A DNA stretch of 56,780 bases from Nitrospirota bacterium (GTDB taxonomy: Bacteria > Nitrospirota > Thermodesulfovibrionia > Thermodesulfovibrionales > UBA1546), in the NCBI GenBank assembly GCA_021824065.1, contig JAKALU010000005.1, forward strand, positions 1 through 56,780. Reading direction: 5' to 3'. How positions within the stretch are numbered: position 1 is the first letter of the stretch; every line of letters starts with the position of its first letter. Made by a program: the position numbers and the translations under genes. The notes below the pieces were generated by a model, which had not been told where the DNA came from, did no database searches, and saw nothing but the letters and a program-made list of their open reading frames with translations. Below are positions 1-56,780 of the stretch, in pieces.

Positions 1-595
1 CATCAGCTTCCTCTGACGGTCGCCTTCCCACATCCCCGCTCAATCTCGTTGCTGTCTCATCAGGATTTACAGAGCATCTTTTAAGGCGCGGATACTCAAG
101 GCTGAGTCCCTGCGTGAATCCCCTGACTCCGAATTTTGAGGCACAGTATGAAACCATCTCTGAGTAAGCCTCTTTGCCTGCTGCGCTTGCGATATTGATA
201 ATCCCCTTCCTGACATAAGGAAGAAATGCATGTGTCATCTTAACAAGCCCCTCGAGGTTTGTCCTTATCTGATTCTCTATCTCCCTGACCAATTGTTTTT
301 TAAAAAGAGAGAACACTCCGATACCGGCATTATTGATGAGGAAATCTATTTTCCCGAATCTTTTCCTCACTTTCATTAATGCAGAGGCAATGCTCCTGTT
401 ATCCATGACATTGAGATTAAGAAGCAGGGTATCAGCAGCCCCCAGTTTTTTGCATTTTCTCTCTGCGCTCTGTCCCCTTGTTTTTCCCCTGTAATATGTG
501 AGCACAACCTTTGCGCCTTCAGATGCGAACCTGTATGCCGTCTCCCTTCCTATGCCAGAGCTCGAGCCTGTTATGAGAACAACCTGGTTTTTCAT
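1..595 (-). CDS. Short-chain dehydrogenase/reductase (SDR), 3' end outside window; not in ORF track
   Basis: Manual translation from ATG at 595: MKNQVVLITGSSSGIGRETA (TGxxxGIG), LINNAGIG, YCASK (YxxxK); GGAGG RBS upstream. Confidence 0.9.
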   Translation of the reverse strand, partial: MKNQVVLITGSSSGIGRETAYRFASEGAKVVLTYYRGKTRGQSAERKCKKLGAADTLLLNLNVMDNRSIASALMKVRKRFGKIDFLINNAGIGVFSLFKKQLVREIENQIRTNLEGLVKMTHAFLPYVRKGIINIASAAGKEAYSEMVSYCASKFGVRGFTQGLSLEYPRLKRCSVNPDETATRLSGDVGRRPSEEAD

Positions 596-639
596 TTTAA
601 CCTCCCTTTTCCTACCAATATTCAGAGTCTATCACAACT

Positions 640-945
640 TTTACTCTTTGACACTTTGATGCTCTGATACCTTGACACTCTTTTTCGCCTTCCGCTCTTC
701 CGTGCTACGGACTTTGGCACTTTCTTGCTATAGAACTGTGGACTTTTTAAATGCTATAATGCGGGGGAAATGAGGGTAGATGGGCGTTGATTTGGATTAG
801 TGATATTGCAAGACCTGACCCCGTCCCTTCACGTCTTCCAGTTCTTTTTAATCAAAATTCCTTCTCCCCGCCCGCGATAGAGCAAAAGTTCCACAGTCCG
901 TAGAGTCATAGAGCAGGCAAGTAAGCAAGTAAGCAAGCACAGAGC
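640..945. repeat. Degenerate 8-mer tandem arrays, partly as an inverted pair, around a CAAGACCTGACCCC motif
   Basis: tttgacac/tttgatgc/tctgatac/cttgacac; ctacggactttggcactt (706) versus aagttccacagtccgtag (886); gcaagtaa repeats at ~917-937. Confidence 0.55.
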
Positions 946-1010
946 CTTTCTATTCTTGACATTCCTCATCCGCTCCTGCTATTGTAATACAAAGTAATAC
1001 CACAAAGGAG

Positions 1011-1265
1011 GTGGCGATTATGCCGTCAAGGCAAAGGGTTGTTATGACATTGTCTGTTCCGCCGGATACAGCCAGAGAATACAGAAAACTTGCAAAGGCA
1101 AAAGGCGAGACCATAAGCCAGCTTTTTAGAGAGGTTTTTACATTTTATAAAGAAGAAAAACTCAGAGAAGAATTCTTTGAACTTCAGAGATACGGCGCTA
1201 AAAAGGCCAGGGAGCTAAAGCTTACCGAAAAAGACATAGAGAAACTGATATTTGAAGGTCGGTAG
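1011..1265 (+). CDS. Ribbon-helix-helix (CopG-like) antitoxin
   Basis: VVMTLSVP beta-strand followed by helices; AGGAGG RBS; overlaps the downstream PIN gene. Confidence 0.8.
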   Translation: MAIMPSRQRVVMTLSVPPDTAREYRKLAKAKGETISQLFREVFTFYKEEKLREEFFELQRYGAKKARELKLTEKDIEKLIFEGR

Positions 1266-1669
1266 TGCTGAAGGTTGTATTCGATACAAATGTCTACATC
1301 TCCGCTTTTATATCTCCCGGCAGCAGGGCTGAAGACGCATATCTTCTGGCTGTTGACGGTAAGATTAAGCTTTATACATCCGTTGCAATTCTAACGGAAA
1401 CCGCAAAGAAGCTCAGGGAAAAATTTTTGTGGGATGATGTTAAAATTACCGCTGCTCTTAAACAAATCAGCAAGGTTGCAACTGTTTTAAAGCCTGTCAA
1501 CAGACTGAATGTACTCTCCGATGCTCCTGACAACAGAGTCCTTGAATGCGCTAAAGAGGCCGGCGCTTACCTCATTGTCACGGGAGATAAGCATCTTCTT
1601 GATTTGAAACAATACGAAGGCATAGGCATTACACGAATCGCGGGATTTTTATATTCTTTTAAAATATGA
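1265..1669 (+). CDS. PIN-domain toxin (VapC-like)
   Basis: VVFDTNV, DNRVLECA, IVTGDKHLL motifs. Confidence 0.9.
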   Translation: MLKVVFDTNVYISAFISPGSRAEDAYLLAVDGKIKLYTSVAILTETAKKLREKFLWDDVKITAALKQISKVATVLKPVNRLNVLSDAPDNRVLECAKEAGAYLIVTGDKHLLDLKQYEGIGITRIAGFLYSFKI

Positions 1670-1676
1670 AGAATGA

Positions 1677-2723
1677 TTAATCGAACACAATCACACTCTT
1701 CAATGAATCCTTTGCCTCTGCTGTAAGTCTGAATGCCTCGGCGGTTTTCTCTATCGGAAACCTGTGAGTGACAAGTTTTTCTGCTCTAACAATCCCTTGT
1801 TCTATCAGTTCAAGCGCATCAGCAGTGTCCGTAGGCCCGCAGGAATAGCTTGTGATTATATTTATATCCTTAAAGTAAAGCTCATTCGGGTTAATCGAAA
1901 GAGTTTCGCCGGGTTTTGCAGGCGTAAAAAACAAGACTTTTCCTCCTGCGCCTACAGAAGCTATGCCCTGCTTCATGGCCTCAGCACTGTTCGGGCCGAC
2001 TATGACAACATCAGCCATTTCACCTCTGGTTAAATCTTTGAAGGCTTCAATCAATTTGCTTTTTGAAGCATCAATAACTTCATCTGCACCAAACTCTTTT
2101 GCTTTTTGAAGCCTGAATGGAATCATATCAGCACCTATTATTTTTTCTGCTCCGTATTTTCTTGCAAGAAGGATGTTTATCTGTCCCATGACACCAAGCC
2201 CGATAACAAGGACAGTGTCACCGCGCCTGATATGAACCCTTTTCAAAGCCTTTACAACACATGCAGTTGGCTCTATCAATGTCCCATCTTCATAGCTTAA
2301 AGTGTCCGGAAGATTAAGGGTATCGTTTTCAAGATTTATCTGAGGAATGAGTATATATTCTGAAACACCGCCAGGTATTATTTTTGTCTCTCTCCATGTC
2401 TCGCACTGTACATAATCTCCTCTTTTGCAGAACCTGCATGTAAAGCACGGAGCATGATGATGTGTAAATACCCGGTCACCTATCTTAAAATTTAGAATTT
2501 CGAATTTAGAATTTAGAATTTCACTGCCAAGTTCGACAATCTCACCTGCTGGTTCATGGCCTATAACCAGGGGCGCTTTTTTCTCTATGTACCAGGGCAT
2601 CACATCTCCCGAGCATATGCCGCATGCCTTTGTCTTAAGGAGGGCGTCTTTTGGCCCAATCTCAGGAATCGGGATGTCCTCGATTCTTATGTCGTTGAAG
2701 TTATAAAGTTTAGCGACCTTCAC
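1677..2723 (-). CDS. Zinc-dependent alcohol/sorbitol dehydrogenase family protein
   Basis: CGICSGD, GHE, CxxCxxC structural Zn site, GLGVMG Rossmann motif. Confidence 0.9.
   Translation of the reverse strand: MKVAKLYNFNDIRIEDIPIPEIGPKDALLKTKACGICSGDVMPWYIEKKAPLVIGHEPAGEIVELGSEILNSKFEILNFKIGDRVFTHHHAPCFTCRFCKRGDYVQCETWRETKIIPGGVSEYILIPQINLENDTLNLPDTLSYEDGTLIEPTACVVKALKRVHIRRGDTVLVIGLGVMGQINILLARKYGAEKIIGADMIPFRLQKAKEFGADEVIDASKSKLIEAFKDLTRGEMADVVIVGPNSAEAMKQGIASVGAGGKVLFFTPAKPGETLSINPNELYFKDINIITSYSCGPTDTADALELIEQGIVRAEKLVTHRFPIEKTAEAFRLTAEAKDSLKSVIVFD
2484..2521. repeat. In-frame 7-mer tandem array (TTTAGAA) inside the dehydrogenase gene
   Basis: cttaaaa tttagaa tttcgaa tttagaa tttagaa, encoding EILNSKFEILNFK. 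Confidence 0.75.
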
Positions 2724-2776
2724 TGGTAAAGCACCTTAAGTAGCATAAGATGAATACTGATTTTCATTTTTTTGAA

Positions 2777-4321
2777 TTAAGGTAATGACTGTACCAAAGT
2801 CCCCTTTACTTTCTCCAGTTCAACAATTGCCTTTGCATAATCAACTGAGGCCTTTTTTTCAGAGGATAATGCCTTTGCATACTCCTCCTGAAACTTAAGC
2901 ACATCATTCATTGTTGCCATGCCAACTCTGAACCTGCTATCCTCTGCTTCAAGTCTCTTTTCTGATGCAATCCTTGTTTTCATTGTTGCTGTAATTGATT
3001 CTGAGGCAAGCCAGAGCGACCTCCATGCCTCTCTAACCTCGGTTGTTATTCTCTGTTCAAGGGTTTTAAAGTTTATATCTGCCTTCTCTTCATCGTATCT
3101 TGCCTTTAGCATATTCCCTTTTGCGCTTCTGTTCCCAATAGGTATGCTTAAAGACAGACCTGCTTGCCATGAATAGTACTTCCCGGAACCAAGTTTATCT
3201 ACTGTATCATTATAGTTGCCATTCAAGCCGTTCAATCCTGTGGAGACAACGACACTGATATCCGGCAATAGCTGGTTTTCGTAGAATTTACGGAGAATCT
3301 CTTTGTTCTTTTTGTTTATGGATGCCTGGCGAATATCTTTTCTCTCGGACACGGCTGTATTTAAAACAGATTCGAGGGATGGTAGTTCCGATGGTCGAGG
3401 CGGCCTTTCCACAGGCGATATCTCCTTATTCCATTCTTTCATGTTCATTATATTCCTCAACTTATCTTCTGCATCGGATATAAGTTTCTTAGCTCTTAAT
3501 AAAGCCTCTTCTCTTAATGCGACTTCTGCCTCAGCTTTGTATAGCTCAACAGGTGCGAGAAAACCTGTTTCAACCCTTGCCTTTGCCTCATCAAAAAGAT
3601 TCTTTGCAAGCCTCAAAGAAATTTCTGCAACCTCAAGCTCATCCCTCGCAGAAACGAGATCCCAATATGTCTTTGATGTGTCAGCAATGACCTGACTGGC
3701 CCTATCGTCCAACCCGAGTCGTGATATTTCAAGAGTATTCTTTGCAACACTCAAGTTGCTCTCCTGTATGCTCTTCCCGAATCCCTTTAGAAGTGGCTGT
3801 GTTGCTGTCAATGTGAGCTCGGATGTGTAATAAGGATTAAGAGTAAGATAAGGTGAATTTCCCCTGAAACGCTCGTTTGTCCATTTAAGTTCATAAGTTG
3901 TGCCTGTATTAATCTTACCTCCAAGTGCGGCCTCTGAAGTAAGTGTGCGTTCTTCCGTCCCCATTAATTCAGATGCCGTGGGGCTTTTCTTATATGCCTC
4001 GTTCATCTGCAGTTCAAGATTAGGATCAAACTCGCCTTCTCTCACTTTTATATCTGCCTCTGCTATTTTCGGATTTAACCGTTCTTCTGCCAGTGACAGG
4101 TTTTCTTTGAGGGCTGTGTTAATTGCCTCGCTGAGGGTAAGTTCGAGTTTCTCGACAGCAGAAGCATGAGAAGAGCAGAAGAGCAGAAGAGCAGAAGTGC
4201 AGAAGAACAAGAGTAGCTTCCGAACTTTTGAACTATTTTTTAATGTGAGATAACCCGAAAAGATTATAAGCATCCCGCCGATAATCGAATTCTCTCCATG
4301 CAATTCATTCAGGAATATCAT
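2777..4321 (-). CDS. TolC-family outer membrane efflux protein (true start uncertain; N-terminus is an EamA remnant)
   Basis: LTLSEAINTALKENL, ATQPLLKGFG, GLSLSIPIGNR, RFRVGMAT motifs; signal-like segment ending HASA. Confidence 0.85.
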   Translation of the reverse strand: MIFLNELHGENSIIGGMLIIFSGYLTLKNSSKVRKLLLFFCTSALLLFCSSHASAVEKLELTLSEAINTALKENLSLAEERLNPKIAEADIKVREGEFDPNLELQMNEAYKKSPTASELMGTEERTLTSEAALGGKINTGTTYELKWTNERFRGNSPYLTLNPYYTSELTLTATQPLLKGFGKSIQESNLSVAKNTLEISRLGLDDRASQVIADTSKTYWDLVSARDELEVAEISLRLAKNLFDEAKARVETGFLAPVELYKAEAEVALREEALLRAKKLISDAEDKLRNIMNMKEWNKEISPVERPPRPSELPSLESVLNTAVSERKDIRQASINKKNKEILRKFYENQLLPDISVVVSTGLNGLNGNYNDTVDKLGSGKYYSWQAGLSLSIPIGNRSAKGNMLKARYDEEKADINFKTLEQRITTEVREAWRSLWLASESITATMKTRIASEKRLEAEDSRFRVGMATMNDVLKFQEEYAKALSSEKKASVDYAKAIVELEKVKGTLVQSLP

Positions 4322-4363
4322 ACCGAAAATTATAGCACTAACTGGTTCGAGATAGCCAAGAAC
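4238..4363 (-). pseudogene. Second copy of the 3' end (42 codons) of the EamA gene
   Basis: Translates VLGYLEPVSAIIFGMIFLNELHGENSIIGGMLIIFSGYLTLK; 36/42 aa identical to 10211-10336. Confidence 0.9.
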
Positions 4364-4370
4364 AGAAATT

Positions 4371-5180
4371 TTATGTTTTTCCTATTGCCAGAATTTGTTC
4401 CAGCAGGCTTGAAATTTCCCTGTGGCCTTTAAGATGATAAGCTGCGAAAGTCTTTTTTGATTTCCCGACCCGTATGGTAATGCCTCTTCTACGAAGCGCC
4501 TTAAAAGCTGTCTCATCCGTTTGGTCATCACCTACATATATAGGCAAACATTTACCTTTCAATCTTTGCAAAATCAAGAGTGCAGCTTTGCCTTTATCCC
4601 ACAATATATCTGGCACCAATTCTAAAACCTTCTTGCCTTTAATTACAGCCGATAAGTTTTTCTTTAAGAATTCATCAACAGTACTATAAAAAATCTTTTT
4701 TACAAGCGGTATATCCGCAGCCTTAACAGAGCGGTAATGGAGGCTCAAGGTAAATTTTTTGTCCTCAAGCCATGCGCCATCTATATCTCCGATCTTGTTT
4801 TTAAGTTTTCGCTTTGCATAATTTATGACTGGTCTTGACTGTATTGCTTTTGGGTGGGTATATCTAATGTCAGGACCTGAGATGTCTAAACCGTGGTTTC
4901 CGCCATAATATATCTCTTTGATTCCAACTCTCTTCGTAATATCAGACAATGCTCTTCCACTTAAAATAAACAGGTAACAATGCTTTGCTTCTGCCAATAA
5001 TCGCAATTGATTTTTCACTTCATCTGACAGAAAACATTGCTTGGGATCTCTCTGGATAGGCACTAATGTGCCATCATAATCTAAAAATAATGCAACCTTT
5101 CTATTAACCCTTAAAAAACTGGATAAATAGTCTTTGCTAAAGAAGTAATATGGCGGAGAGACCCTATCTTGTTTTTCCAT
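4371..5180 (-). CDS. otsB: Trehalose-6-phosphate phosphatase
   Basis: HAD motifs FLDYDGTL, LSGR, GNHG, DKG, GDDQTDE; adjacent to otsA. Confidence 0.93.
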   Translation of the reverse strand: MEKQDRVSPPYYFFSKDYLSSFLRVNRKVALFLDYDGTLVPIQRDPKQCFLSDEVKNQLRLLAEAKHCYLFILSGRALSDITKRVGIKEIYYGGNHGLDISGPDIRYTHPKAIQSRPVINYAKRKLKNKIGDIDGAWLEDKKFTLSLHYRSVKAADIPLVKKIFYSTVDEFLKKNLSAVIKGKKVLELVPDILWDKGKAALLILQRLKGKCLPIYVGDDQTDETAFKALRRRGITIRVGKSKKTFAAYHLKGHREISSLLEQILAIGKT

Positions 5181-7431
5181 TTAACGTTTCAGATGGTCTT
5201 AACCTTGCCAGTGCGGCAATCAAATCTCCTGCCCAACTATAGATATTGTGTTCTTTAACTATAGTGCGCATTCTCTTCGTCCGTTTTGACCTCTCATGGG
5301 GTTCCATGTTGAGCGAGAGATGGATAGCGTCTGCCATTTCCTCTATATCATAAGGATTTACAATAACCGCATCCTTAAGCTCGCGGGAAGCACCTGTAAA
5401 CTGACTAAGAATCAATACCCCATCTTCATCCCCGCGAGACGCAATAAACTCTTTTGCAACAAGATTCATTCCATCGTGAAGGGATGTGACCATGCAGATG
5501 TCTGCTATTTTATAAAAACGGTATATCTCTTCATGACTGTGATGTGCTTTAAGAAATACAATGGGCTTCCATCCCTTAGTCTGAAAACGCCAGTTGACCT
5601 TATCCACTATCTCTTCTGCTTCTGTCATCAAATCACGATACCGTTTAATATGTGTTCGGCTTGGCGCACCAAGTTCGATGAAGGTAAACTCACCAACAAA
5701 CTCTGGATATTTTTCAAGAAATCTCTCGATTGCTCTGAAACGTTCAGGAATGCCCTTTGTATAGTCAATACGGTCAACACCCACTCCGATATATTTTGCA
5801 TATAAGTCTATCTCTTTAAGCATGGTTTCCTTGAGTTCATTTTTGCCCTGATTTGAAGTAATCTCATCTGAAAAGCCTTCAAAACTCACACTGATAGGAA
5901 ATGGCTTTACTATAGTTGTGTGTCCACCCCGTTCAATCGAGAATTGTTCCCAGTCGATCCTTGATTCTAAAAATCTATCAACAGTGTCTAAGAAATTATT
6001 GCAGAAAAACTGTATATGAAAGCCCATAAGGTCTGCTCCAAGCATTCCGATAAGTATTTCCTGGCGCCAGGGGCAGATACCAAAGGATTCGGGGTTAGGC
6101 CATGGTATATGCCAGAAGAGTGCAACCCTTGCGTCGGGACGCTTCTGTTTAATCAACAAAGGAAGAAGGGCGAGGTGATAGTCCTGAATCAAAACTAAAG
6201 GCGATTCTTCATCAGCAATCTCTTTTAACAATGCCTCAGCAAATTTTTCATTTACCTTCTGATAATGAACCCAGTCTTCTAAGCGAAATATGGGACGGGT
6301 GTGAGTGATATGACATAGCGGCCAGAGCCCTTCATTAGAAAAGCCATAATAGTAACCATCTTCTTCCTCTCTGGTAAGCCATATCCTCTTAAGTGTATAT
6401 GCAGGCTCCTCATGGGGGACACGAACTTTATCGTTGTTATCTACTATCTCACGGTCTCCGTCTCCGCCTCCATGGGCAATCCAGATGCCATCACATATCC
6501 TCATCACCGGATCAAGCGCAGTAACAAGTCCGCCGGCAGGAACAATGCATTTAATATTACGCCCCTCTTTCACATGCATGTAGGGTTCTCTGTTAGAAAT
6601 CAGAAACAACTTTTTGCCGCCAAGCTCAGCGCGCATATACTCTTTAAGACGATTCGCTGTCCAGAGGGATTCTGCCTGAAGGCGCAACTTTGCTTCTTCG
6701 TCTGCTCTTGCACGAGCCATTGACAGGCTTTTAGCCAGATGCGTTACCTCTGAAATCAAAGGGGCAAGCACATCTCCTCTTGGGGAAACTACAGGTTGGC
6801 TTATCTTCCCCTTTTCCATACGCAATTCCCTCATCCACTCTGCAATTCGGGCAATAGGGCCTGTGATGCTCCATCTGATTACTAAGAGGGTAATCACAAC
6901 GATCAGTATCGCTAATGTAAAAAAGCGGAGGAGATTATGCGTCCATATTTCATTAAGCCTTACATCTATGTATGAAGCATCATGGAAAAGCACCAGCGTC
7001 CCCGTGAAATTATCTTCTTCTAAAGAAGGAAGGGCATAGAGAAATGTTTCTTTACTATCAATGCGCATGAAGCTGCCGGCAGGTTGTTTTTCTGCAATAG
7101 ATTTCACTGCAAGAGGCAATGGCTGGGGAATTTTTGGTTTGAGATCTGATGTTAATGCTAAAACATTTCCCTGCTGGTCGTAGACAGCCACGCCTTTTAA
7201 CCTTTCACGGTTTCCAAATCGTTCTACGAGACGATTTAATTTTATAAGCGAGTTAGACTGCACTAATGGGTTTACTGATTCCTGAAGACTTTCTGCCAGA
7301 ACAAGAGTTCTTCTTTCCAGTTCATTCACAAGACGGATCTTTTCGCTTCGAACCTGATAGAATGAAAAAACAACAGCCACAAGGGCTATTACAAATAATA
7401 GAGAAACTATAAGGCGGATTGTGATTTTCAT
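5164..7431 (-). CDS. otsA: Trehalose-6-phosphate synthase with N-terminal TM-periplasmic-TM-HAMP-like extension
   Basis: SNREP, GGLVTAL, QDYHL, FWHIPWP, GVDRIDYTKGI, DGMNLVAKE; two hydrophobic helices in the first ~190 aa. Confidence 0.92.
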   Translation of the reverse strand: MKITIRLIVSLLFVIALVAVVFSFYQVRSEKIRLVNELERRTLVLAESLQESVNPLVQSNSLIKLNRLVERFGNRERLKGVAVYDQQGNVLALTSDLKPKIPQPLPLAVKSIAEKQPAGSFMRIDSKETFLYALPSLEEDNFTGTLVLFHDASYIDVRLNEIWTHNLLRFFTLAILIVVITLLVIRWSITGPIARIAEWMRELRMEKGKISQPVVSPRGDVLAPLISEVTHLAKSLSMARARADEEAKLRLQAESLWTANRLKEYMRAELGGKKLFLISNREPYMHVKEGRNIKCIVPAGGLVTALDPVMRICDGIWIAHGGGDGDREIVDNNDKVRVPHEEPAYTLKRIWLTREEEDGYYYGFSNEGLWPLCHITHTRPIFRLEDWVHYQKVNEKFAEALLKEIADEESPLVLIQDYHLALLPLLIKQKRPDARVALFWHIPWPNPESFGICPWRQEILIGMLGADLMGFHIQFFCNNFLDTVDRFLESRIDWEQFSIERGGHTTIVKPFPISVSFEGFSDEITSNQGKNELKETMLKEIDLYAKYIGVGVDRIDYTKGIPERFRAIERFLEKYPEFVGEFTFIELGAPSRTHIKRYRDLMTEAEEIVDKVNWRFQTKGWKPIVFLKAHHSHEEIYRFYKIADICMVTSLHDGMNLVAKEFIASRGDEDGVLILSQFTGASRELKDAVIVNPYDIEEMADAIHLSLNMEPHERSKRTKRMRTIVKEHNIYSWAGDLIAALARLRPSETLNGKTR

Positions 7432-7527
7432 GCTAAAACTCTATCATACTCCTCTCTCTATTTTTCCATTTTATACTAAGCCTATAATCTTTATTTAATT
7501 TTAGCTATAGCCGCTGTATCTAATTTA

Positions 7528-8805
7528 TCACAAGTAAATCGAATCAGAAGGATAATATAGCGAAATAAAAAGGAGCAGGTAGTCTTTGAGGTGGCGTGTT
7601 ATTAAAAAGTTTTGTCTTACATGTTCCCGTGCATTTTTACCGAGCCATGCAGCATATTCCTTGTTGCTGAGGAGTCTTTTTACTGCATACGCAGCCCCTT
7701 CAACACTATGGCAGAGCAAGCCCGTAAGTTTATCCTTGACCTGAAGCTGAATTCCTCCTACAGCAGAGGCTACAACAGGTTTCCCTTTCCACAGGGCTTC
7801 AGTTACAGTAAGTCCAAAACCTTCTTTTATTGATTTTTGCAAAATTACAGTAGCTGCTTGCTGCAGGGCATTGATCTCTATGTCACTTTCCGGAGGAATG
7901 AGCAATATGTGTATATCAGGGTTACCAGATGCCCGTTCCCTTACCTCTTTTAACACCTTTTCGGATTCAGGGTCATCAGTTGCTGTGCCTCCTGCCAGAA
8001 TAAGCTGGCAGTCTATACTCTTTCTTACCATCTCAAATGCCTGTATCACGCCAAGGGGATCCTTCAGATAATCAAACCGCGAAATCTGGGCAATAATAGG
8101 TTTGTCTCTATCCAGATCATATTTGCTCAACACAGAATCAATAACCTCTGGTGGGAGTTCTTTGTTTTTGTCACTCAGAGGGTCTATAGACGGAGAAATC
8201 ATAAATTGGCGGACAGGCAACTGCTGTGTAAAGTTAGGGGCTGAGAAAATAGCGGCGTCATATTCTATTACAAAATTCCGTAAAAAATCCCAAACTCTCT
8301 TATCAGGATTAGACACATCAATGTGGCACCGCCATATCCATTTCCCTTCAAGCTCTTTTTTCTTGGCTATCAGAGCTACAGGCTGAGGGTCATGAATAAA
8401 GAAAATGTCTCCCTGAAACCTTAATCCCTCGATATTCTTTTTATTCACTTCTAAGAATAGAGAGAAATCTTCTGAGGAGATATCTTCCTTTCTGCCGTGA
8501 AGCGCATTATGAAATTTTTTTGTTACATCAAAGAAATCTTTATGCCCCTTGATGGTTGTCCACTGAGCATCAACCCCGAGCTGATTCAATAAAGGCACCA
8601 TGCGCGTAAGTATCTCAGCCACACCCCCACCTGTGAATGTTGAATTTATATTCTGTATGATTTTTCCTGATAACCGCTCGGCAAGTGCCCTGAGTTCTTC
8701 AATGGTGCTTCTTCCTACAATAGGCACATAGTCCTGTATTTTAGCCTTTGGATGGTGAAATATCGCTTTTTCCAAATCGGTTCTCCTACTTAATACGTTC
8801 TTCAA
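7528..8805 (-). CDS. treT: Trehalose glycosyltransferring synthase (GT4)
   Basis: NSTFTGGGVAEIL, HDPQP, WIWRCHID, SRFDYLKDP, EGFGLTVTEA. Confidence 0.88.
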   Translation of the reverse strand: MKNVLSRRTDLEKAIFHHPKAKIQDYVPIVGRSTIEELRALAERLSGKIIQNINSTFTGGGVAEILTRMVPLLNQLGVDAQWTTIKGHKDFFDVTKKFHNALHGRKEDISSEDFSLFLEVNKKNIEGLRFQGDIFFIHDPQPVALIAKKKELEGKWIWRCHIDVSNPDKRVWDFLRNFVIEYDAAIFSAPNFTQQLPVRQFMISPSIDPLSDKNKELPPEVIDSVLSKYDLDRDKPIIAQISRFDYLKDPLGVIQAFEMVRKSIDCQLILAGGTATDDPESEKVLKEVRERASGNPDIHILLIPPESDIEINALQQAATVILQKSIKEGFGLTVTEALWKGKPVVASAVGGIQLQVKDKLTGLLCHSVEGAAYAVKRLLSNKEYAAWLGKNAREHVRQNFLITRHLKDYLLLFISLYYPSDSIYL

Positions 8806-10165
8806 TAAGTTGAATTATTATAGACCTCAAGTCTTCTATCGTATAGTTATAAGGGTCAAGTGCGGCGATCTTATCAGATAGTTCTCTTTCATCGAGACTA
8901 TCCTGAAACCAGATAGAAAAGTCATTAACTCCTCTATGCAGTCTTAACCTTGACTCAAAGATATGAAAGTAAAGAGAATTAATACTCACCTTACGAAGAG
9001 CTTCCACAAATTCCCTTAAGTCATGGGCAATATAGGGAGTAGTCAAAACTACACTTACAGATTTAATAAAATGGAATTCCCTTCCTTCAAACGCTGACCG
9101 CCCATCCCCCCTTGTTGACAGCGCGTCATTGATAACAGCCATGATTCTTTCTCTGAGTTCGCCGATTGTAGAGAATTCAAAGGTATCTATATTGGATAGC
9201 TTCTCTGCAAGAATCTCATCACCGATGACATCGCTGACCCACAATGCAAACTCATTGGCTGGCTGAGGGGTGAGATATTGATATTCTTCTATAAAACTGT
9301 GAGTATGGTAATAAACTACCGAGTCAGGAACATCTTTTAATATATTAACAAGCTCTGATAGATTTTTTGCCTTAAGTCCTGTCAGTTCTTTTATATGCAG
9401 CCGTGTATAAAAACGGAATGGTTGTGTCGCCTTCTTAAGAGGCTCTCTGTAAGCGGTGACTGTAGTTTTTGTAAACTTACTGTTCGGCACAAGGATGATT
9501 TTATCATCAGGAGCCTTAATCTGAATATTCCTCCATGTTATATCAGAAACATAACCTTCCTCACCTGATTCAAGTTTGATATAATTGCCTACCTTGATTA
9601 GGTCACCAAAAATCAATTGAAATCCAGAGAAAATATTAAGTATTTCATTACGAGAAGCCAGAACAGCTACTAATAATCCTATGGTCAACACCAGAACTAA
9701 CGGCGTAGTAGGCACTACCCAGATGTCAAGCAATATCAATACTCCTGCAACAACAAAGGTAATCCTCACTGCATTGATTATCAGAGATGTTGGAAAGGTA
9801 AAAGGTGCTTTTATCTTCTGTAGATAGAATTGAAGTAATTTTACAGCAAGACTGGCAACTGTCCAGATTAAAGAGATAATGAAAATACTCCCCAGGATTT
9901 TTCCGGTTAATGCCTTGCCATTCAACGATAATGTTGAGACTTGGATAGCTGTATAAGCGCCTAATATGAGACACCATTGAAAAAATGGAGTCCTGACTGT
10001 CTGAAGGAGTATCTCACTTCCTTCCCACTTAGTCTTAACAAACAATCCATCAAGATAATTGTAGAGTGTTCTCCTTGCCCAGATGGCAACCACAAAGAAA
10101 GCCAAAAAGACAATAGCCGGCACTGTTATTGAGAGCCAATTTTCATTTAACCATTCAATAATCAT
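8786..10165 (-). CDS. MscS small mechanosensitive channel fused to a C-terminal DUF5752 (TreT-associated) domain
   Basis: TM helices, NIFSGFQL, GNYIKLESGEEGYV, VPNSK; C-terminal half has two repeats YYHTH..NEFALW and YFHIFE..NDFSIW. Confidence 0.8.
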   Translation of the reverse strand: MIIEWLNENWLSITVPAIVFLAFFVVAIWARRTLYNYLDGLFVKTKWEGSEILLQTVRTPFFQWCLILGAYTAIQVSTLSLNGKALTGKILGSIFIISLIWTVASLAVKLLQFYLQKIKAPFTFPTSLIINAVRITFVVAGVLILLDIWVVPTTPLVLVLTIGLLVAVLASRNEILNIFSGFQLIFGDLIKVGNYIKLESGEEGYVSDITWRNIQIKAPDDKIILVPNSKFTKTTVTAYREPLKKATQPFRFYTRLHIKELTGLKAKNLSELVNILKDVPDSVVYYHTHSFIEEYQYLTPQPANEFALWVSDVIGDEILAEKLSNIDTFEFSTIGELRERIMAVINDALSTRGDGRSAFEGREFHFIKSVSVVLTTPYIAHDLREFVEALRKVSINSLYFHIFESRLRLHRGVNDFSIWFQDSLDERELSDKIAALDPYNYTIEDLRSIIIQLIEERIK

Positions 10166-10192
10166 AATTTATGGACAGACGCTAAATAGTCA

Positions 10193-11023
10193 CTAAAAAG
10201 ATCGCTCTGGCTTTAATGTTAGATAACCAGAAAAGAGTATCAGTATTCCTCCTATAATCGAGTTTATTCCTGGTAATTCATTTAAGAATATCATACTAAA
10301 AATTATAGCACTAACAGGCTCGAAATAGCCAAGGACAGCAGTTCTGTTAGCAGTAACCTTTTGTACCCCTTTATAGTATAAAATAGGTGCAATTGTTGAA
10401 TGAACGATGCCCATTACCAGAAAACTCCAGAGCGCATGTAAAGGAAACTCTCTTACAAATGGGGCAAGTATGATTGCTATGACAGAGTTTGCAAAAAAGT
10501 TCATGACAAGGGGATTAAAGTCTTTGGAGTAGATCCTTAAAAATATTACAATCGCTGCATATGTAAAACCCGAGAAAATGCCGGCAATTATCCCCGCAGC
10601 ATGGCCTTCTTTAACTGTGAATCCATCGAGCATGATCCAGAGTCCTGCCGAGGCTATAACAACCACAGCAATGATTTTTTTTGTAATAGGTTCTTTTAGA
10701 AAAAAAGGTGCAAGAAATGCAACAATAACAGGCGCTGTGTAATGTGTGAGAACTGCATTTGCTATTGTGGTGTATCTGAAGGCGTAGAAATAGGTGAATG
10801 TATTTAAAAAAGAAATAATGCCGAGAAACACGGGATACCTGAGCTTTTTGAGATCAGGGATATCTTTTCTGTAATTCTTATGAGATAAGATTATCCCCTG
10901 GACGATCAGAGCCACTATTACTGCATAAAAGATAAGGATGTGTATAGGAACTCCTGATAATCTTACAACAATACCAAGAGAGCTCCAGAGAAATATGGCA
11001 GATAATATATAAAGGGAAGCCAT
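10193..11023 (-). CDS. EamA/DMT family transporter
   Basis: About 10 TM helices; YTAPVIVAFLAPFFLKE and EPVSAIIFSMIFLNE repeats. Confidence 0.88.
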   Translation of the reverse strand: MASLYILSAIFLWSSLGIVVRLSGVPIHILIFYAVIVALIVQGIILSHKNYRKDIPDLKKLRYPVFLGIISFLNTFTYFYAFRYTTIANAVLTHYTAPVIVAFLAPFFLKEPITKKIIAVVVIASAGLWIMLDGFTVKEGHAAGIIAGIFSGFTYAAIVIFLRIYSKDFNPLVMNFFANSVIAIILAPFVREFPLHALWSFLVMGIVHSTIAPILYYKGVQKVTANRTAVLGYFEPVSAIIFSMIFLNELPGINSIIGGILILFSGYLTLKPERSF

Positions 11024-11072
11024 TAGAAGACAGTAGTAAGCAGTAAGTAGTTAGTAGTCAGTGACATATTCG

Positions 11073-12233
11073 TTATTCTAAAGAGAGTTCCTTTACGTTT
11101 TTTAAAACTGATTCCCTTAGTTTAGCAGCGGTCTCTGTTTTAATAAGCTGTTTGCCATTATCCAGAACAGGTATGAGTATATCTTCGAATCTTTTTCCGC
11201 ATGAGCACGTGTGTTTCTCTTTATTATCTGGCACAATCTTTCTTCCTCCGCATTTAGGACATCTCAGCACCCTTTTACTTCCTGACCATTTCCCTCTTTT
11301 TGCATGGGGCTTGCCTTCAACCTCCATTATATCCATGGCGTAGTCAACAACAGGCGCATTGCTTATTGAGGTGCCGATGCCGTAAGCATCAACAACCGGG
11401 TTTAACACAGGAAGGTCTTCCTCTTTTATCCCGCCGCTTACATAGAGCCTGACATGCTTGAATCCTCGGAGGTCGAGTTCCCATCTGACTTCTTCCAAAA
11501 TCCTGTAGAAATTCCCTCTTCTCGATGACGGCGTGTCGAGCCTTATAGCAAAAAGCCTTTTCCCCATAGCCTCAGCAACATTTAATGCCTCGAATTTCTC
11601 ATCGAGGAAAGTGTCAATAAGCGCAACTCTCTTGAATTTTGGCTCGAGCACTTCATCATATGCCTTAATTGCATCAACTGTTGAGCCCATGCAGATTATC
11701 AATGCGTGGGGCATTGTGCCCATTGGGTCTTCGCCTATTATCTCGCCTGATTTTATGACTGCAACGCCATCACATCCGCCGATATATGCATTCCTTTCAA
11801 TCATAGGCGCAAGAATAGGGTGCATCCTCCTTGCACCAAAGCTGATGACCGGTCTGCCTTCAGCGAGTTTTTTAAACCGTGCTGTCTTTGTTGCAATCCC
11901 TGATGCCTGGCATATCAGTCCGAGCATTGCGGTTTCATAAACACAGAAGTCCTGATACCTGCCTTCTACTTCCATGACAGGCTCAAATGGATAAAAAACC
12001 GTCCCCTCTTTCATTGCCCGAACCTTGATCCTAAGATGTTTCATGAGATAAATTGCCTCTTCAAGACCTGCAAATATTGCCCATGGCCAGTTGTCGGGAA
12101 GACTCTTTGCAATAAATTCAGCCTTGACAACAGGATTTATTTTTTTCGCCTTTAGGATTCTTAGAGTTCTCTCAAAATAAACATCTGTAATCTTGCCTTT
12201 GATGATGTCTTTCGGGTCTGCTGTATGGAACAT
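11073..12233 (-). CDS. pncB: Nicotinate phosphoribosyltransferase
   Basis: TDVYF, SFGARR, GTMPHAL, IRLDTPSSR, VSGG, YGIGT. Confidence 0.88.
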   Translation of the reverse strand: MFHTADPKDIIKGKITDVYFERTLRILKAKKINPVVKAEFIAKSLPDNWPWAIFAGLEEAIYLMKHLRIKVRAMKEGTVFYPFEPVMEVEGRYQDFCVYETAMLGLICQASGIATKTARFKKLAEGRPVISFGARRMHPILAPMIERNAYIGGCDGVAVIKSGEIIGEDPMGTMPHALIICMGSTVDAIKAYDEVLEPKFKRVALIDTFLDEKFEALNVAEAMGKRLFAIRLDTPSSRRGNFYRILEEVRWELDLRGFKHVRLYVSGGIKEEDLPVLNPVVDAYGIGTSISNAPVVDYAMDIMEVEGKPHAKRGKWSGSKRVLRCPKCGGRKIVPDNKEKHTCSCGKRFEDILIPVLDNGKQLIKTETAAKLRESVLKNVKELSLE

Positions 12234-12315
12234 GTTGTCCTCCGTTTGATAGCTAACATTTTACCATAAAGAAGCTTGTAAGATAATTATATATAAGATA
12301 TCATTGCAAAAACCT

Positions 12316-12347
12316 TTGACATATTGCAATGCAATGCATTACAATAT
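12316..12347 (+). promoter_or_regulatory. Sigma70-like promoter with overlapping palindromic operator of the TA operon
   Basis: TTGACA(12316)-18 bp-TACAAT(12340); inverted repeat ATATTGCAATGC/GCATTACAATAT. Confidence 0.7.
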
Positions 12348-12382
12348 ATTGCAGTTAGTAGAAATTTAGCCGGAGGTGTGAA

Positions 12383-12640
12383 ATGCAATCCCAGTTAACG
12401 ATCAGATTGTCCGAAGATATTGAAAAAGGAATATCGAACTATGCAAAGAGGCTCCGCCTTAAGCGCTCCGATATTGTGAGAATGGCTTTGGAGAGATTTT
12501 TGAGGGAAGGGCAGATAAGGGAGGAAATCAGCCCGTATGAAAAGGTTAGTAATCTTATCGGTGTGGTTGAAAGCGGCGTTTCTGATCTTGGGCGGGCACA
12601 CAGAAAACATCTGTTAAAGCGGATTAAGAAACATGCGTAG
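12383..12640 (+). CDS. Ribbon-helix-helix antitoxin (VapB-like)
   Basis: QLTIRL...RSDIVRMALERFL; GGAGGTG RBS; overlaps the PIN gene. Confidence 0.8.
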   Translation: MQSQLTIRLSEDIEKGISNYAKRLRLKRSDIVRMALERFLREGQIREEISPYEKVSNLIGVVESGVSDLGRAHRKHLLKRIKKHA

Positions 12641-13046
12641 TCTGCTCCTGGATACCGGAGCATTCGTAGCTCTTCTTGATAGAAGCGAGAACAGCCACCA
12701 GTCTTGTGTGGTTTTTTTCAGTACTTATAAGGGCGAGGTTTATACGACCGAACCTGTACTTACAGAAACACTCTACCTGCTCGGTCCTTCGATAAAAGCA
12801 GAGAGAGCCTGTATTGATTTTATCCTAAAGGGAGGTGCTACCCTTGTTCCACAGTCGGCAGCAAGTCTTTCAAGGGCTATTGCGTTGATGGAAAAATACA
12901 AGGATGTGCCGATGGATTTTGCCGACGCTACGCTTGTTACGCTCGCAGAGGAGGCGGATGTGGATGAGGTTTTTACGCTGGATTTAAGAGGATTTAATTC
13001 GTATCGTATCCACGGGAAAAGACATTTCAAAATCTGGCCGAAATGA
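12633..13046 (+). CDS. vapC: PIN-domain toxin VapC
   Basis: LLDTGAF, VLTET, MDFADA, FTLD. Confidence 0.88.
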   Translation: MRSLLLDTGAFVALLDRSENSHQSCVVFFSTYKGEVYTTEPVLTETLYLLGPSIKAERACIDFILKGGATLVPQSAASLSRAIALMEKYKDVPMDFADATLVTLAEEADVDEVFTLDLRGFNSYRIHGKRHFKIWPK

Positions 13047-13089
13047 GGGATAACGATATCCGTTGCAAAAGAAGCCCGCTTTTTTTATC

Positions 13090-13557
13090 TTATTTTTTGC
13101 TTTTAACAGCCGATTGATATTGAGCAAGCAATTCAGGTTCATCAATCGAACCATGATGATGAACCTGCCGCCATTGCCCATCAATCAACCTGTAAATTCT
13201 GGTTGTCCGAATTGCCAGATTAATCACGGTTTCGCCAATGCGAAATTCCCCTCGCTCCCTGCCGACTGCATAAAAAATATTCCTTGCTTCATGAACGGTA
13301 TAATCGTAGAATTCAACGTAGACTTTGGCAGTACCTTTAAAGATACGTTCATATACAGATTGAATTTCTTGCCATCCGCGTTTAATCCCGCCCAGTGGAT
13401 TATCCATAACAATTTCGTCTGTTTGAGCCCAGTTCTTCGACATCTTGCCCAAATCGCGGCTGTTAAAGGCATCGTAAAATTCAACTAAGGCTTGAAGGGG
13501 ATCTGATAATCCCTTTCTATCTTCTCGACCTGTGATAGGTGTCTGTTCCGGCATCAT
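13090..13557 (-). CDS. SnoaL/NTF2-like (DUF4440-like) protein; probable distal cassette
   Basis: FYDAFNSRDL, GRERG, WRQVHHHGS. Confidence 0.8.
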   Translation of the reverse strand: MMPEQTPITGREDRKGLSDPLQALVEFYDAFNSRDLGKMSKNWAQTDEIVMDNPLGGIKRGWQEIQSVYERIFKGTAKVYVEFYDYTVHEARNIFYAVGRERGEFRIGETVINLAIRTTRIYRLIDGQWRQVHHHGSIDEPELLAQYQSAVKSKK

Positions 13558-13595
13558 TCTTTAATGCTTTCCTTAGTTTTTCTTAAAGACATGTC

Positions 13596-13665
13596 GCGTA
13601 TCTTTCAAGGCTAAAAGAAGTGCGTTAGCGTTTGCATATCAATCTTTTAGCCTGTTGTTAAACGC
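13596..13665 (-). mobile_element. attC-like site 3 (degenerate R' box)
   Basis: Minus strand GCGTTTAAC, perfect 11-bp stem AGGCTAAAAGA/TCTTTTAGCCT (13608-13618/13643-13653); ends TTGAAAGATACGC instead of ..AAACGTTR. Confidence 0.6.
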
Positions 13666-13699
13666 CGTGTAGACGTTTTAATCAACCGCCCATTTTTCA

Positions 13700-14320
13700 T
13701 CATGATCTTAAGATAACAATGGGACTTACAATACCTATTGATTTCCCGTCAGACTCTTTAAAACTGTGAATATACCAGAGCAACTCAACTGGTTCTTCAA
13801 AATCCATTTCCCTTTGAAAAATCGGCCTATAAAGCGATGAAAGATAATCTTCAGTTATAAGAAGTTGAGATTTAATATTTTCAAAATAAAACTCTGGTTC
13901 TCGAAACGTTCGAATATTTAATCTTTCAAAATTCATTTGAGGGCTTATATAAAGAGTATTCCTTAATTTTCCTTTTATCCATAACCTCTTTTTTAACATT
14001 TTTTTAAGTTCGTCGCCATTACTAATTTCATGATATTGCTGCTTTAGCTTTGGGAGGATAATTTTCAAAAGATGACTATCACTAATTTCATATGTTTTTG
14101 AGACTCCCCCTTGCACATCTGTACCAGCGACTATAACATTTGCTTTGATTCCACCTGATATCTGCTGGACTTCTATTTTTGGACGTCCTTTCAAGCTGGT
14201 AAAACTACTGAAAAGTTCTGTCAATTGTTCGGGGTCTAAGTAAATGATTGATTCAGGAAAAGAATCAAATTCTCCTGGAATTAGTTCTTCTACATTTTTA
14301 AGTAACCAGTCTAAGTTCAT
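13700..14320 (-). CDS. Hypothetical protein, AT-rich gene cassette ORF
   Basis: 206-aa ORF between two attC-like sites; no motif recognised with confidence. Confidence 0.7.
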   Translation of the reverse strand: MNLDWLLKNVEELIPGEFDSFPESIIYLDPEQLTELFSSFTSLKGRPKIEVQQISGGIKANVIVAGTDVQGGVSKTYEISDSHLLKIILPKLKQQYHEISNGDELKKMLKKRLWIKGKLRNTLYISPQMNFERLNIRTFREPEFYFENIKSQLLITEDYLSSLYRPIFQREMDFEEPVELLWYIHSFKESDGKSIGIVSPIVILRS

Positions 14321-14377
14321 AAAATTAAATGGGCGGTTGCTATATTCATAATTGCCGTCATTCTAAAGTCTGCATAA

Positions 14378-14446
14378 GCGTTTAACGTTTCCAGCACAAA
14401 TGAAGCCAGCGCAGATTTTAAGTGGCGTTTGTGCTGTGTTATGTGA
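14378..14446 (-). mobile_element. attC-like site 2
   Basis: Minus strand TCACATAAC..CAGCACAAA..TTTGTGCTG..AAACGTTAAACGC; GTTAAAC fits GTTRRRY. Confidence 0.8.
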
Positions 14447-14456
14447 AGCTTTAGAA

Positions 14457-14798
14457 TCACTTTTCGCCCATAAATTTAAATGCATACAAGTATAACGCAA
14501 TATAAATTGGTATAACAAACAAGAAACCTATTAAAGAAATTATTTCAAAATTTCCACCTCTTGCTCTTGGTTCAATAACAAGGTTATAAGAAAAATCCCA
14601 AACAATAAAAATTGGAAAGTATGCTTTCCAAAAAGATCTATTGAAAAGCTTTTTTCTGTATCCATACAAAAACAAGCCAGCCAATGCTCCGCTGCTAATT
14701 AACAAATCAACAGCATCCCATATCCCGCCAAAACCTTCGGAAATATACCCCAGAATTAATATCATGATAAAAACCCAAAAATAGATTTTCCAAAACAT
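14457..14798 (-). CDS. Small 4-TM membrane protein, gene cassette ORF
   Basis: Hydrophobic 113-aa ORF (MFWKIYFW...FWKAYF) filling the space between attC1 and attC2. Confidence 0.75.
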   Translation of the reverse strand: MFWKIYFWVFIMILILGYISEGFGGIWDAVDLLISSGALAGLFLYGYRKKLFNRSFWKAYFPIFIVWDFSYNLVIEPRARGGNFEIISLIGFLFVIPIYIALYLYAFKFMGEK

Positions 14799-14825
14799 AA
14801 TTATTCGATTCCTATTCTAAATGTT

Positions 14826-14940
14826 GCCTAACGTTTGCGCACGGGTGATGTTTGACGGCTGGCGCGATGCTTGTCTTTACAAGACTCGTGACAGGCGGCA
14901 AATGGGAAGATACTATGAACGCCTGTGCGCTTGTTATGTG
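14826..14940 (-). mobile_element. attC-like site 1
   Basis: Minus strand CACATAAC AAGCGCACAGGCG...CACCCGTGCGCAAAC GTTAGGC; GTTAGGC fits GTTRRRY; GC-rich imperfect hairpin. Confidence 0.82.
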
Positions 14941-14964
14941 GAGTGTGGTGCGTGTATTCTTTTT

Positions 14965-15192
14965 TTAAGCAAATTCAACAACAGAAACTGAGCGCTTAAC
15001 TGCAAAACTCTTTTTATGTAACTTAATACGCTCAATTTCATGAAGTGTCTCTGCCTCAAGATAACTTTCTCCACAGTGTGGACAGGTAACGATAGGGACA
15101 TTTTCAATGACAAAAATATCCTTACCCTTGCCATACGTCCTTGCAACCCTACGGATACGAGCACCTTCTTTTCCACAAGTGTCACATATCAT
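14965..15192 (-). CDS. YgiT-type zinc finger / MqsA-like antitoxin
   Basis: CDTCG...VIENVP..CPHCGESY; start re-assigned to the ATG at 15192. Confidence 0.85.
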   Translation of the reverse strand: MICDTCGKEGARIRRVARTYGKGKDIFVIENVPIVTCPHCGESYLEAETLHEIERIKLHKKSFAVKRSVSVVEFA

Positions 15193-15217
15193 TTTTACCC
15201 CTGTTCTCATACTCATA

Positions 15218-15499
15218 TTATGGCACATACACAGTTATAATAACTAACTTGCCTGTTGGGCTTATTTTGGCAACAACTTCAACTTCGCTGCCGGAAATAG
15301 ATTTGCCATTTATTCGATATTTCCACTCAGCAGCAACTTTGTCTTTCTGCCTCTCCAGAATCTTTCCTGTTAGAATACAGCGTTCAACGTCAAAGACAGT
15401 CAAACAGTCATCATTCATCTCCTCTTCAGCATGAATTGACATGATGTATTCCAACCTACGAATTTTATCACGCATTTCTTTCAAAATGCGGTCAAACAT
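15218..15499 (-). CDS. DUF4258 family putative toxin
   Basis: SIHAEEEM, ILTGKILE, LVIITVY; paired with the YgiT zinc finger. Confidence 0.85.
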   Translation of the reverse strand: MFDRILKEMRDKIRRLEYIMSIHAEEEMNDDCLTVFDVERCILTGKILERQKDKVAAEWKYRINGKSISGSEVEVVAKISPTGKLVIITVYVP

Positions 15500-15542
15500 T
15501 TACTCCCTCTCATTTGTTGTTTTTTTCTCACGCACCCTATTA

Positions 15543-15614
15543 TCACATAACTACTTACATCCGCAATTATTGCGTATACACCGCCAAAATGGAGGGATAG
15601 ACGCAATGCGTATA
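15543..15614 (-). mobile_element. attI-like site at the head of the cassette array
   Basis: Minus strand ..ATACGCAATAATTGCGGATGTAAGTA-GTTATGTGA; GTTATGTG complements the CACATAAC box of attC1; TGCGTATA repeated at 15571 and 15607. Confidence 0.6.
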
Positions 15615-15762
15615 TCCCAACTCTGGATGAAACCTCAGAGTTTCCATCCCCTGCTATCTGTAAGATTCTACTAAACAGATTATTTAACTGTCAAAACAAA
15701 AAGTTGCTCAATCCCCTCTTTATAATTGACAAAGTTTTGCATTTCTTTTATGTTTAATAACC

Positions 15763-16632
15763 ATGCGTCTGCCAGAGTGGATAAAGGTAAAGAGCTATAT
15801 CGAAGACCCGCTGAGGCGGGCAGGGCTTCATGATACAAAGAGTATTCTGAGAAACTATGGGCTCTCGACTGTCTGCGAAGAGGCGCGTTGTCCGAATAAG
15901 GGAGAATGTTTTTCAAAACCGACTGCAACCTTTATGATACTTGGCTCTGCGTGCACAAGGAATTGTAGTTTTTGTGCTGTAGAATCTTCTAAACCAAAGC
16001 CTCTGGATGATGATGAACCAGAAAGGGTTGCGATGGCAGCAAAAGAGATGGGATTGAAATATGTTGTGATAACCTCTGTTACGAGGGATGACCTAAGAGA
16101 TGGAGGAGCTCCACATTTTGCTAAGACAGTTCTGGCAGTGAGAAAGCATCTTCCTGGTGCAAAGATAGAGGTGCTGACCCCTGATTTTAAAGGTGATTAC
16201 AATGCGCTTAAAACAGTTCTTGATTCAAGACCTGATGTCTTTAACCATAATGTCGAGACCGTGCCACGGCTTTATCCGTATGTCAGGCCTCAGGCAGATT
16301 ATGCTACTTCCCTGAATGTATTGATAACTGCAAAAACCACAGCGCCTGACATAACAACAAAATCAGGACTGATGCTCGGACTCGGAGAGACCTTTAATGA
16401 GGTTGTTGGTGTATTGAAGAATCTAAAAGAAGTTGGTTGTGACACTGTCACAATAGGCCAGTATCTCAGGCCGTCTAAGCGGAATTTGCCTGTCAGAGAA
16501 TATGTGAGACCCGAAATATTTGATGAATATAAAGAGATCGCCCTTAATTTAGGGTTTAAATACGCAGCTTCAGCACCATTGGTAAGAAGTTCAATGAATG
16601 CAGAGGAGATGTATGGGAGGAATAATGTTTGA
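15763..16632 (+). CDS. lipA: Lipoyl synthase
   Basis: [30 protein letters not shown]. Confidence 0.96.
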
Positions 16633-17803
16633 GTTTAACAGGATTAAGAGGCTTCCACCATATGTGTTTGCAATAGTTAATGCCCTTAAGATGGAGGCAA
16701 GGAAAAAAGGCGAGGATGTAATCGACCTTGGCATGGGCAATCCTGACATGCCTGCGCCAAAGCACGTTATTGATAAACTCTGCGAGGCTGCAAAGAACCC
16801 TAAAAACCACAGGTATTCTGCATCAAAGGGAATTACGCAATTGAGGATGGCAATATGCGAATGGTATAAAAGAAGATTTGATGTTGATTTAGACCCTGAA
16901 AGCGAGGCAGTTGTAACTATTGGTTCAAAAGAGGGGCTTTCACATCTTGCCCTTGCCACTATTCAGCCCGGGGATGTTGTTATGACCCCAACGCCTGCAT
17001 ATCCAATACATCCTTACAGTGTGATAATCTCAGGGGGTGAGGTTACAAGCATTCCAATAGGTCCCGGAATCGATTTTTTTGAAGAGATGGAAAAGGCATT
17101 TAAAAAGACATGGCCAAGACCAAAGATGCTTATAATCAATTTCCCACATAATCCTACAACACAGGTTGTGGAAGGACTGGATTTCTTTAAGAAGGTTGTG
17201 GATTTTGCAAAAGAGAATAATATTATAGTTATCCACGACTTTGCCTATGCAGACCTTGTTTTTGATGATTATAAGGCGCCGAGCTTTCTTCAGGTTCCGG
17301 GTGCCAAGGATGTCGGAGTGGAGTTTTTCTCTTTGACAAAGAGCTATTCAATGGCAGGGTGGAGGGTTGGTTTCTGTGTTGGGAACAAAGATGTTGTAGG
17401 CGCATTGATAAAAATAAAAAGCTACCTTGACTATGGAATGTTCCAGCCCATACAGATTGCGAGTATCGTTGCTCTGAGAGGGCCCCAGGAATGTGTTGAG
17501 GAGTTTAGAAAGATATACGAGTCAAGACGTAATGAGTTAATGAAAGGTCTCCATAAGGCAGGATGGAAAGTAGACCCGCCAAAGGCAACTATGTTCGTCT
17601 GGGCAGAAATCCCTGAGCAGTTTAAAAAAATGGGCTCGCTCGAATTTGCAAAGTTACTTATTAAAGAAGGTGGTGTTGCAGTATCTCCTGGCATTGGTTT
17701 TGGAGAAGGTGGCGACGAGTTTGTAAGATTTGCCCTTGTTGAGAATGAACACAGGATAAAGCAGGCTGTGAAAGGCATTAAGAAGGTGCTCAGCAGAGGT
17801 TAG
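16625..17803 (+). CDS. Class I/II PLP aminotransferase (AlaC / LL-DAP aminotransferase-like)
   Basis: [40 protein letters not shown]; GGGAGG RBS before ATG 16625. Confidence 0.88.
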
Positions 17804-17818
17804 AAATTGTGACTGTAT

Positions 17819-17917
17819 GTCATTCCGAACTTGTTTCGGAATCTCAAATTACGGATGGAAAATAAGCATGCTGAAATCGAAGACCCTGAACTTGATTCAG
17901 GCATGCTTCAGCATGAC
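17819..17917. repeat. REP-like palindromic element
   Basis: GTCATTCCGAACTTGTTTCGGAATC...CCTGAACTTGATTCAGG..CAGCATGAC; GTCAT/ATGAC ends. Confidence 0.65.
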
Positions 17918-17932
17918 AATATAGGAGTTTAA

Positions 17933-19279
17933 GTGGGAAAAGATAAAATTTCTGTCGGCATCATAGGTTTCGGCACCGTCGGAACAGGCACAGCCCGGAT
18001 TCTTATTGAGAACAGGGATATACTTTCTCAGAGGACGGGCTTTAACATAAACCTCAAGAGGGTTGCAGATATTGACATAAAAACAGACAGGGGAGTAAAG
18101 CTTTCTGAAGGCACATTAATAAATAACGCAAAGGAAATATTAAATGACCCTGAGATCGATATCGTTGTTGAACTTATAGGGGGCATTCATCCTGCAAAAG
18201 ATTTTATACTTCAGGCCATAAGGAATAAAAAACATGTAATAACTGCAAATAAGGCGCTACTTGCAACAGAGGGCAACGAGATATTTGCCGAGGCAGAGAA
18301 ATACGGTGTAGAAATAGGGTTTGAGGCATCAGTTGCAGGCGGTATCCCTATAATTAAGGTTATAAGAGAAGGGCTCATTGCTAACAGGATTATGGCGGTC
18401 TACGGGATAATAAACGGGACATCGAATTACATCCTCACGAAGATGACCGATGATAAGGTTGAGTTTTCAGACGCGCTTAAAGAAGCGCAGCGTCTTGGAT
18501 ATGCAGAGGCTGACCCCACATATGATATAGAGGGAATAGATTCAGCACATAAACTTGCAATCCTGGCGTCTCTGGCTTATAACATACCTTTATCTTTTGA
18601 TGCTATCTATAAAGAAGGGATAACAAAACTTACATCTCAGGATATTGAATTCGCAGGAGAATTGGGCTATAAGATAAAGCTTCTCGCTATTGCAAAGGCA
18701 ACCCCCCCAGTCCCCCCCTTAGTAAGGGGGGGAGAATGGGGGGGTGAGGTGGAACTCAGGGTTCACCCTACAATGGTTCCGAAGGATTATCTCATATCAA
18801 AGGTTGACGGGGTTTTCAATGCAATCTACGTTCACGGCGATGCAGTTGGAGATACACTTTATTATGGAAGAGGCGCAGGCGATATGCCAACCGGTAGTTC
18901 GATAGTTAGCGACATTGTTGACATAGCAAGGGATATCAATAAAGATACGACAGGTAGAATCCCGGGCATCAGAAGTGTAAAAGGTGCGGAATCAAAGATA
19001 AAGAACATAGAGGATATAGAAGCAATGTATTATTTCAGGTTCTCTGCTTTTGACAGACCAGGCGTGCTTTCAAGAATATCCGGTGTATTGGGAAACTACA
19101 ACATAAGCATTGCCTCTGTTATTCAGAAGGGTAGAAAGGTTGGAGAGGCAGTCCCTCTCATTGTTCTCACACATAGAGCAAAAGAGAGGGACGTTATTAA
19201 GGCAGTAGCAGAGATTGATAAACTTCCAGTCGTAGCAGACAAAACACTTTATATAAGAGTTGAGGGAAAAGAGGAATAA
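17933..19279 (+). CDS. hom: Homoserine dehydrogenase with C-terminal ACT domain
   Basis: GFGTVG, TANKA, FEASVAGGIP, GYAEADP, GRGAG, DRPGVL. Confidence 0.96.
   Translation: MGKDKISVGIIGFGTVGTGTARILIENRDILSQRTGFNINLKRVADIDIKTDRGVKLSEGTLINNAKEILNDPEIDIVVELIGGIHPAKDFILQAIRNKKHVITANKALLATEGNEIFAEAEKYGVEIGFEASVAGGIPIIKVIREGLIANRIMAVYGIINGTSNYILTKMTDDKVEFSDALKEAQRLGYAEADPTYDIEGIDSAHKLAILASLAYNIPLSFDAIYKEGITKLTSQDIEFAGELGYKIKLLAIAKATPPVPPLVRGGEWGGEVELRVHPTMVPKDYLISKVDGVFNAIYVHGDAVGDTLYYGRGAGDMPTGSSIVSDIVDIARDINKDTTGRIPGIRSVKGAESKIKNIEDIEAMYYFRFSAFDRPGVLSRISGVLGNYNISIASVIQKGRKVGEAVPLIVLTHRAKERDVIKAVAEIDKLPVVADKTLYIRVEGKEE
18701..18745. repeat. C/G-run palindrome inserted in frame in hom
   Basis: ACCCCCCCAG TCCCCCCCTTA G TAAGGGGGGGA GAATGGGGGGGT, encoding TPPVPPLVRGGEWGG. 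Confidence 0.8.
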
Positions 19280-19308
19280 GAAAAGCAATCTATTTTTAAT
19301 GAGTCCTT

Positions 19309-19776
19309 TTAAAAAAGCTTTGCCCCTTTTTCTATATCTTCGGTCTTTATTATCAGATTTTCATTTACAATACTGTTCTTAAGCAGAATAGGGCTGCAGT
19401 CTTTGTTTTCCCATACCTCGTCAGCAAGCCTGAACTTCAGGCTGCATTCATTGCATATGAGGTCTGTCCCTTCAACGCGATAGCCCTTTTTCTTTTTGTA
19501 ACATATATAACAGGCATCAAAATATGTGGATAAATCCCCTCTGCCGTCTGTTCTTACAAAAAAGTTTATGCGCTTGCCTGATTTTTTATAGGTGAAAAAA
19601 TGGACCTTTCCGTCGTTAATTTCTTTGATCGGTATCGTTATTATTCCGTCTTTAGGAGTGACTATCTTATGTTCTTTTGGCAGATTGCTGCAGCCGCAGA
19701 ATATTGCCAGAAAAGATAGCAAAAGCGAATAAAAGAAGATTCTTCTAAAATAAAAGCCTGTTTGTGTCTTTCTCAT
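19309..19776 (-). CDS. DUF2318 / Fe-S-containing lipoprotein
   Basis: FDACYIC..GY..LICNEC..DCSPI; lipobox-like IFCGC. Confidence 0.75.
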   Translation of the reverse strand: MRKTQTGFYFRRIFFYSLLLSFLAIFCGCSNLPKEHKIVTPKDGIITIPIKEINDGKVHFFTYKKSGKRINFFVRTDGRGDLSTYFDACYICYKKKKGYRVEGTDLICNECSLKFRLADEVWENKDCSPILLKNSIVNENLIIKTEDIEKGAKLF

Positions 19777-19837
19777 TGTTATAAAATATTATAACAGACT
19801 GCTGTTTTCAAAAAACTCTTATCATGGAGACATAGAG

Positions 19838-20062
19838 ATGGGTGAAGATTGGATTGAGGTTTTTGTCACTTATGACCTTATGGAAGCAGAGATGATAAAA
19901 GACCTGCTTGAAAGCGGAGGTATATCCGTTGTTCTCAGGTCTTCAAAGGTGAGTCCCTACCCTGTAAATATCGGGAAGATGGGGGAGATTAAGATATTGG
20001 TCAAAGCAGGAGATAAAGAGACAGCAGAGAGGGTTATAAGAGGGGAAGAGGATAAGGAATAA
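19838..20062 (+). CDS. DUF2007 (PII-like fold) small protein
   Basis: EAEMIKDLLESGGI...GEIKILV. Confidence 0.75.
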   Translation: MGEDWIEVFVTYDLMEAEMIKDLLESGGISVVLRSSKVSPYPVNIGKMGEIKILVKAGDKETAERVIRGEEDKE

Positions 20063-20094
20063 TCTTCAATGTCCCTGCTGAATGCATTTTTTGA

Positions 20095-22521
20095 CTAAAC
20101 GTTCTCCACCATTTCCCACACGCCGCAGGGGCAGATGCCAGCGCAGAAACCGCAGCCGATACAGAGGTTATCATCAACAACATATTCGTATGAGCCGTCA
20201 GGATGTTCAACCCTGCTTATAGCGCCCCAGTAGCATGTTGCCTCACACATGTGGCAGTCTCTGCATGTTGCGCATGACATGCACCTTTCAGCCTCTTTTT
20301 CAGGTGTGAAATCGCCTTTGCAGACATCATAGTATTCTGTCCTGATTCTCTCATAAGGTATAACCTGTTTTATCTCAGGCCAGCGAGGTGCGTGCATTAA
20401 TTGATAATGGATTGTATCTGCAGCAATCCTCCCCTGGCCAATGGCATGCGTTACAAGCCCTGGCTTTGTTGCATCACCTATTGCAAATACCTTCACATCA
20501 GATGTCTGTCCAATATCATTAACAACTATCCATCCCTTTTCTGTATGTACGCTTGGCGGCAGGAAATCAAGTATCGGTACTTCGCCTACGGAAATTACCA
20601 CAAGGTCAGCATCAAGGAATGTGCTGTCTGTGAAATAAATTTTCTTTTCTTTTTTATCGTATTTTTCTGTGAATTTAGGCCAGAGTATCTCTGTGCCTTT
20701 TGTCTTTGCTATCTCCATCTCTTTGCCAAATGCTGCTGGTTTTTGAATGTCAACAGCTATTACAGATTTAGCTCCGCAATTAAATGCCTGCGAGGCAACA
20801 TCCATCCCAACATTACCAGCGCCTATGACAACAATATTCTTGCCTTTCAATTCTGGAAGGTCTCCAAAATTAATGCCTTTAAGGAATTCTATTGCTGAGA
20901 CAGTGTCTTCAGAGCCGGGAAATTTAATTGCCCTTGGCTTATGTGCACCGCATGCAACAACAGCTATCTCATGGTTTTTGTAAATCTCCTCAAATTTCTT
21001 CTGGTCTATCTTTGCTTTTAACTGTACATTCACACCAATCTCAGCAAACCTTGAAAGTTCTTTTTCCAGTATCTCATGAGGCAGGCGCTCCCTCGGAATG
21101 CAGAGCTCGACCTTTCCGCCGAGTTTATCTGCTGCCTCGTATAGGTCAACAGTGTGCCCTTTTAATGCGAGCTGCCACGCAGCGCTTAACCCAGCAGGGC
21201 CTCCGCCAATAACACCGATCGTATGCCCCGTTGGCTTTTCTCTTTTCGGTGCTGGTAAATCCAGAGCAAGGCTTCCGAGTTTGTCTATCCGCAGAGGCGT
21301 ATCAACCTGCCCCCTTGTGCAACTCTGCATGCAGAGGTTAGGGCATATCTGTCCGCATACTGTTGCTGGCAAAGGGCTGTATTGTAATACAAGTTCCAAA
21401 GCCTCATGTAGTTTCCCCTGTCTTATTAATGACGCCCTCTTATGAGAAGGAATATGAGTGGGGCATGCATAAGCGCATGGCGGTGCATACTTCTCATTTA
21501 CCCAGATTGGCTTATTCCGTTTATCCCTTCCCGTTGTAATATATGGCAATAATGTCAGTTCGTGGTCCAGATATTCTGCGAATATACCGCCCTGCCCAAC
21601 CTCTTTTTCCCATACGCTTTTTCTGAAATCTGTGGTGGGCATCTTGAACCACTTTCGTGTCCTTTTCTCCTGAGGTGTATATGCTATTAACTTTTTCCAG
21701 TCGTCGGAAGAGCGTGTAAGCTCTTTGTAATATGACATCCGGTCGATTGCTTCGAGAAATGGTTTCATATTTTCTTTGAGCCATTCCCAGTCCTGAGGGG
21801 TTAAGTCAACGAGCTTTACATCTCTTTCGCTATATCCCTTTATCGGACCCCTTAAGTATATTGTTCCGCCTACCATCCCAACGCATGGACGGTAGCCGAG
21901 TATGTTTTGGGGATTTCTTGGGTTTACACCGCAAACAACAGCAATTCCCCCCGCCTTGAACTCTGCAAATGAGTCACCAACGTCCCTGAAATACCACGAT
22001 TGCGGAGGATCAAAACGGGGATTATGTTTTGTCATCGTGTCGCATCTCGCGCCTCCGCTTCCCTGAACATAAAGGACTCCCTGCGCAGCTGCATTAAAGG
22101 CTCCATTTGTTATGTCCCCTAAAACAGTTATTTTTGCACCGCAGTTTAGCCAGCCCACATCGTCAGAGACGCTTCCTTTAACAATAATTTCTGTGCCGAA
22201 CATCCCCATGCTTCCGAGTCTCTGACCAACAGGGCCTTCAACAGTTATCTTTATTGTTTCACCGCGGGGCCAGATGCGACCGCCGATACCATGCTGTCCG
22301 TCAGCAACTATATACAACTCTCTTGCACCATCCTGAACTGCCTGCTGGATTTGTTCTTCGAGGATACGGGAGGGAACACGTTTACCGTTCTCATTACCGT
22401 ATATAGTGACGACATTAAGTGAAGAGTTAAGAGTTGAAAGTGAAGAGTCTAAGGAGACATTTTTCTTCTTTTTTAACTTTTCACTTTTCACTTTTAACTT
22501 TTTGTTCTTCTTAGCACGCAT
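20095..22521 (-). CDS. Glutamate synthase subunit: GXGXG domain + GltD-like FAD/NAD(P)H oxidoreductase + 2x[4Fe-4S]
   Basis: GQHGIGG, GQRLG, CAYACP, GGGPAG, GAGNVG, CATCRDCHMC, CIGCGFCAGIC. Confidence 0.88.
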   Translation of the reverse strand: MRAKKNKKLKVKSEKLKKKKNVSLDSSLSTLNSSLNVVTIYGNENGKRVPSRILEEQIQQAVQDGARELYIVADGQHGIGGRIWPRGETIKITVEGPVGQRLGSMGMFGTEIIVKGSVSDDVGWLNCGAKITVLGDITNGAFNAAAQGVLYVQGSGGARCDTMTKHNPRFDPPQSWYFRDVGDSFAEFKAGGIAVVCGVNPRNPQNILGYRPCVGMVGGTIYLRGPIKGYSERDVKLVDLTPQDWEWLKENMKPFLEAIDRMSYYKELTRSSDDWKKLIAYTPQEKRTRKWFKMPTTDFRKSVWEKEVGQGGIFAEYLDHELTLLPYITTGRDKRNKPIWVNEKYAPPCAYACPTHIPSHKRASLIRQGKLHEALELVLQYSPLPATVCGQICPNLCMQSCTRGQVDTPLRIDKLGSLALDLPAPKREKPTGHTIGVIGGGPAGLSAAWQLALKGHTVDLYEAADKLGGKVELCIPRERLPHEILEKELSRFAEIGVNVQLKAKIDQKKFEEIYKNHEIAVVACGAHKPRAIKFPGSEDTVSAIEFLKGINFGDLPELKGKNIVVIGAGNVGMDVASQAFNCGAKSVIAVDIQKPAAFGKEMEIAKTKGTEILWPKFTEKYDKKEKKIYFTDSTFLDADLVVISVGEVPILDFLPPSVHTEKGWIVVNDIGQTSDVKVFAIGDATKPGLVTHAIGQGRIAADTIHYQLMHAPRWPEIKQVIPYERIRTEYYDVCKGDFTPEKEAERCMSCATCRDCHMCEATCYWGAISRVEHPDGSYEYVVDDNLCIGCGFCAGICPCGVWEMVENV
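22416..22500. repeat. Inverted pair of 7-mer arrays forming the N-terminal extension of the oxidoreductase
   Basis: aagtgaa gagttaa gagttga aagtgaa versus ttttaac ttttcac ttttcac ttttaac; encodes KLKVKSEKLK...SSLSTLNSSL. Confidence 0.75.
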
Positions 22522-24178
22522 AACTAATCTCTAACCTCTCTGCCATTGCCTTATCATCTATGCTCAATCCATCGGACATACCTATTGGAAGTTCTGTGCT
22601 TCTTCCCATAGGTGCAAATATTTTTCTGAGTTCCACATCAGCTGCCTTGAAGACCTCAACCACACGCTCTGCAACCCTGTCAGAATCAAGTCTTCTGTAT
22701 AATTTTGGATCCTGTGTTGTTATGCCTCTCGGACACTTACCCGTGTTACAGAGATTGCAGCGATTGTATTCGTCTCCAAAACAATCCGCTGTTGCCTGCA
22801 TTATATATTTCCCTATGGAAACAGCAGATGCTCCGAGCATTATAAGGGCTGCTGCATTTGCAGCTAAGTTTCCTTTTTTAGCAATGCCTCCTGCTGCAAT
22901 CAGAGGAAGTTCGTTCTGTTTCCCCTGCTTGACAAGGTCAAGGTAACACTCCCTTAAGTTTGATGCTATCGGGTGCCCCATCTTATCCATGGATACATTG
23001 TATGCTGCGCCTGTTCCTCCGTCCTCGCCATCTATTGAAAGCGCTGCTGCATAAGGATTCCTTGCAAGGTTATTTAAAACAGCACGTGCTGTCTTTGTGC
23101 CTGAGATCTTTGGATAGACAGGCACTCTGAAACCCCATGCCATTGACATTGACTGAATCATCTTTGCCACTGCCTCTTCAATTGAGTATTTTGTCTGGTG
23201 AGTTGGAGGTGATGCCAGGTCAACAAACTGTGGCACGCCGCGAATGTTCGCAATAAGTTTTAAAACCTTCTGTGCCATTAATAGTCCGCCATCACCTGGT
23301 TTTGCACCCTGACCATACTTAATCTCGATTGCAGCAGGGGCTTCTACCATGTAGGGCAGGGCGTGTATTATCTCATCCCATCCAAAATAACCTGATGCAA
23401 TCTGTATGATAAAATACTTCAGGTATTTTGATTTCAGAAGCCTCGGAGGCATTCCTCCTTCGCCAGAGCACATCACAACCGGTATTCTTTCCACCTCATT
23501 AAGATATGCCACACCCATAGCAAGTCCTTCCCACATCGGAGGCGATAAAGCTCCTACAGACATGCTACCGATCATTATTGGGTATATTTCGCGCACAGGA
23601 GGTATAAATTTACCGTTTACATTGTCAACAACCAATCCGCCATCTGTTATTTTTAATGGAAGCTCTTCTGGCGGTAAAATCCTTCCAAGCAAAGTCCTTA
23701 CTCTGAACTCATGTCTTCCTGCATCAAGTGCAGGGTCAGTGAGCATTGAAATCCTTGTGAATTTAAGCCTGTCAAGAGTTGAGATTGCCGGGTCATTTCT
23801 CCTTCCACCTCTTTTGTATCCTTCACCGCCTTTATTTTTGTAATGCAGGAATTTATTCTGGGGATTAAATTCAGGCTCTATCGCCTCATTAGGACATACC
23901 AATGTGCATGTGCCGCATCCGGTGCAATAGCGTTCCATATCTGTGACCTGTTCAACCACATGAGTGATATTTCTCACAGCAGTTGGTGTGGGCACAGGAC
24001 CTTCAGACTTTACAAACCTCTGAACCTTAACAGTCGGCTCAATAGCCTTAACAGGACAGACAGCAGTGCATCTGCCGCATCTCTTGCACCTGTCATCCCT
24101 CCAGCGGATTATATATGGAAACTCCCTTAATGAGAGTTGATAATTATGGTCTAACCTTATCCCTTGAGCTGGTTCCAT
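22511..24178 (-). CDS. Glutamate synthase FMN-binding subunit with N-terminal ferredoxin domain
   Basis: CKRCGRCTAVC, CTGCGTC, SGEGG, EIKYGQGAKPGDGG, DGEDGGTGA, CNTGKCPRGITTQ. Confidence 0.9.
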   Translation of the reverse strand: MEPAQGIRLDHNYQLSLREFPYIIRWRDDRCKRCGRCTAVCPVKAIEPTVKVQRFVKSEGPVPTPTAVRNITHVVEQVTDMERYCTGCGTCTLVCPNEAIEPEFNPQNKFLHYKNKGGEGYKRGGRRNDPAISTLDRLKFTRISMLTDPALDAGRHEFRVRTLLGRILPPEELPLKITDGGLVVDNVNGKFIPPVREIYPIMIGSMSVGALSPPMWEGLAMGVAYLNEVERIPVVMCSGEGGMPPRLLKSKYLKYFIIQIASGYFGWDEIIHALPYMVEAPAAIEIKYGQGAKPGDGGLLMAQKVLKLIANIRGVPQFVDLASPPTHQTKYSIEEAVAKMIQSMSMAWGFRVPVYPKISGTKTARAVLNNLARNPYAAALSIDGEDGGTGAAYNVSMDKMGHPIASNLRECYLDLVKQGKQNELPLIAAGGIAKKGNLAANAAALIMLGASAVSIGKYIMQATADCFGDEYNRCNLCNTGKCPRGITTQDPKLYRRLDSDRVAERVVEVFKAADVELRKIFAPMGRSTELPIGMSDGLSIDDKAMAERLEISYAC

Positions 24179-25266
24179 ACCTTTACCCCCTCTGCCTGAG
24201 AAGAGACAATCACCATGTCGTATTTCATCGGGAAGATGTCTTTCGACTTATCTCTTTTCGGGATTGCGCTGTCCAGACCGCATTCTTCAGACATTAATGC
24301 ATATTTACCTTTTACCCCGCCTACAACACCAGGTCGCAGCTTTTTGGAATCATGGAGCATAAAACATGCGCCGTCAGGGGTATATCCTATGACAACGTTA
24401 GGTCCATCAATACAGAGCGGCCTCAATGACTGTTTGATTAGCCTTAATGCATCGCTGTCTTTTCTTTGTTCTATCTCTGAAGGTTTCAGCGGTGTAATGA
24501 CATCTTTATAATAAGTTAATGGAAACCCCAATTGTCTTACAGTGTAGTGAAGTATGTGTGTGAATGTCTCGCTATCACTGTTATAGCCCATGTAGCCGGG
24601 AAAACCTCTGGACATGAGAAATTCCCTTATAGGAACGAACGCTGTATTTTCGCCGTTTGTCATAGAGCAAAAGCCCTGGATGAAAAATGGATGACATGCA
24701 TAAAGATAGATCTGGTAATTGGTGTTCTGCCTGCCCTGTGCAAATATAACCTTTGCTTTAAGCCCGTTTCTGTCAAGACCAAAAAATTCTCCAAGCTGAA
24801 GGGGGTCACCAACCTCTTTAAGTGTTATTACATCAGGGTAAAATGAAAACACAAATATTGATTCATCAGGCTCGCCGATTTTTCTGAGCGCAAGACGGGT
24901 GTTCATAAGAAGGTCTTCTTTTTCGTGCATGGGTTTATTTCTATAGTGCGCAGGATAGTCATAAACCCTTGCAAAATAGTAGTCCCGGGGAATCACACCT
25001 TTAACTTTTTTTATCTTTGGTGTCCACACGTGTTTAAGTTTAAACCCGTGTTTATCCATAAACTCATCAAGCACCCCGATCCCTTCTTTAGAGCAGATGC
25101 CGGACATTACGGGGTATCCTTTAAATTCCTCAAATTCTCCGCCGAGGTCTTTAAGTGTGAGGCCAAGACCTGAGCCATCATGCCCTTCCTTCATTGTCTC
25201 GAGAGCAAGGATGTTCTCCATTGGTGAGAAGTATTTATTAGATGTTATAGCAGCAAGTCTGCACAT
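24157..25266 (-). CDS. Glutamate synthase glutamine amidotransferase (Ntn, class II) subunit
   Basis: N-terminal M-C nucleophile, GHDGSG, NGE, SDSE, DGP, LRP. Confidence 0.88.
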   Translation of the reverse strand: MCRLAAITSNKYFSPMENILALETMKEGHDGSGLGLTLKDLGGEFEEFKGYPVMSGICSKEGIGVLDEFMDKHGFKLKHVWTPKIKKVKGVIPRDYYFARVYDYPAHYRNKPMHEKEDLLMNTRLALRKIGEPDESIFVFSFYPDVITLKEVGDPLQLGEFFGLDRNGLKAKVIFAQGRQNTNYQIYLYACHPFFIQGFCSMTNGENTAFVPIREFLMSRGFPGYMGYNSDSETFTHILHYTVRQLGFPLTYYKDVITPLKPSEIEQRKDSDALRLIKQSLRPLCIDGPNVVIGYTPDGACFMLHDSKKLRPGVVGGVKGKYALMSEECGLDSAIPKRDKSKDIFPMKYDMVIVSSQAEGVKVWNQLKG

Positions 25267-25313
25267 TTTGTCTGCCTCTTATTTCTAATTATATCCCTCA
25301 ACTTGTTTTCAGG

Positions 25314-25362
25314 CAAAAAAAGCGTCTCTGCCACTCTTGCATATACGTATGACAGCAGACGC
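25314..25362 (-). terminator. Intrinsic terminator-like hairpin upstream of the GOGAT operon
   Basis: Minus strand GCGTCTGCTGTCA...TGGCAGAGACGC followed by a T run. Confidence 0.6.
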
Positions 25363-25370
25363 TAATTTTC

Positions 25371-25427
25371 AACGGTAACCGTTTGCCGTTCATTTTTATT
25401 CTATAAATTAAGGGGCTTTTTTGTCAA
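25371..25427 (-). promoter_or_regulatory. Promoter plus GGYA-N6-TRCC operator for the GOGAT operon
   Basis: Minus strand TTGACA(25427)-18 bp-TAGAAT; AACGGTAACCGTTTGCCGTT at 25371-25390. Confidence 0.65.
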
Positions 25428-25454
25428 CTTAATTAGGCATAAGTGAGGCTTGAT

Positions 25455-26648
25455 TTAAATATATTTTTCGACTATAAATGCAGCGAAATCCATAGAACTT
25501 GTAAAACCTGGTGAGATCGTGTTGAGAATGTGAATGCTGTTGCTGTCTTTTATAACGATAAAATCCATAACAAGCTCTTTTTTCTTCCAATCAATTAGCT
25601 GAGGTCTTATGCCAACTTTATCGGAGGGTAATATATCCTCAGGTTTTAAATCTTTTACCAGCGCATGTGCATCCTCAAAGAAGAATTTAGAAAAATACTT
25701 TTTTAGCTCTATAAGTGCAGTATTTCTAAACCTTCGATTCACTGCAAACAGCAGCGCATCCCTGAATAGAATATCAAAGACCTCTCTGTCTATCCCCTCA
25801 AGTGCTCCATAATTTTCCCTTCCAAAGGCAGGGATTGCGGTAGGACCCAGATACACCTCGCCATTTATGTTCTTTGTGAAATGAACACCTAAGAAGGGGT
25901 TTCTTATATCAGGGACTGGATAAATGTTCCCTTTTACGAGAGATGATTTTTCATCGTTTAATTTTTTATATGTGCCTTTAAAAGGGATTAGTTTATAGTT
26001 CGATCCAACACTAAAAAGATGTGCTATTTTGTCGCTATGAGCACCCGAAGCATTTATGAAAGTATTGAACTTTATGTTTTTATTTGATGCTATTACTGTA
26101 TCGCTTCCCTTTACACCTTTAAACTCTGTGCTGGTAAGGATTTTAACCTTTTCTGATGAGATAAGGTCGTTATAGAGGCTTTTTAATACTGCCTTTGGGT
26201 CAACTATGGCAGTGTAATGTGAATATAAAGCCATTAGATGGGTTTTTGCATTCGGCTCTATTTCCCGAAGCTGTTTTTCATCTATCAATTCAACCTTAGC
26301 TCCATTTTTTAAAGCCCTGTTGTGCAACTCTCTCAGTGTCTCTAATTCCCCTTCATTTTTTGTAACAATTACCTTGCCTGATTCCAATAATGGAAGATTT
26401 TTTTCTTTGCAGTACTGTTTCATCAGAAAATTTCCATTTAGACATGATTTAGCCCTCAGACTGTCAGGCGAATAATAAATGCCGGCATGCAGAACACCGC
26501 TGTTTCTTCCAGAGGCGTGTTTGCCTAAATTATCTTCCTTCTCAATTATTACTATGTTTTCGCATCCTCGTTTGAGCAGCTCCCGTGCAATTGTAAGGCC
26601 TATTATTCCACTGCCACAGATTAAAAAATCAGCCTCATAAAATTCCAT
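25455..26648 (-). CDS. lhgO: L-2-hydroxyglutarate oxidase family FAD oxidoreductase
   Basis: GSGIIG, SGRNSGVLHAGIYY, IYPVPD, FLGVH, GIRPQL, SPGFTSS. Confidence 0.85.
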   Translation of the reverse strand: MEFYEADFLICGSGIIGLTIARELLKRGCENIVIIEKEDNLGKHASGRNSGVLHAGIYYSPDSLRAKSCLNGNFLMKQYCKEKNLPLLESGKVIVTKNEGELETLRELHNRALKNGAKVELIDEKQLREIEPNAKTHLMALYSHYTAIVDPKAVLKSLYNDLISSEKVKILTSTEFKGVKGSDTVIASNKNIKFNTFINASGAHSDKIAHLFSVGSNYKLIPFKGTYKKLNDEKSSLVKGNIYPVPDIRNPFLGVHFTKNINGEVYLGPTAIPAFGRENYGALEGIDREVFDILFRDALLFAVNRRFRNTALIELKKYFSKFFFEDAHALVKDLKPEDILPSDKVGIRPQLIDWKKKELVMDFIVIKDSNSIHILNTISPGFTSSMDFAAFIVEKYI

Positions 26649-26753
26649 ATCATCCCTCTGTTTCTTTTGAGCCTATTATAACATCCAAATGAACTGCCCT
26701 GCGACAGAAACCGCTGGATATCCTATAAGAATCAGGGGAAACGCTCGGCATCC

Positions 26754-26808
26754 TTGACAAAAAAAATCTATATCATTTAAAGTGTATGACAATAGGCAAC
26801 CGTTTACC
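26754..26808 (+). promoter_or_regulatory. Promoter plus GGYA-N6-TRCC operator
   Basis: TTGACA(26754)-18 bp-TAAAGT; GGCAACCGTTTACC at 26795-26808. Confidence 0.62.
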
Positions 26809-26815
26809 ATCTAAA

Positions 26816-28072
26816 ATGAGCAAAATATCTTCTGGCATAAGCAGTCTTGATAGTCTTATTGATTCATTATACATAGGTGACAATGTTGTCTGGGAAGTTG
26901 ATGCAGGGACGGCCTATGATGTATTTATACAGAATTTTGTCAGGCAATCGTTTGATGATTCTCAGAAAGTAATTTATGTAAGCTTTAACCGTTCTCCACA
27001 GACCATTCTGAATGAGCTAAGCAAATTTTTATCTCCGGATCACTTCATACTCATTGATTGTTTTACTTCAGGGAAGGGTAAAAATGATAGCACCTTCCTG
27101 AGATTTTATGAGAATACCAAAGACATAAATGCTGTCAGGATTAACAAACCTAAAGATATAGAGCAATTTACGCAGACACTTAATTCTATAGAGGACAGTT
27201 TTTCCCCTGGTGTAAGGTATGTCTTTGACAGTCTGACAGGGATGCAGGATCTCTGGGGCAATGAAGGCGACACGTATAAGTTTTTCACATATATGTGTCC
27301 GAGGCTGTATGACCTCGGGACGGTTGCTTACTGGCTTTTAGAAAAGGATGCGCACAGCCAGAGCTTCAAAGCAAATTTAAGGCATATAACCCAGGTTGTT
27401 TTTGATTTATATAAGAGGAGAGATAAGCTGTATATAAAGGCATTGAAGCTGAATAACAGGCAGGATAGGGAGGCGTTCAAGCCGCATCTTTATGAGATTG
27501 ACGGCAGAGATGTAATTATCACATTCCCCAAGCGCGAACCAGCAGGTGATATCGGAAGCAGGATAAGAGAAATAAGGACAAGACTTAGCATCAGCCAGAA
27601 GGAACTTGCTGATAAGGTTGATCTTACACCGAGTTTTATATCACAACTTGAAAGTAATCAGATAAGTCCGTCCCTTAGCTCTTTCTTGCAGATATGTAAT
27701 GCCCTTGATGTTAATCCCGGTCAATTTTTAGGAGATAAGAAAGTGGGTATGACATCATGGCTTTTTAGAAAGGAGATGGTTTTCTCAAGTCCTGCATCTT
27801 TAGAAGATGGAATAAAGATGTATAACATAACTATTGACGAAAGACTGTCTGCAGGGATAGTTATCTTTCCGCCCGGCACTACATTAAACAGGCACTTCAT
27901 CTATCACAAAACACCGGAATTTATTCACATTCTAAAGGGAGAACTTTTTGTAACAGTAGAAGACAGAATGGAAAGGCTGAGAACCGGTGACAGTGTTTAT
28001 CTAAAAGAATTTTTTCCATCTCAGTGGTGGAATGAAGGAGGTGAGGAGGCAGAAATACTTGTCGTATGGTGA
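26816..28072 (+). CDS. Transcriptional regulator: degenerate KaiC/RecA-like domain + XRE HTH + cupin
   Basis: ISSGISSLD, YVFDSL, IGSRIREIR..SQKELA..FISQLE..PSL, EFIHILKGEL..GDSVY; second ATG preferred because the first lies within the promoter. Confidence 0.82.
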   Translation: MSKISSGISSLDSLIDSLYIGDNVVWEVDAGTAYDVFIQNFVRQSFDDSQKVIYVSFNRSPQTILNELSKFLSPDHFILIDCFTSGKGKNDSTFLRFYENTKDINAVRINKPKDIEQFTQTLNSIEDSFSPGVRYVFDSLTGMQDLWGNEGDTYKFFTYMCPRLYDLGTVAYWLLEKDAHSQSFKANLRHITQVVFDLYKRRDKLYIKALKLNNRQDREAFKPHLYEIDGRDVIITFPKREPAGDIGSRIREIRTRLSISQKELADKVDLTPSFISQLESNQISPSLSSFLQICNALDVNPGQFLGDKKVGMTSWLFRKEMVFSSPASLEDGIKMYNITIDERLSAGIVIFPPGTTLNRHFIYHKTPEFIHILKGELFVTVEDRMERLRTGDSVYLKEFFPSQWWNEGGEEAEILVVW

Positions 28073-28081
28073 AAAGTTTTA

Positions 28082-28131
28082 TTGACATTAAACGTTAATC
28101 TGGCAGAAAATACCATCGGTATTTTTTTGCC
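28082..28131 (+). promoter_or_regulatory. Promoter with inverted GGYA..TRCC boxes upstream of the gltB-like/nrpR/glnB/glnA run
   Basis: TTGACA at 28082; GGCAGAAAATACC ATC GGTATTTTTTTGCC (28102-28131). Confidence 0.55.
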
Positions 28132-28197
28132 CTTTTGGGTAATAAATACTTAATCAATGCCCAAAAGAATTAAGTATTGCTTTATTTGGAGGTTAAG

Positions 28198-29775
28198 ATG
28201 CACAGAGGTCAACCAAATGCAAGTTCAGCAACAGGAACAAAAAACAGGGTTCAGGATCCGGCACCATCATCTGGTATATGCGCTGTTTGTCTTGATGGGT
28301 GCCCAGGGCCATGCGAGGTTGGGAAGTCTTCCTATAGAGGAAGAGAAGTTCTCTATCCAATGCCGTTCGGGAAAATTACTGCAGGTGCAACAAAAAAATA
28401 CCCTGTGGATTATTCGCACATTAATATTCAGGGTACATGTGTTGGCGCTGTTGGAGTTGAGGCTGATTCTGACAAGGCGTTATTCCCCAAGGTATCGACT
28501 GAGGTGGAACTCGGTGGTAACAAGAACAAGGTTAAACTTAGCCTGCCTGTTTTTACAGGTGCATTGGGCTCAACTGATATTGCAAAGGATAACTGGGAAG
28601 GTCTTGCTGTCGGTGCTGCTATTTCAGGGATTATGGTTGTGATAGGTGAGAATGTTGTTGGAATGGACCCGAATGCAGAGTTCAAAAATGGCAGGGTAGT
28701 GAAGTCCCCCGAATTGGAAAGAAGGGTCAAATCTTTTAAGGAATGGCACAATGCATATGGTGAGATAATACTGCAGCAGAATGTTGAGGATACAAGGCTC
28801 GGTTCTGCAGAGTATGCAGTTGAAAAACTTGGTGTTAACTGCATAGAACTCAAGTGGGGTCAGGGCGCAAAGAACATTGGCGGCGAAGTGAAGTTAAAAA
28901 CGCTTGAGAGAGCACAGGAACTGAAAAAAAGAGGTTATATTGTGCTGCCAGATCCAGAGGATCCAACAGTACTGAAAGGATTCAAAGAAGGTGAATTTAA
29001 AGAATTCGAGAGACATTCAAGGCTCGGCATGGTCGAGTATGACGGGTTTATGAAAGCTGTTAAGCATTATAGAAATGCAGGAGCAAAGTTCGTTTCTTTG
29101 AAAACAGGCGCTTACAGGATATCTGACCTTGCAAGGGCTATAAAATTTTCTTCTGATGCTGAGATCGATCTCCTGACAATAGATGGCGCTGGAGGAGGCA
29201 CAGGTATGAGCCCATGGAGAATGATGATGGAATGGGGAATCCCAACAATCTATCTCCAGGCATTAGCGTATAAATTCGCTTCCCAGTTAAAGGCAAAGGG
29301 CAAATATGTGCCTGACCTTGCAATTGCTGGCGGTTTCTCCCTCGAAGACCATATATTCAAAGCACTGGCGCTGGGTGCGCCATTCTTCAAAGCAGTCTGC
29401 ATGGGAAGGTCACTTATGATTCCTGCGTTTGTTGGCAAAAACATCCAGAGATGGATTAAGGAAGATAAGTTAGCCCCGGAAATCAAGAAGTACGGTGATA
29501 CAGTCGAAAAAATATTCATAACCACAGAAACCCTGAAAGCAAAATATGGCAAAGATTTCAAGAAACTGCCTACAGGGGCTGTTGCAATGTACACATTTGC
29601 TGACAGGCTTAAGCTTGGACTTCAGCAGCTTATGGCTGGAGCAAGAAAATTTTCTGTCAAGTACATTGACAGAAATGACATTGTCAGCCTCACAAAAGAA
29701 TGCGCAGATGTAACAGGGATTCCTTATGTGATGGAATCAGACATGAAAGAGGCTGAGAGGATATTGTTAGGGTAG
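28198..29775 (+). CDS. FMN-binding glutamate synthase family protein (stand-alone)
   Basis: CAVCLDGCPGPC, ELKWGQGAK, DGAGGGTGMSP, AGG; GGAGG RBS before ATG 28198. Confidence 0.88.
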   Translation: MHRGQPNASSATGTKNRVQDPAPSSGICAVCLDGCPGPCEVGKSSYRGREVLYPMPFGKITAGATKKYPVDYSHINIQGTCVGAVGVEADSDKALFPKVSTEVELGGNKNKVKLSLPVFTGALGSTDIAKDNWEGLAVGAAISGIMVVIGENVVGMDPNAEFKNGRVVKSPELERRVKSFKEWHNAYGEIILQQNVEDTRLGSAEYAVEKLGVNCIELKWGQGAKNIGGEVKLKTLERAQELKKRGYIVLPDPEDPTVLKGFKEGEFKEFERHSRLGMVEYDGFMKAVKHYRNAGAKFVSLKTGAYRISDLARAIKFSSDAEIDLLTIDGAGGGTGMSPWRMMMEWGIPTIYLQALAYKFASQLKAKGKYVPDLAIAGGFSLEDHIFKALALGAPFFKAVCMGRSLMIPAFVGKNIQRWIKEDKLAPEIKKYGDTVEKIFITTETLKAKYGKDFKKLPTGAVAMYTFADRLKLGLQQLMAGARKFSVKYIDRNDIVSLTKECADVTGIPYVMESDMKEAERILLG

Positions 29776-29804
29776 GAAGAAGATTTAAAACACAAAAAAT
29801 ATTA

Positions 29805-29850
29805 CACCCTCCCCCAATCCCCTCCCATCAAGGGAGGGGAGGGTGAGGGG
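29805..29850. repeat. C/G-run REP-like palindrome (same style as the hom insert)
   Basis: TCCCCTCCC ATCAA GGGAGGGGA with CACCCTC/GAGGGTG flanks. Confidence 0.6.
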
Positions 29851-29868
29851 ATTAAGGGCGAAAATTTT

Positions 29869-31192
<1,324 letters not shown>

Positions 31193-31193
<1 letters not shown>

Positions 31194-32518
31194 TGAAGAC
31201 AACAAAGGTATTGGAAAAGGCAAAAAAAGATAAGGTGATTTTTATAAACCTTCAGTTTACAGACATGCTGGGCTGTCTGAAGGAAGTAACTGCGCCTGTT
31301 CAAAATCTCCCTGACATAATGAAATACGGTGCATGGTTTGATGGTTCTTCTGTAGAGGGATTTGCAAGGATTCATGAAAGCGACCTTTATCTCAAGCCTG
31401 ATCCGGATACCTATGCAATTATTCCATGGTTGAGTTCTCCGGATGGAAATACAGCAAGGCTCATATGTGATATTTACATGCCTGACGGCAGCCCGTTTGA
31501 AGGAGATCCAAGGTTTATTTTAAAGAAGACTCTAAAAAAGGCTTCTGATATGGGTTTTGAATATGATGTAGGGCCTGAGCTTGAATTTTTCCTGTTTAGA
31601 AACGGTGCCGAGAAACTTACACCTATGGACAGCGGCGGTTATTTTGACCTTGCCAGCGATGAGGCGCATACCATAACAAGGGAGATAACAACTTCCCTTG
31701 AAATGTTTGGAATAGATGTTGAGGCATCACATCATGAGGTTGCACCAGGCCAATGCGAGATAGATTTTAAATATGGAGATGCCCTTAAAACTGCTGATAG
31801 GCTTTTAACATTGAGGGTAACTGTAAAGGCTATTGCACAGAGACATGGATTAAGGGCGTCTTTTATGCCCAAGCCGGTTATGGGCATGGCTGGTTCTGGC
31901 ATGCATGTCCATCAGAGCCTTTTTAACATTAAAACAAAAAAGAATGCATTTTATGACCGCAGTGATAAGTATAAGCTTTCAAAGACTGCATATAATTTTA
32001 TTTCAGGGCAACTCCACAACATAAAGGGAATGACAGCAGTTTTGTGCCCTACAGTTAATTCATATAAAAGGCTTGTAACAGGATTCGAGGCGCCTGTATA
32101 TATCTCATGGGCAAGGATAAACAGGTCAGCCCTTATAAGGGTTCCCCACTGGTTTGAGGATAAACCAAACTCAGCGCGGATAGAACTGAGATGTCCTGAC
32201 CCTGCATGCAATCCATATTTGGCATTTGCTGTGATGCTGGCAGCAGGGCTTGACGGCATTAAGAAAAACCTGAAATTGTCAGAACCTGTAGAGGAAAATC
32301 TGTATAAATTCGATGAAGAAAGACTCGCATCAATGAACATAGATACTCTCCCATCATCTTTGTATGAGTCAATAAATGAGCTTAAAAATAATAAGCTGAT
32401 ACAGGATGCGCTGGGGAAACACCTGTACAAAAGGTATATTCACATAAAGACAAAAGAATGGAATGAATTCAAGATGCAGGTGACAGAATGGGAGAGAGAG
32501 AAGTATCTGGATATATAA
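31193..32518 (+). CDS. glnA: Glutamine synthetase type I
   Basis: FDGSS, GPELEFF, HHEVA, FMPKP, GSGMHVH, NRSALIR, IELRCPD. Confidence 0.97.
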
Positions 32519-32544
32519 TAAAGTATTTGGCTGATGCTGTTATT

Positions 32545-32850
32545 TCATGCAACCTTTGAGTATTCTTTTACTTCTTTTTCGAGCCGTTCACCGAGTTCCT
32601 CTGCCGTAACATCAAGGTCATACTGAGACTGCAACCCGAGCCAGAACTCTGAGGATGTTCCAAAGAACCTTGCCAGTCTGAGGGCAGTATCTGCCGTAAT
32701 CTTTCTTTTTCCGAGGATTATCTCGTTTATCCTCCGGGGAGGTACGCCTATATTCAGGGCAAGCCTGTTCTGGCTCAAACCCATAGGCTTAAGAAATTCC
32801 TCGAGAAGAACTTCGCCGGGGTGTACGGGTTTTAATCTTTTCTTTTTCAT
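32545..32850 (-). CDS. higA: HigA addiction module antidote
   Basis: PVHPGEVLLEEFL, ITADTALRL, FWLGLQ. Confidence 0.93.
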   Translation of the reverse strand: MKKKRLKPVHPGEVLLEEFLKPMGLSQNRLALNIGVPPRRINEIILGKRKITADTALRLARFFGTSSEFWLGLQSQYDLDVTAEELGERLEKEVKEYSKVA

Positions 32851-32860
32851 GTCTCACTCC

Positions 32861-33142
32861 TTAATGGTAATCTGTTATTTCGACATAGTACGCATCGCTA
32901 CCTTTCCAGATAAAACAGATGCGCCATTGGTCATTAATCCTTATGCTATACTGTCCTGCACGATTGCCAGCCAGCTTCTCAAGTCTATTCGCTGGAGGAA
33001 TTCTTAAGTCATTGATGCTCTGAGCATTGTTGATCATTCTTAATTTCCTCAATGCAATCTGCTGTATATCGCTCGGTAATTTTCTTGACCCTTCTCTGTG
33101 ATATATCTTCTCAGTCTCGCTATCCCGAAACGATTTGATCAT
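32861..33142 (-). CDS. higB: HigB/RelE-like toxin
   Basis: MIKSF, PPANRLEKL, SIRINDQWRICF, EITDYH; TAACGC-N3-GCGTTA palindrome upstream. Confidence 0.93.
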   Translation of the reverse strand: MIKSFRDSETEKIYHREGSRKLPSDIQQIALRKLRMINNAQSINDLRIPPANRLEKLAGNRAGQYSIRINDQWRICFIWKGSDAYYVEITDYH

Positions 33143-33202
33143 TGTACAGTATATAACGCATCGCGTTAAACGTCAAGGATTATAATTTTGGGAGGGTAGG
33201 AT

Positions 33203-33265
33203 ATGTGGAATGAATTCAAGATGCAGGTGACAGAGTGGGAGAGAGAGAAGTATCTGGATATTTGA
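33203..33265 (+). other. Duplicate of the last 60 bp of glnA, preceded by GGAGG and an in-frame ATG (20-codon mini-ORF)
   Basis: 33206-33265 matches 32459-32518 at 57/60 nt; translates MWNEFKMQVTEWEREKYLDI. Confidence 0.85.
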
Positions 33266-33329
33266 TTATTCCGTTTCCAATCTAACGCCTAAACTCATGG
33301 TGCTATTTCTGTCACATCCGGCCTGCTTT

Positions 33330-33366
33330 GAGATTGCTTCGGTCAAATCAACCTCTTAGCAATGAC
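33330..33366. repeat. REP-like element GAGATTGC..GCAATGAC
   Basis: Shares both ends with the copy at 52624-52662. Confidence 0.6.
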
Positions 33367-33453
33367 GCAAAACAAAAGAGGCAGGGGACTGCCTCCTTTA
33401 AGACTCTTGACTAACAGCTAAAAACTGAAAACTGGTTTAAAGACCAACTGGTC

Positions 33454-33666
33454 TCAGCACCCCCAGGGGTTTCAGCCACCGCCGCCTCCATAAAGCAGGC
33501 TGTGGATTTCAGAAGGACTCAGCGGACCAGACAGCTTCAACTGTTTTTCTCCACAGCCGGGACACGCTTCTTTCTGTATATCAACAGCATTATCTATCAT
33601 TGTTGCATATTGGCTTCCGCATTGCTGGCATATGCATCTGTTGTACGACATTGTACTTGTTTTCAT
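33454..33666 (-). CDS. FmdB-like zinc-ribbon protein, possible selenoprotein (UGA at 33472-33474)
   Basis: GGAGGTGA RBS, ATG 33666; CQQCG and CPGCG; GGGGG-TGA-NPWGC-TGA; readthrough is inferred. Confidence 0.6.
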
Positions 33667-33821
33667 AGTTGTCCAATCACCTCCGATGGAATGATATTGT
33701 TGCATTGTTTATTGATTATATCACAAATAACTTCTGCATGTCACTATAATTTTTCATTTATCTGTTTTCTTGTTAAGAGATTTTATTGCATCGTGTAATA
33801 AAAAACTTGTATGCTGATGCT

Positions 33822-34241
33822 ATGCCGATATTCGTAGTCCATGAGCATCATGCCAGACACCTCCATTTTGATTTCAGGCTGGAGATGGAAGGCGTCCTTA
33901 AATCATGGGCAGTGCCAAAAGGGCCGTCTATGAACCCTGAGGAAAAGAGACTTGCTGTCATGGTGGAAGACCATACCCTCGAATACGGCACGTTCGAAGG
34001 GGCAATACCCGAGGGGCAATACGGAGCCGGACGGGTCGTTATATGGGATAAGGGTACATATGATCTTATAGGAGGAGGCATGGCTGAAGGAAAGATCGAG
34101 TTTTTATTGAAGGGGAGAAAATTGCGAGGGATATTCGTGCTTACAAAGATGAAAGGTAAAGAAAAGAAGTGGCTTCTAATAAAAAAGAAGGATGAATACG
34201 CAGACCCTTTCTTTAGACTGAAGACCGTTCTGATTTTATGA
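33822..34241 (+). CDS. Stand-alone LigD 3'-phosphoesterase domain protein
   Basis: [38 protein letters not shown]. Confidence 0.9.
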
Positions 34242-34267
34242 ACAGTCCTGTCTAAATGTGGAACACT

Positions 34268-34323
34268 ATAGATAACCTGAATTTTTAAATTGAAGTTGAC
34301 AGTAAAATGTATTTAGGTATATT
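34268..34323 (+). promoter_or_regulatory. Promoter with conserved upstream motif, copy 1
   Basis: ATAGATAACCTGAATTTTTAAATTGAAGTTGACA then TATATT; similar to 38354 and 41629. Confidence 0.6.
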
Positions 34324-34468
34324 TTTAAAAAGATAGATCTGATATTAAGAAATAAAAAGATCGATTAAATGCATAGGGGAGGTGAGGAAAAGTAAGGTTT
34401 TAGTGAGTATACTGCGTAGTTAATATCTTCTAAAAAATTAAAAACAAAAAAAGGACGGGGAGAAAAAA

Positions 34469-35620
34469 ATGAAGAAAAGTTTTACGGTTATTTTGCTTCT
34501 GGTATTAGCCGCAATTAGCTATATAGTATTCAGTGGAGTCCCGGGTTACGGAGGGGCTACAGCTCCAGGTTATGGGGGTTCAACATCGACTGCTGCGTCT
34601 GCAGAAAAGGCAGTAGCGGTAGAAGCAAAAGAGATAAAGGCAGCCAAGGAACCAAAATTTAACGCTATTGCTTATATAGCAGGACACGGCGGTCATCTGG
34701 CAGTTATTGACCTCAGGACTATGAAGGCCCCGGTGGACATGGAAAAGGGCAGGATTGTTCTTACAGAAGCTGGCTCTGAGATGGAAGGCAAGATTGCCGG
34801 CATGAGCTTTGAAGAGGTTAAGAAGGCTGGCGGTTCTCACGGTCAAGCGCTCATAAAACAGAAGGGTAAAAAGGTTTTGGTTGCCGGTACATTGGCTGGC
34901 AATGTCTATAAGGTTGATCTCAGCACAGGGAAAAAGGAAGGACCCTTTAAGGTAGGAGAGAAGTTCTGCGGCGCTATAGTCGGCCCTGATGGCAATATTT
35001 ACCTTGAGGATATGGCAGACGGTCATATATACATTTGGGATGCAAACAAGTTGAAGACTGTAGACAAGATGCCTGTAGGCAAAGCGCTATGCGGTATCCA
35101 ATGGACTAAAGGTGCTAAGAAAGCATACATTACCGATATGCCTGTGGGTGTAGTTTACGTCTATGACTGGAAGACTAAGAAAAAGATAAAGGAAATCAGC
35201 AGCCCTGAGATGACATTTATTCACCAGGCCAGAATGACCCCTGATGGGAAATATCTCTGGGTAAGCGCTCCAAATGAGTTTGACCCAGGGCTTAAACCAG
35301 GCACACACAAGAGCCAGGTCATTATTATTGACACCGCCAAAGATGAGATCGTTAAACGTATAATTCTACCTGATAATGTAAGACCTCACGACTTTGCATT
35401 TACCAAAGACGGTAAATATGCTTTCCTTTCATCCAGGACATATGGGGATGACAGCACACTAAACATAATGGATATGAAAAACTACAATATTGTAGGGAAA
35501 GTGTCAGCATGCGCTGAATGCCATAAGGCTGCAGGAGTAACGGTCAAAGTCGATAAAGGCTCACCACTTCTTTGCGGTATAGAGGTTGATTGGAGTCCAG
35601 CAAAGGTGGCTAAGAAGTAA
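34469..35620 (+). CDS. Secreted YncE/YVTN-like beta-propeller with C-terminal CXXCH heme motif (paralog 1)
   Basis: Signal peptide; AGHGGH; TPDGKY and TKDGKY blades; CAECH; LLCG. Confidence 0.75.
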   Translation: MKKSFTVILLLVLAAISYIVFSGVPGYGGATAPGYGGSTSTAASAEKAVAVEAKEIKAAKEPKFNAIAYIAGHGGHLAVIDLRTMKAPVDMEKGRIVLTEAGSEMEGKIAGMSFEEVKKAGGSHGQALIKQKGKKVLVAGTLAGNVYKVDLSTGKKEGPFKVGEKFCGAIVGPDGNIYLEDMADGHIYIWDANKLKTVDKMPVGKALCGIQWTKGAKKAYITDMPVGVVYVYDWKTKKKIKEISSPEMTFIHQARMTPDGKYLWVSAPNEFDPGLKPGTHKSQVIIIDTAKDEIVKRIILPDNVRPHDFAFTKDGKYAFLSSRTYGDDSTLNIMDMKNYNIVGKVSACAECHKAAGVTVKVDKGSPLLCGIEVDWSPAKVAKK

Positions 35621-35638
35621 ATTTAAAACTCTGAACTT

Positions 35639-35674
35639 AAGGGCTGGAGAATGTAAAGTTTTCCAGCCCTTTTT
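35639..35674 (+). terminator. Intrinsic terminator
   Basis: AAGGGCTGGA..TCCAGCCCTT followed by a T run. Confidence 0.7.
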
Positions 35675-35712
35675 ATGTCAATAGACATTACTATTGTATA
35701 ATTAACTATATA

Positions 35713-36918
35713 ATGAAAAAGATAAAAATCTTCAGCCTTGCCGTAAGAAACCTGAGAAGAAAATTCGTCCGTACATTTGTATTACTTCTGGTAGTTGCAG
35801 TAGTTACCGGCACATTGCTCAGTGCGACTATTTTCATAACCGGGATGAAGAATGCCATGAAGATTGGCACCTATCGACTTGGTGCAGATGTGCTTGTAGT
35901 ACCCGAGAAAAATGAATCTCAGGCAAAAGCAGCGCTGCTTGCTGGTGAGCCAACAAGCTTTTATATGGATAGGGATGTCCTTGAAAAAGTAAAAAAGATT
36001 GAAGGGGTAAAAAAGGCGTCTCCGCAGCTTTTTCTCAAACCATCGTCTTTCACCTGTTGTTTTAATGTAGATGTTTTTCTTGTGGCCTTTGAACCTAAGA
36101 CAGATTTTACAATAACTCCGTGGCTTGAAAAAAATCTTAAGAAACCTCTTGCAGGCAATGAGATTATAACAGGCAGGGAAATACCAGTTGTTGTAGGGGA
36201 TACAATCCCATTTTTTGGAGCACCCTTTAACGTTGTTGGCACTATGGAACCTACAGGCATGAAATTTTTTGACCAGACGGTTTTTATGACTATGGACGCA
36301 GCATATACCATGGCTGAAAACTCAAAGACTAAGTCAATGCAGCCAATCGATATAGCTAAGGATAAGATTTCAGCAGTGCTGGTTCAGGTTCAGGAAGGCT
36401 ATACCCCTGAAAGGGTTGCTATAAGAATAGAACATGATATTGAGGGGATTAAGGCGATCGCATCAGACGAGGTTATAAGTACGGTGCGAAGACAATTGAA
36501 CGGACTGCTGAGGGGGATACTCGCAATAAGCGCTGTATTATGGATACTGGCTCTTTTAATGATGGGTTTTGCATTCTATATGATTGTTAATGAGAGACAG
36601 AGGGAACTCGGTCTGCTAAGAGCGATGGGAGCGAAAAAGGGACATATTTTCAGCCTGATAATAACAGAGGCTGTCATGATATCTTTTATAGGCGGTGTTA
36701 TCGGATTAATAAGCGGTTATATGCTTTTGCTTACGTTTAAAAGTCTTATACTCCACAGCCTGAAATTACCATACCTTTTACCTCCTGTAATGGTTCTTAT
36801 TGAACTTCTGTCCGGTGCAATTATATTCTCTATGCTTACAGGGCTTCTATCATCCCTGTTGCCTGCTGTCTCTGCAAGCAAGATGGAGCCGTATGAAGCA
36901 ATTAGAAAAGGAGAATAA
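35713..36918 (+). CDS. MacB/FtsX-type ABC permease with periplasmic Cys-Cys motif (paralog 1)
   Basis: RLGADVLVVP, FTCCF, ERQRELGLLRAMGA, four TM segments. Confidence 0.88.
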   Translation: MKKIKIFSLAVRNLRRKFVRTFVLLLVVAVVTGTLLSATIFITGMKNAMKIGTYRLGADVLVVPEKNESQAKAALLAGEPTSFYMDRDVLEKVKKIEGVKKASPQLFLKPSSFTCCFNVDVFLVAFEPKTDFTITPWLEKNLKKPLAGNEIITGREIPVVVGDTIPFFGAPFNVVGTMEPTGMKFFDQTVFMTMDAAYTMAENSKTKSMQPIDIAKDKISAVLVQVQEGYTPERVAIRIEHDIEGIKAIASDEVISTVRRQLNGLLRGILAISAVLWILALLMMGFAFYMIVNERQRELGLLRAMGAKKGHIFSLIITEAVMISFIGGVIGLISGYMLLLTFKSLILHSLKLPYLLPPVMVLIELLSGAIIFSMLTGLLSSLLPAVSASKMEPYEAIRKGE

Positions 36919-36928
36919 GGGAGGAGAA

Positions 36929-37570
36929 ATGAAAATAGGTAATTTAATGATGACTATAAGGCTATGTATACCGGGTATGCTGATTATTGTTTTGCTATCA
37001 GTTATTTCATGCAAGAAGGAACAACCTATTCCAGAAAAAAGGCCGGTTCAGGCTATAAATCCATATTCAAGCGATTCTGTTTTTGCTGAAGTGAAAGAGA
37101 AATTACAAAAAAATCCCGATGATGTGGATGCACTATATCATCTTGCCGACCTGTATGACCGTAACGGGCAATATGCCGAAGCCATAGATGCATATAAAAA
37201 AGTGATAAAATTAAAGCCCGATATGGGATATGCATATTTTAAAATGGGCACAGCATATGATCGTCTCAATCAGCCTGCGGAGGCAATAAATGCGTTAAAG
37301 AAGGCTATAAAATATATGCCCAACTATGCAGCGTCATACAATAATCTTGGTATAGCTTACGGCAAGCTTAATAGATTTAATGAAGAAATAGCAGCTCTGA
37401 AAAAGGCGATAAAACTAAGGCCGACATATTCATCAGCCAGATATAATTTAGGTATCACATATTTAAAGACAGGGAATAAAAAGGCTTCTATGCAGGAATA
37501 TGAATCCTTAAAGAATTTTGACGAAGGCGCTGCAGAGGCTTTATTAAAAGAGATAAAAAGTGCTTCATAA
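36929..37570 (+). CDS. TPR lipoprotein
   Basis: GGAGG RBS before ATG 36929; LLSVISC lipobox-like; several TPR repeats (AYFKMG, SYNNLG, ARYNLG). Confidence 0.85.
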   Translation: MKIGNLMMTIRLCIPGMLIIVLLSVISCKKEQPIPEKRPVQAINPYSSDSVFAEVKEKLQKNPDDVDALYHLADLYDRNGQYAEAIDAYKKVIKLKPDMGYAYFKMGTAYDRLNQPAEAINALKKAIKYMPNYAASYNNLGIAYGKLNRFNEEIAALKKAIKLRPTYSSARYNLGITYLKTGNKKASMQEYESLKNFDEGAAEALLKEIKSAS

Positions 37571-37592
37571 AGAGATAAAAAGTGCTTCATAA
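37549..37592 (+). repeat. Perfect 22-bp tandem duplication of the TPR gene's 3' end
   Basis: AGAGATAAAAAGTGCTTCATAA twice. Confidence 0.9.
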
Positions 37593-37616
37593 GGACTAAG
37601 CTAAAAAATATAGTAT

Positions 37617-38282
37617 ATGATTGAGATCAAAAATCTTATAAAAACTTACAACATAGGCGGGCAGACCATTAAGGCTGTGGATAATGTAAGTTTGATGATT
37701 GAAAAAGGAGATCTCGTATCAATAGTCGGACATTCTGGCAGCGGGAAGACCACACTCTTGAGTCTAATAGGGGGGTTGACAATGCCTGCTTCGGGCTCTG
37801 TCATAATTGACGGAATAGATATATGGTCTATGGGCGATGACAAGCTTTCTGAGTTCAGGAATAAAAAGATCAGCTTTATATACCAGTTTTCGAGCCTTAT
37901 TCCAACCCTGACAGTTCTTGAAAACGTGATGCTTCCAACTGCTTTTGGATCTCATGATGAAAATGCAGAAGAGTATGCAAAGAAACTTCTTGATACAGTT
38001 GGACTGAAAGATAAGATGACTTCATATCCCTCACAACTTTCAGGCGGGCAGCAAAGGAGGGTTGCTATTGCAAGGGCATTTATTAATAAACCCGAGATTA
38101 TCCTTGCTGACGAACCCACCGGAGACCTCGATGAGGAGACAGAAAAAGAAATCTTAAGCCTTTTTCACAGTATGAATAGAGAAAAAAATATAACTTTTGT
38201 TATCGTAACCCACGATAAGGAGATTGCAAACCAGGCCAAAAGGAAATTAAAAATGGGTAATGGTTCTATTAAAGAACTATAA
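37617..38282 (+). CDS. ABC ATP-binding protein (LolD/MacB-like, paralog 1)
   Basis: GHSGSGKT, LSGGQ, ILADEPTG, VTH. Confidence 0.93.
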   Translation: MIEIKNLIKTYNIGGQTIKAVDNVSLMIEKGDLVSIVGHSGSGKTTLLSLIGGLTMPASGSVIIDGIDIWSMGDDKLSEFRNKKISFIYQFSSLIPTLTVLENVMLPTAFGSHDENAEEYAKKLLDTVGLKDKMTSYPSQLSGGQQRRVAIARAFINKPEIILADEPTGDLDEETEKEILSLFHSMNREKNITFVIVTHDKEIANQAKRKLKMGNGSIKEL

Positions 38283-38296
38283 AGCTGCCTGCAAGT

Positions 38297-38335
38297 GAAG
38301 CTCTCCCCCCGACCGAAAGTCGGAGGGAGAGCTTC
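38297..38335. terminator. Strong hairpin after the ATPase gene (terminator or REP)
   Basis: GAAGCTCTCCC.CCGAC/GTCGG.GGGAGAGCTTC. Confidence 0.55.
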
Positions 38336-38353
38336 TGCTACCATCCATGTAAA

Positions 38354-38409
38354 ATAGAAAGTCTAAACTTTAAACTTCAGGTTGACAAAGTTGGAATTGA
38401 TTATAAATA
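38354..38409 (+). promoter_or_regulatory. Promoter with conserved upstream motif, copy 2
   Basis: ATAGAAAGTCTAAACTTTAAACTTCAGGTTGACA. Confidence 0.55.
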
Positions 38410-38529
38410 CTATCCACAGAATATCTTTTATATCTTTGCGTAAATATAAAAGGAGGTGATATAGCAGGAAGCATTTGAGGGTTGTTTTTTGAAATTCTTA
38501 AAAAATAAAAGAAACGGGGAGGAAGTATA

Positions 38530-39666
38530 ATGAAAAAAGTTTTGGTATTGCTTTTTGCTGTATTGTTTGTCTGCGCAGGATACCTTGCCTTCACTACCAT
38601 TGATTCCAAGACACCCGCTGTTGTAGCTGCAAAAAAGACATATTCAGCCACTGTTTATGTAGCTGGACACGGTGGTCACTTTGCCAAGGCAGATGTGACT
38701 ATAGACCCAAATGACGCTGATAACCCGATAAAGATAAACAGTCTTGATAAGGTTGATATCGGGACAACAGCAACCCACAAAACCCATGATGCGCGTATAG
38801 ACGCCACTGACAGCAACATTCTATTCTGGTCAACATATGCGTTAGATGACAAAGGAAAGCAGCATGTGGGCAAGTCCGACCTGAAAACAGGCAAGGTTAT
38901 TACGGATATAGCGATGGATCCAGACCCAAGGGCTCCTGGAAAGACAGGACCGATTTACTGTGCATCAGGGCAGAGCAAAAAAGATTTTATGCCGGTATTT
39001 ATGGGTAGCGAGGCATATGTCGATGTATTTGATAAGAAAACAATGGAACATAAACACAGGGTGTTTATAAGCGACCTCGGCTATAAGCCTGGCACCTATC
39101 AGTTTTTGCATGGGATTAACTCCAATGATATGAAGAAATTCCTTCTCACCATAACTATGAAGGGTGAGGATGGGAAGATGAACGGGAAGCTGGACTTTGT
39201 AATGGTTGATCTCCCATCCCTTGAGAAGGGCAAATTCAAGGAGCTTGCAAGAAACACATTGAGCGGCGAACCTGGAAAGACCATCACCTTCAGACAGTAT
39301 TTCAGCAAGGATGATAAATTAATCTTTCAGTCAGCTGCAGACAGAGTCTGGGTAATGGATGCAGCCACCCTTAAGCTCGTAGATGAAAAAACGACAGGCG
39401 CTAATGGTCAGAACCATGATGTAATGCCAACCCCTGATGGTAAATATGCTCTCCTGACCCTTAGAACCACTACCGCAGCAGTTGGTGCGGATGGGAAGGC
39501 AATTGAGGGCAAAACCATCACAGATGGTACATTGATGCTCTATGATGCTGATGCCAAAAAACTCGTGGGCAAACCTACATCAACCTGTTTAGGATGTCAC
39601 CAAAACATGGCACTTGGTGATAAGAATGCGATTCTTTGCGGCTTAGACGCCAACTATAAAAAATAA
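38530..39666 (+). CDS. Secreted beta-propeller-like protein with C-terminal CXXCH heme motif (paralog 2)
   Basis: Signal peptide; YVAGHGGH; PTPDGKY; CLGCH; ILCG. Confidence 0.72.
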   Translation: MKKVLVLLFAVLFVCAGYLAFTTIDSKTPAVVAAKKTYSATVYVAGHGGHFAKADVTIDPNDADNPIKINSLDKVDIGTTATHKTHDARIDATDSNILFWSTYALDDKGKQHVGKSDLKTGKVITDIAMDPDPRAPGKTGPIYCASGQSKKDFMPVFMGSEAYVDVFDKKTMEHKHRVFISDLGYKPGTYQFLHGINSNDMKKFLLTITMKGEDGKMNGKLDFVMVDLPSLEKGKFKELARNTLSGEPGKTITFRQYFSKDDKLIFQSAADRVWVMDAATLKLVDEKTTGANGQNHDVMPTPDGKYALLTLRTTTAAVGADGKAIEGKTITDGTLMLYDADAKKLVGKPTSTCLGCHQNMALGDKNAILCGLDANYKK

Positions 39667-39679
39667 CTGCTTTCTTTTT

Positions 39680-39718
39680 ATTCTTTCTATGCGGCTGACA
39701 AAGCCGCATAGAAAGAAT
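39680..39718 (+). terminator. Long hairpin / terminator
   Basis: TTCTTTCTATGCGGCT/AGCCGCATAGAAAGAA perfect inverted repeat. Confidence 0.7.
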
Positions 39719-39748
39719 TTCTTATAATCATTTATAATAAATTAAAAT

Positions 39749-40945
39749 ATGATGAAAAAATTCACGCTATTTTCACTTGCGCTTAAAAACCTCAAAAGGA
39801 AGCCTTTAAGAACAAGTATACTGGTCATCGCGATAGGACTATTGGTATCTGCTTTTGTATTTGCATTATCTTTTGTCAGGCGCGTTGACTCAAGTATCAA
39901 AATTACTTCTGAACGGCTCGGCGCTGACCTGCTTATAGTACCTACAGGATCGAGAGGGGCAGCAGAAGATGTCCTGCTCGAAAATGAGGTGAAGTCATTT
40001 TATATGGATAAAGGTATTGTAGAAAGGGTGAAGAAGATCAAAGGTGTAGACGAATTAACATACCAGACCTATCTTGTTACCATAACAGGTGCTTGCTGTG
40101 ATGTGCCTGAGTCTATAGTTATTGCATTTAACCAGGATACTGATTTCATTATTAAGCCCTGGCTTAATAAAAAGTTGGGCAGGAGGCTTCAAAAAGGTGA
40201 AGCTATTGTTGGCAGTGAGTCGGCTTTTAACATCAGGATAGGGCTCACAGAGGTGGATAGCGTCCTGTTCGGGAATATGTTTAAAATGGTTGGTGTTCTC
40301 GACAAAACAGGAACAGGGCTTGATAACGCCATATTCATCGATGATGAAAATATAGCTGATATAGTGAGGGGAGGCAAGGCGAATATAAAATCAGGGCAGA
40401 TATCCCTCATTTTTGCAAAGATCAAAAAAGGTCATGATCCTTACAAGGTTGCCGGCGAGATTGAGGATTCCATAATAGAAGTAGACGCAGTAGCAAGAAA
40501 GGATATCGGCAAGAATATAATAAATACACTGAGAGATATAAACCGGATATTCTCTATTACAGTGATACTTGCCTCCATACTCTCTGTATTTCTTGTCTGG
40601 GCTGTTTTTTCTGCAATTGCTAATGAGAGGGCAAAAGAAATTGGAATCATGAGGGCTATTGGTGCAAAGGAATACCATGTTGTAAGGCTTTTTTTTCTTG
40701 AGGTTTTGGTTATCGGCAGTATTGGAAGTATCATCGGCATTATCTCCGGGACTGTCCTTTCTTTATTGATGGCAAAGAGTTTCACCATTCTGAAAAATTT
40801 AGCTGCGGACTTAAACACCGTGGAGCGTGTTTTCATAGCTACATTAAGTTTCTTGATTGGAACAGTGGTCTGTGTTGCTGGAGCCCTTTCACCAATCCAG
40901 AGAATAAAAAAACTGGAACCACTTTTAGCAATAAAAGAGGAATAA
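39749..40945 (+). CDS. MacB/FtsX-type ABC permease with periplasmic Cys-Cys motif (paralog 2)
   Basis: RLGADLLIVP, GACCD, ERAKEIGIMRAIGA. Confidence 0.88.
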   Translation: MMKKFTLFSLALKNLKRKPLRTSILVIAIGLLVSAFVFALSFVRRVDSSIKITSERLGADLLIVPTGSRGAAEDVLLENEVKSFYMDKGIVERVKKIKGVDELTYQTYLVTITGACCDVPESIVIAFNQDTDFIIKPWLNKKLGRRLQKGEAIVGSESAFNIRIGLTEVDSVLFGNMFKMVGVLDKTGTGLDNAIFIDDENIADIVRGGKANIKSGQISLIFAKIKKGHDPYKVAGEIEDSIIEVDAVARKDIGKNIINTLRDINRIFSITVILASILSVFLVWAVFSAIANERAKEIGIMRAIGAKEYHVVRLFFLEVLVIGSIGSIIGIISGTVLSLLMAKSFTILKNLAADLNTVERVFIATLSFLIGTVVCVAGALSPIQRIKKLEPLLAIKEE

Positions 40946-40946
40946 T

Positions 40947-41621
40947 TTGTCACAGATAGAGATTATAGACATTACTAAGATCTATTCGATAGATAGTTTG
41001 AATATCAATGCTGTTGATAATGTTTCATTAAGGGTGGAGAAGGGTGAGTTCTTGTCTATAGTAGGGCATTCAGGCTCTGGCAAGACGACCCTGATCTCTA
41101 TTATCGGGGGTATAATAAGACCTTCCTCAGGAAAGATACTGTTTGATGGAACAGATATCTTTTCTTTCAATGACGAAAAATTATCGGGATACAGGAGCGA
41201 GAAAATCGGTTTTATGTTTCAGTTCTCAAGCCTTTTGCCGATTCTTACTGCAAAGGAGAATGTCCTTCTCCCGTGTCTTTTCAGCCCGGCGAAGAGGTCA
41301 GATAATGAAAAAAAGGCAATAGAATATCTTAATATGGTAGGTCTGAGTGATAAGATAAATGCATATTCATCACACCTCTCGGGAGGGCAGCAGAGGAGGG
41401 TTGCCATTGCGCGTGCATTGATGAACGACCCAGAAGTCATACTCGCTGATGAGCCCACAGGCGACCTTGATGAAAAGACAGAGGCTGATATAATGAAGTT
41501 CTTTAAGATAATGAATGAAGAAAGGGATATAACCTTTATTATGGTTACTCATAATACAGAGCTTGCAAGGCAGACTAAACGACAGTTGAAAATGAGTAAT
41601 GGTTCGATTAAGGAATTATAA
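40947..41621 (+). CDS. ABC ATP-binding protein (paralog 2)
   Basis: GHSGSGKT, LSGGQ, ILADEPTG; same NGSIKEL C-terminus as paralog 1. Confidence 0.93.
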   Translation: MSQIEIIDITKIYSIDSLNINAVDNVSLRVEKGEFLSIVGHSGSGKTTLISIIGGIIRPSSGKILFDGTDIFSFNDEKLSGYRSEKIGFMFQFSSLLPILTAKENVLLPCLFSPAKRSDNEKKAIEYLNMVGLSDKINAYSSHLSGGQQRRVAIARALMNDPEVILADEPTGDLDEKTEADIMKFFKIMNEERDITFIMVTHNTELARQTKRQLKMSNGSIKEL

Positions 41622-41628
41622 GAACTCG

Positions 41629-41683
41629 ATAGATTCTAAAGCTCAAACATCAGGTTGACATGCCTATACATTTCTGGTAATTT
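41629..41683 (+). promoter_or_regulatory. Promoter with conserved upstream motif, copy 3
   Basis: ATAGATTCTAAAGCTCAAACATCAGGTTGACA-17 bp-TAATTT. Confidence 0.6.
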
Positions 41684-41688
41684 TCTAT

Positions 41689-41991
41689 ATGATGAGAATA
41701 AGACCGAAAGTTAAAAAGGTGCTTGCATTGACATTACTATTAGGTCTGTTACCTTGTCTTGTGTTTCTCTTTTATCTTACTCCTGCCAAGAAAATGGATT
41801 CTTGTTTTTCATTTATGTCTATCGATGTCTGCGGCAGTCACGATATTCAGTCAACGGCTGTTTCGTTTGCGATTGTGCCTTTTTGCATACTTTTTATATT
41901 CTTTCTGACAATAAGCCGTCTCTCAGAATTTCAAACCTTTCTATACCGGGCAGTTCTCGCTTATTCACTGGATAAGCCCCCTTTAATTTAA
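41689..41991 (+). CDS. Small Cys-containing membrane protein ending in DKPP (possible leader peptide)
   Basis: N-terminal TM, IDVCGSHD, C-terminal LDKPPLI. Confidence 0.5.
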   Translation: MMRIRPKVKKVLALTLLLGLLPCLVFLFYLTPAKKMDSCFSFMSIDVCGSHDIQSTAVSFAIVPFCILFIFFLTISRLSEFQTFLYRAVLAYSLDKPPLI

Positions 41992-42362
41992 AATCCGTTC
42001 TTTGTCTGCTGTAAATCTTACATCTGTATAAGTATCAGGAAGAGTTACATCTGTTTGTGTAAGGATGGCAGGCAAGGATTTCTCCCCGTTAAATGCCCTG
42101 CCTCGGTTTTCGGGGCAGGGACTTTCTGAACAATTGACTATTCAAAAATTATCCTTGATAAATTTAAAATTATAACTATAATTATGTATATAAATTTCAA
42201 TTATAAAGGGTTGTGGATTTTTCAAGACAGCTTTCTGGATTAAAAGAGCAAAGTTCCCCAGTTGTGTTTCCTTTCCGGGAACTGGAAAGGGAGGTGATGT
42301 CTATCGAGAGTCTGCGATAGTAGTTGTTCAATAGTTTTAAGAATTTAATAAAAGGAGGGTTT

Positions 42363-43562
42363 ATGAGGTTTTTGAAATTGATTCTCATACTGCTTTTTAT
42401 GGCAGTCCCGCTTATAGCATCTGCGGAGAAAGCAAAGACGATTGATGAACTTGCCAAAATGTACGACTCATCAAGGTGTAAGGAATGCCATGAAAGTATT
42501 TACAAACAGTGGGAAAATTCTCATCATGCAAGGCCATTGATGGGTGTAAAAGGCGGCTTGATGCTGACACCCCTTGCTACAAAGGGTGCAACCGCTTTTT
42601 CTCCCGATGACCCTAAGAAGGCAACGATAAAGAATTTCCCGTGCTTTAAATGCCATCTCCCGCAGGCAATTACATCAGCAGAGGATTCGGTTGCAGTTGA
42701 GTTAGCCGAGGCGCTTCTTGCAAAAGATTCGACTAAAGTCGCTAAGCTTCAGATCACCTGTATTGTCTGTCACAATACAAAGGCGATTATTCACAAACGC
42801 GAATTAGGCGAGCCAAAGGCAGGCGTTCTTTACAGCTCAAAGGCAGTAGATTCTCACCCTGACGGGATATTCAAAAAAGTTGAAAAGAGCGCTATCATGA
42901 AGGATTCAGTATACTGCGGGCAGTGCCACGGCCTCGGCCCGAATCTCGAGTTTGACCAGGCATTCCAGTGCGCAAACCTTTATGGAAGCTATCTCCATTC
43001 CTACATACCTTCAGGCGCGTCACAGACATGTATGGACTGTCATATGCAGAAGGGTGATCATCTTATAGCCCCTAACTTTAATGACGATAAGGGAACATCA
43101 GAGCTTCTTGCAAAGGCAATCAGCCTCGATGTCCAGACTTTAGGATACGAATGGTTGCTAAAGGCAGGAACATATGTTCCTAAGGTCGTGGTTAATACGA
43201 AGATAACCACAACCGCTGGCCACAGAATCCCTGACGGCTGACCATCGCACAACAGAGTGGTCATGGTAGTGACCGCAAAGGCAGCAGATGGTAAAGAGTT
43301 GGGCAAAGTTGAAAAACACTATCACCCTCAGGCAACAAACTGCCGTGATACAAAGATGAGGTATGGTGCACAGTGGAAAGTTGCAAACCTGCGTGACACA
43401 AGCCTACAGCCTGCTCAGGCCAAAAAAGAGTCAATAGAATTTGATCTTCCAGCAGGCGTAAGAGAAGCAACTGTGACAGTTGATCTTTTCTACGAGAATG
43501 TCAATCCTGGTAATAAGTACTCAATACATTCGATAACAAGGAAAGTATCTCTCGACAGATAG
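42363..43562 (+). CDS. extKL: Penta-heme c-type cytochrome selenoprotein, ExtKL-like (UGA at 43239-43241 read as Sec)
   Basis: Signal peptide; five CXXCH (CKECH, CFKCH, CIVCH, CGQCH, CMDCH); GHRIPDG-TGA-PSHNRVV continues in frame into the 43257-43562 ORF. Confidence 0.88.
43257..43276 (+). promoter_or_regulatory. Bacterial SECIS-like hairpin
   Basis: GTGGTCA TGGTAG TGACCGC stem-loop starting 15 nt after the UGA, with a G-rich loop. Confidence 0.7.
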
Positions 43563-43578
43563 ATCTGATTTGCTGTGG

Positions 43579-43613
43579 AAATGCTGTGCCTGCATTATGC
43601 AGGCACAGCATTT
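43579..43613 (+). terminator. Intrinsic terminator
   Basis: AAATGCTGTGCCTGCA/TGCAGGCACAGCATTT perfect inverted repeat. Confidence 0.75.
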
Positions 43614-43780
43614 ATTTTGAATTAATCCGCCTTTGTTGCCAAATATTTAGGCTTAATTTATATCTTTATATAGCGTGGCAATTATCTCTTGACTATTTAT
43701 TATTTTTTGTGCTAAAAAAAGACGCTTAATATCAGGGGATAAATTAAGAAGTATTTGACTAAATAATGCAGGAGGGGAAG

Positions 43781-44053
43781 ATGGGAAAGAAAGTTGCAGT
43801 GCTCATTAGGAATAATCAGGATGAAGGATTCAGAATGTCTGTCGGTCTTACGCTTGCTGACGATGAAGTGAACGTGTTTCTCATGGACAAAAAACTTGAA
43901 TCAGGCGAAAATATCGACCTCAATGTTGAGACCCTTGGCGATTTGGATGTTAAGCTGTTTTCCAATAATCCTGAAAATAGTAAATTTCAGCAGATGAATA
44001 CCGAAGAGATTGGCAAGGCATTAGCAAATTATGATGCTGTAATCACATATTGA
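43781..44053 (+). CDS. DsrE/DsrF-like sulfur relay protein
   Basis: KKVAVLIR..EGFRMSVGL..VNVFL..YDAVITY fold pattern; next to tusA. Confidence 0.6.
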   Translation: MGKKVAVLIRNNQDEGFRMSVGLTLADDEVNVFLMDKKLESGENIDLNVETLGDLDVKLFSNNPENSKFQQMNTEEIGKALANYDAVITY

Positions 44054-44071
44054 TATATACATAAAGTTATA

Positions 44072-44097
44072 ATGGCGGAGATTTATGTCTCCGCCAT
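44072..44097 (+). terminator. Hairpin / terminator
   Basis: ATGGCGGAGA/TCTCCGCCAT. Confidence 0.6.
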
Positions 44098-44240
44098 AGT
44101 TTTAGTTCCCTGCCATTTAGTAGGAGACTTTCTCTAAAAGCGGAATTCTTAAGCAATATCATAGCGATATTTACCAGGTGGATTTTGCTGTGGAAGATAT
44201 TATAAACTTTAAATATAAAGCACCGGGGAGCTGTTAAAAA

Positions 44241-44489
44241 ATGGAAGAAGATATTAAGCCTGATAAGAAGATAAACATAAAAGGCCTTGTGTGTCCTTAT
44301 ACATTTGTGAAGGCAAAGCTTGCAGTCGAGGATATGGAGGTCGGACAGGTTATCGAGATTTTGCTCGACTATGAGGAGGCATCAAGGAGCATACCAAAAT
44401 CAATGGAAGATCATGGGCAGAAGGTCCTGAAAGTAGAAAAGATAAATGACACAGATTGGATATTGCTTATCAGGAAAGAGAAGGAATAA
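44241..44489 (+). CDS. tusA: TusA/SirA family sulfurtransferase
   Basis: GLVCPYTFVKAKL, GQVIEILLD. Confidence 0.88.
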   Translation: MEEDIKPDKKINIKGLVCPYTFVKAKLAVEDMEVGQVIEILLDYEEASRSIPKSMEDHGQKVLKVEKINDTDWILLIRKEKE

Positions 44490-44523
44490 GCCTGTCTAAT
44501 ATTATCAGGATGGGGGTAATGAT

Positions 44524-45324
44524 ATGGAGTTTACAGAAGACCAGTTACAAAGATATAGTCGTCATATAATACTGCCGGAGGTTGGCGGTAAAGGCCAGAG
44601 AAAATTGCTGCATGCAAAGGTTTTTATTGTCGGTGCAGGTGGTCTTGGATGCCCTGTGGGATACTATCTTGCTGCTGCTGGTGTTGGCACCATTGGAATG
44701 GTAGACAACGACACAGTTGAGTTGAGCAATCTTCAGAGGCAGATAGCTCACAGCACTAAGACCCTTGGCATACACAAGGTTGACTCTGCAAAGGCGACCT
44801 TTGAAGCCTTGAACCCTGATATTAAGGTGGTAGGCATAAAAGACCGGATTTCAAAGGATAATATTAAGGATTTGATAAAAAACTATGATATTGTGGTGGA
44901 TGGCAGTGATAATTTCCCGACAAGGTATCTTGTAAATGATGCATGCGTGATGCTCAAAAAGCCCCTTGTCAGCGGTGCGATTTTGAAATTTGAAGGGCAG
45001 GTCACAACCATTCTTCCCGGCGAAGGTCATTGCTATAGATGTCTCTTTGAGGAAATGCCCCCCCCGGGCCTTGTGCCTTCTTGCCAGGAGGCAGGTGTAA
45101 TTGGAGCTATACCTGGTGTTGTTGGTTCCCTTCAGGCCATTGAGGTTGTCAAACTGATACTTGGGAAGGGTGATGTCTTAAAGAATACCCTTTTGATATA
45201 CGATGCCTTAAAGACAACATTCCGGCGCGTTAAAGTGCCTAAGAATCCGCATTGTCCTGTATGCGGAGATAATCCGACTATTACAGAATTGCGGGATTAC
45301 GATGCAGAGTACTGTAGAATTTAA
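44524..45324 (+). CDS. moeB: MoeB/ThiF E1-like adenylyltransferase
   Basis: RYSRHI, GAGGLG, SNLQRQ, DGSDNF, CYRC, CPVC; no rhodanese domain. Confidence 0.92.
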   Translation: MEFTEDQLQRYSRHIILPEVGGKGQRKLLHAKVFIVGAGGLGCPVGYYLAAAGVGTIGMVDNDTVELSNLQRQIAHSTKTLGIHKVDSAKATFEALNPDIKVVGIKDRISKDNIKDLIKNYDIVVDGSDNFPTRYLVNDACVMLKKPLVSGAILKFEGQVTTILPGEGHCYRCLFEEMPPPGLVPSCQEAGVIGAIPGVVGSLQAIEVVKLILGKGDVLKNTLLIYDALKTTFRRVKVPKNPHCPVCGDNPTITELRDYDAEYCRI

Positions 45325-45344
45325 TTGCTTTACTTAAGCACTAA

Positions 45345-45746
45345 ATGAACGAATTAATCATTCCTCAACAAATCCTCGAAGATATGCTTGTCTACTGCAA
45401 GGGTATGTATCCAAACGAGGCGTGTGGTATTCTTGCAGGGAGGAACAATGAAGCTTTAAAGATTTATAAAATGACCAATATTGAAAATTCTCCTGTAAGT
45501 TATATGATGGATTCGATGGAGCAATTTAAGACTATGAAGGATATGCGTGAAAATAATCTATCCATGCTGGCAATCTTTCATTCCCATCCATCCTCAGCAG
45601 CATACCCCTCGCAGAAGGATTTAAGCCTTGTTTTTTACGAGGATTCTGTTTATGTTATTGTGAGCCTGATAGAAAAAGAACCGATTGCGAAGGGTTTTTT
45701 GATAAGAGAAGGAAGTATAAAAGAGATTGATATCATTGTGAGATAG
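45345..45746 (+). CDS. JAMM/MPN+ (Mov34, Mec-like) metalloprotease
   Basis: PNEACG; HSHP..AYPS.KD. Confidence 0.9.
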   Translation: MNELIIPQQILEDMLVYCKGMYPNEACGILAGRNNEALKIYKMTNIENSPVSYMMDSMEQFKTMKDMRENNLSMLAIFHSHPSSAAYPSQKDLSLVFYEDSVYVIVSLIEKEPIAKGFLIREGSIKEIDIIVR

Positions 45747-45936
45747 GCCAAGGACGATACCAAAGTTCAGTTGTAAAGATTTCAGTAAATCTGCATGGAG
45801 AGGGCAAATCAGTCCTGCTTTTATGGTGTTAGCTGTCAATCCCTTTAATTTTATATTCAATTTGGAGTAGAATATACCTTACTTTTTCTAAAGGTTTCCA
45901 GCATAGTTTTTTCACTGGATTAAACAGGAGGTGTTT

Positions 45937-47175
45937 ATGGGATATGTAAGTGGTCTTAAGTGCAGAGAGTGCGGCAGGGAATATCCTGTTGATCCCATAT
46001 ATGTCTGCGAATTCTGTTTCGGACCATTAGAGGTTGTCTATGACTACAAAAAAATAAAGCGTGTATTGACAAGAAAGAACATAGAGAAGAGGGAGAATAA
46101 TCTCTGGAGGTATAAGGAGCTTCTGCCCATAGATGGAGAGCCGCAGGTAGGCTTGAACTCAGGGTTTACACCTCTTATAAAGGCCGATAACCTTGCAGGC
46201 GAACTCGGGATTAAGGAATTATATATAAAGGACGATACTGTCGCCCATCCAACCCTCTCATTTAAAGACAGGGTTGTGGCAGTCGCACTAACAAAAGCAA
46301 AAGAGTTCGGGTTTGATACAGTTGCATGCGCTTCTACTGGTAACCTGGCCCATTCTGTGTCTGCCCACGGAGCTAAAGCAGGTTTTAAGAGATTTGTTTT
46401 TATCCCCGCAACACTTGAGCCGAGCAAGATTGTCGCATCCCTTGTGTATGAGCCAAATCTGATTGCTGTTGACGGGAACTACGACGAGGTTAACAGACTC
46501 TGCAGCGAGATAGCCAATAAATATAAATGGGCATTTGTGAACATAAATATAAGACCCTTCTACGCAGAAGGTTCAAAGACACAGGGATTTGAGATTATAG
46601 AGCAGTTAGGGTGGAAAGCGCCTGATAATGTTGTTGTGCCGTGTGCCAGCGGTTCACTCTTAACAAAGGTATGGAAGTCATTTAAAGAATTTAAAAAAAT
46701 AGGGATATTGAAGAAGCTTGATACAAAGGTCTTTGCTGCACAGGCAACAGGCTGCTCTCCGATATCTCTTGCAATAAAGCAAGGTACAGATGTAATAAGG
46801 CCTGTGAAGCCAAATACTGTTGCAAAATCCCTTGCAATTGGCAATCCCGCAGATGGATTTTATGCTATTCAAGCTGTAAAGGAAAGCAGAGGATACGGTG
46901 AAGATGTTTCAGATGAGGAAATAATTGAGGGAATAAAAATGCTTGCAAGGGCCGAGGGTATTTTTGCAGAGACCGCAGGTGGTGTTACACTTGCCTGCAC
47001 GAAGAGGCTTATCGAAACAGGGAAGATAGGAAGGGATGAAACAACAGTTATATGCATTACTGGCAATGGGCTTAAAACACAGGAGGCATTGGATGGGCAT
47101 ACAGCGGCACCGCATTACATAAAACCAAATCTCGCATCTTTTGAAGAGGTGCTGAAAAAGATAGGAGGTAAATGA
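45937..47175 (+). CDS. Threonine-synthase-like PLP enzyme (sulfur-carrier-linked paralog)
   Basis: N-terminal CREC/CEFC Zn ribbon, PTLSFKDR, ASTGNLA, TGNGLK; overlaps moaD. Confidence 0.85.
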   Translation: MGYVSGLKCRECGREYPVDPIYVCEFCFGPLEVVYDYKKIKRVLTRKNIEKRENNLWRYKELLPIDGEPQVGLNSGFTPLIKADNLAGELGIKELYIKDDTVAHPTLSFKDRVVAVALTKAKEFGFDTVACASTGNLAHSVSAHGAKAGFKRFVFIPATLEPSKIVASLVYEPNLIAVDGNYDEVNRLCSEIANKYKWAFVNINIRPFYAEGSKTQGFEIIEQLGWKAPDNVVVPCASGSLLTKVWKSFKEFKKIGILKKLDTKVFAAQATGCSPISLAIKQGTDVIRPVKPNTVAKSLAIGNPADGFYAIQAVKESRGYGEDVSDEEIIEGIKMLARAEGIFAETAGGVTLACTKRLIETGKIGRDETTVICITGNGLKTQEALDGHTAAPHYIKPNLASFEEVLKKIGGK

Positions 47176-47456
47176 TGGCAGTAAAGGTAAGGATTCCGAC
47201 ACCGCTGCAGAGATTAACGCAAGGGAAAGAAGAAGTTGATGGTGTGTCAGGCACCATAATGGAACTTGTCACAGACCTTGATAAAAGATTTCCAGGTATA
47301 GGTGAGAGGATATCCGAGGGGGGTAAGGTAAGGAGGTTTGTTAATATTTATGTTAACGAAGAGGACATAAGGTTTCTTAAGGCAGAGGATACGATTGTCA
47401 AGGATGGCGATGAGGTTTCCATAGTCCCTGCAATTGCAGGAGGGGCACGGCAGTGA
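47172..47456 (+). CDS. MoaD/ThiS/CysO-family ubiquitin-like sulfur carrier with a 3-aa extension after GG
   Basis: VRIPTPL, FVNIYVNEEDIR, VPAIAGG-ARQ. Confidence 0.9.
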   Translation: MMAVKVRIPTPLQRLTQGKEEVDGVSGTIMELVTDLDKRFPGIGERISEGGKVRRFVNIYVNEEDIRFLKAEDTIVKDGDEVSIVPAIAGGARQ

Positions 47457-47525
47457 ATAGTAGTTAGTGAACAGTAAATATAGAAATTTAAAACTATTCG
47501 CTGACGACTGTTCACTATTCACTAA
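47451..47525. repeat. Inverted pair of 7-mer arrays
   Basis: gtgaata gtagtta gtgaaca gtaaata versus tattcgc tgacgac tgttcac tattcac. Confidence 0.7.
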
Positions 47526-47538
47526 ACAAGGAGGATTT

Positions 47539-47775
47539 ATGAAGAAGCGTGTTAAATTGACCTTCCCTCAGCGTTTAATCAAAGAGCCTGTTATATTTAC
47601 AATGGCTAAGAAGTATGATGTGATGCCTAATATCAGGAGGGCAAGGGTAACAGAAACGGTAGGAGAAATGGTTCTTGAACTCGAAGGAACAGAAGAAAAT
47701 CTTGAAAAAGGTATAAAGTCCCTGAGAGAGCAGGGTGTAGAAGTTGAACTTGTAGAAGGAGACATCATAGAGTAA
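47539..47775 (+). CDS. Stand-alone NIL domain protein
   Basis: LTFP..IKEPVI..PNIRRA.V..GEMVLELEG; GGAGG RBS before ATG 47539. Confidence 0.82.
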   Translation: MKKRVKLTFPQRLIKEPVIFTMAKKYDVMPNIRRARVTETVGEMVLELEGTEENLEKGIKSLREQGVEVELVEGDIIE

Positions 47776-47863
47776 AATTCTGAATTCGAAATTCTAAGTC
47801 CTAAATGTTTGTGGAATTTGAACTTGTTTAGAATTTAGATATTAGATATTAGGATTTGAGATT
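47776..47863. repeat. Inverted pair of 7-mer arrays
   Basis: ttctgaa ttcgaaa ttctaag tcctaaa versus tttagaa tttagat attagat attagga tttgaga. Confidence 0.7.
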
Positions 47864-47887
47864 ATAATTTCTGATTCAAGGAGAGTT

Positions 47888-48976
47888 ATGGAAATAGGAG
47901 AGTGTAATAGTTCAAAAACTTCGTGGAGAGGAATAATTGAGGAATACCGAGAATTCCTTCCAGTCAGCAGTGACTCACCTGTTGTAACGCTTAGGGAAGG
48001 AAATACTCCACTAATAAAGGCGACGAACCTGAAAAGGAAGGGCATCGACCTCGAGGTCTATTTTAAATTCGAGGGCGCTAACCCAACAGGCTCTTTCAAA
48101 GACAGGGGCATGACGCTTGCCTTATCAAAGGCTGTTGAGGCGAGGTCAAAGGCAGTGATATGCGCATCAACAGGCAATACATCTGCGTCTGCTGCAGCTT
48201 TTGCAGCAAGGGCGGGTATAAAGGCAATAGTACTTATCCCTCAGGGAAAGATTGCTCTCGGCAAACTTGCTCAGGCACTCGTTCATGGTGCATATGTGAT
48301 TCAGGTAGAAGGCAATTTTGATGAGGCATTGAACATAGTTAAAGCACTTGTTGAAAGATATCCGATAACACTCGTGAACTCTATAAATCCATTTAGATTG
48401 GAAGGCCAGAAAACAGCTGCCTTTGAAGTCTGTGACCAACTTGGCTTTGTACCGAAATACCATGCGCTCCCTGTTGGTAATGCAGGGAATATTACTGCAT
48501 ACTGGAAAGGTTACAGGGAGTATCACAGTAGTGGAAAGATTTCATCGTTACCGATTATGCTGGGGTTTCAGGCAGCAGGTGCTGCACCGATTGTCAAAGG
48601 GCACCCAATAGAAAGACCTGAGACAATAGCAACTGCCATAAGAATCGGCAATCCAGCGAGCTGGAAAGGAGCAGTTGCGGCAAGGGATGAATCAGGCGGA
48701 AAGATTGAGGCTGTGACAGATGAAGAGATACTGAAAGCTTACAGCCTTATTGCATCAGTAGAAGGTATATTCTGTGAACCTGCATCTGCCGCATCATTGG
48801 CAGGTGTGATAAAGTTATATAAAGAAGGATATTTAAAAACAGGAGATACTGTTGTATGTACGCTTACAGGCCACGGGCTTAAAGACCCTGATACAGTATT
48901 CAGGGTGACAAAAGAACCGATGAAGGTTAAAGCAGAAATTGGAGAGGTAGAGAAGGCGTTAGAGGGAATAATATGA
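47888..48976 (+). CDS. thrC: Threonine synthase
   Basis: [39 protein letters not shown]. Confidence 0.93.
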
Positions 48977-48980
48977 GTGA

Positions 48981-49046
48981 TGCAAAAATCAAAAGTCAAA
49001 ACGCAAAATTGCGGGGGAATTATTGTTTAATTTTGAAATTTGCAGT
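48981..49046. repeat. Inverted pair of 7-mer arrays
   Basis: gcaaaaa tcaaaag tcaaaac gcaaaat versus gtttaa ttttgaa atttgca. Confidence 0.55.
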
Positions 49047-49061
49047 TGGATGGGATTAGCT

Positions 49062-50279
49062 GTGAAGTATATAGTTATTATAGGCGACGGAATGGCTGAC
49101 AGGCCTTTAAAAGAGCTTGGTGGAAAGACCTCTCTGCAGGCAGCATTTACTCCAAATATGGATAAGCTTGCTTATGAAGGAACAATAGGCAGGGTAAGAA
49201 CAGTGCCAGAAGGTCTTTATCCAGGCTCTGATGTTGCCAATCTGAGCATACTCGGTTATGACCCGAAGAAGTTTTATACTGGAAGGGCTCCACTTGAGGC
49301 GGCAAGCATAGGTGTTGACCTTAAGGATGATGATATTGCTTACAGATGTAATCTTGTTACCCTTAAATTTAATAAAGATAAGACAATTGCAATAATGGAG
49401 GACTACAGCAGTGGCCATATTTCAACAGAAGAAGCAGGCATACTTATAAAAGATGTAGATAAGGAGCTCAGCACCCCTGCGATAAAATTTTATAATGGTG
49501 TAAGTTACAGACATTTAATGGTCTGGTCTGGTGGCGAACCAGATGTAGAATGTGCTCCACCGCATGACATAATAGGAAAAGAGATATCTGATTATCTGCC
49601 TGTTGGTTCCGGAGAAGAAGTGCTCAGAGGATTAATGTTAGATTCAGTCGATATTCTCGAGAGCCATGAAATAAATAAAGAACGCATAAGCCAGGGTAAA
49701 AACCCTGCAAATAGTATATGGCTCTGGGGACAGGGCAAAAAGCCAAGGCTATCAAAATTTAAAGAAAAATATTCTATTGATGGTGCGATGGTTTCCGCAG
49801 TAGACCTTACCAAAGGGCTTGGCATTTACGCAGGTTTTGAAATACTGCAGGTACCGGGCGTTACAGGGTGGCTCGACACAAACTATGTCGGAAAGGCAGA
49901 GGCATCATTGAAGGCGCTCGAAAGAGTTGATTTTGTATATATTCATGTAGAGGCGCCTGACGAAGCAGGACATTCTGGAAATTATAAGGATAAGATTAAG
50001 GCAATAGAGGATTTTGATGCGCTTGTTGTTGGTACTGTTATGAGGGGCATCAGACCGTTTGAAGAATGTAGGATTTTATTGATGCCTGATCACCCGACGC
50101 CGATAGAGGTCAGGACTCATACAGATGAGCCTGTGCCATTTGTTATTTTTGACAATGGACATAAGAGGAAGAATGAAGGTGCTGCTTTTGATGAGTCAAT
50201 TTTACAACGAAAAGACATAGTGATTATCGAGGAAGGATATAAACTGATGGATTATTTTATAAAGGGAGTTTTAGGCTAA
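49062..50279 (+). CDS. apgM: Cofactor-independent phosphoglycerate mutase family (ApgM)
   Basis: [31 protein letters not shown]; between thrC and lysC. Confidence 0.88.
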
Positions 50280-51505
50280 TGCTCATTGTTCAAAAGTACG
50301 GCGGGACATCTGTTGCGAATGTTGAAAGGATAAAGGCTGTCGCAGAGCGTGTTGTAAAGACTGCAAAGCAGGGGCATAAGGTTGTGGTTGTTGTCTCTGC
50401 CATGTCAGGAGAGACAGACAAGTTGATAAACCTTGCCCATCAGGTATCAGCAAGTCCCAGCGAAAGAGAGATGGATCTGCTCCTTTCTTCAGGAGAGCGG
50501 GTTACAAGTGCTCTCACAGCAATGGCTATAGAGGAACTCGGCTGTAAGGCAATGGCATTTACAGGAAGGCAGATGGGAATAATAACAGACGCTGTTCATA
50601 CAAAGGCAAGGATAGAGAAGATAACAGGTGAGAGGGCAAAGAAGGCTCTGGAAGAAAATTATATTATTGTTGTCGCAGGGTTTCAGGGGATAACAGAAGG
50701 CGAGGCCGATGTAACCACGCTTGGAAGAGGAGGCTCTGACCTTTCAGCAGTTGCTATAGCATCAGCATTGGATGCAGATTTATGTGAGATTTATACTGAT
50801 GTTGACGGAGTTTATACCACAGATCCTAATATAGTGCCAGAGGCAAGAAAACTCGATAAAATCTCCTATGAGGAAATGCTCGAGTTTGCAAGCCTCGGGG
50901 CAAAGGTACTTCAGACACGATCTGTGGAATTTGCCATGAAATACAATGTCCCGACTGTTGTGAGGTCAAGCTTTAATGATAATCCAGGAACCCTTGTTGT
51001 GAAGGAGGATAAGGACATGGAAAATGTTGTTGTATCAGGAGTTGCCTATGATAAAAATCAGGTGAAATTGACCATCATGTCTGTCCCTGATAAGCCAGGG
51101 ATTGCAGCAAAGATATTCAATGCCATTGCAAATGCAAATGTTGTTGTTGATATGATTGTCCAGAACATAAGCAGTGATGGAAAGGCTACTGATATATCAT
51201 TCACAGTTCCAAAGACAGACAGTAAAAGGGCATTGAAGATAACAGAAGACGTTGCAAAGGAACTCGGTGCAAAGGGCGTTACAACGAGAGAAGACATTGC
51301 AAAGATATCAATTGTCGGTGTTGGAATGAGAACACATTCAGGAGTTGCGGCGAAGATGTTTGAGACCCTTGCAAAGCACGGAGTTAACATAATGATGATA
51401 AGCACGTCAGAGATAAAGGTCTCATGCGTGATTGATTCAAAATACACAGAGCTTGCAGTCAGGGTGCTGCATGACACATTCGGATTAGCAGGAGGTAAGG
51501 TCTGA
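50279..51505 (+). CDS. lysC: Aspartate kinase
   Basis: [22 protein letters not shown], two ACT domains. Confidence 0.96.
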
Positions 51506-52413
51506 TGGGCATACTCGATTGCATAGGAAACACGCCTATTGTAAAACTGGATAAGATAAATCCAAATCCAAAGGTGAGGCTTTATGCCAAGCTTGAAGGA
51601 AATAATCCAGGAGGTTCTGTAAAAGACAGGATTGCATATTATATGGTTCAGGCTGCCGAGGAATCAGGCCGGCTGAAGAATGGTTCAATAATTTTAGAGG
51701 CAACCTCAGGCAATACAGGGATTGGACTGGCAATGGTAGGAAGTGCCAAGGGGTACAGGGTTAAGCTCGTGATGCCCGAATGCGTGAGCCTTGAAAGGAG
51801 AAAGGTTCTTGAGGCATTCGGAGCTGAACTTGTTTTAAGTCCTGGAAATGAAGGCACAGACGGCGCAATAAGGCTTGCGCATAAGATTTATGACGAAAAT
51901 AAAAACGGATATTTTATGCCGAACCAGTTTGATAATGAGGCGAATAGTAAGGCACATTATGAAACAACAGGAAAAGAAGTGATGGAGCAAACAAAAGGCG
52001 AGGTCAGTGTCTTTGTTGGAGGTATGGGAACAACCGGGACTCTCATGGGTGCTGGAAGAAGGCTTAAAGAATATAACAGCAATATTACGATAGTTGGGGT
52101 TGAGCCGTTGCTGGGTCACAGGATACAGGGTCTTAAAAACATGAAGGAATCCATTGTGCCGAAAATATTTAATCCCTCAGCCCTCGATGAAAAGCTGAAT
52201 GTAAATGATGACGACGCATTTAATACAACCAGGCGCCTTGCTGTGGAAGAAGGTCTTTTTGTTGGCATGAGCAGCGGTGCTGCAATGTGGGCAGCGATGA
52301 AAAAGGCTAAAGAGATGAAGGATGGGACGCTTGTTGTGATTCTTCCTGACAGGGGAGACAGATATCTGAGCACTGCGCTATTTACTTCTGTCTGCGCAAA
52401 GTGCCCGCCGTAA
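51505..52413 (+). CDS. cysM: Cysteine synthase B
   Basis: NPGGSVKDR, TSGNTG, GTTGT, GMSSG, PDRGDRYLS; C-terminal CAKCPP. Confidence 0.88.
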   Translation: MGILDCIGNTPIVKLDKINPNPKVRLYAKLEGNNPGGSVKDRIAYYMVQAAEESGRLKNGSIILEATSGNTGIGLAMVGSAKGYRVKLVMPECVSLERRKVLEAFGAELVLSPGNEGTDGAIRLAHKIYDENKNGYFMPNQFDNEANSKAHYETTGKEVMEQTKGEVSVFVGGMGTTGTLMGAGRRLKEYNSNITIVGVEPLLGHRIQGLKNMKESIVPKIFNPSALDEKLNVNDDDAFNTTRRLAVEEGLFVGMSSGAAMWAAMKKAKEMKDGTLVVILPDRGDRYLSTALFTSVCAKCPP

Positions 52414-52421
52414 ATCGATAT

Positions 52422-52579
52422 TCAGGCAAAGCGTTTTGTTTCTTTAGACAGGTGTTCTTTATCCACATCCTGAGAAGTGATGTGTAGCTCAAACCTTTGA
52501 GTTCAGCAATCTTTTCAACTGATTTAATATCATCAGGATCAAGCCTTATTGCGACAGTCTTTCTGGGTTTTTTAATAGA
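52422..52579 (-). pseudogene. Truncated, frameshifted CopG/RHH antitoxin remnant
   Basis: Translates KTVAIRLDPDDIKSVEKIAELKGLSYTSLLRMWIK; no start codon, upstream in-frame stop; a one-base shift gives EHLSKETKRFA-stop. Confidence 0.65.
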
Positions 52580-52623
52580 TCTTATTTCACAGCACTGTCA
52601 ATGGGATTTTAAAGGTAAAAAGA

Positions 52624-52662
52624 GAGATTGCCACATCCCGATAAGTTGAGGCTCGCAATGAC
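52624..52662. repeat. REP-like element GAGATTGCC..CTCGCAATGAC
   Basis: Same ends as 33330-33366. Confidence 0.6.
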
Positions 52663-52694
52663 AATCTATAAATAGAAAATGTTACGATATATCA

Positions 52695-53705
52695 ATGCAA
52701 TTTGTTGACTATACGAAGATTCATGTGAAGGCCGGAGATGGCGGAAGGGGGTGCGTCAGCTTCAGGAGGGAGAAGTATGTTCCTCGCGGCGGGCCTGATG
52801 GCGGTGACGGAGGAAGGGGGGGGCATATTATATTCAAGGCTACAAAAGAACTGAACACTCTCCTTGACCTCAGGTATCACCGCGAATACAAGACAAAAAA
52901 AGGTCAGCACGGCATGGGGAAAAAGATGCACGGCAAGAACGGTGAAGACAGGATTATACCAGTGCCTGTTGGAACTTTAATTAAGGATGCTGATACAGAA
53001 GATATCATATCAGACCTTGATAAAGAAGGGATGGAAGCTGTGATTGCAAAGGGTGGAAGAGGAGGGCTTGGCAATGCGCATTTTGCAACGCCGACAAGAC
53101 AGGCTCCAAGGTTTGCGCAGGGAGGAGAAGAAGGTGAAGAAAAAAACCTTATTATCGAGTTAAAGCTTCTCGCTGATGTTGGTTTAATAGGTCTTCCGAA
53201 TGCAGGCAAATCAACACTTATATCTGTGATATCTTCTGCAAGGCCAAAGATTGCTGATTATCCATTCACTACACTCACACCGAATCTTGGAGTCGTGAAA
53301 CTCGGAAATTACAGGAGTTTTGTTGTTGCAGACATCCCGGGTCTTATTGAAGGCGCACATAAAGGCGCAGGTCTTGGCTTCCAGTTTTTGCGACATGTTG
53401 AGCGAACATCAATGCTTTTACATCTTGTAGATGTCTCAGATATCTTAGAGAGCGACCCTGTTAAAGATTTTGAAAAGATAAACAAGGAACTTGAACTTTA
53501 CAGCCCAAAGCTTTTGGGAAAACCTCAAGCAGTTGTAGGAACAAAAACTGATATCGCAGGAGATAAAAAGAGGCTCGATAAACTTGAAAAATATTGCAAG
53601 GCAAACTCAATCGATTTCTTCCCGGTATCTGCAGTAACAGGAAGGGGCATTAAAAAACTCTTGTCTTATCTTGCTATCAGTGTGGTGAAAAGTGGAGATG
53701 CATAA
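52695..53705 (+). CDS. obgE: GTPase ObgE
   Basis: FRREKYVPRGGPDGGDGG, GLPNAGKS, YPFTT, DIPG. Confidence 0.97.
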   Translation: MQFVDYTKIHVKAGDGGRGCVSFRREKYVPRGGPDGGDGGRGGHIIFKATKELNTLLDLRYHREYKTKKGQHGMGKKMHGKNGEDRIIPVPVGTLIKDADTEDIISDLDKEGMEAVIAKGGRGGLGNAHFATPTRQAPRFAQGGEEGEEKNLIIELKLLADVGLIGLPNAGKSTLISVISSARPKIADYPFTTLTPNLGVVKLGNYRSFVVADIPGLIEGAHKGAGLGFQFLRHVERTSMLLHLVDVSDILESDPVKDFEKINKELELYSPKLLGKPQAVVGTKTDIAGDKKRLDKLEKYCKANSIDFFPVSAVTGRGIKKLLSYLAISVVKSGDA

Positions 53706-53777
53706 GACTAAATATATCCTTCCCTGATTTCCTGCAAAATCGTGCTAAACAGATTTCTGTTGTGATAAAGTATATAA

Positions 53778-55376
53778 ATGAAAACTGTGTCTATCAGCTT
53801 TTTACTGGGTTTTGCTCTGATACTAACCCTGATTTCCTGCACGCGTGAGCCTGAGGTCAAGAATCCAAATGCCATAACTATTGGCTCACTTGCGGATGCA
53901 AAAAGACTGCTGCCCTTGCTTGCCTCTGACAGCGCCTCAGGAGATATAAGCGGCTGGATTTTCAATGGCCTTACAAAATATGACAAAAATATAAAAGTTA
54001 CAGGTGACCTTGCAGAGTCATGGGATATCTCTCCTAATGGCCTCCAGATAATCTTCCATTTGAGAAAAGGTGTCCTCTGGCATGATGGTGTTGAGTTTAC
54101 AGCAGATGATGTTGTTTTCACTTATAACACAGTAATCGACCCAAAAGTACCAACTCCGTATAGCAGCATCTATGGCCCAGTCAAAGAGGTAGAGGCGCTT
54201 GATAAATACACAGTAAAAGTTACTTACAGCGAACCTTTTGCGCCTGCTCTGGAGTCATGGGGCATGGGAATAATACCCAGGCATATACTTGAAGGGAAGG
54301 ACATAAGTGCTGAGTACTACAATAGGAATCCAATAGGGACCGGGCCATATAAAATAAAAGAGTGGGTAACAGGTCAGAAGATAGTCCTTGAGGCTTATGG
54401 TAATTATTTTGAAGGAAGGCCAAAGATAGATAAATACATAGCAAGGGTTATCCCTGATACAGCAACTATGTTTCTTGAGCTCAAATTCGGGGGCATAGAT
54501 TTTATGGGGCTAACGCCTCCCCAGTATAAGCTCCAGGCAGATACAGAGTTCTTTAATAAATACTTTCAGAAATTCAAATACCCCTCTTTTGGATACACAT
54601 ATCTTGGCTATAACCTCCTTGACGCTAAGTTTAAAGATAAAAGGATAAGGCAGGCATTGACGTATGCAATAAACAAGAAAGATATCATAGAAGGAGTGCT
54701 CCTTGGTTATGGCACACCTTGCACAGGGCCGTTTCCGCCTGAATCATGGGCTTATAATCCTAATGCAAAAGACCTTGAATATAATCCTGAAAGGGCAAAA
54801 AAGCTTTTTGAAGATGCAGGTTGGGAAATAGGACAGAGCGGGTTGCTCGAAAAAGACGGAAAGCCGTTTTCATTTACTGTATTGGTGAATCAGGGAAATG
54901 AGGCAAGGCTCAAGACTGCACAGATAATAAAAGAGAACCTGAAAGCAATAGGCGTTGAGATGAATATTAAGGTACTGGAATGGCAGGCAATGCTCCATGA
55001 GTTTATAGATAAGAAGCGTTTCGAAGCAGTAATCATGGGATGGGCTTTGTCGAGAGACCCTGATATATATGACATCTGGCATTCTTCAAAGACAAAGGAG
55101 GGTGAGTTTAATTTTATCTCTTATAAGAATGAAGAGGTAGACAGATTATTGCTTGAAGGAAGACGCACTTTTGATATGGAAAAGCGAAAAAAGATTTATC
55201 ACAGAATTCATGCAATACTTTTAGACGAACAGCCATATACATTTTTATACGTCCCTGATGCCCTGCCTGTTCTTCATAAGAGGATTAAAGGTGTTGAGAA
55301 GGCGCCTCTCGGCATATGGTATGACTTTATCCACTGGCATGTGCCAAAGGATAAGGTGGAGTGGTACAGTCCATAA
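53778..55376 (+). CDS. Peptide/nickel ABC transporter substrate-binding lipoprotein (family 5)
   Basis: LISC lipobox, LAESW, WHDG..FTADDV, PIGTGPY, RIRQAL. Confidence 0.92.
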   Translation: MKTVSISFLLGFALILTLISCTREPEVKNPNAITIGSLADAKRLLPLLASDSASGDISGWIFNGLTKYDKNIKVTGDLAESWDISPNGLQIIFHLRKGVLWHDGVEFTADDVVFTYNTVIDPKVPTPYSSIYGPVKEVEALDKYTVKVTYSEPFAPALESWGMGIIPRHILEGKDISAEYYNRNPIGTGPYKIKEWVTGQKIVLEAYGNYFEGRPKIDKYIARVIPDTATMFLELKFGGIDFMGLTPPQYKLQADTEFFNKYFQKFKYPSFGYTYLGYNLLDAKFKDKRIRQALTYAINKKDIIEGVLLGYGTPCTGPFPPESWAYNPNAKDLEYNPERAKKLFEDAGWEIGQSGLLEKDGKPFSFTVLVNQGNEARLKTAQIIKENLKAIGVEMNIKVLEWQAMLHEFIDKKRFEAVIMGWALSRDPDIYDIWHSSKTKEGEFNFISYKNEEVDRLLLEGRRTFDMEKRKKIYHRIHAILLDEQPYTFLYVPDALPVLHKRIKGVEKAPLGIWYDFIHWHVPKDKVEWYSP

Positions 55377-55380
55377 AAAA

Positions 55381-55438
55381 GTTGTTAGTTGTCAGTTTTC
55401 AGGCTAACAACTGAAAACTAAAAACCAAAAACTGAAAA
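55381..55438. repeat. Inverted pair of 7-mer arrays
   Basis: ttgttag ttgtcag ttttcag versus ctaacaa ctgaaaa ctaaaaa ccaaaaa ctgaaaa. Confidence 0.75.
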
Positions 55439-55446
55439 GAGAATGC

Positions 55447-56780
55447 ATGGACTTTTTGAAGGAGATTGAAGAGAATTTTGATAAATTAAGCGGCAGGCAA
55501 TTAGCTGCTTTTTATACCAAAAAGATAGACGATTTTCTCGCAGAACTCTTTAACTCTATAGACTCAAAAAACCCGATAACTCTTATCGCTGTTGGCGGAT
55601 ACGGCAGGGCAGAGCTTGCGCCTTTTTCTGATATTGACATTATGTTCTTTGCAAAGGATAAGACAGATGCAAAGAAGGTAGAGTCAGTGCTTTATAATCT
55701 CTGGGATACAGGGCTTACAATAGGACATTCTTTCAGGACCGCAGAAGACTGCATTGCAGAGGCAAATAAGGACCTGCGAACGCATACATCATTGCTCGAG
55801 GCAAGGTTTCTGGCAGGTGACAGAGAGCTATATGATTATTTTCTTGAAAAGGTCTATTCAGAGATCGCTTATAAAAAGCAGAGAAATTTCATAAGCAGCA
55901 AGTTAAAAGAGACGGAGAAAAGGCACAGGGATTATGGAGGTTCTGTATTTTTGCTTGAACCAAATGTCAAAGAAGGGCAGGGCGGTCTAAGAGATATACA
56001 CACAATGCTGTGGCTTTCAAAGGTTGCATTGAAGCTCGGAGACATCGAAGGACTTTCATCTGTGATCTCAAAACATGAATTTAAGAGATTGGTTAAGGCG
56101 TATGATTTTTTGCTAAAGGTGAGGTTTTGCCTGCATCTGATGAGTGGAAGAAAAAATGATATCCTCTCATTTAACACCCATGATTATGTTGCAAAAAAAC
56201 TGGGTTTTTATGATTCAAAGAAATTTCTTGGCTCGGAAAGATTCATGAGGTATTTTTATCTTAAGGCAAACGTAATAAAAGATACGACATCAATTGTGTC
56301 AGGAATCTGCAGCAGACAATGGACAATTCCGCGGGGAATAGATAGTCTGCTAAAGAGAAAGATTACAGACAACTTTTTTGTATATAGAAATGTAATTGTT
56401 CCGTCCAGAAAGGATTTATTTAAAACAGACCCTAATGGAATCATCGAGGCGTTTTATGTTTTTTCAAAAACAGGCAAGAACTTCAGTCATGGTTTAAAGA
56501 CAGAGATAAAGCACAGCCTGCTTTTATTGGGCAGGAAGGTAAGGAATTCCCATAAGGCTATATCATTTTTTATTGAAATTCTTAAAGATAAAAGAGTATA
56601 TGAAACCCTCAGGGAGATGAATGATACGGGAGTGCTCGGACGCTTTATTCCTGAGTTCGGGGCTTTGAGGTCATTGGTGATATACGAGCCTTATCACAGA
56701 TATACTGTTGATGAACATACGCTGCTCGCAATAAAGAATCTCGAACTTCTGACTACTACAAAATATAAAAACCTCGAGCA
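55447..56780 (+). CDS. glnD: [Protein-PII] uridylyltransferase, 3' end outside window; not in ORF track
   Basis: Manual translation: AVGGYGRAELAPFSDIDI, EPNVKEGQGGLRDIH, YHRYTVDEH. Confidence 0.93.
   Translation, partial: MDFLKEIEENFDKLSGRQLAAFYTKKIDDFLAELFNSIDSKNPITLIAVGGYGRAELAPFSDIDIMFFAKDKTDAKKVESVLYNLWDTGLTIGHSFRTAEDCIAEANKDLRTHTSLLEARFLAGDRELYDYFLEKVYSEIAYKKQRNFISSKLKETEKRHRDYGGSVFLLEPNVKEGQGGLRDIHTMLWLSKVALKLGDIEGLSSVISKHEFKRLVKAYDFLLKVRFCLHLMSGRKNDILSFNTHDYVAKKLGFYDSKKFLGSERFMRYFYLKANVIKDTTSIVSGICSRQWTIPRGIDSLLKRKITDNFFVYRNVIVPSRKDLFKTDPNGIIEAFYVFSKTGKNFSHGLKTEIKHSLLLLGRKVRNSHKAISFFIEILKDKRVYETLREMNDTGVLGRFIPEFGALRSLVIYEPYHRYTVDEHTLLAIKNLELLTTTKYKNLE

Follow-up and report, generated by a model that had tools for sequence, protein, structure and literature searches.

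The closest described system is MccSep of Geobacter sulfurreducens, which is ExtKL (GSU2937-2936) and was characterized by Mihara et al. (Sci Adv 2026; PMC13510729). The protein is periplasmic by fractionation and forms a homotetramer whose subunits each contain five hemes and 0.96 Se, and its structures are available as PDB entries 9wt8, 9wt9, 9wta, 9wtb, and 9wtc (PMC13510729). Its signal peptide has an Edman-verified cut before EKAG, and read-through was established by Western blot and by mass spectrometry of the junction peptide ...AGHSIPDGUPTPNR (PMC13510729). The enzyme acts on polysulfide (the preferred substrate) and selenite, and the mccsep gene is needed for sulfur respiration in Geobacter (PMC13510729). 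The family is also listed as ExtKL (NF040886) in a table of prokaryotic selenoproteins within a 2026 review (PMC13188914), and the Geobacter ext cluster has been described (PMC5877670).

In the Geobacter enzyme, the strictly conserved residues H122 (proximal) and C239 (distal) bind heme 2, and U325 lies 3.6 Å from the sulfur of C239. Substitutions U325A, U325C, and C239H cause severe loss of activity, while K372A and R83A leave a markedly lower Vmax; Arg83 stands at the channel entrance and Lys372 contacts Sec via water (PMC13510729). The mechanism proposed by the authors consists of attack by Sec, a Sec-Se-(S/Se)-S-Cys intermediate, and reduction by the heme chain (PMC13510729).

Reading frame and predicted product of the locus

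The window analysed here is the whole 56,780-nt stretch of contig JAKALU010000005.1 (assembly GCA_021824065.1, a Nitrospirota bacterium). For positions 42363-43562, the initial annotation had proposed that two ORFs form one penta-heme cytochrome through recoding of UGA to selenocysteine. The first of these is a mechanical, TTG-started ORF of 305 aa at 42324-43241 (+), with last residues GHRIPDG (more fully TTAGHRIPDG) and a stop at TGA 43239-43241. Past this TGA the same phase runs on (PSHNRVVMVVTAK..., PSHNRVVMVV...) until TAG 43560-43562, so both the stop and the open frame beyond it are as first described. ATG 42363 is most likely the true start because AGGAGG at 42353-42358 precedes it, and all residue numbers below are counted from this codon. 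By that count there are 292 aa before the TGA and 399 aa overall with read-through.

The adjacent ORFs are a single gene. The proposal of one recoded cytochrome held up on the family HMM, which matches the two halves separately, on the Sec/Cys column in homologues, on the hairpin after the UGA, and on the Sec machinery of the genome. We give a probability of about 90 per cent to the reading that 42363-43562 is one pentaheme MccSep/ExtKL selenoprotein gene whose product is likely a periplasmic polysulfide reductase. The coordinates of its features are collected in Table 1. Terminator-like matches between the TGA and the TAG are only weak, and from its flanking signals the 42363-43562 transcription unit looks monocistronic.

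Table 1. Features of the recoded gene and its flanks in window coordinates.
Feature	Position	Strand	Basis
Whole gene, 399-aa pentaheme cytochrome c selenoprotein (MccSep/ExtKL family), TAG stop included	42363..43562	+	
Sigma-70-like promoter candidate, TTGATA-16-TATAAT	42155..42182	+	Consensus match only, 11/12
Shine-Dalgarno AGGAGG, 5' of ATG 42363	42353..42358	+	Read off the sequence
Predicted signal peptide MRFLKLILILLFMAVPLIASA, AXA site before EKAKT, without lipobox Cys	42363..42425	+	Sequence inspection
Heme 1 motif CKECH, C39-H43	42477..42491	+	Invariant, 54/54
Heme 2 motif CFKCH, C94-H98, active-site heme; H98 is the equivalent of Geobacter H122	42642..42656	+	Alignment
Heme 3 motif CIVCH, C133-H137	42759..42773	+	
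Heme 4 motif CGQCH, C185-H189	42915..42929	+	
Codon of Cys203, which aligns with Geobacter Cys239, the distal heme-2 ligand	42969..42971	+	Invariant, 54/54
Heme 5 motif CMDCH, C223-H227	43029..43043	+	
UGA read as selenocysteine, Sec293, motif GHRIPDG-U-PSHNR	43239..43241	+	Homologue column, alignments
SECIS-like element, both stems and loop	43241..43292	+	Folding, conservation
Cys327 codon (ATNC), restricted to the window's subclade	43341..43343	+	Cys in 20/54
Lys339 codon, aligned with Geobacter Lys372	43377..43379	+	Invariant, 54/54
Intrinsic-terminator-like hairpin, 16 bp (8 G-C), then ATTTTG	43579..43613	+	

Inspected by eye, the N-terminus is hydrophobic and ends in ASA before EKAKT. A signal peptide of this kind, without a lipobox Cys, leads us to expect a soluble periplasmic protein. 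Its closest relative (the record of locus L042) is likewise predicted to be periplasmic in its entry in the supplementary table of PMC13510729.

An AlphaFold model of the read-through protein (pLDDT 78.2, pTM 0.70) places helices at residues 2-252 and strands at 253-396, the latter forming a beta-sandwich. Sec293 sits in the loop that joins strand 271-283 to strand 298-306. This modelled two-domain layout matches the description of the MccSep crystal structure, in which an Ig-like beta-sandwich at the C-terminus bears the Sec loop. In a Foldseek search of the PDB, the best match was 5ze8 (E 3.8e-14, TM 0.58/0.60). The library used for that search ends on 2026-04-08, before the MccSep entries, so it is the PDB sequence search that ties the protein to MccSep.

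Family membership and the recoded column

Membership of the ExtKL family, as initially suggested from the PDG-U-P context and the five CXXCH motifs, is borne out by NCBIfam. The read-through protein scores 448.5 bits against the equivalog NF040886 ('multiheme c-type cytochrome (seleno)protein ExtKL'; curated cutoff 250 bits) and covers nearly the whole model, positions 26-422 of 423. The same model recovers the window's locus with 441.3 bits in a six-frame search of the genome. Taken alone, the pieces on either side of the TGA cover model positions 26-314 (before) and 316-422 (after); they are therefore two halves of one protein, divided exactly at Sec. Pfam gives only generic multiheme signatures for the upstream piece and no match for the piece after the TGA. 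A PDB sequence search found the MccSep chains 9wt8 and 9wt9 and three further entries with E-values of 5.6e-71 to 9.6e-71, in an alignment that ends at query residue 372 of 412. The HMMER alignment to 9wt9 places Sec on residue 325, Cys203 on C239, and Lys339 on K372.

We searched 61 genomes from the same family or order with the NF040886 HMM. Among the 40 matches above the cutoff, 31 have exactly one in-frame TGA and nine have none; these nine comprise three with TGC, one fragment that stops short of the column, and five full-length matches outside the 20-locus alignment. That alignment, made from the 20 best loci, shows TGA at the column in 17 loci, and the other three have TGC (Cys); this is the Sec/Cys alternation that the initial annotation had suggested looking for. 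A scan of GTDB species genomes added 50 more loci, mostly labelled Nitrospirota/Thermodesulfovibrionales and Desulfobacterota, the closest of them with 76-84 per cent identity.

The motif GH..PDG(U/C)P is present in 67 of 68 loci (L022-L089), and the remaining locus is an N-terminus only, short of the column; no full-length locus in this set lacks the motif. With a pattern that sees only U or C at the site, the 60 complete genes divide into 57 with U and three with C, and all seven partial genes have U. No homologue that reaches the Sec column ends there with TAA or TAG. In two loci (L024 and L025) the true gene terminator is also TGA, so UGA is read according to its context. Within the window TGA closes 8 of 29 long frames, and the organism therefore has no general sense reading of TGA.

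Two other accounts of the in-frame TGA were considered and rejected. An alternative genetic code with TGA as Trp or Gly does not agree with the 8/29 frames that TGA ends or with the Cys found in the examined TGA-less homologues. A sequencing error or a pseudogene does not agree with the same TGA in 31/40 family matches across the 61 genomes.

Residue conservation was assessed in a 54-member alignment built from the 60 complete genes, leaving out the window duplicate, one truncated sequence, and five with doubtful short starts. All five CXXCH motifs are invariant (54/54), as are H98 (heme 2), C203, the U293 site, and K339. The context of Cys203, FQCANLYGSY, aligns with TQCCTSYASY in Geobacter. 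Full conservation extends to H55, H233, and H287, and that of H144 and H165 is almost complete, which makes these five residues candidate distal ligands of the four bis-His hemes. Arg83 of Geobacter, which PMC13510729 does not describe as family-wide, has no counterpart in the window's protein: the HMMER alignment places R83 in an insertion. Only 10/54 members have an Arg aligned there, and the window's protein reads VKGG there, with Lys63 one position earlier.

A downstream Cys (ATNCRD) had been put forward initially as a possible redox partner of Sec. This residue, Cys327, is found in 20/54 members, all belonging to the window's Nitrospirota subclade, and is kept in all 20 subclade members. 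Given this distribution, it is not the partner thiol of the family. The proposal thus survives as far as conservation within the subclade goes, but the family partner is the upstream, heme-ligating Cys203, whose Geobacter equivalent C239 is known from crystallography. Cys327 falls within the one long stretch that the model renders with low confidence (pLDDT < 50), and it might conceivably have a clade-specific role.

Hairpin after the UGA and Sec machinery

The stem noted initially after the UGA is real, and it begins 15 nt past the codon with a G-rich loop as first reported, but it has 8 bp rather than 7. The apical stem pairs 43257-43264 with 43269-43276 (two of the pairs being G-U) around the loop GGUA at 43265-43268; below it, 43241-43246 and 43287-43292 form a second stem. 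Folding of the 71-nt stretch gives -22 kcal/mol (z = -2.15), a value matched by 4 of 200 shuffles. The spacing from UGA to loop is 23 nt. The bSECISearch rule for this spacing is 16-37 nt, which 23 nt fits. The whole window gave no Rfam match at gathering thresholds, a result that says little because Rfam is not known to have a general bacterial SECIS model.

We folded the UGA plus 63 nt of each locus. The apical hairpin is present at the same offset in 17/17 Sec-type loci and absent at that position in 3/3 Cys-type loci, a distribution that agrees with the initial SECIS-like reading. The 17 Sec-type stretches align gap-free with a mean identity of 84 per cent, so the covariation signal is thin. 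The apical stem has one C-G to G-C change among the 17 sequences, while in the lower stem an A-U pair became G-C twice and G-U once. Two pairs are changed on both sides, a count reached by 22/500 shuffles; the percentage of paired cells and the covariation score were each reached by 2/500.

Because covariation was weak, we turned to entropy at synonymous sites. The three fourfold-degenerate third positions within the stem have entropies of 0.64, 0.64, and 0.32 bits, compared with a mean of 1.57 bits over 49 such sites elsewhere in the gene. The mean entropy over codons +1 to +17 is 0.97 bits (Mann-Whitney p = 0.004, 7 vs 49 sites), a p value that overstates the case because the test treats related sequences as independent. 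Judged by these sequence comparisons, the hairpin together with the TGA column is more than chance.

The genome encodes the machinery for Sec insertion. In the 2.73-Mb, 96 per cent complete assembly we found selA (395 bits), selB (381 bits), a Sec-type selD (332 bits) that carries its own in-frame TGA, and a tRNA-Sec (ARAGORN tRNA-SeC, anticodon tca, i.e. UCA). The rest of the selA gene is at the end of another contig, which points to assembly fragmentation and not to a broken gene. The assembly also contains dsrAB. A search for aprA found nothing, at a completeness too low to show absence, and the sulfur physiology of the organism is therefore only partly outlined.

Function, rival readings, and known systems

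For the window's protein, we infer Sec insertion, a periplasmic location, a polysulfide substrate, an oligomeric state, and an electron donor. UGA 43239-43241 would be decoded as Sec293, with the mRNA hairpin after the codon recruiting SelB with Sec-tRNA(UCA). The Sec loop (PDG-U-P) would extend from the beta-sandwich to heme 2, which would have Cys203 and not His as its distal ligand. Following the Geobacter model, the Sec293 selenolate would attack the polysulfide chain and the adduct would be handed to the heme-bound Cys thiolate; electrons from the heme chain would then cleave the Se-S-S bridge, releasing sulfide. By this analogy, in which enzyme activity was measured for the Geobacter clade 1 enzyme only, the window's protein likely reduces polysulfide (elemental sulfur) in the periplasm of a Thermodesulfovibrionales-like Nitrospirota that carries DsrAB.

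The surroundings of the gene were compared over the 53 ORFs of the window. Pfam and NCBIfam identified no ExtH rhodanese, ExtI porin, ExtJ, ExtM/N/S cytochromes, or bc-type complex among them, and none of the other ORFs has more than one CXXCH. Upstream are two tandem modules, each made up of an ABC ATPase, a permease of the MacB/FtsX type, and a secreted beta-propeller protein with a single C-terminal CXXCH. In the loci of six relatives, too, the gene is preceded by the proximal beta-propeller/ABC module. Downstream lie a 95-aa protein found only in Nitrospirota and then a TusA/ThiF/JAB/ThiS sulfur-carrier cluster. Nothing usable was found in Pfam or NCBIfam, at E up to 10, for the neighbours at 43766-44053, 41689-41991, and 38530-39666.

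The rival readings concern either the TGA itself or the job of the protein. By standard gene calling the locus comes out as two ORFs, a GTG at 43257 is a possible start for a 101-aa ORF, and according to the supplementary coordinates given for the closest relative in PMC13510729, public annotation of that gene also ends at the TGA. All three would fit a TGA 43239 that is a true stop, leaving a truncated 292-aa cytochrome beside a separate small gene or decaying remnant. We consider this extremely improbable. The downstream piece is in frame and takes up NF040886 at 316-422, right after 314, and the TGA recurs in 31/40 family matches with Cys in the examined others. The hairpin is conserved over nearly frozen synonymous sites, the genome has the full Sec machinery, and a strong terminator follows the TAG and not the TGA. 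In Geobacter, moreover, read-through was demonstrated by Western blot and mass spectrometry (PMC13510729). It is very improbable, too, that the protein sits at the outer surface as part of a porin-cytochrome conduit in extracellular electron transfer, the role under which ExtKL was first annotated in Geobacter; the family takes its name from the extHIJKL cluster, as given in the descriptions of that cluster (10.1101/169086; PMC5877670). The predicted signal peptide of the window's protein ends in ASA with no lipobox Cys, the 53 ORFs include no porin, rhodanese, or partner multiheme cytochrome, and Geobacter MccSep fractionates to the periplasm (PMC13510729).

A different job for the same selenoprotein deserves more weight, though we still regard it as rather unlikely: the substrate could be selenite or another chalcogen, or the enzyme could serve sulfur disproportionation or oxidation, with Cys327 maybe as an extra thiol. 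Geobacter MccSep itself also reduces selenite (PMC13510729), and the window's protein falls with the clade 2 entries of the supplementary table, the activity data being from clade 1. The protein lacks Arg83 and the Geobacter-type C-terminal insertions, keeps Cys327 in all 20 subclade members of the 54-row alignment, and has gene neighbours unlike those of Geobacter, in a genome with dsrAB in which aprA was not found at 96 per cent completeness. Against these differences stand the triad defined by mutagenesis (Sec, the heme-ligating Cys, and Lys372) and the heme-2 His, all invariant in 54/54, together with an equivalog-level HMM match far over the cutoff; and the pLDDT < 50 segment around Cys327 does not fix its placement relative to Sec. 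We retain polysulfide reduction as the likely function. Bolder, and in our view improbable, is the proposal that the clade 2 enzyme, with its extra Cys327 and neither Arg83 nor Geobacter-type insertions, would act as the catalytic head of a so far undescribed module for handling sulfur in the periplasm. As partners, this proposal names the syntenic, secreted beta-propeller monoheme protein together with its MacB-type ABC transporter, and the 95-aa protein. If true, the module could supply the electron donor or sulfur-transfer components left open in the Geobacter study, or serve sulfur disproportionation.

The clade has been recorded as well. Thermodesulfovibrionales appears 136 times in the supplementary table of PMC13510729, and in the table's entry for the closest relative (the L042 record, 86 per cent identical) the protein is given as 'Sec (this study)', read-through, and clade 2. 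The 33-nt SECIS string in that entry is one base off the window's. Since the NCBIfam model and the 2026 papers cover the family, and PMC13510729 also this Thermodesulfovibrionales clade, the feature is already known and its detection here is a correct rediscovery. Its relevance is mainly to annotation: ordinary gene calling gives a truncated cytochrome and an orphan ORF, hiding a selenoenzyme. By homology, the gene would mark a capacity for polysulfide/elemental-sulfur reduction in an uncultured Nitrospirota lineage.

Geobacter MccSep and the window's protein have in common the five CXXCH motifs, GH-x-x-PDG-U-P, the heme-ligating Cys, and the Lys, as well as cleavage before EKA (predicted in the window's protein), a beta-sandwich after the helical heme domain, and a SECIS-like hairpin just past the UGA. 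They differ in length (399 aa in the window compared with a 450-residue chain in Geobacter) and in clade, the window's protein grouping with the clade 2 entries of the supplementary table and Geobacter MccSep being the clade 1 representative. The window's clade lacks two C-terminal-domain insertions that are present in Geobacter-like sequences, and its protein has no Arg aligned to Geobacter R83 but does have the subclade-specific Cys327. Unlike in Geobacter, no ext gene cluster surrounds the gene.

Closer to the window are the Cys-type homologues L034, L036, and L038, which come from the same order. They belong to the same family, with five hemes, GHR-x-PDG-C-PSP, and 37-44 per cent identity to the window's protein, but have TGC for TGA and no hairpin at that position of the mRNA. 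The pentaheme cytochrome c552 of Thermochromatium tepidum (5ze8) has the same two-domain pentaheme layout and a weak sequence match (E 5.7e-5), and differs in having 19 per cent identity and in lying outside NF040886. TsdA and SoxAX, which are sulfur-metabolism enzymes with a His/Cys-ligated heme, have no sequence relation to MccSep and no Sec, and act in thiosulfate oxidation. Both have been likened to MccSep for having a catalytic Cys on a c-type heme (PMC13510729).

Gene neighbourhood of the selenoprotein gene

Upstream of the pentaheme selenoprotein gene are two tandem modules, in each of which a secreted beta-propeller protein is accompanied by an ABC ATPase and a permease of the MacB/FtsX type. 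The propeller proteins are each about 380 aa long with one CXXCH at the C-terminal end, and they are 25% identical to one another over 161 aligned residues. Neither has a solid Pfam family, with YncE and cytochrome-d1 as leads only. Among the relatives' selenoprotein-gene loci, the proximal module (i.e. the one nearer to the selenoprotein gene) is found directly 5' of that gene in L044, L045, L051, L054, L056, and L058.

Downstream in the window is a 95-aa protein, copies of which are also close to the selenoprotein gene in relatives' loci L043, L045, L050, and L051. This protein is without a Pfam family. Its Atlas assignment is to small families in which Nitrospirota is the most frequent phylum, and a DsrE/DsrF-like cluster (score 0.81) is a weak Atlas lead only. 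The sulfur-carrier cluster that follows appears to encode a biosynthetic route to sulfur amino acids that relies on a sulfur-carrier protein.

Features in the window and in its own genome assembly (G000; C, contig)
Feature	Location	Remark
PIN-domain protein	window 1265-1669	
PIN-domain protein	window 12633-13046	
Glutamate-synthase-like gene set	window 20095-25266 and 28177-29775	near the next row
Consecutive genes for NrpR-type regulator, PII protein, glutamine synthetase	window 29869-32518	
HigB-like toxin with HTH partner	window 32545-33142	
Tandem module 1: beta-propeller protein, permease, ABC ATPase	window 34469-38282	
TPR protein	window 36800-37570	additional member of module 1
Tandem module 2: beta-propeller protein, permease, ABC ATPase	window 38530-41621	
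95-aa protein	window 43766-44053	
TusA, ThiF/MoeB-type E1, JAB peptidase, ThrC-like PLP enzyme, ThiS/MoaD-like carrier, NIL domain protein, second ThrC-like enzyme	window 44241-48976	sulfur-carrier cluster
selD	G000 C97:61139-62059 (L011)	one in-frame TGA
selA, two pieces	G000 C186:3-854 and C204:11392-11925 (L001, L002)	each at contig end
dsrA and adjoining dsrB-like gene	G000 C160:2126-4354 (L092, L093)	dsrA, 550 bits

UGA usage and Sec machinery

In two relatives (L024 and L025), TGA is the terminal stop of the selenoprotein gene, and UGA therefore serves both for Sec, together with the hairpin, and for termination within one mRNA. The homolog at L032 (G031:C96, in another relative's genome) has both the Sec TGA and a TAG, and a separate match covers its C-terminal portion; this is either a decaying gene or an assembly error.

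Because the selD gene of the window's own genome contains an in-frame TGA, its product is a Sec-type SelD. The division of selA over two contig ends points to assembly fragmentation.

Sulfur metabolism genes

The dsrA match is accompanied by its dsrB-like neighbor, and aprA was not found in the assembly, which is 96% complete. The organism may live by sulfite or sulfur respiration, or by sulfur disproportionation, rather than by sulfate reduction.
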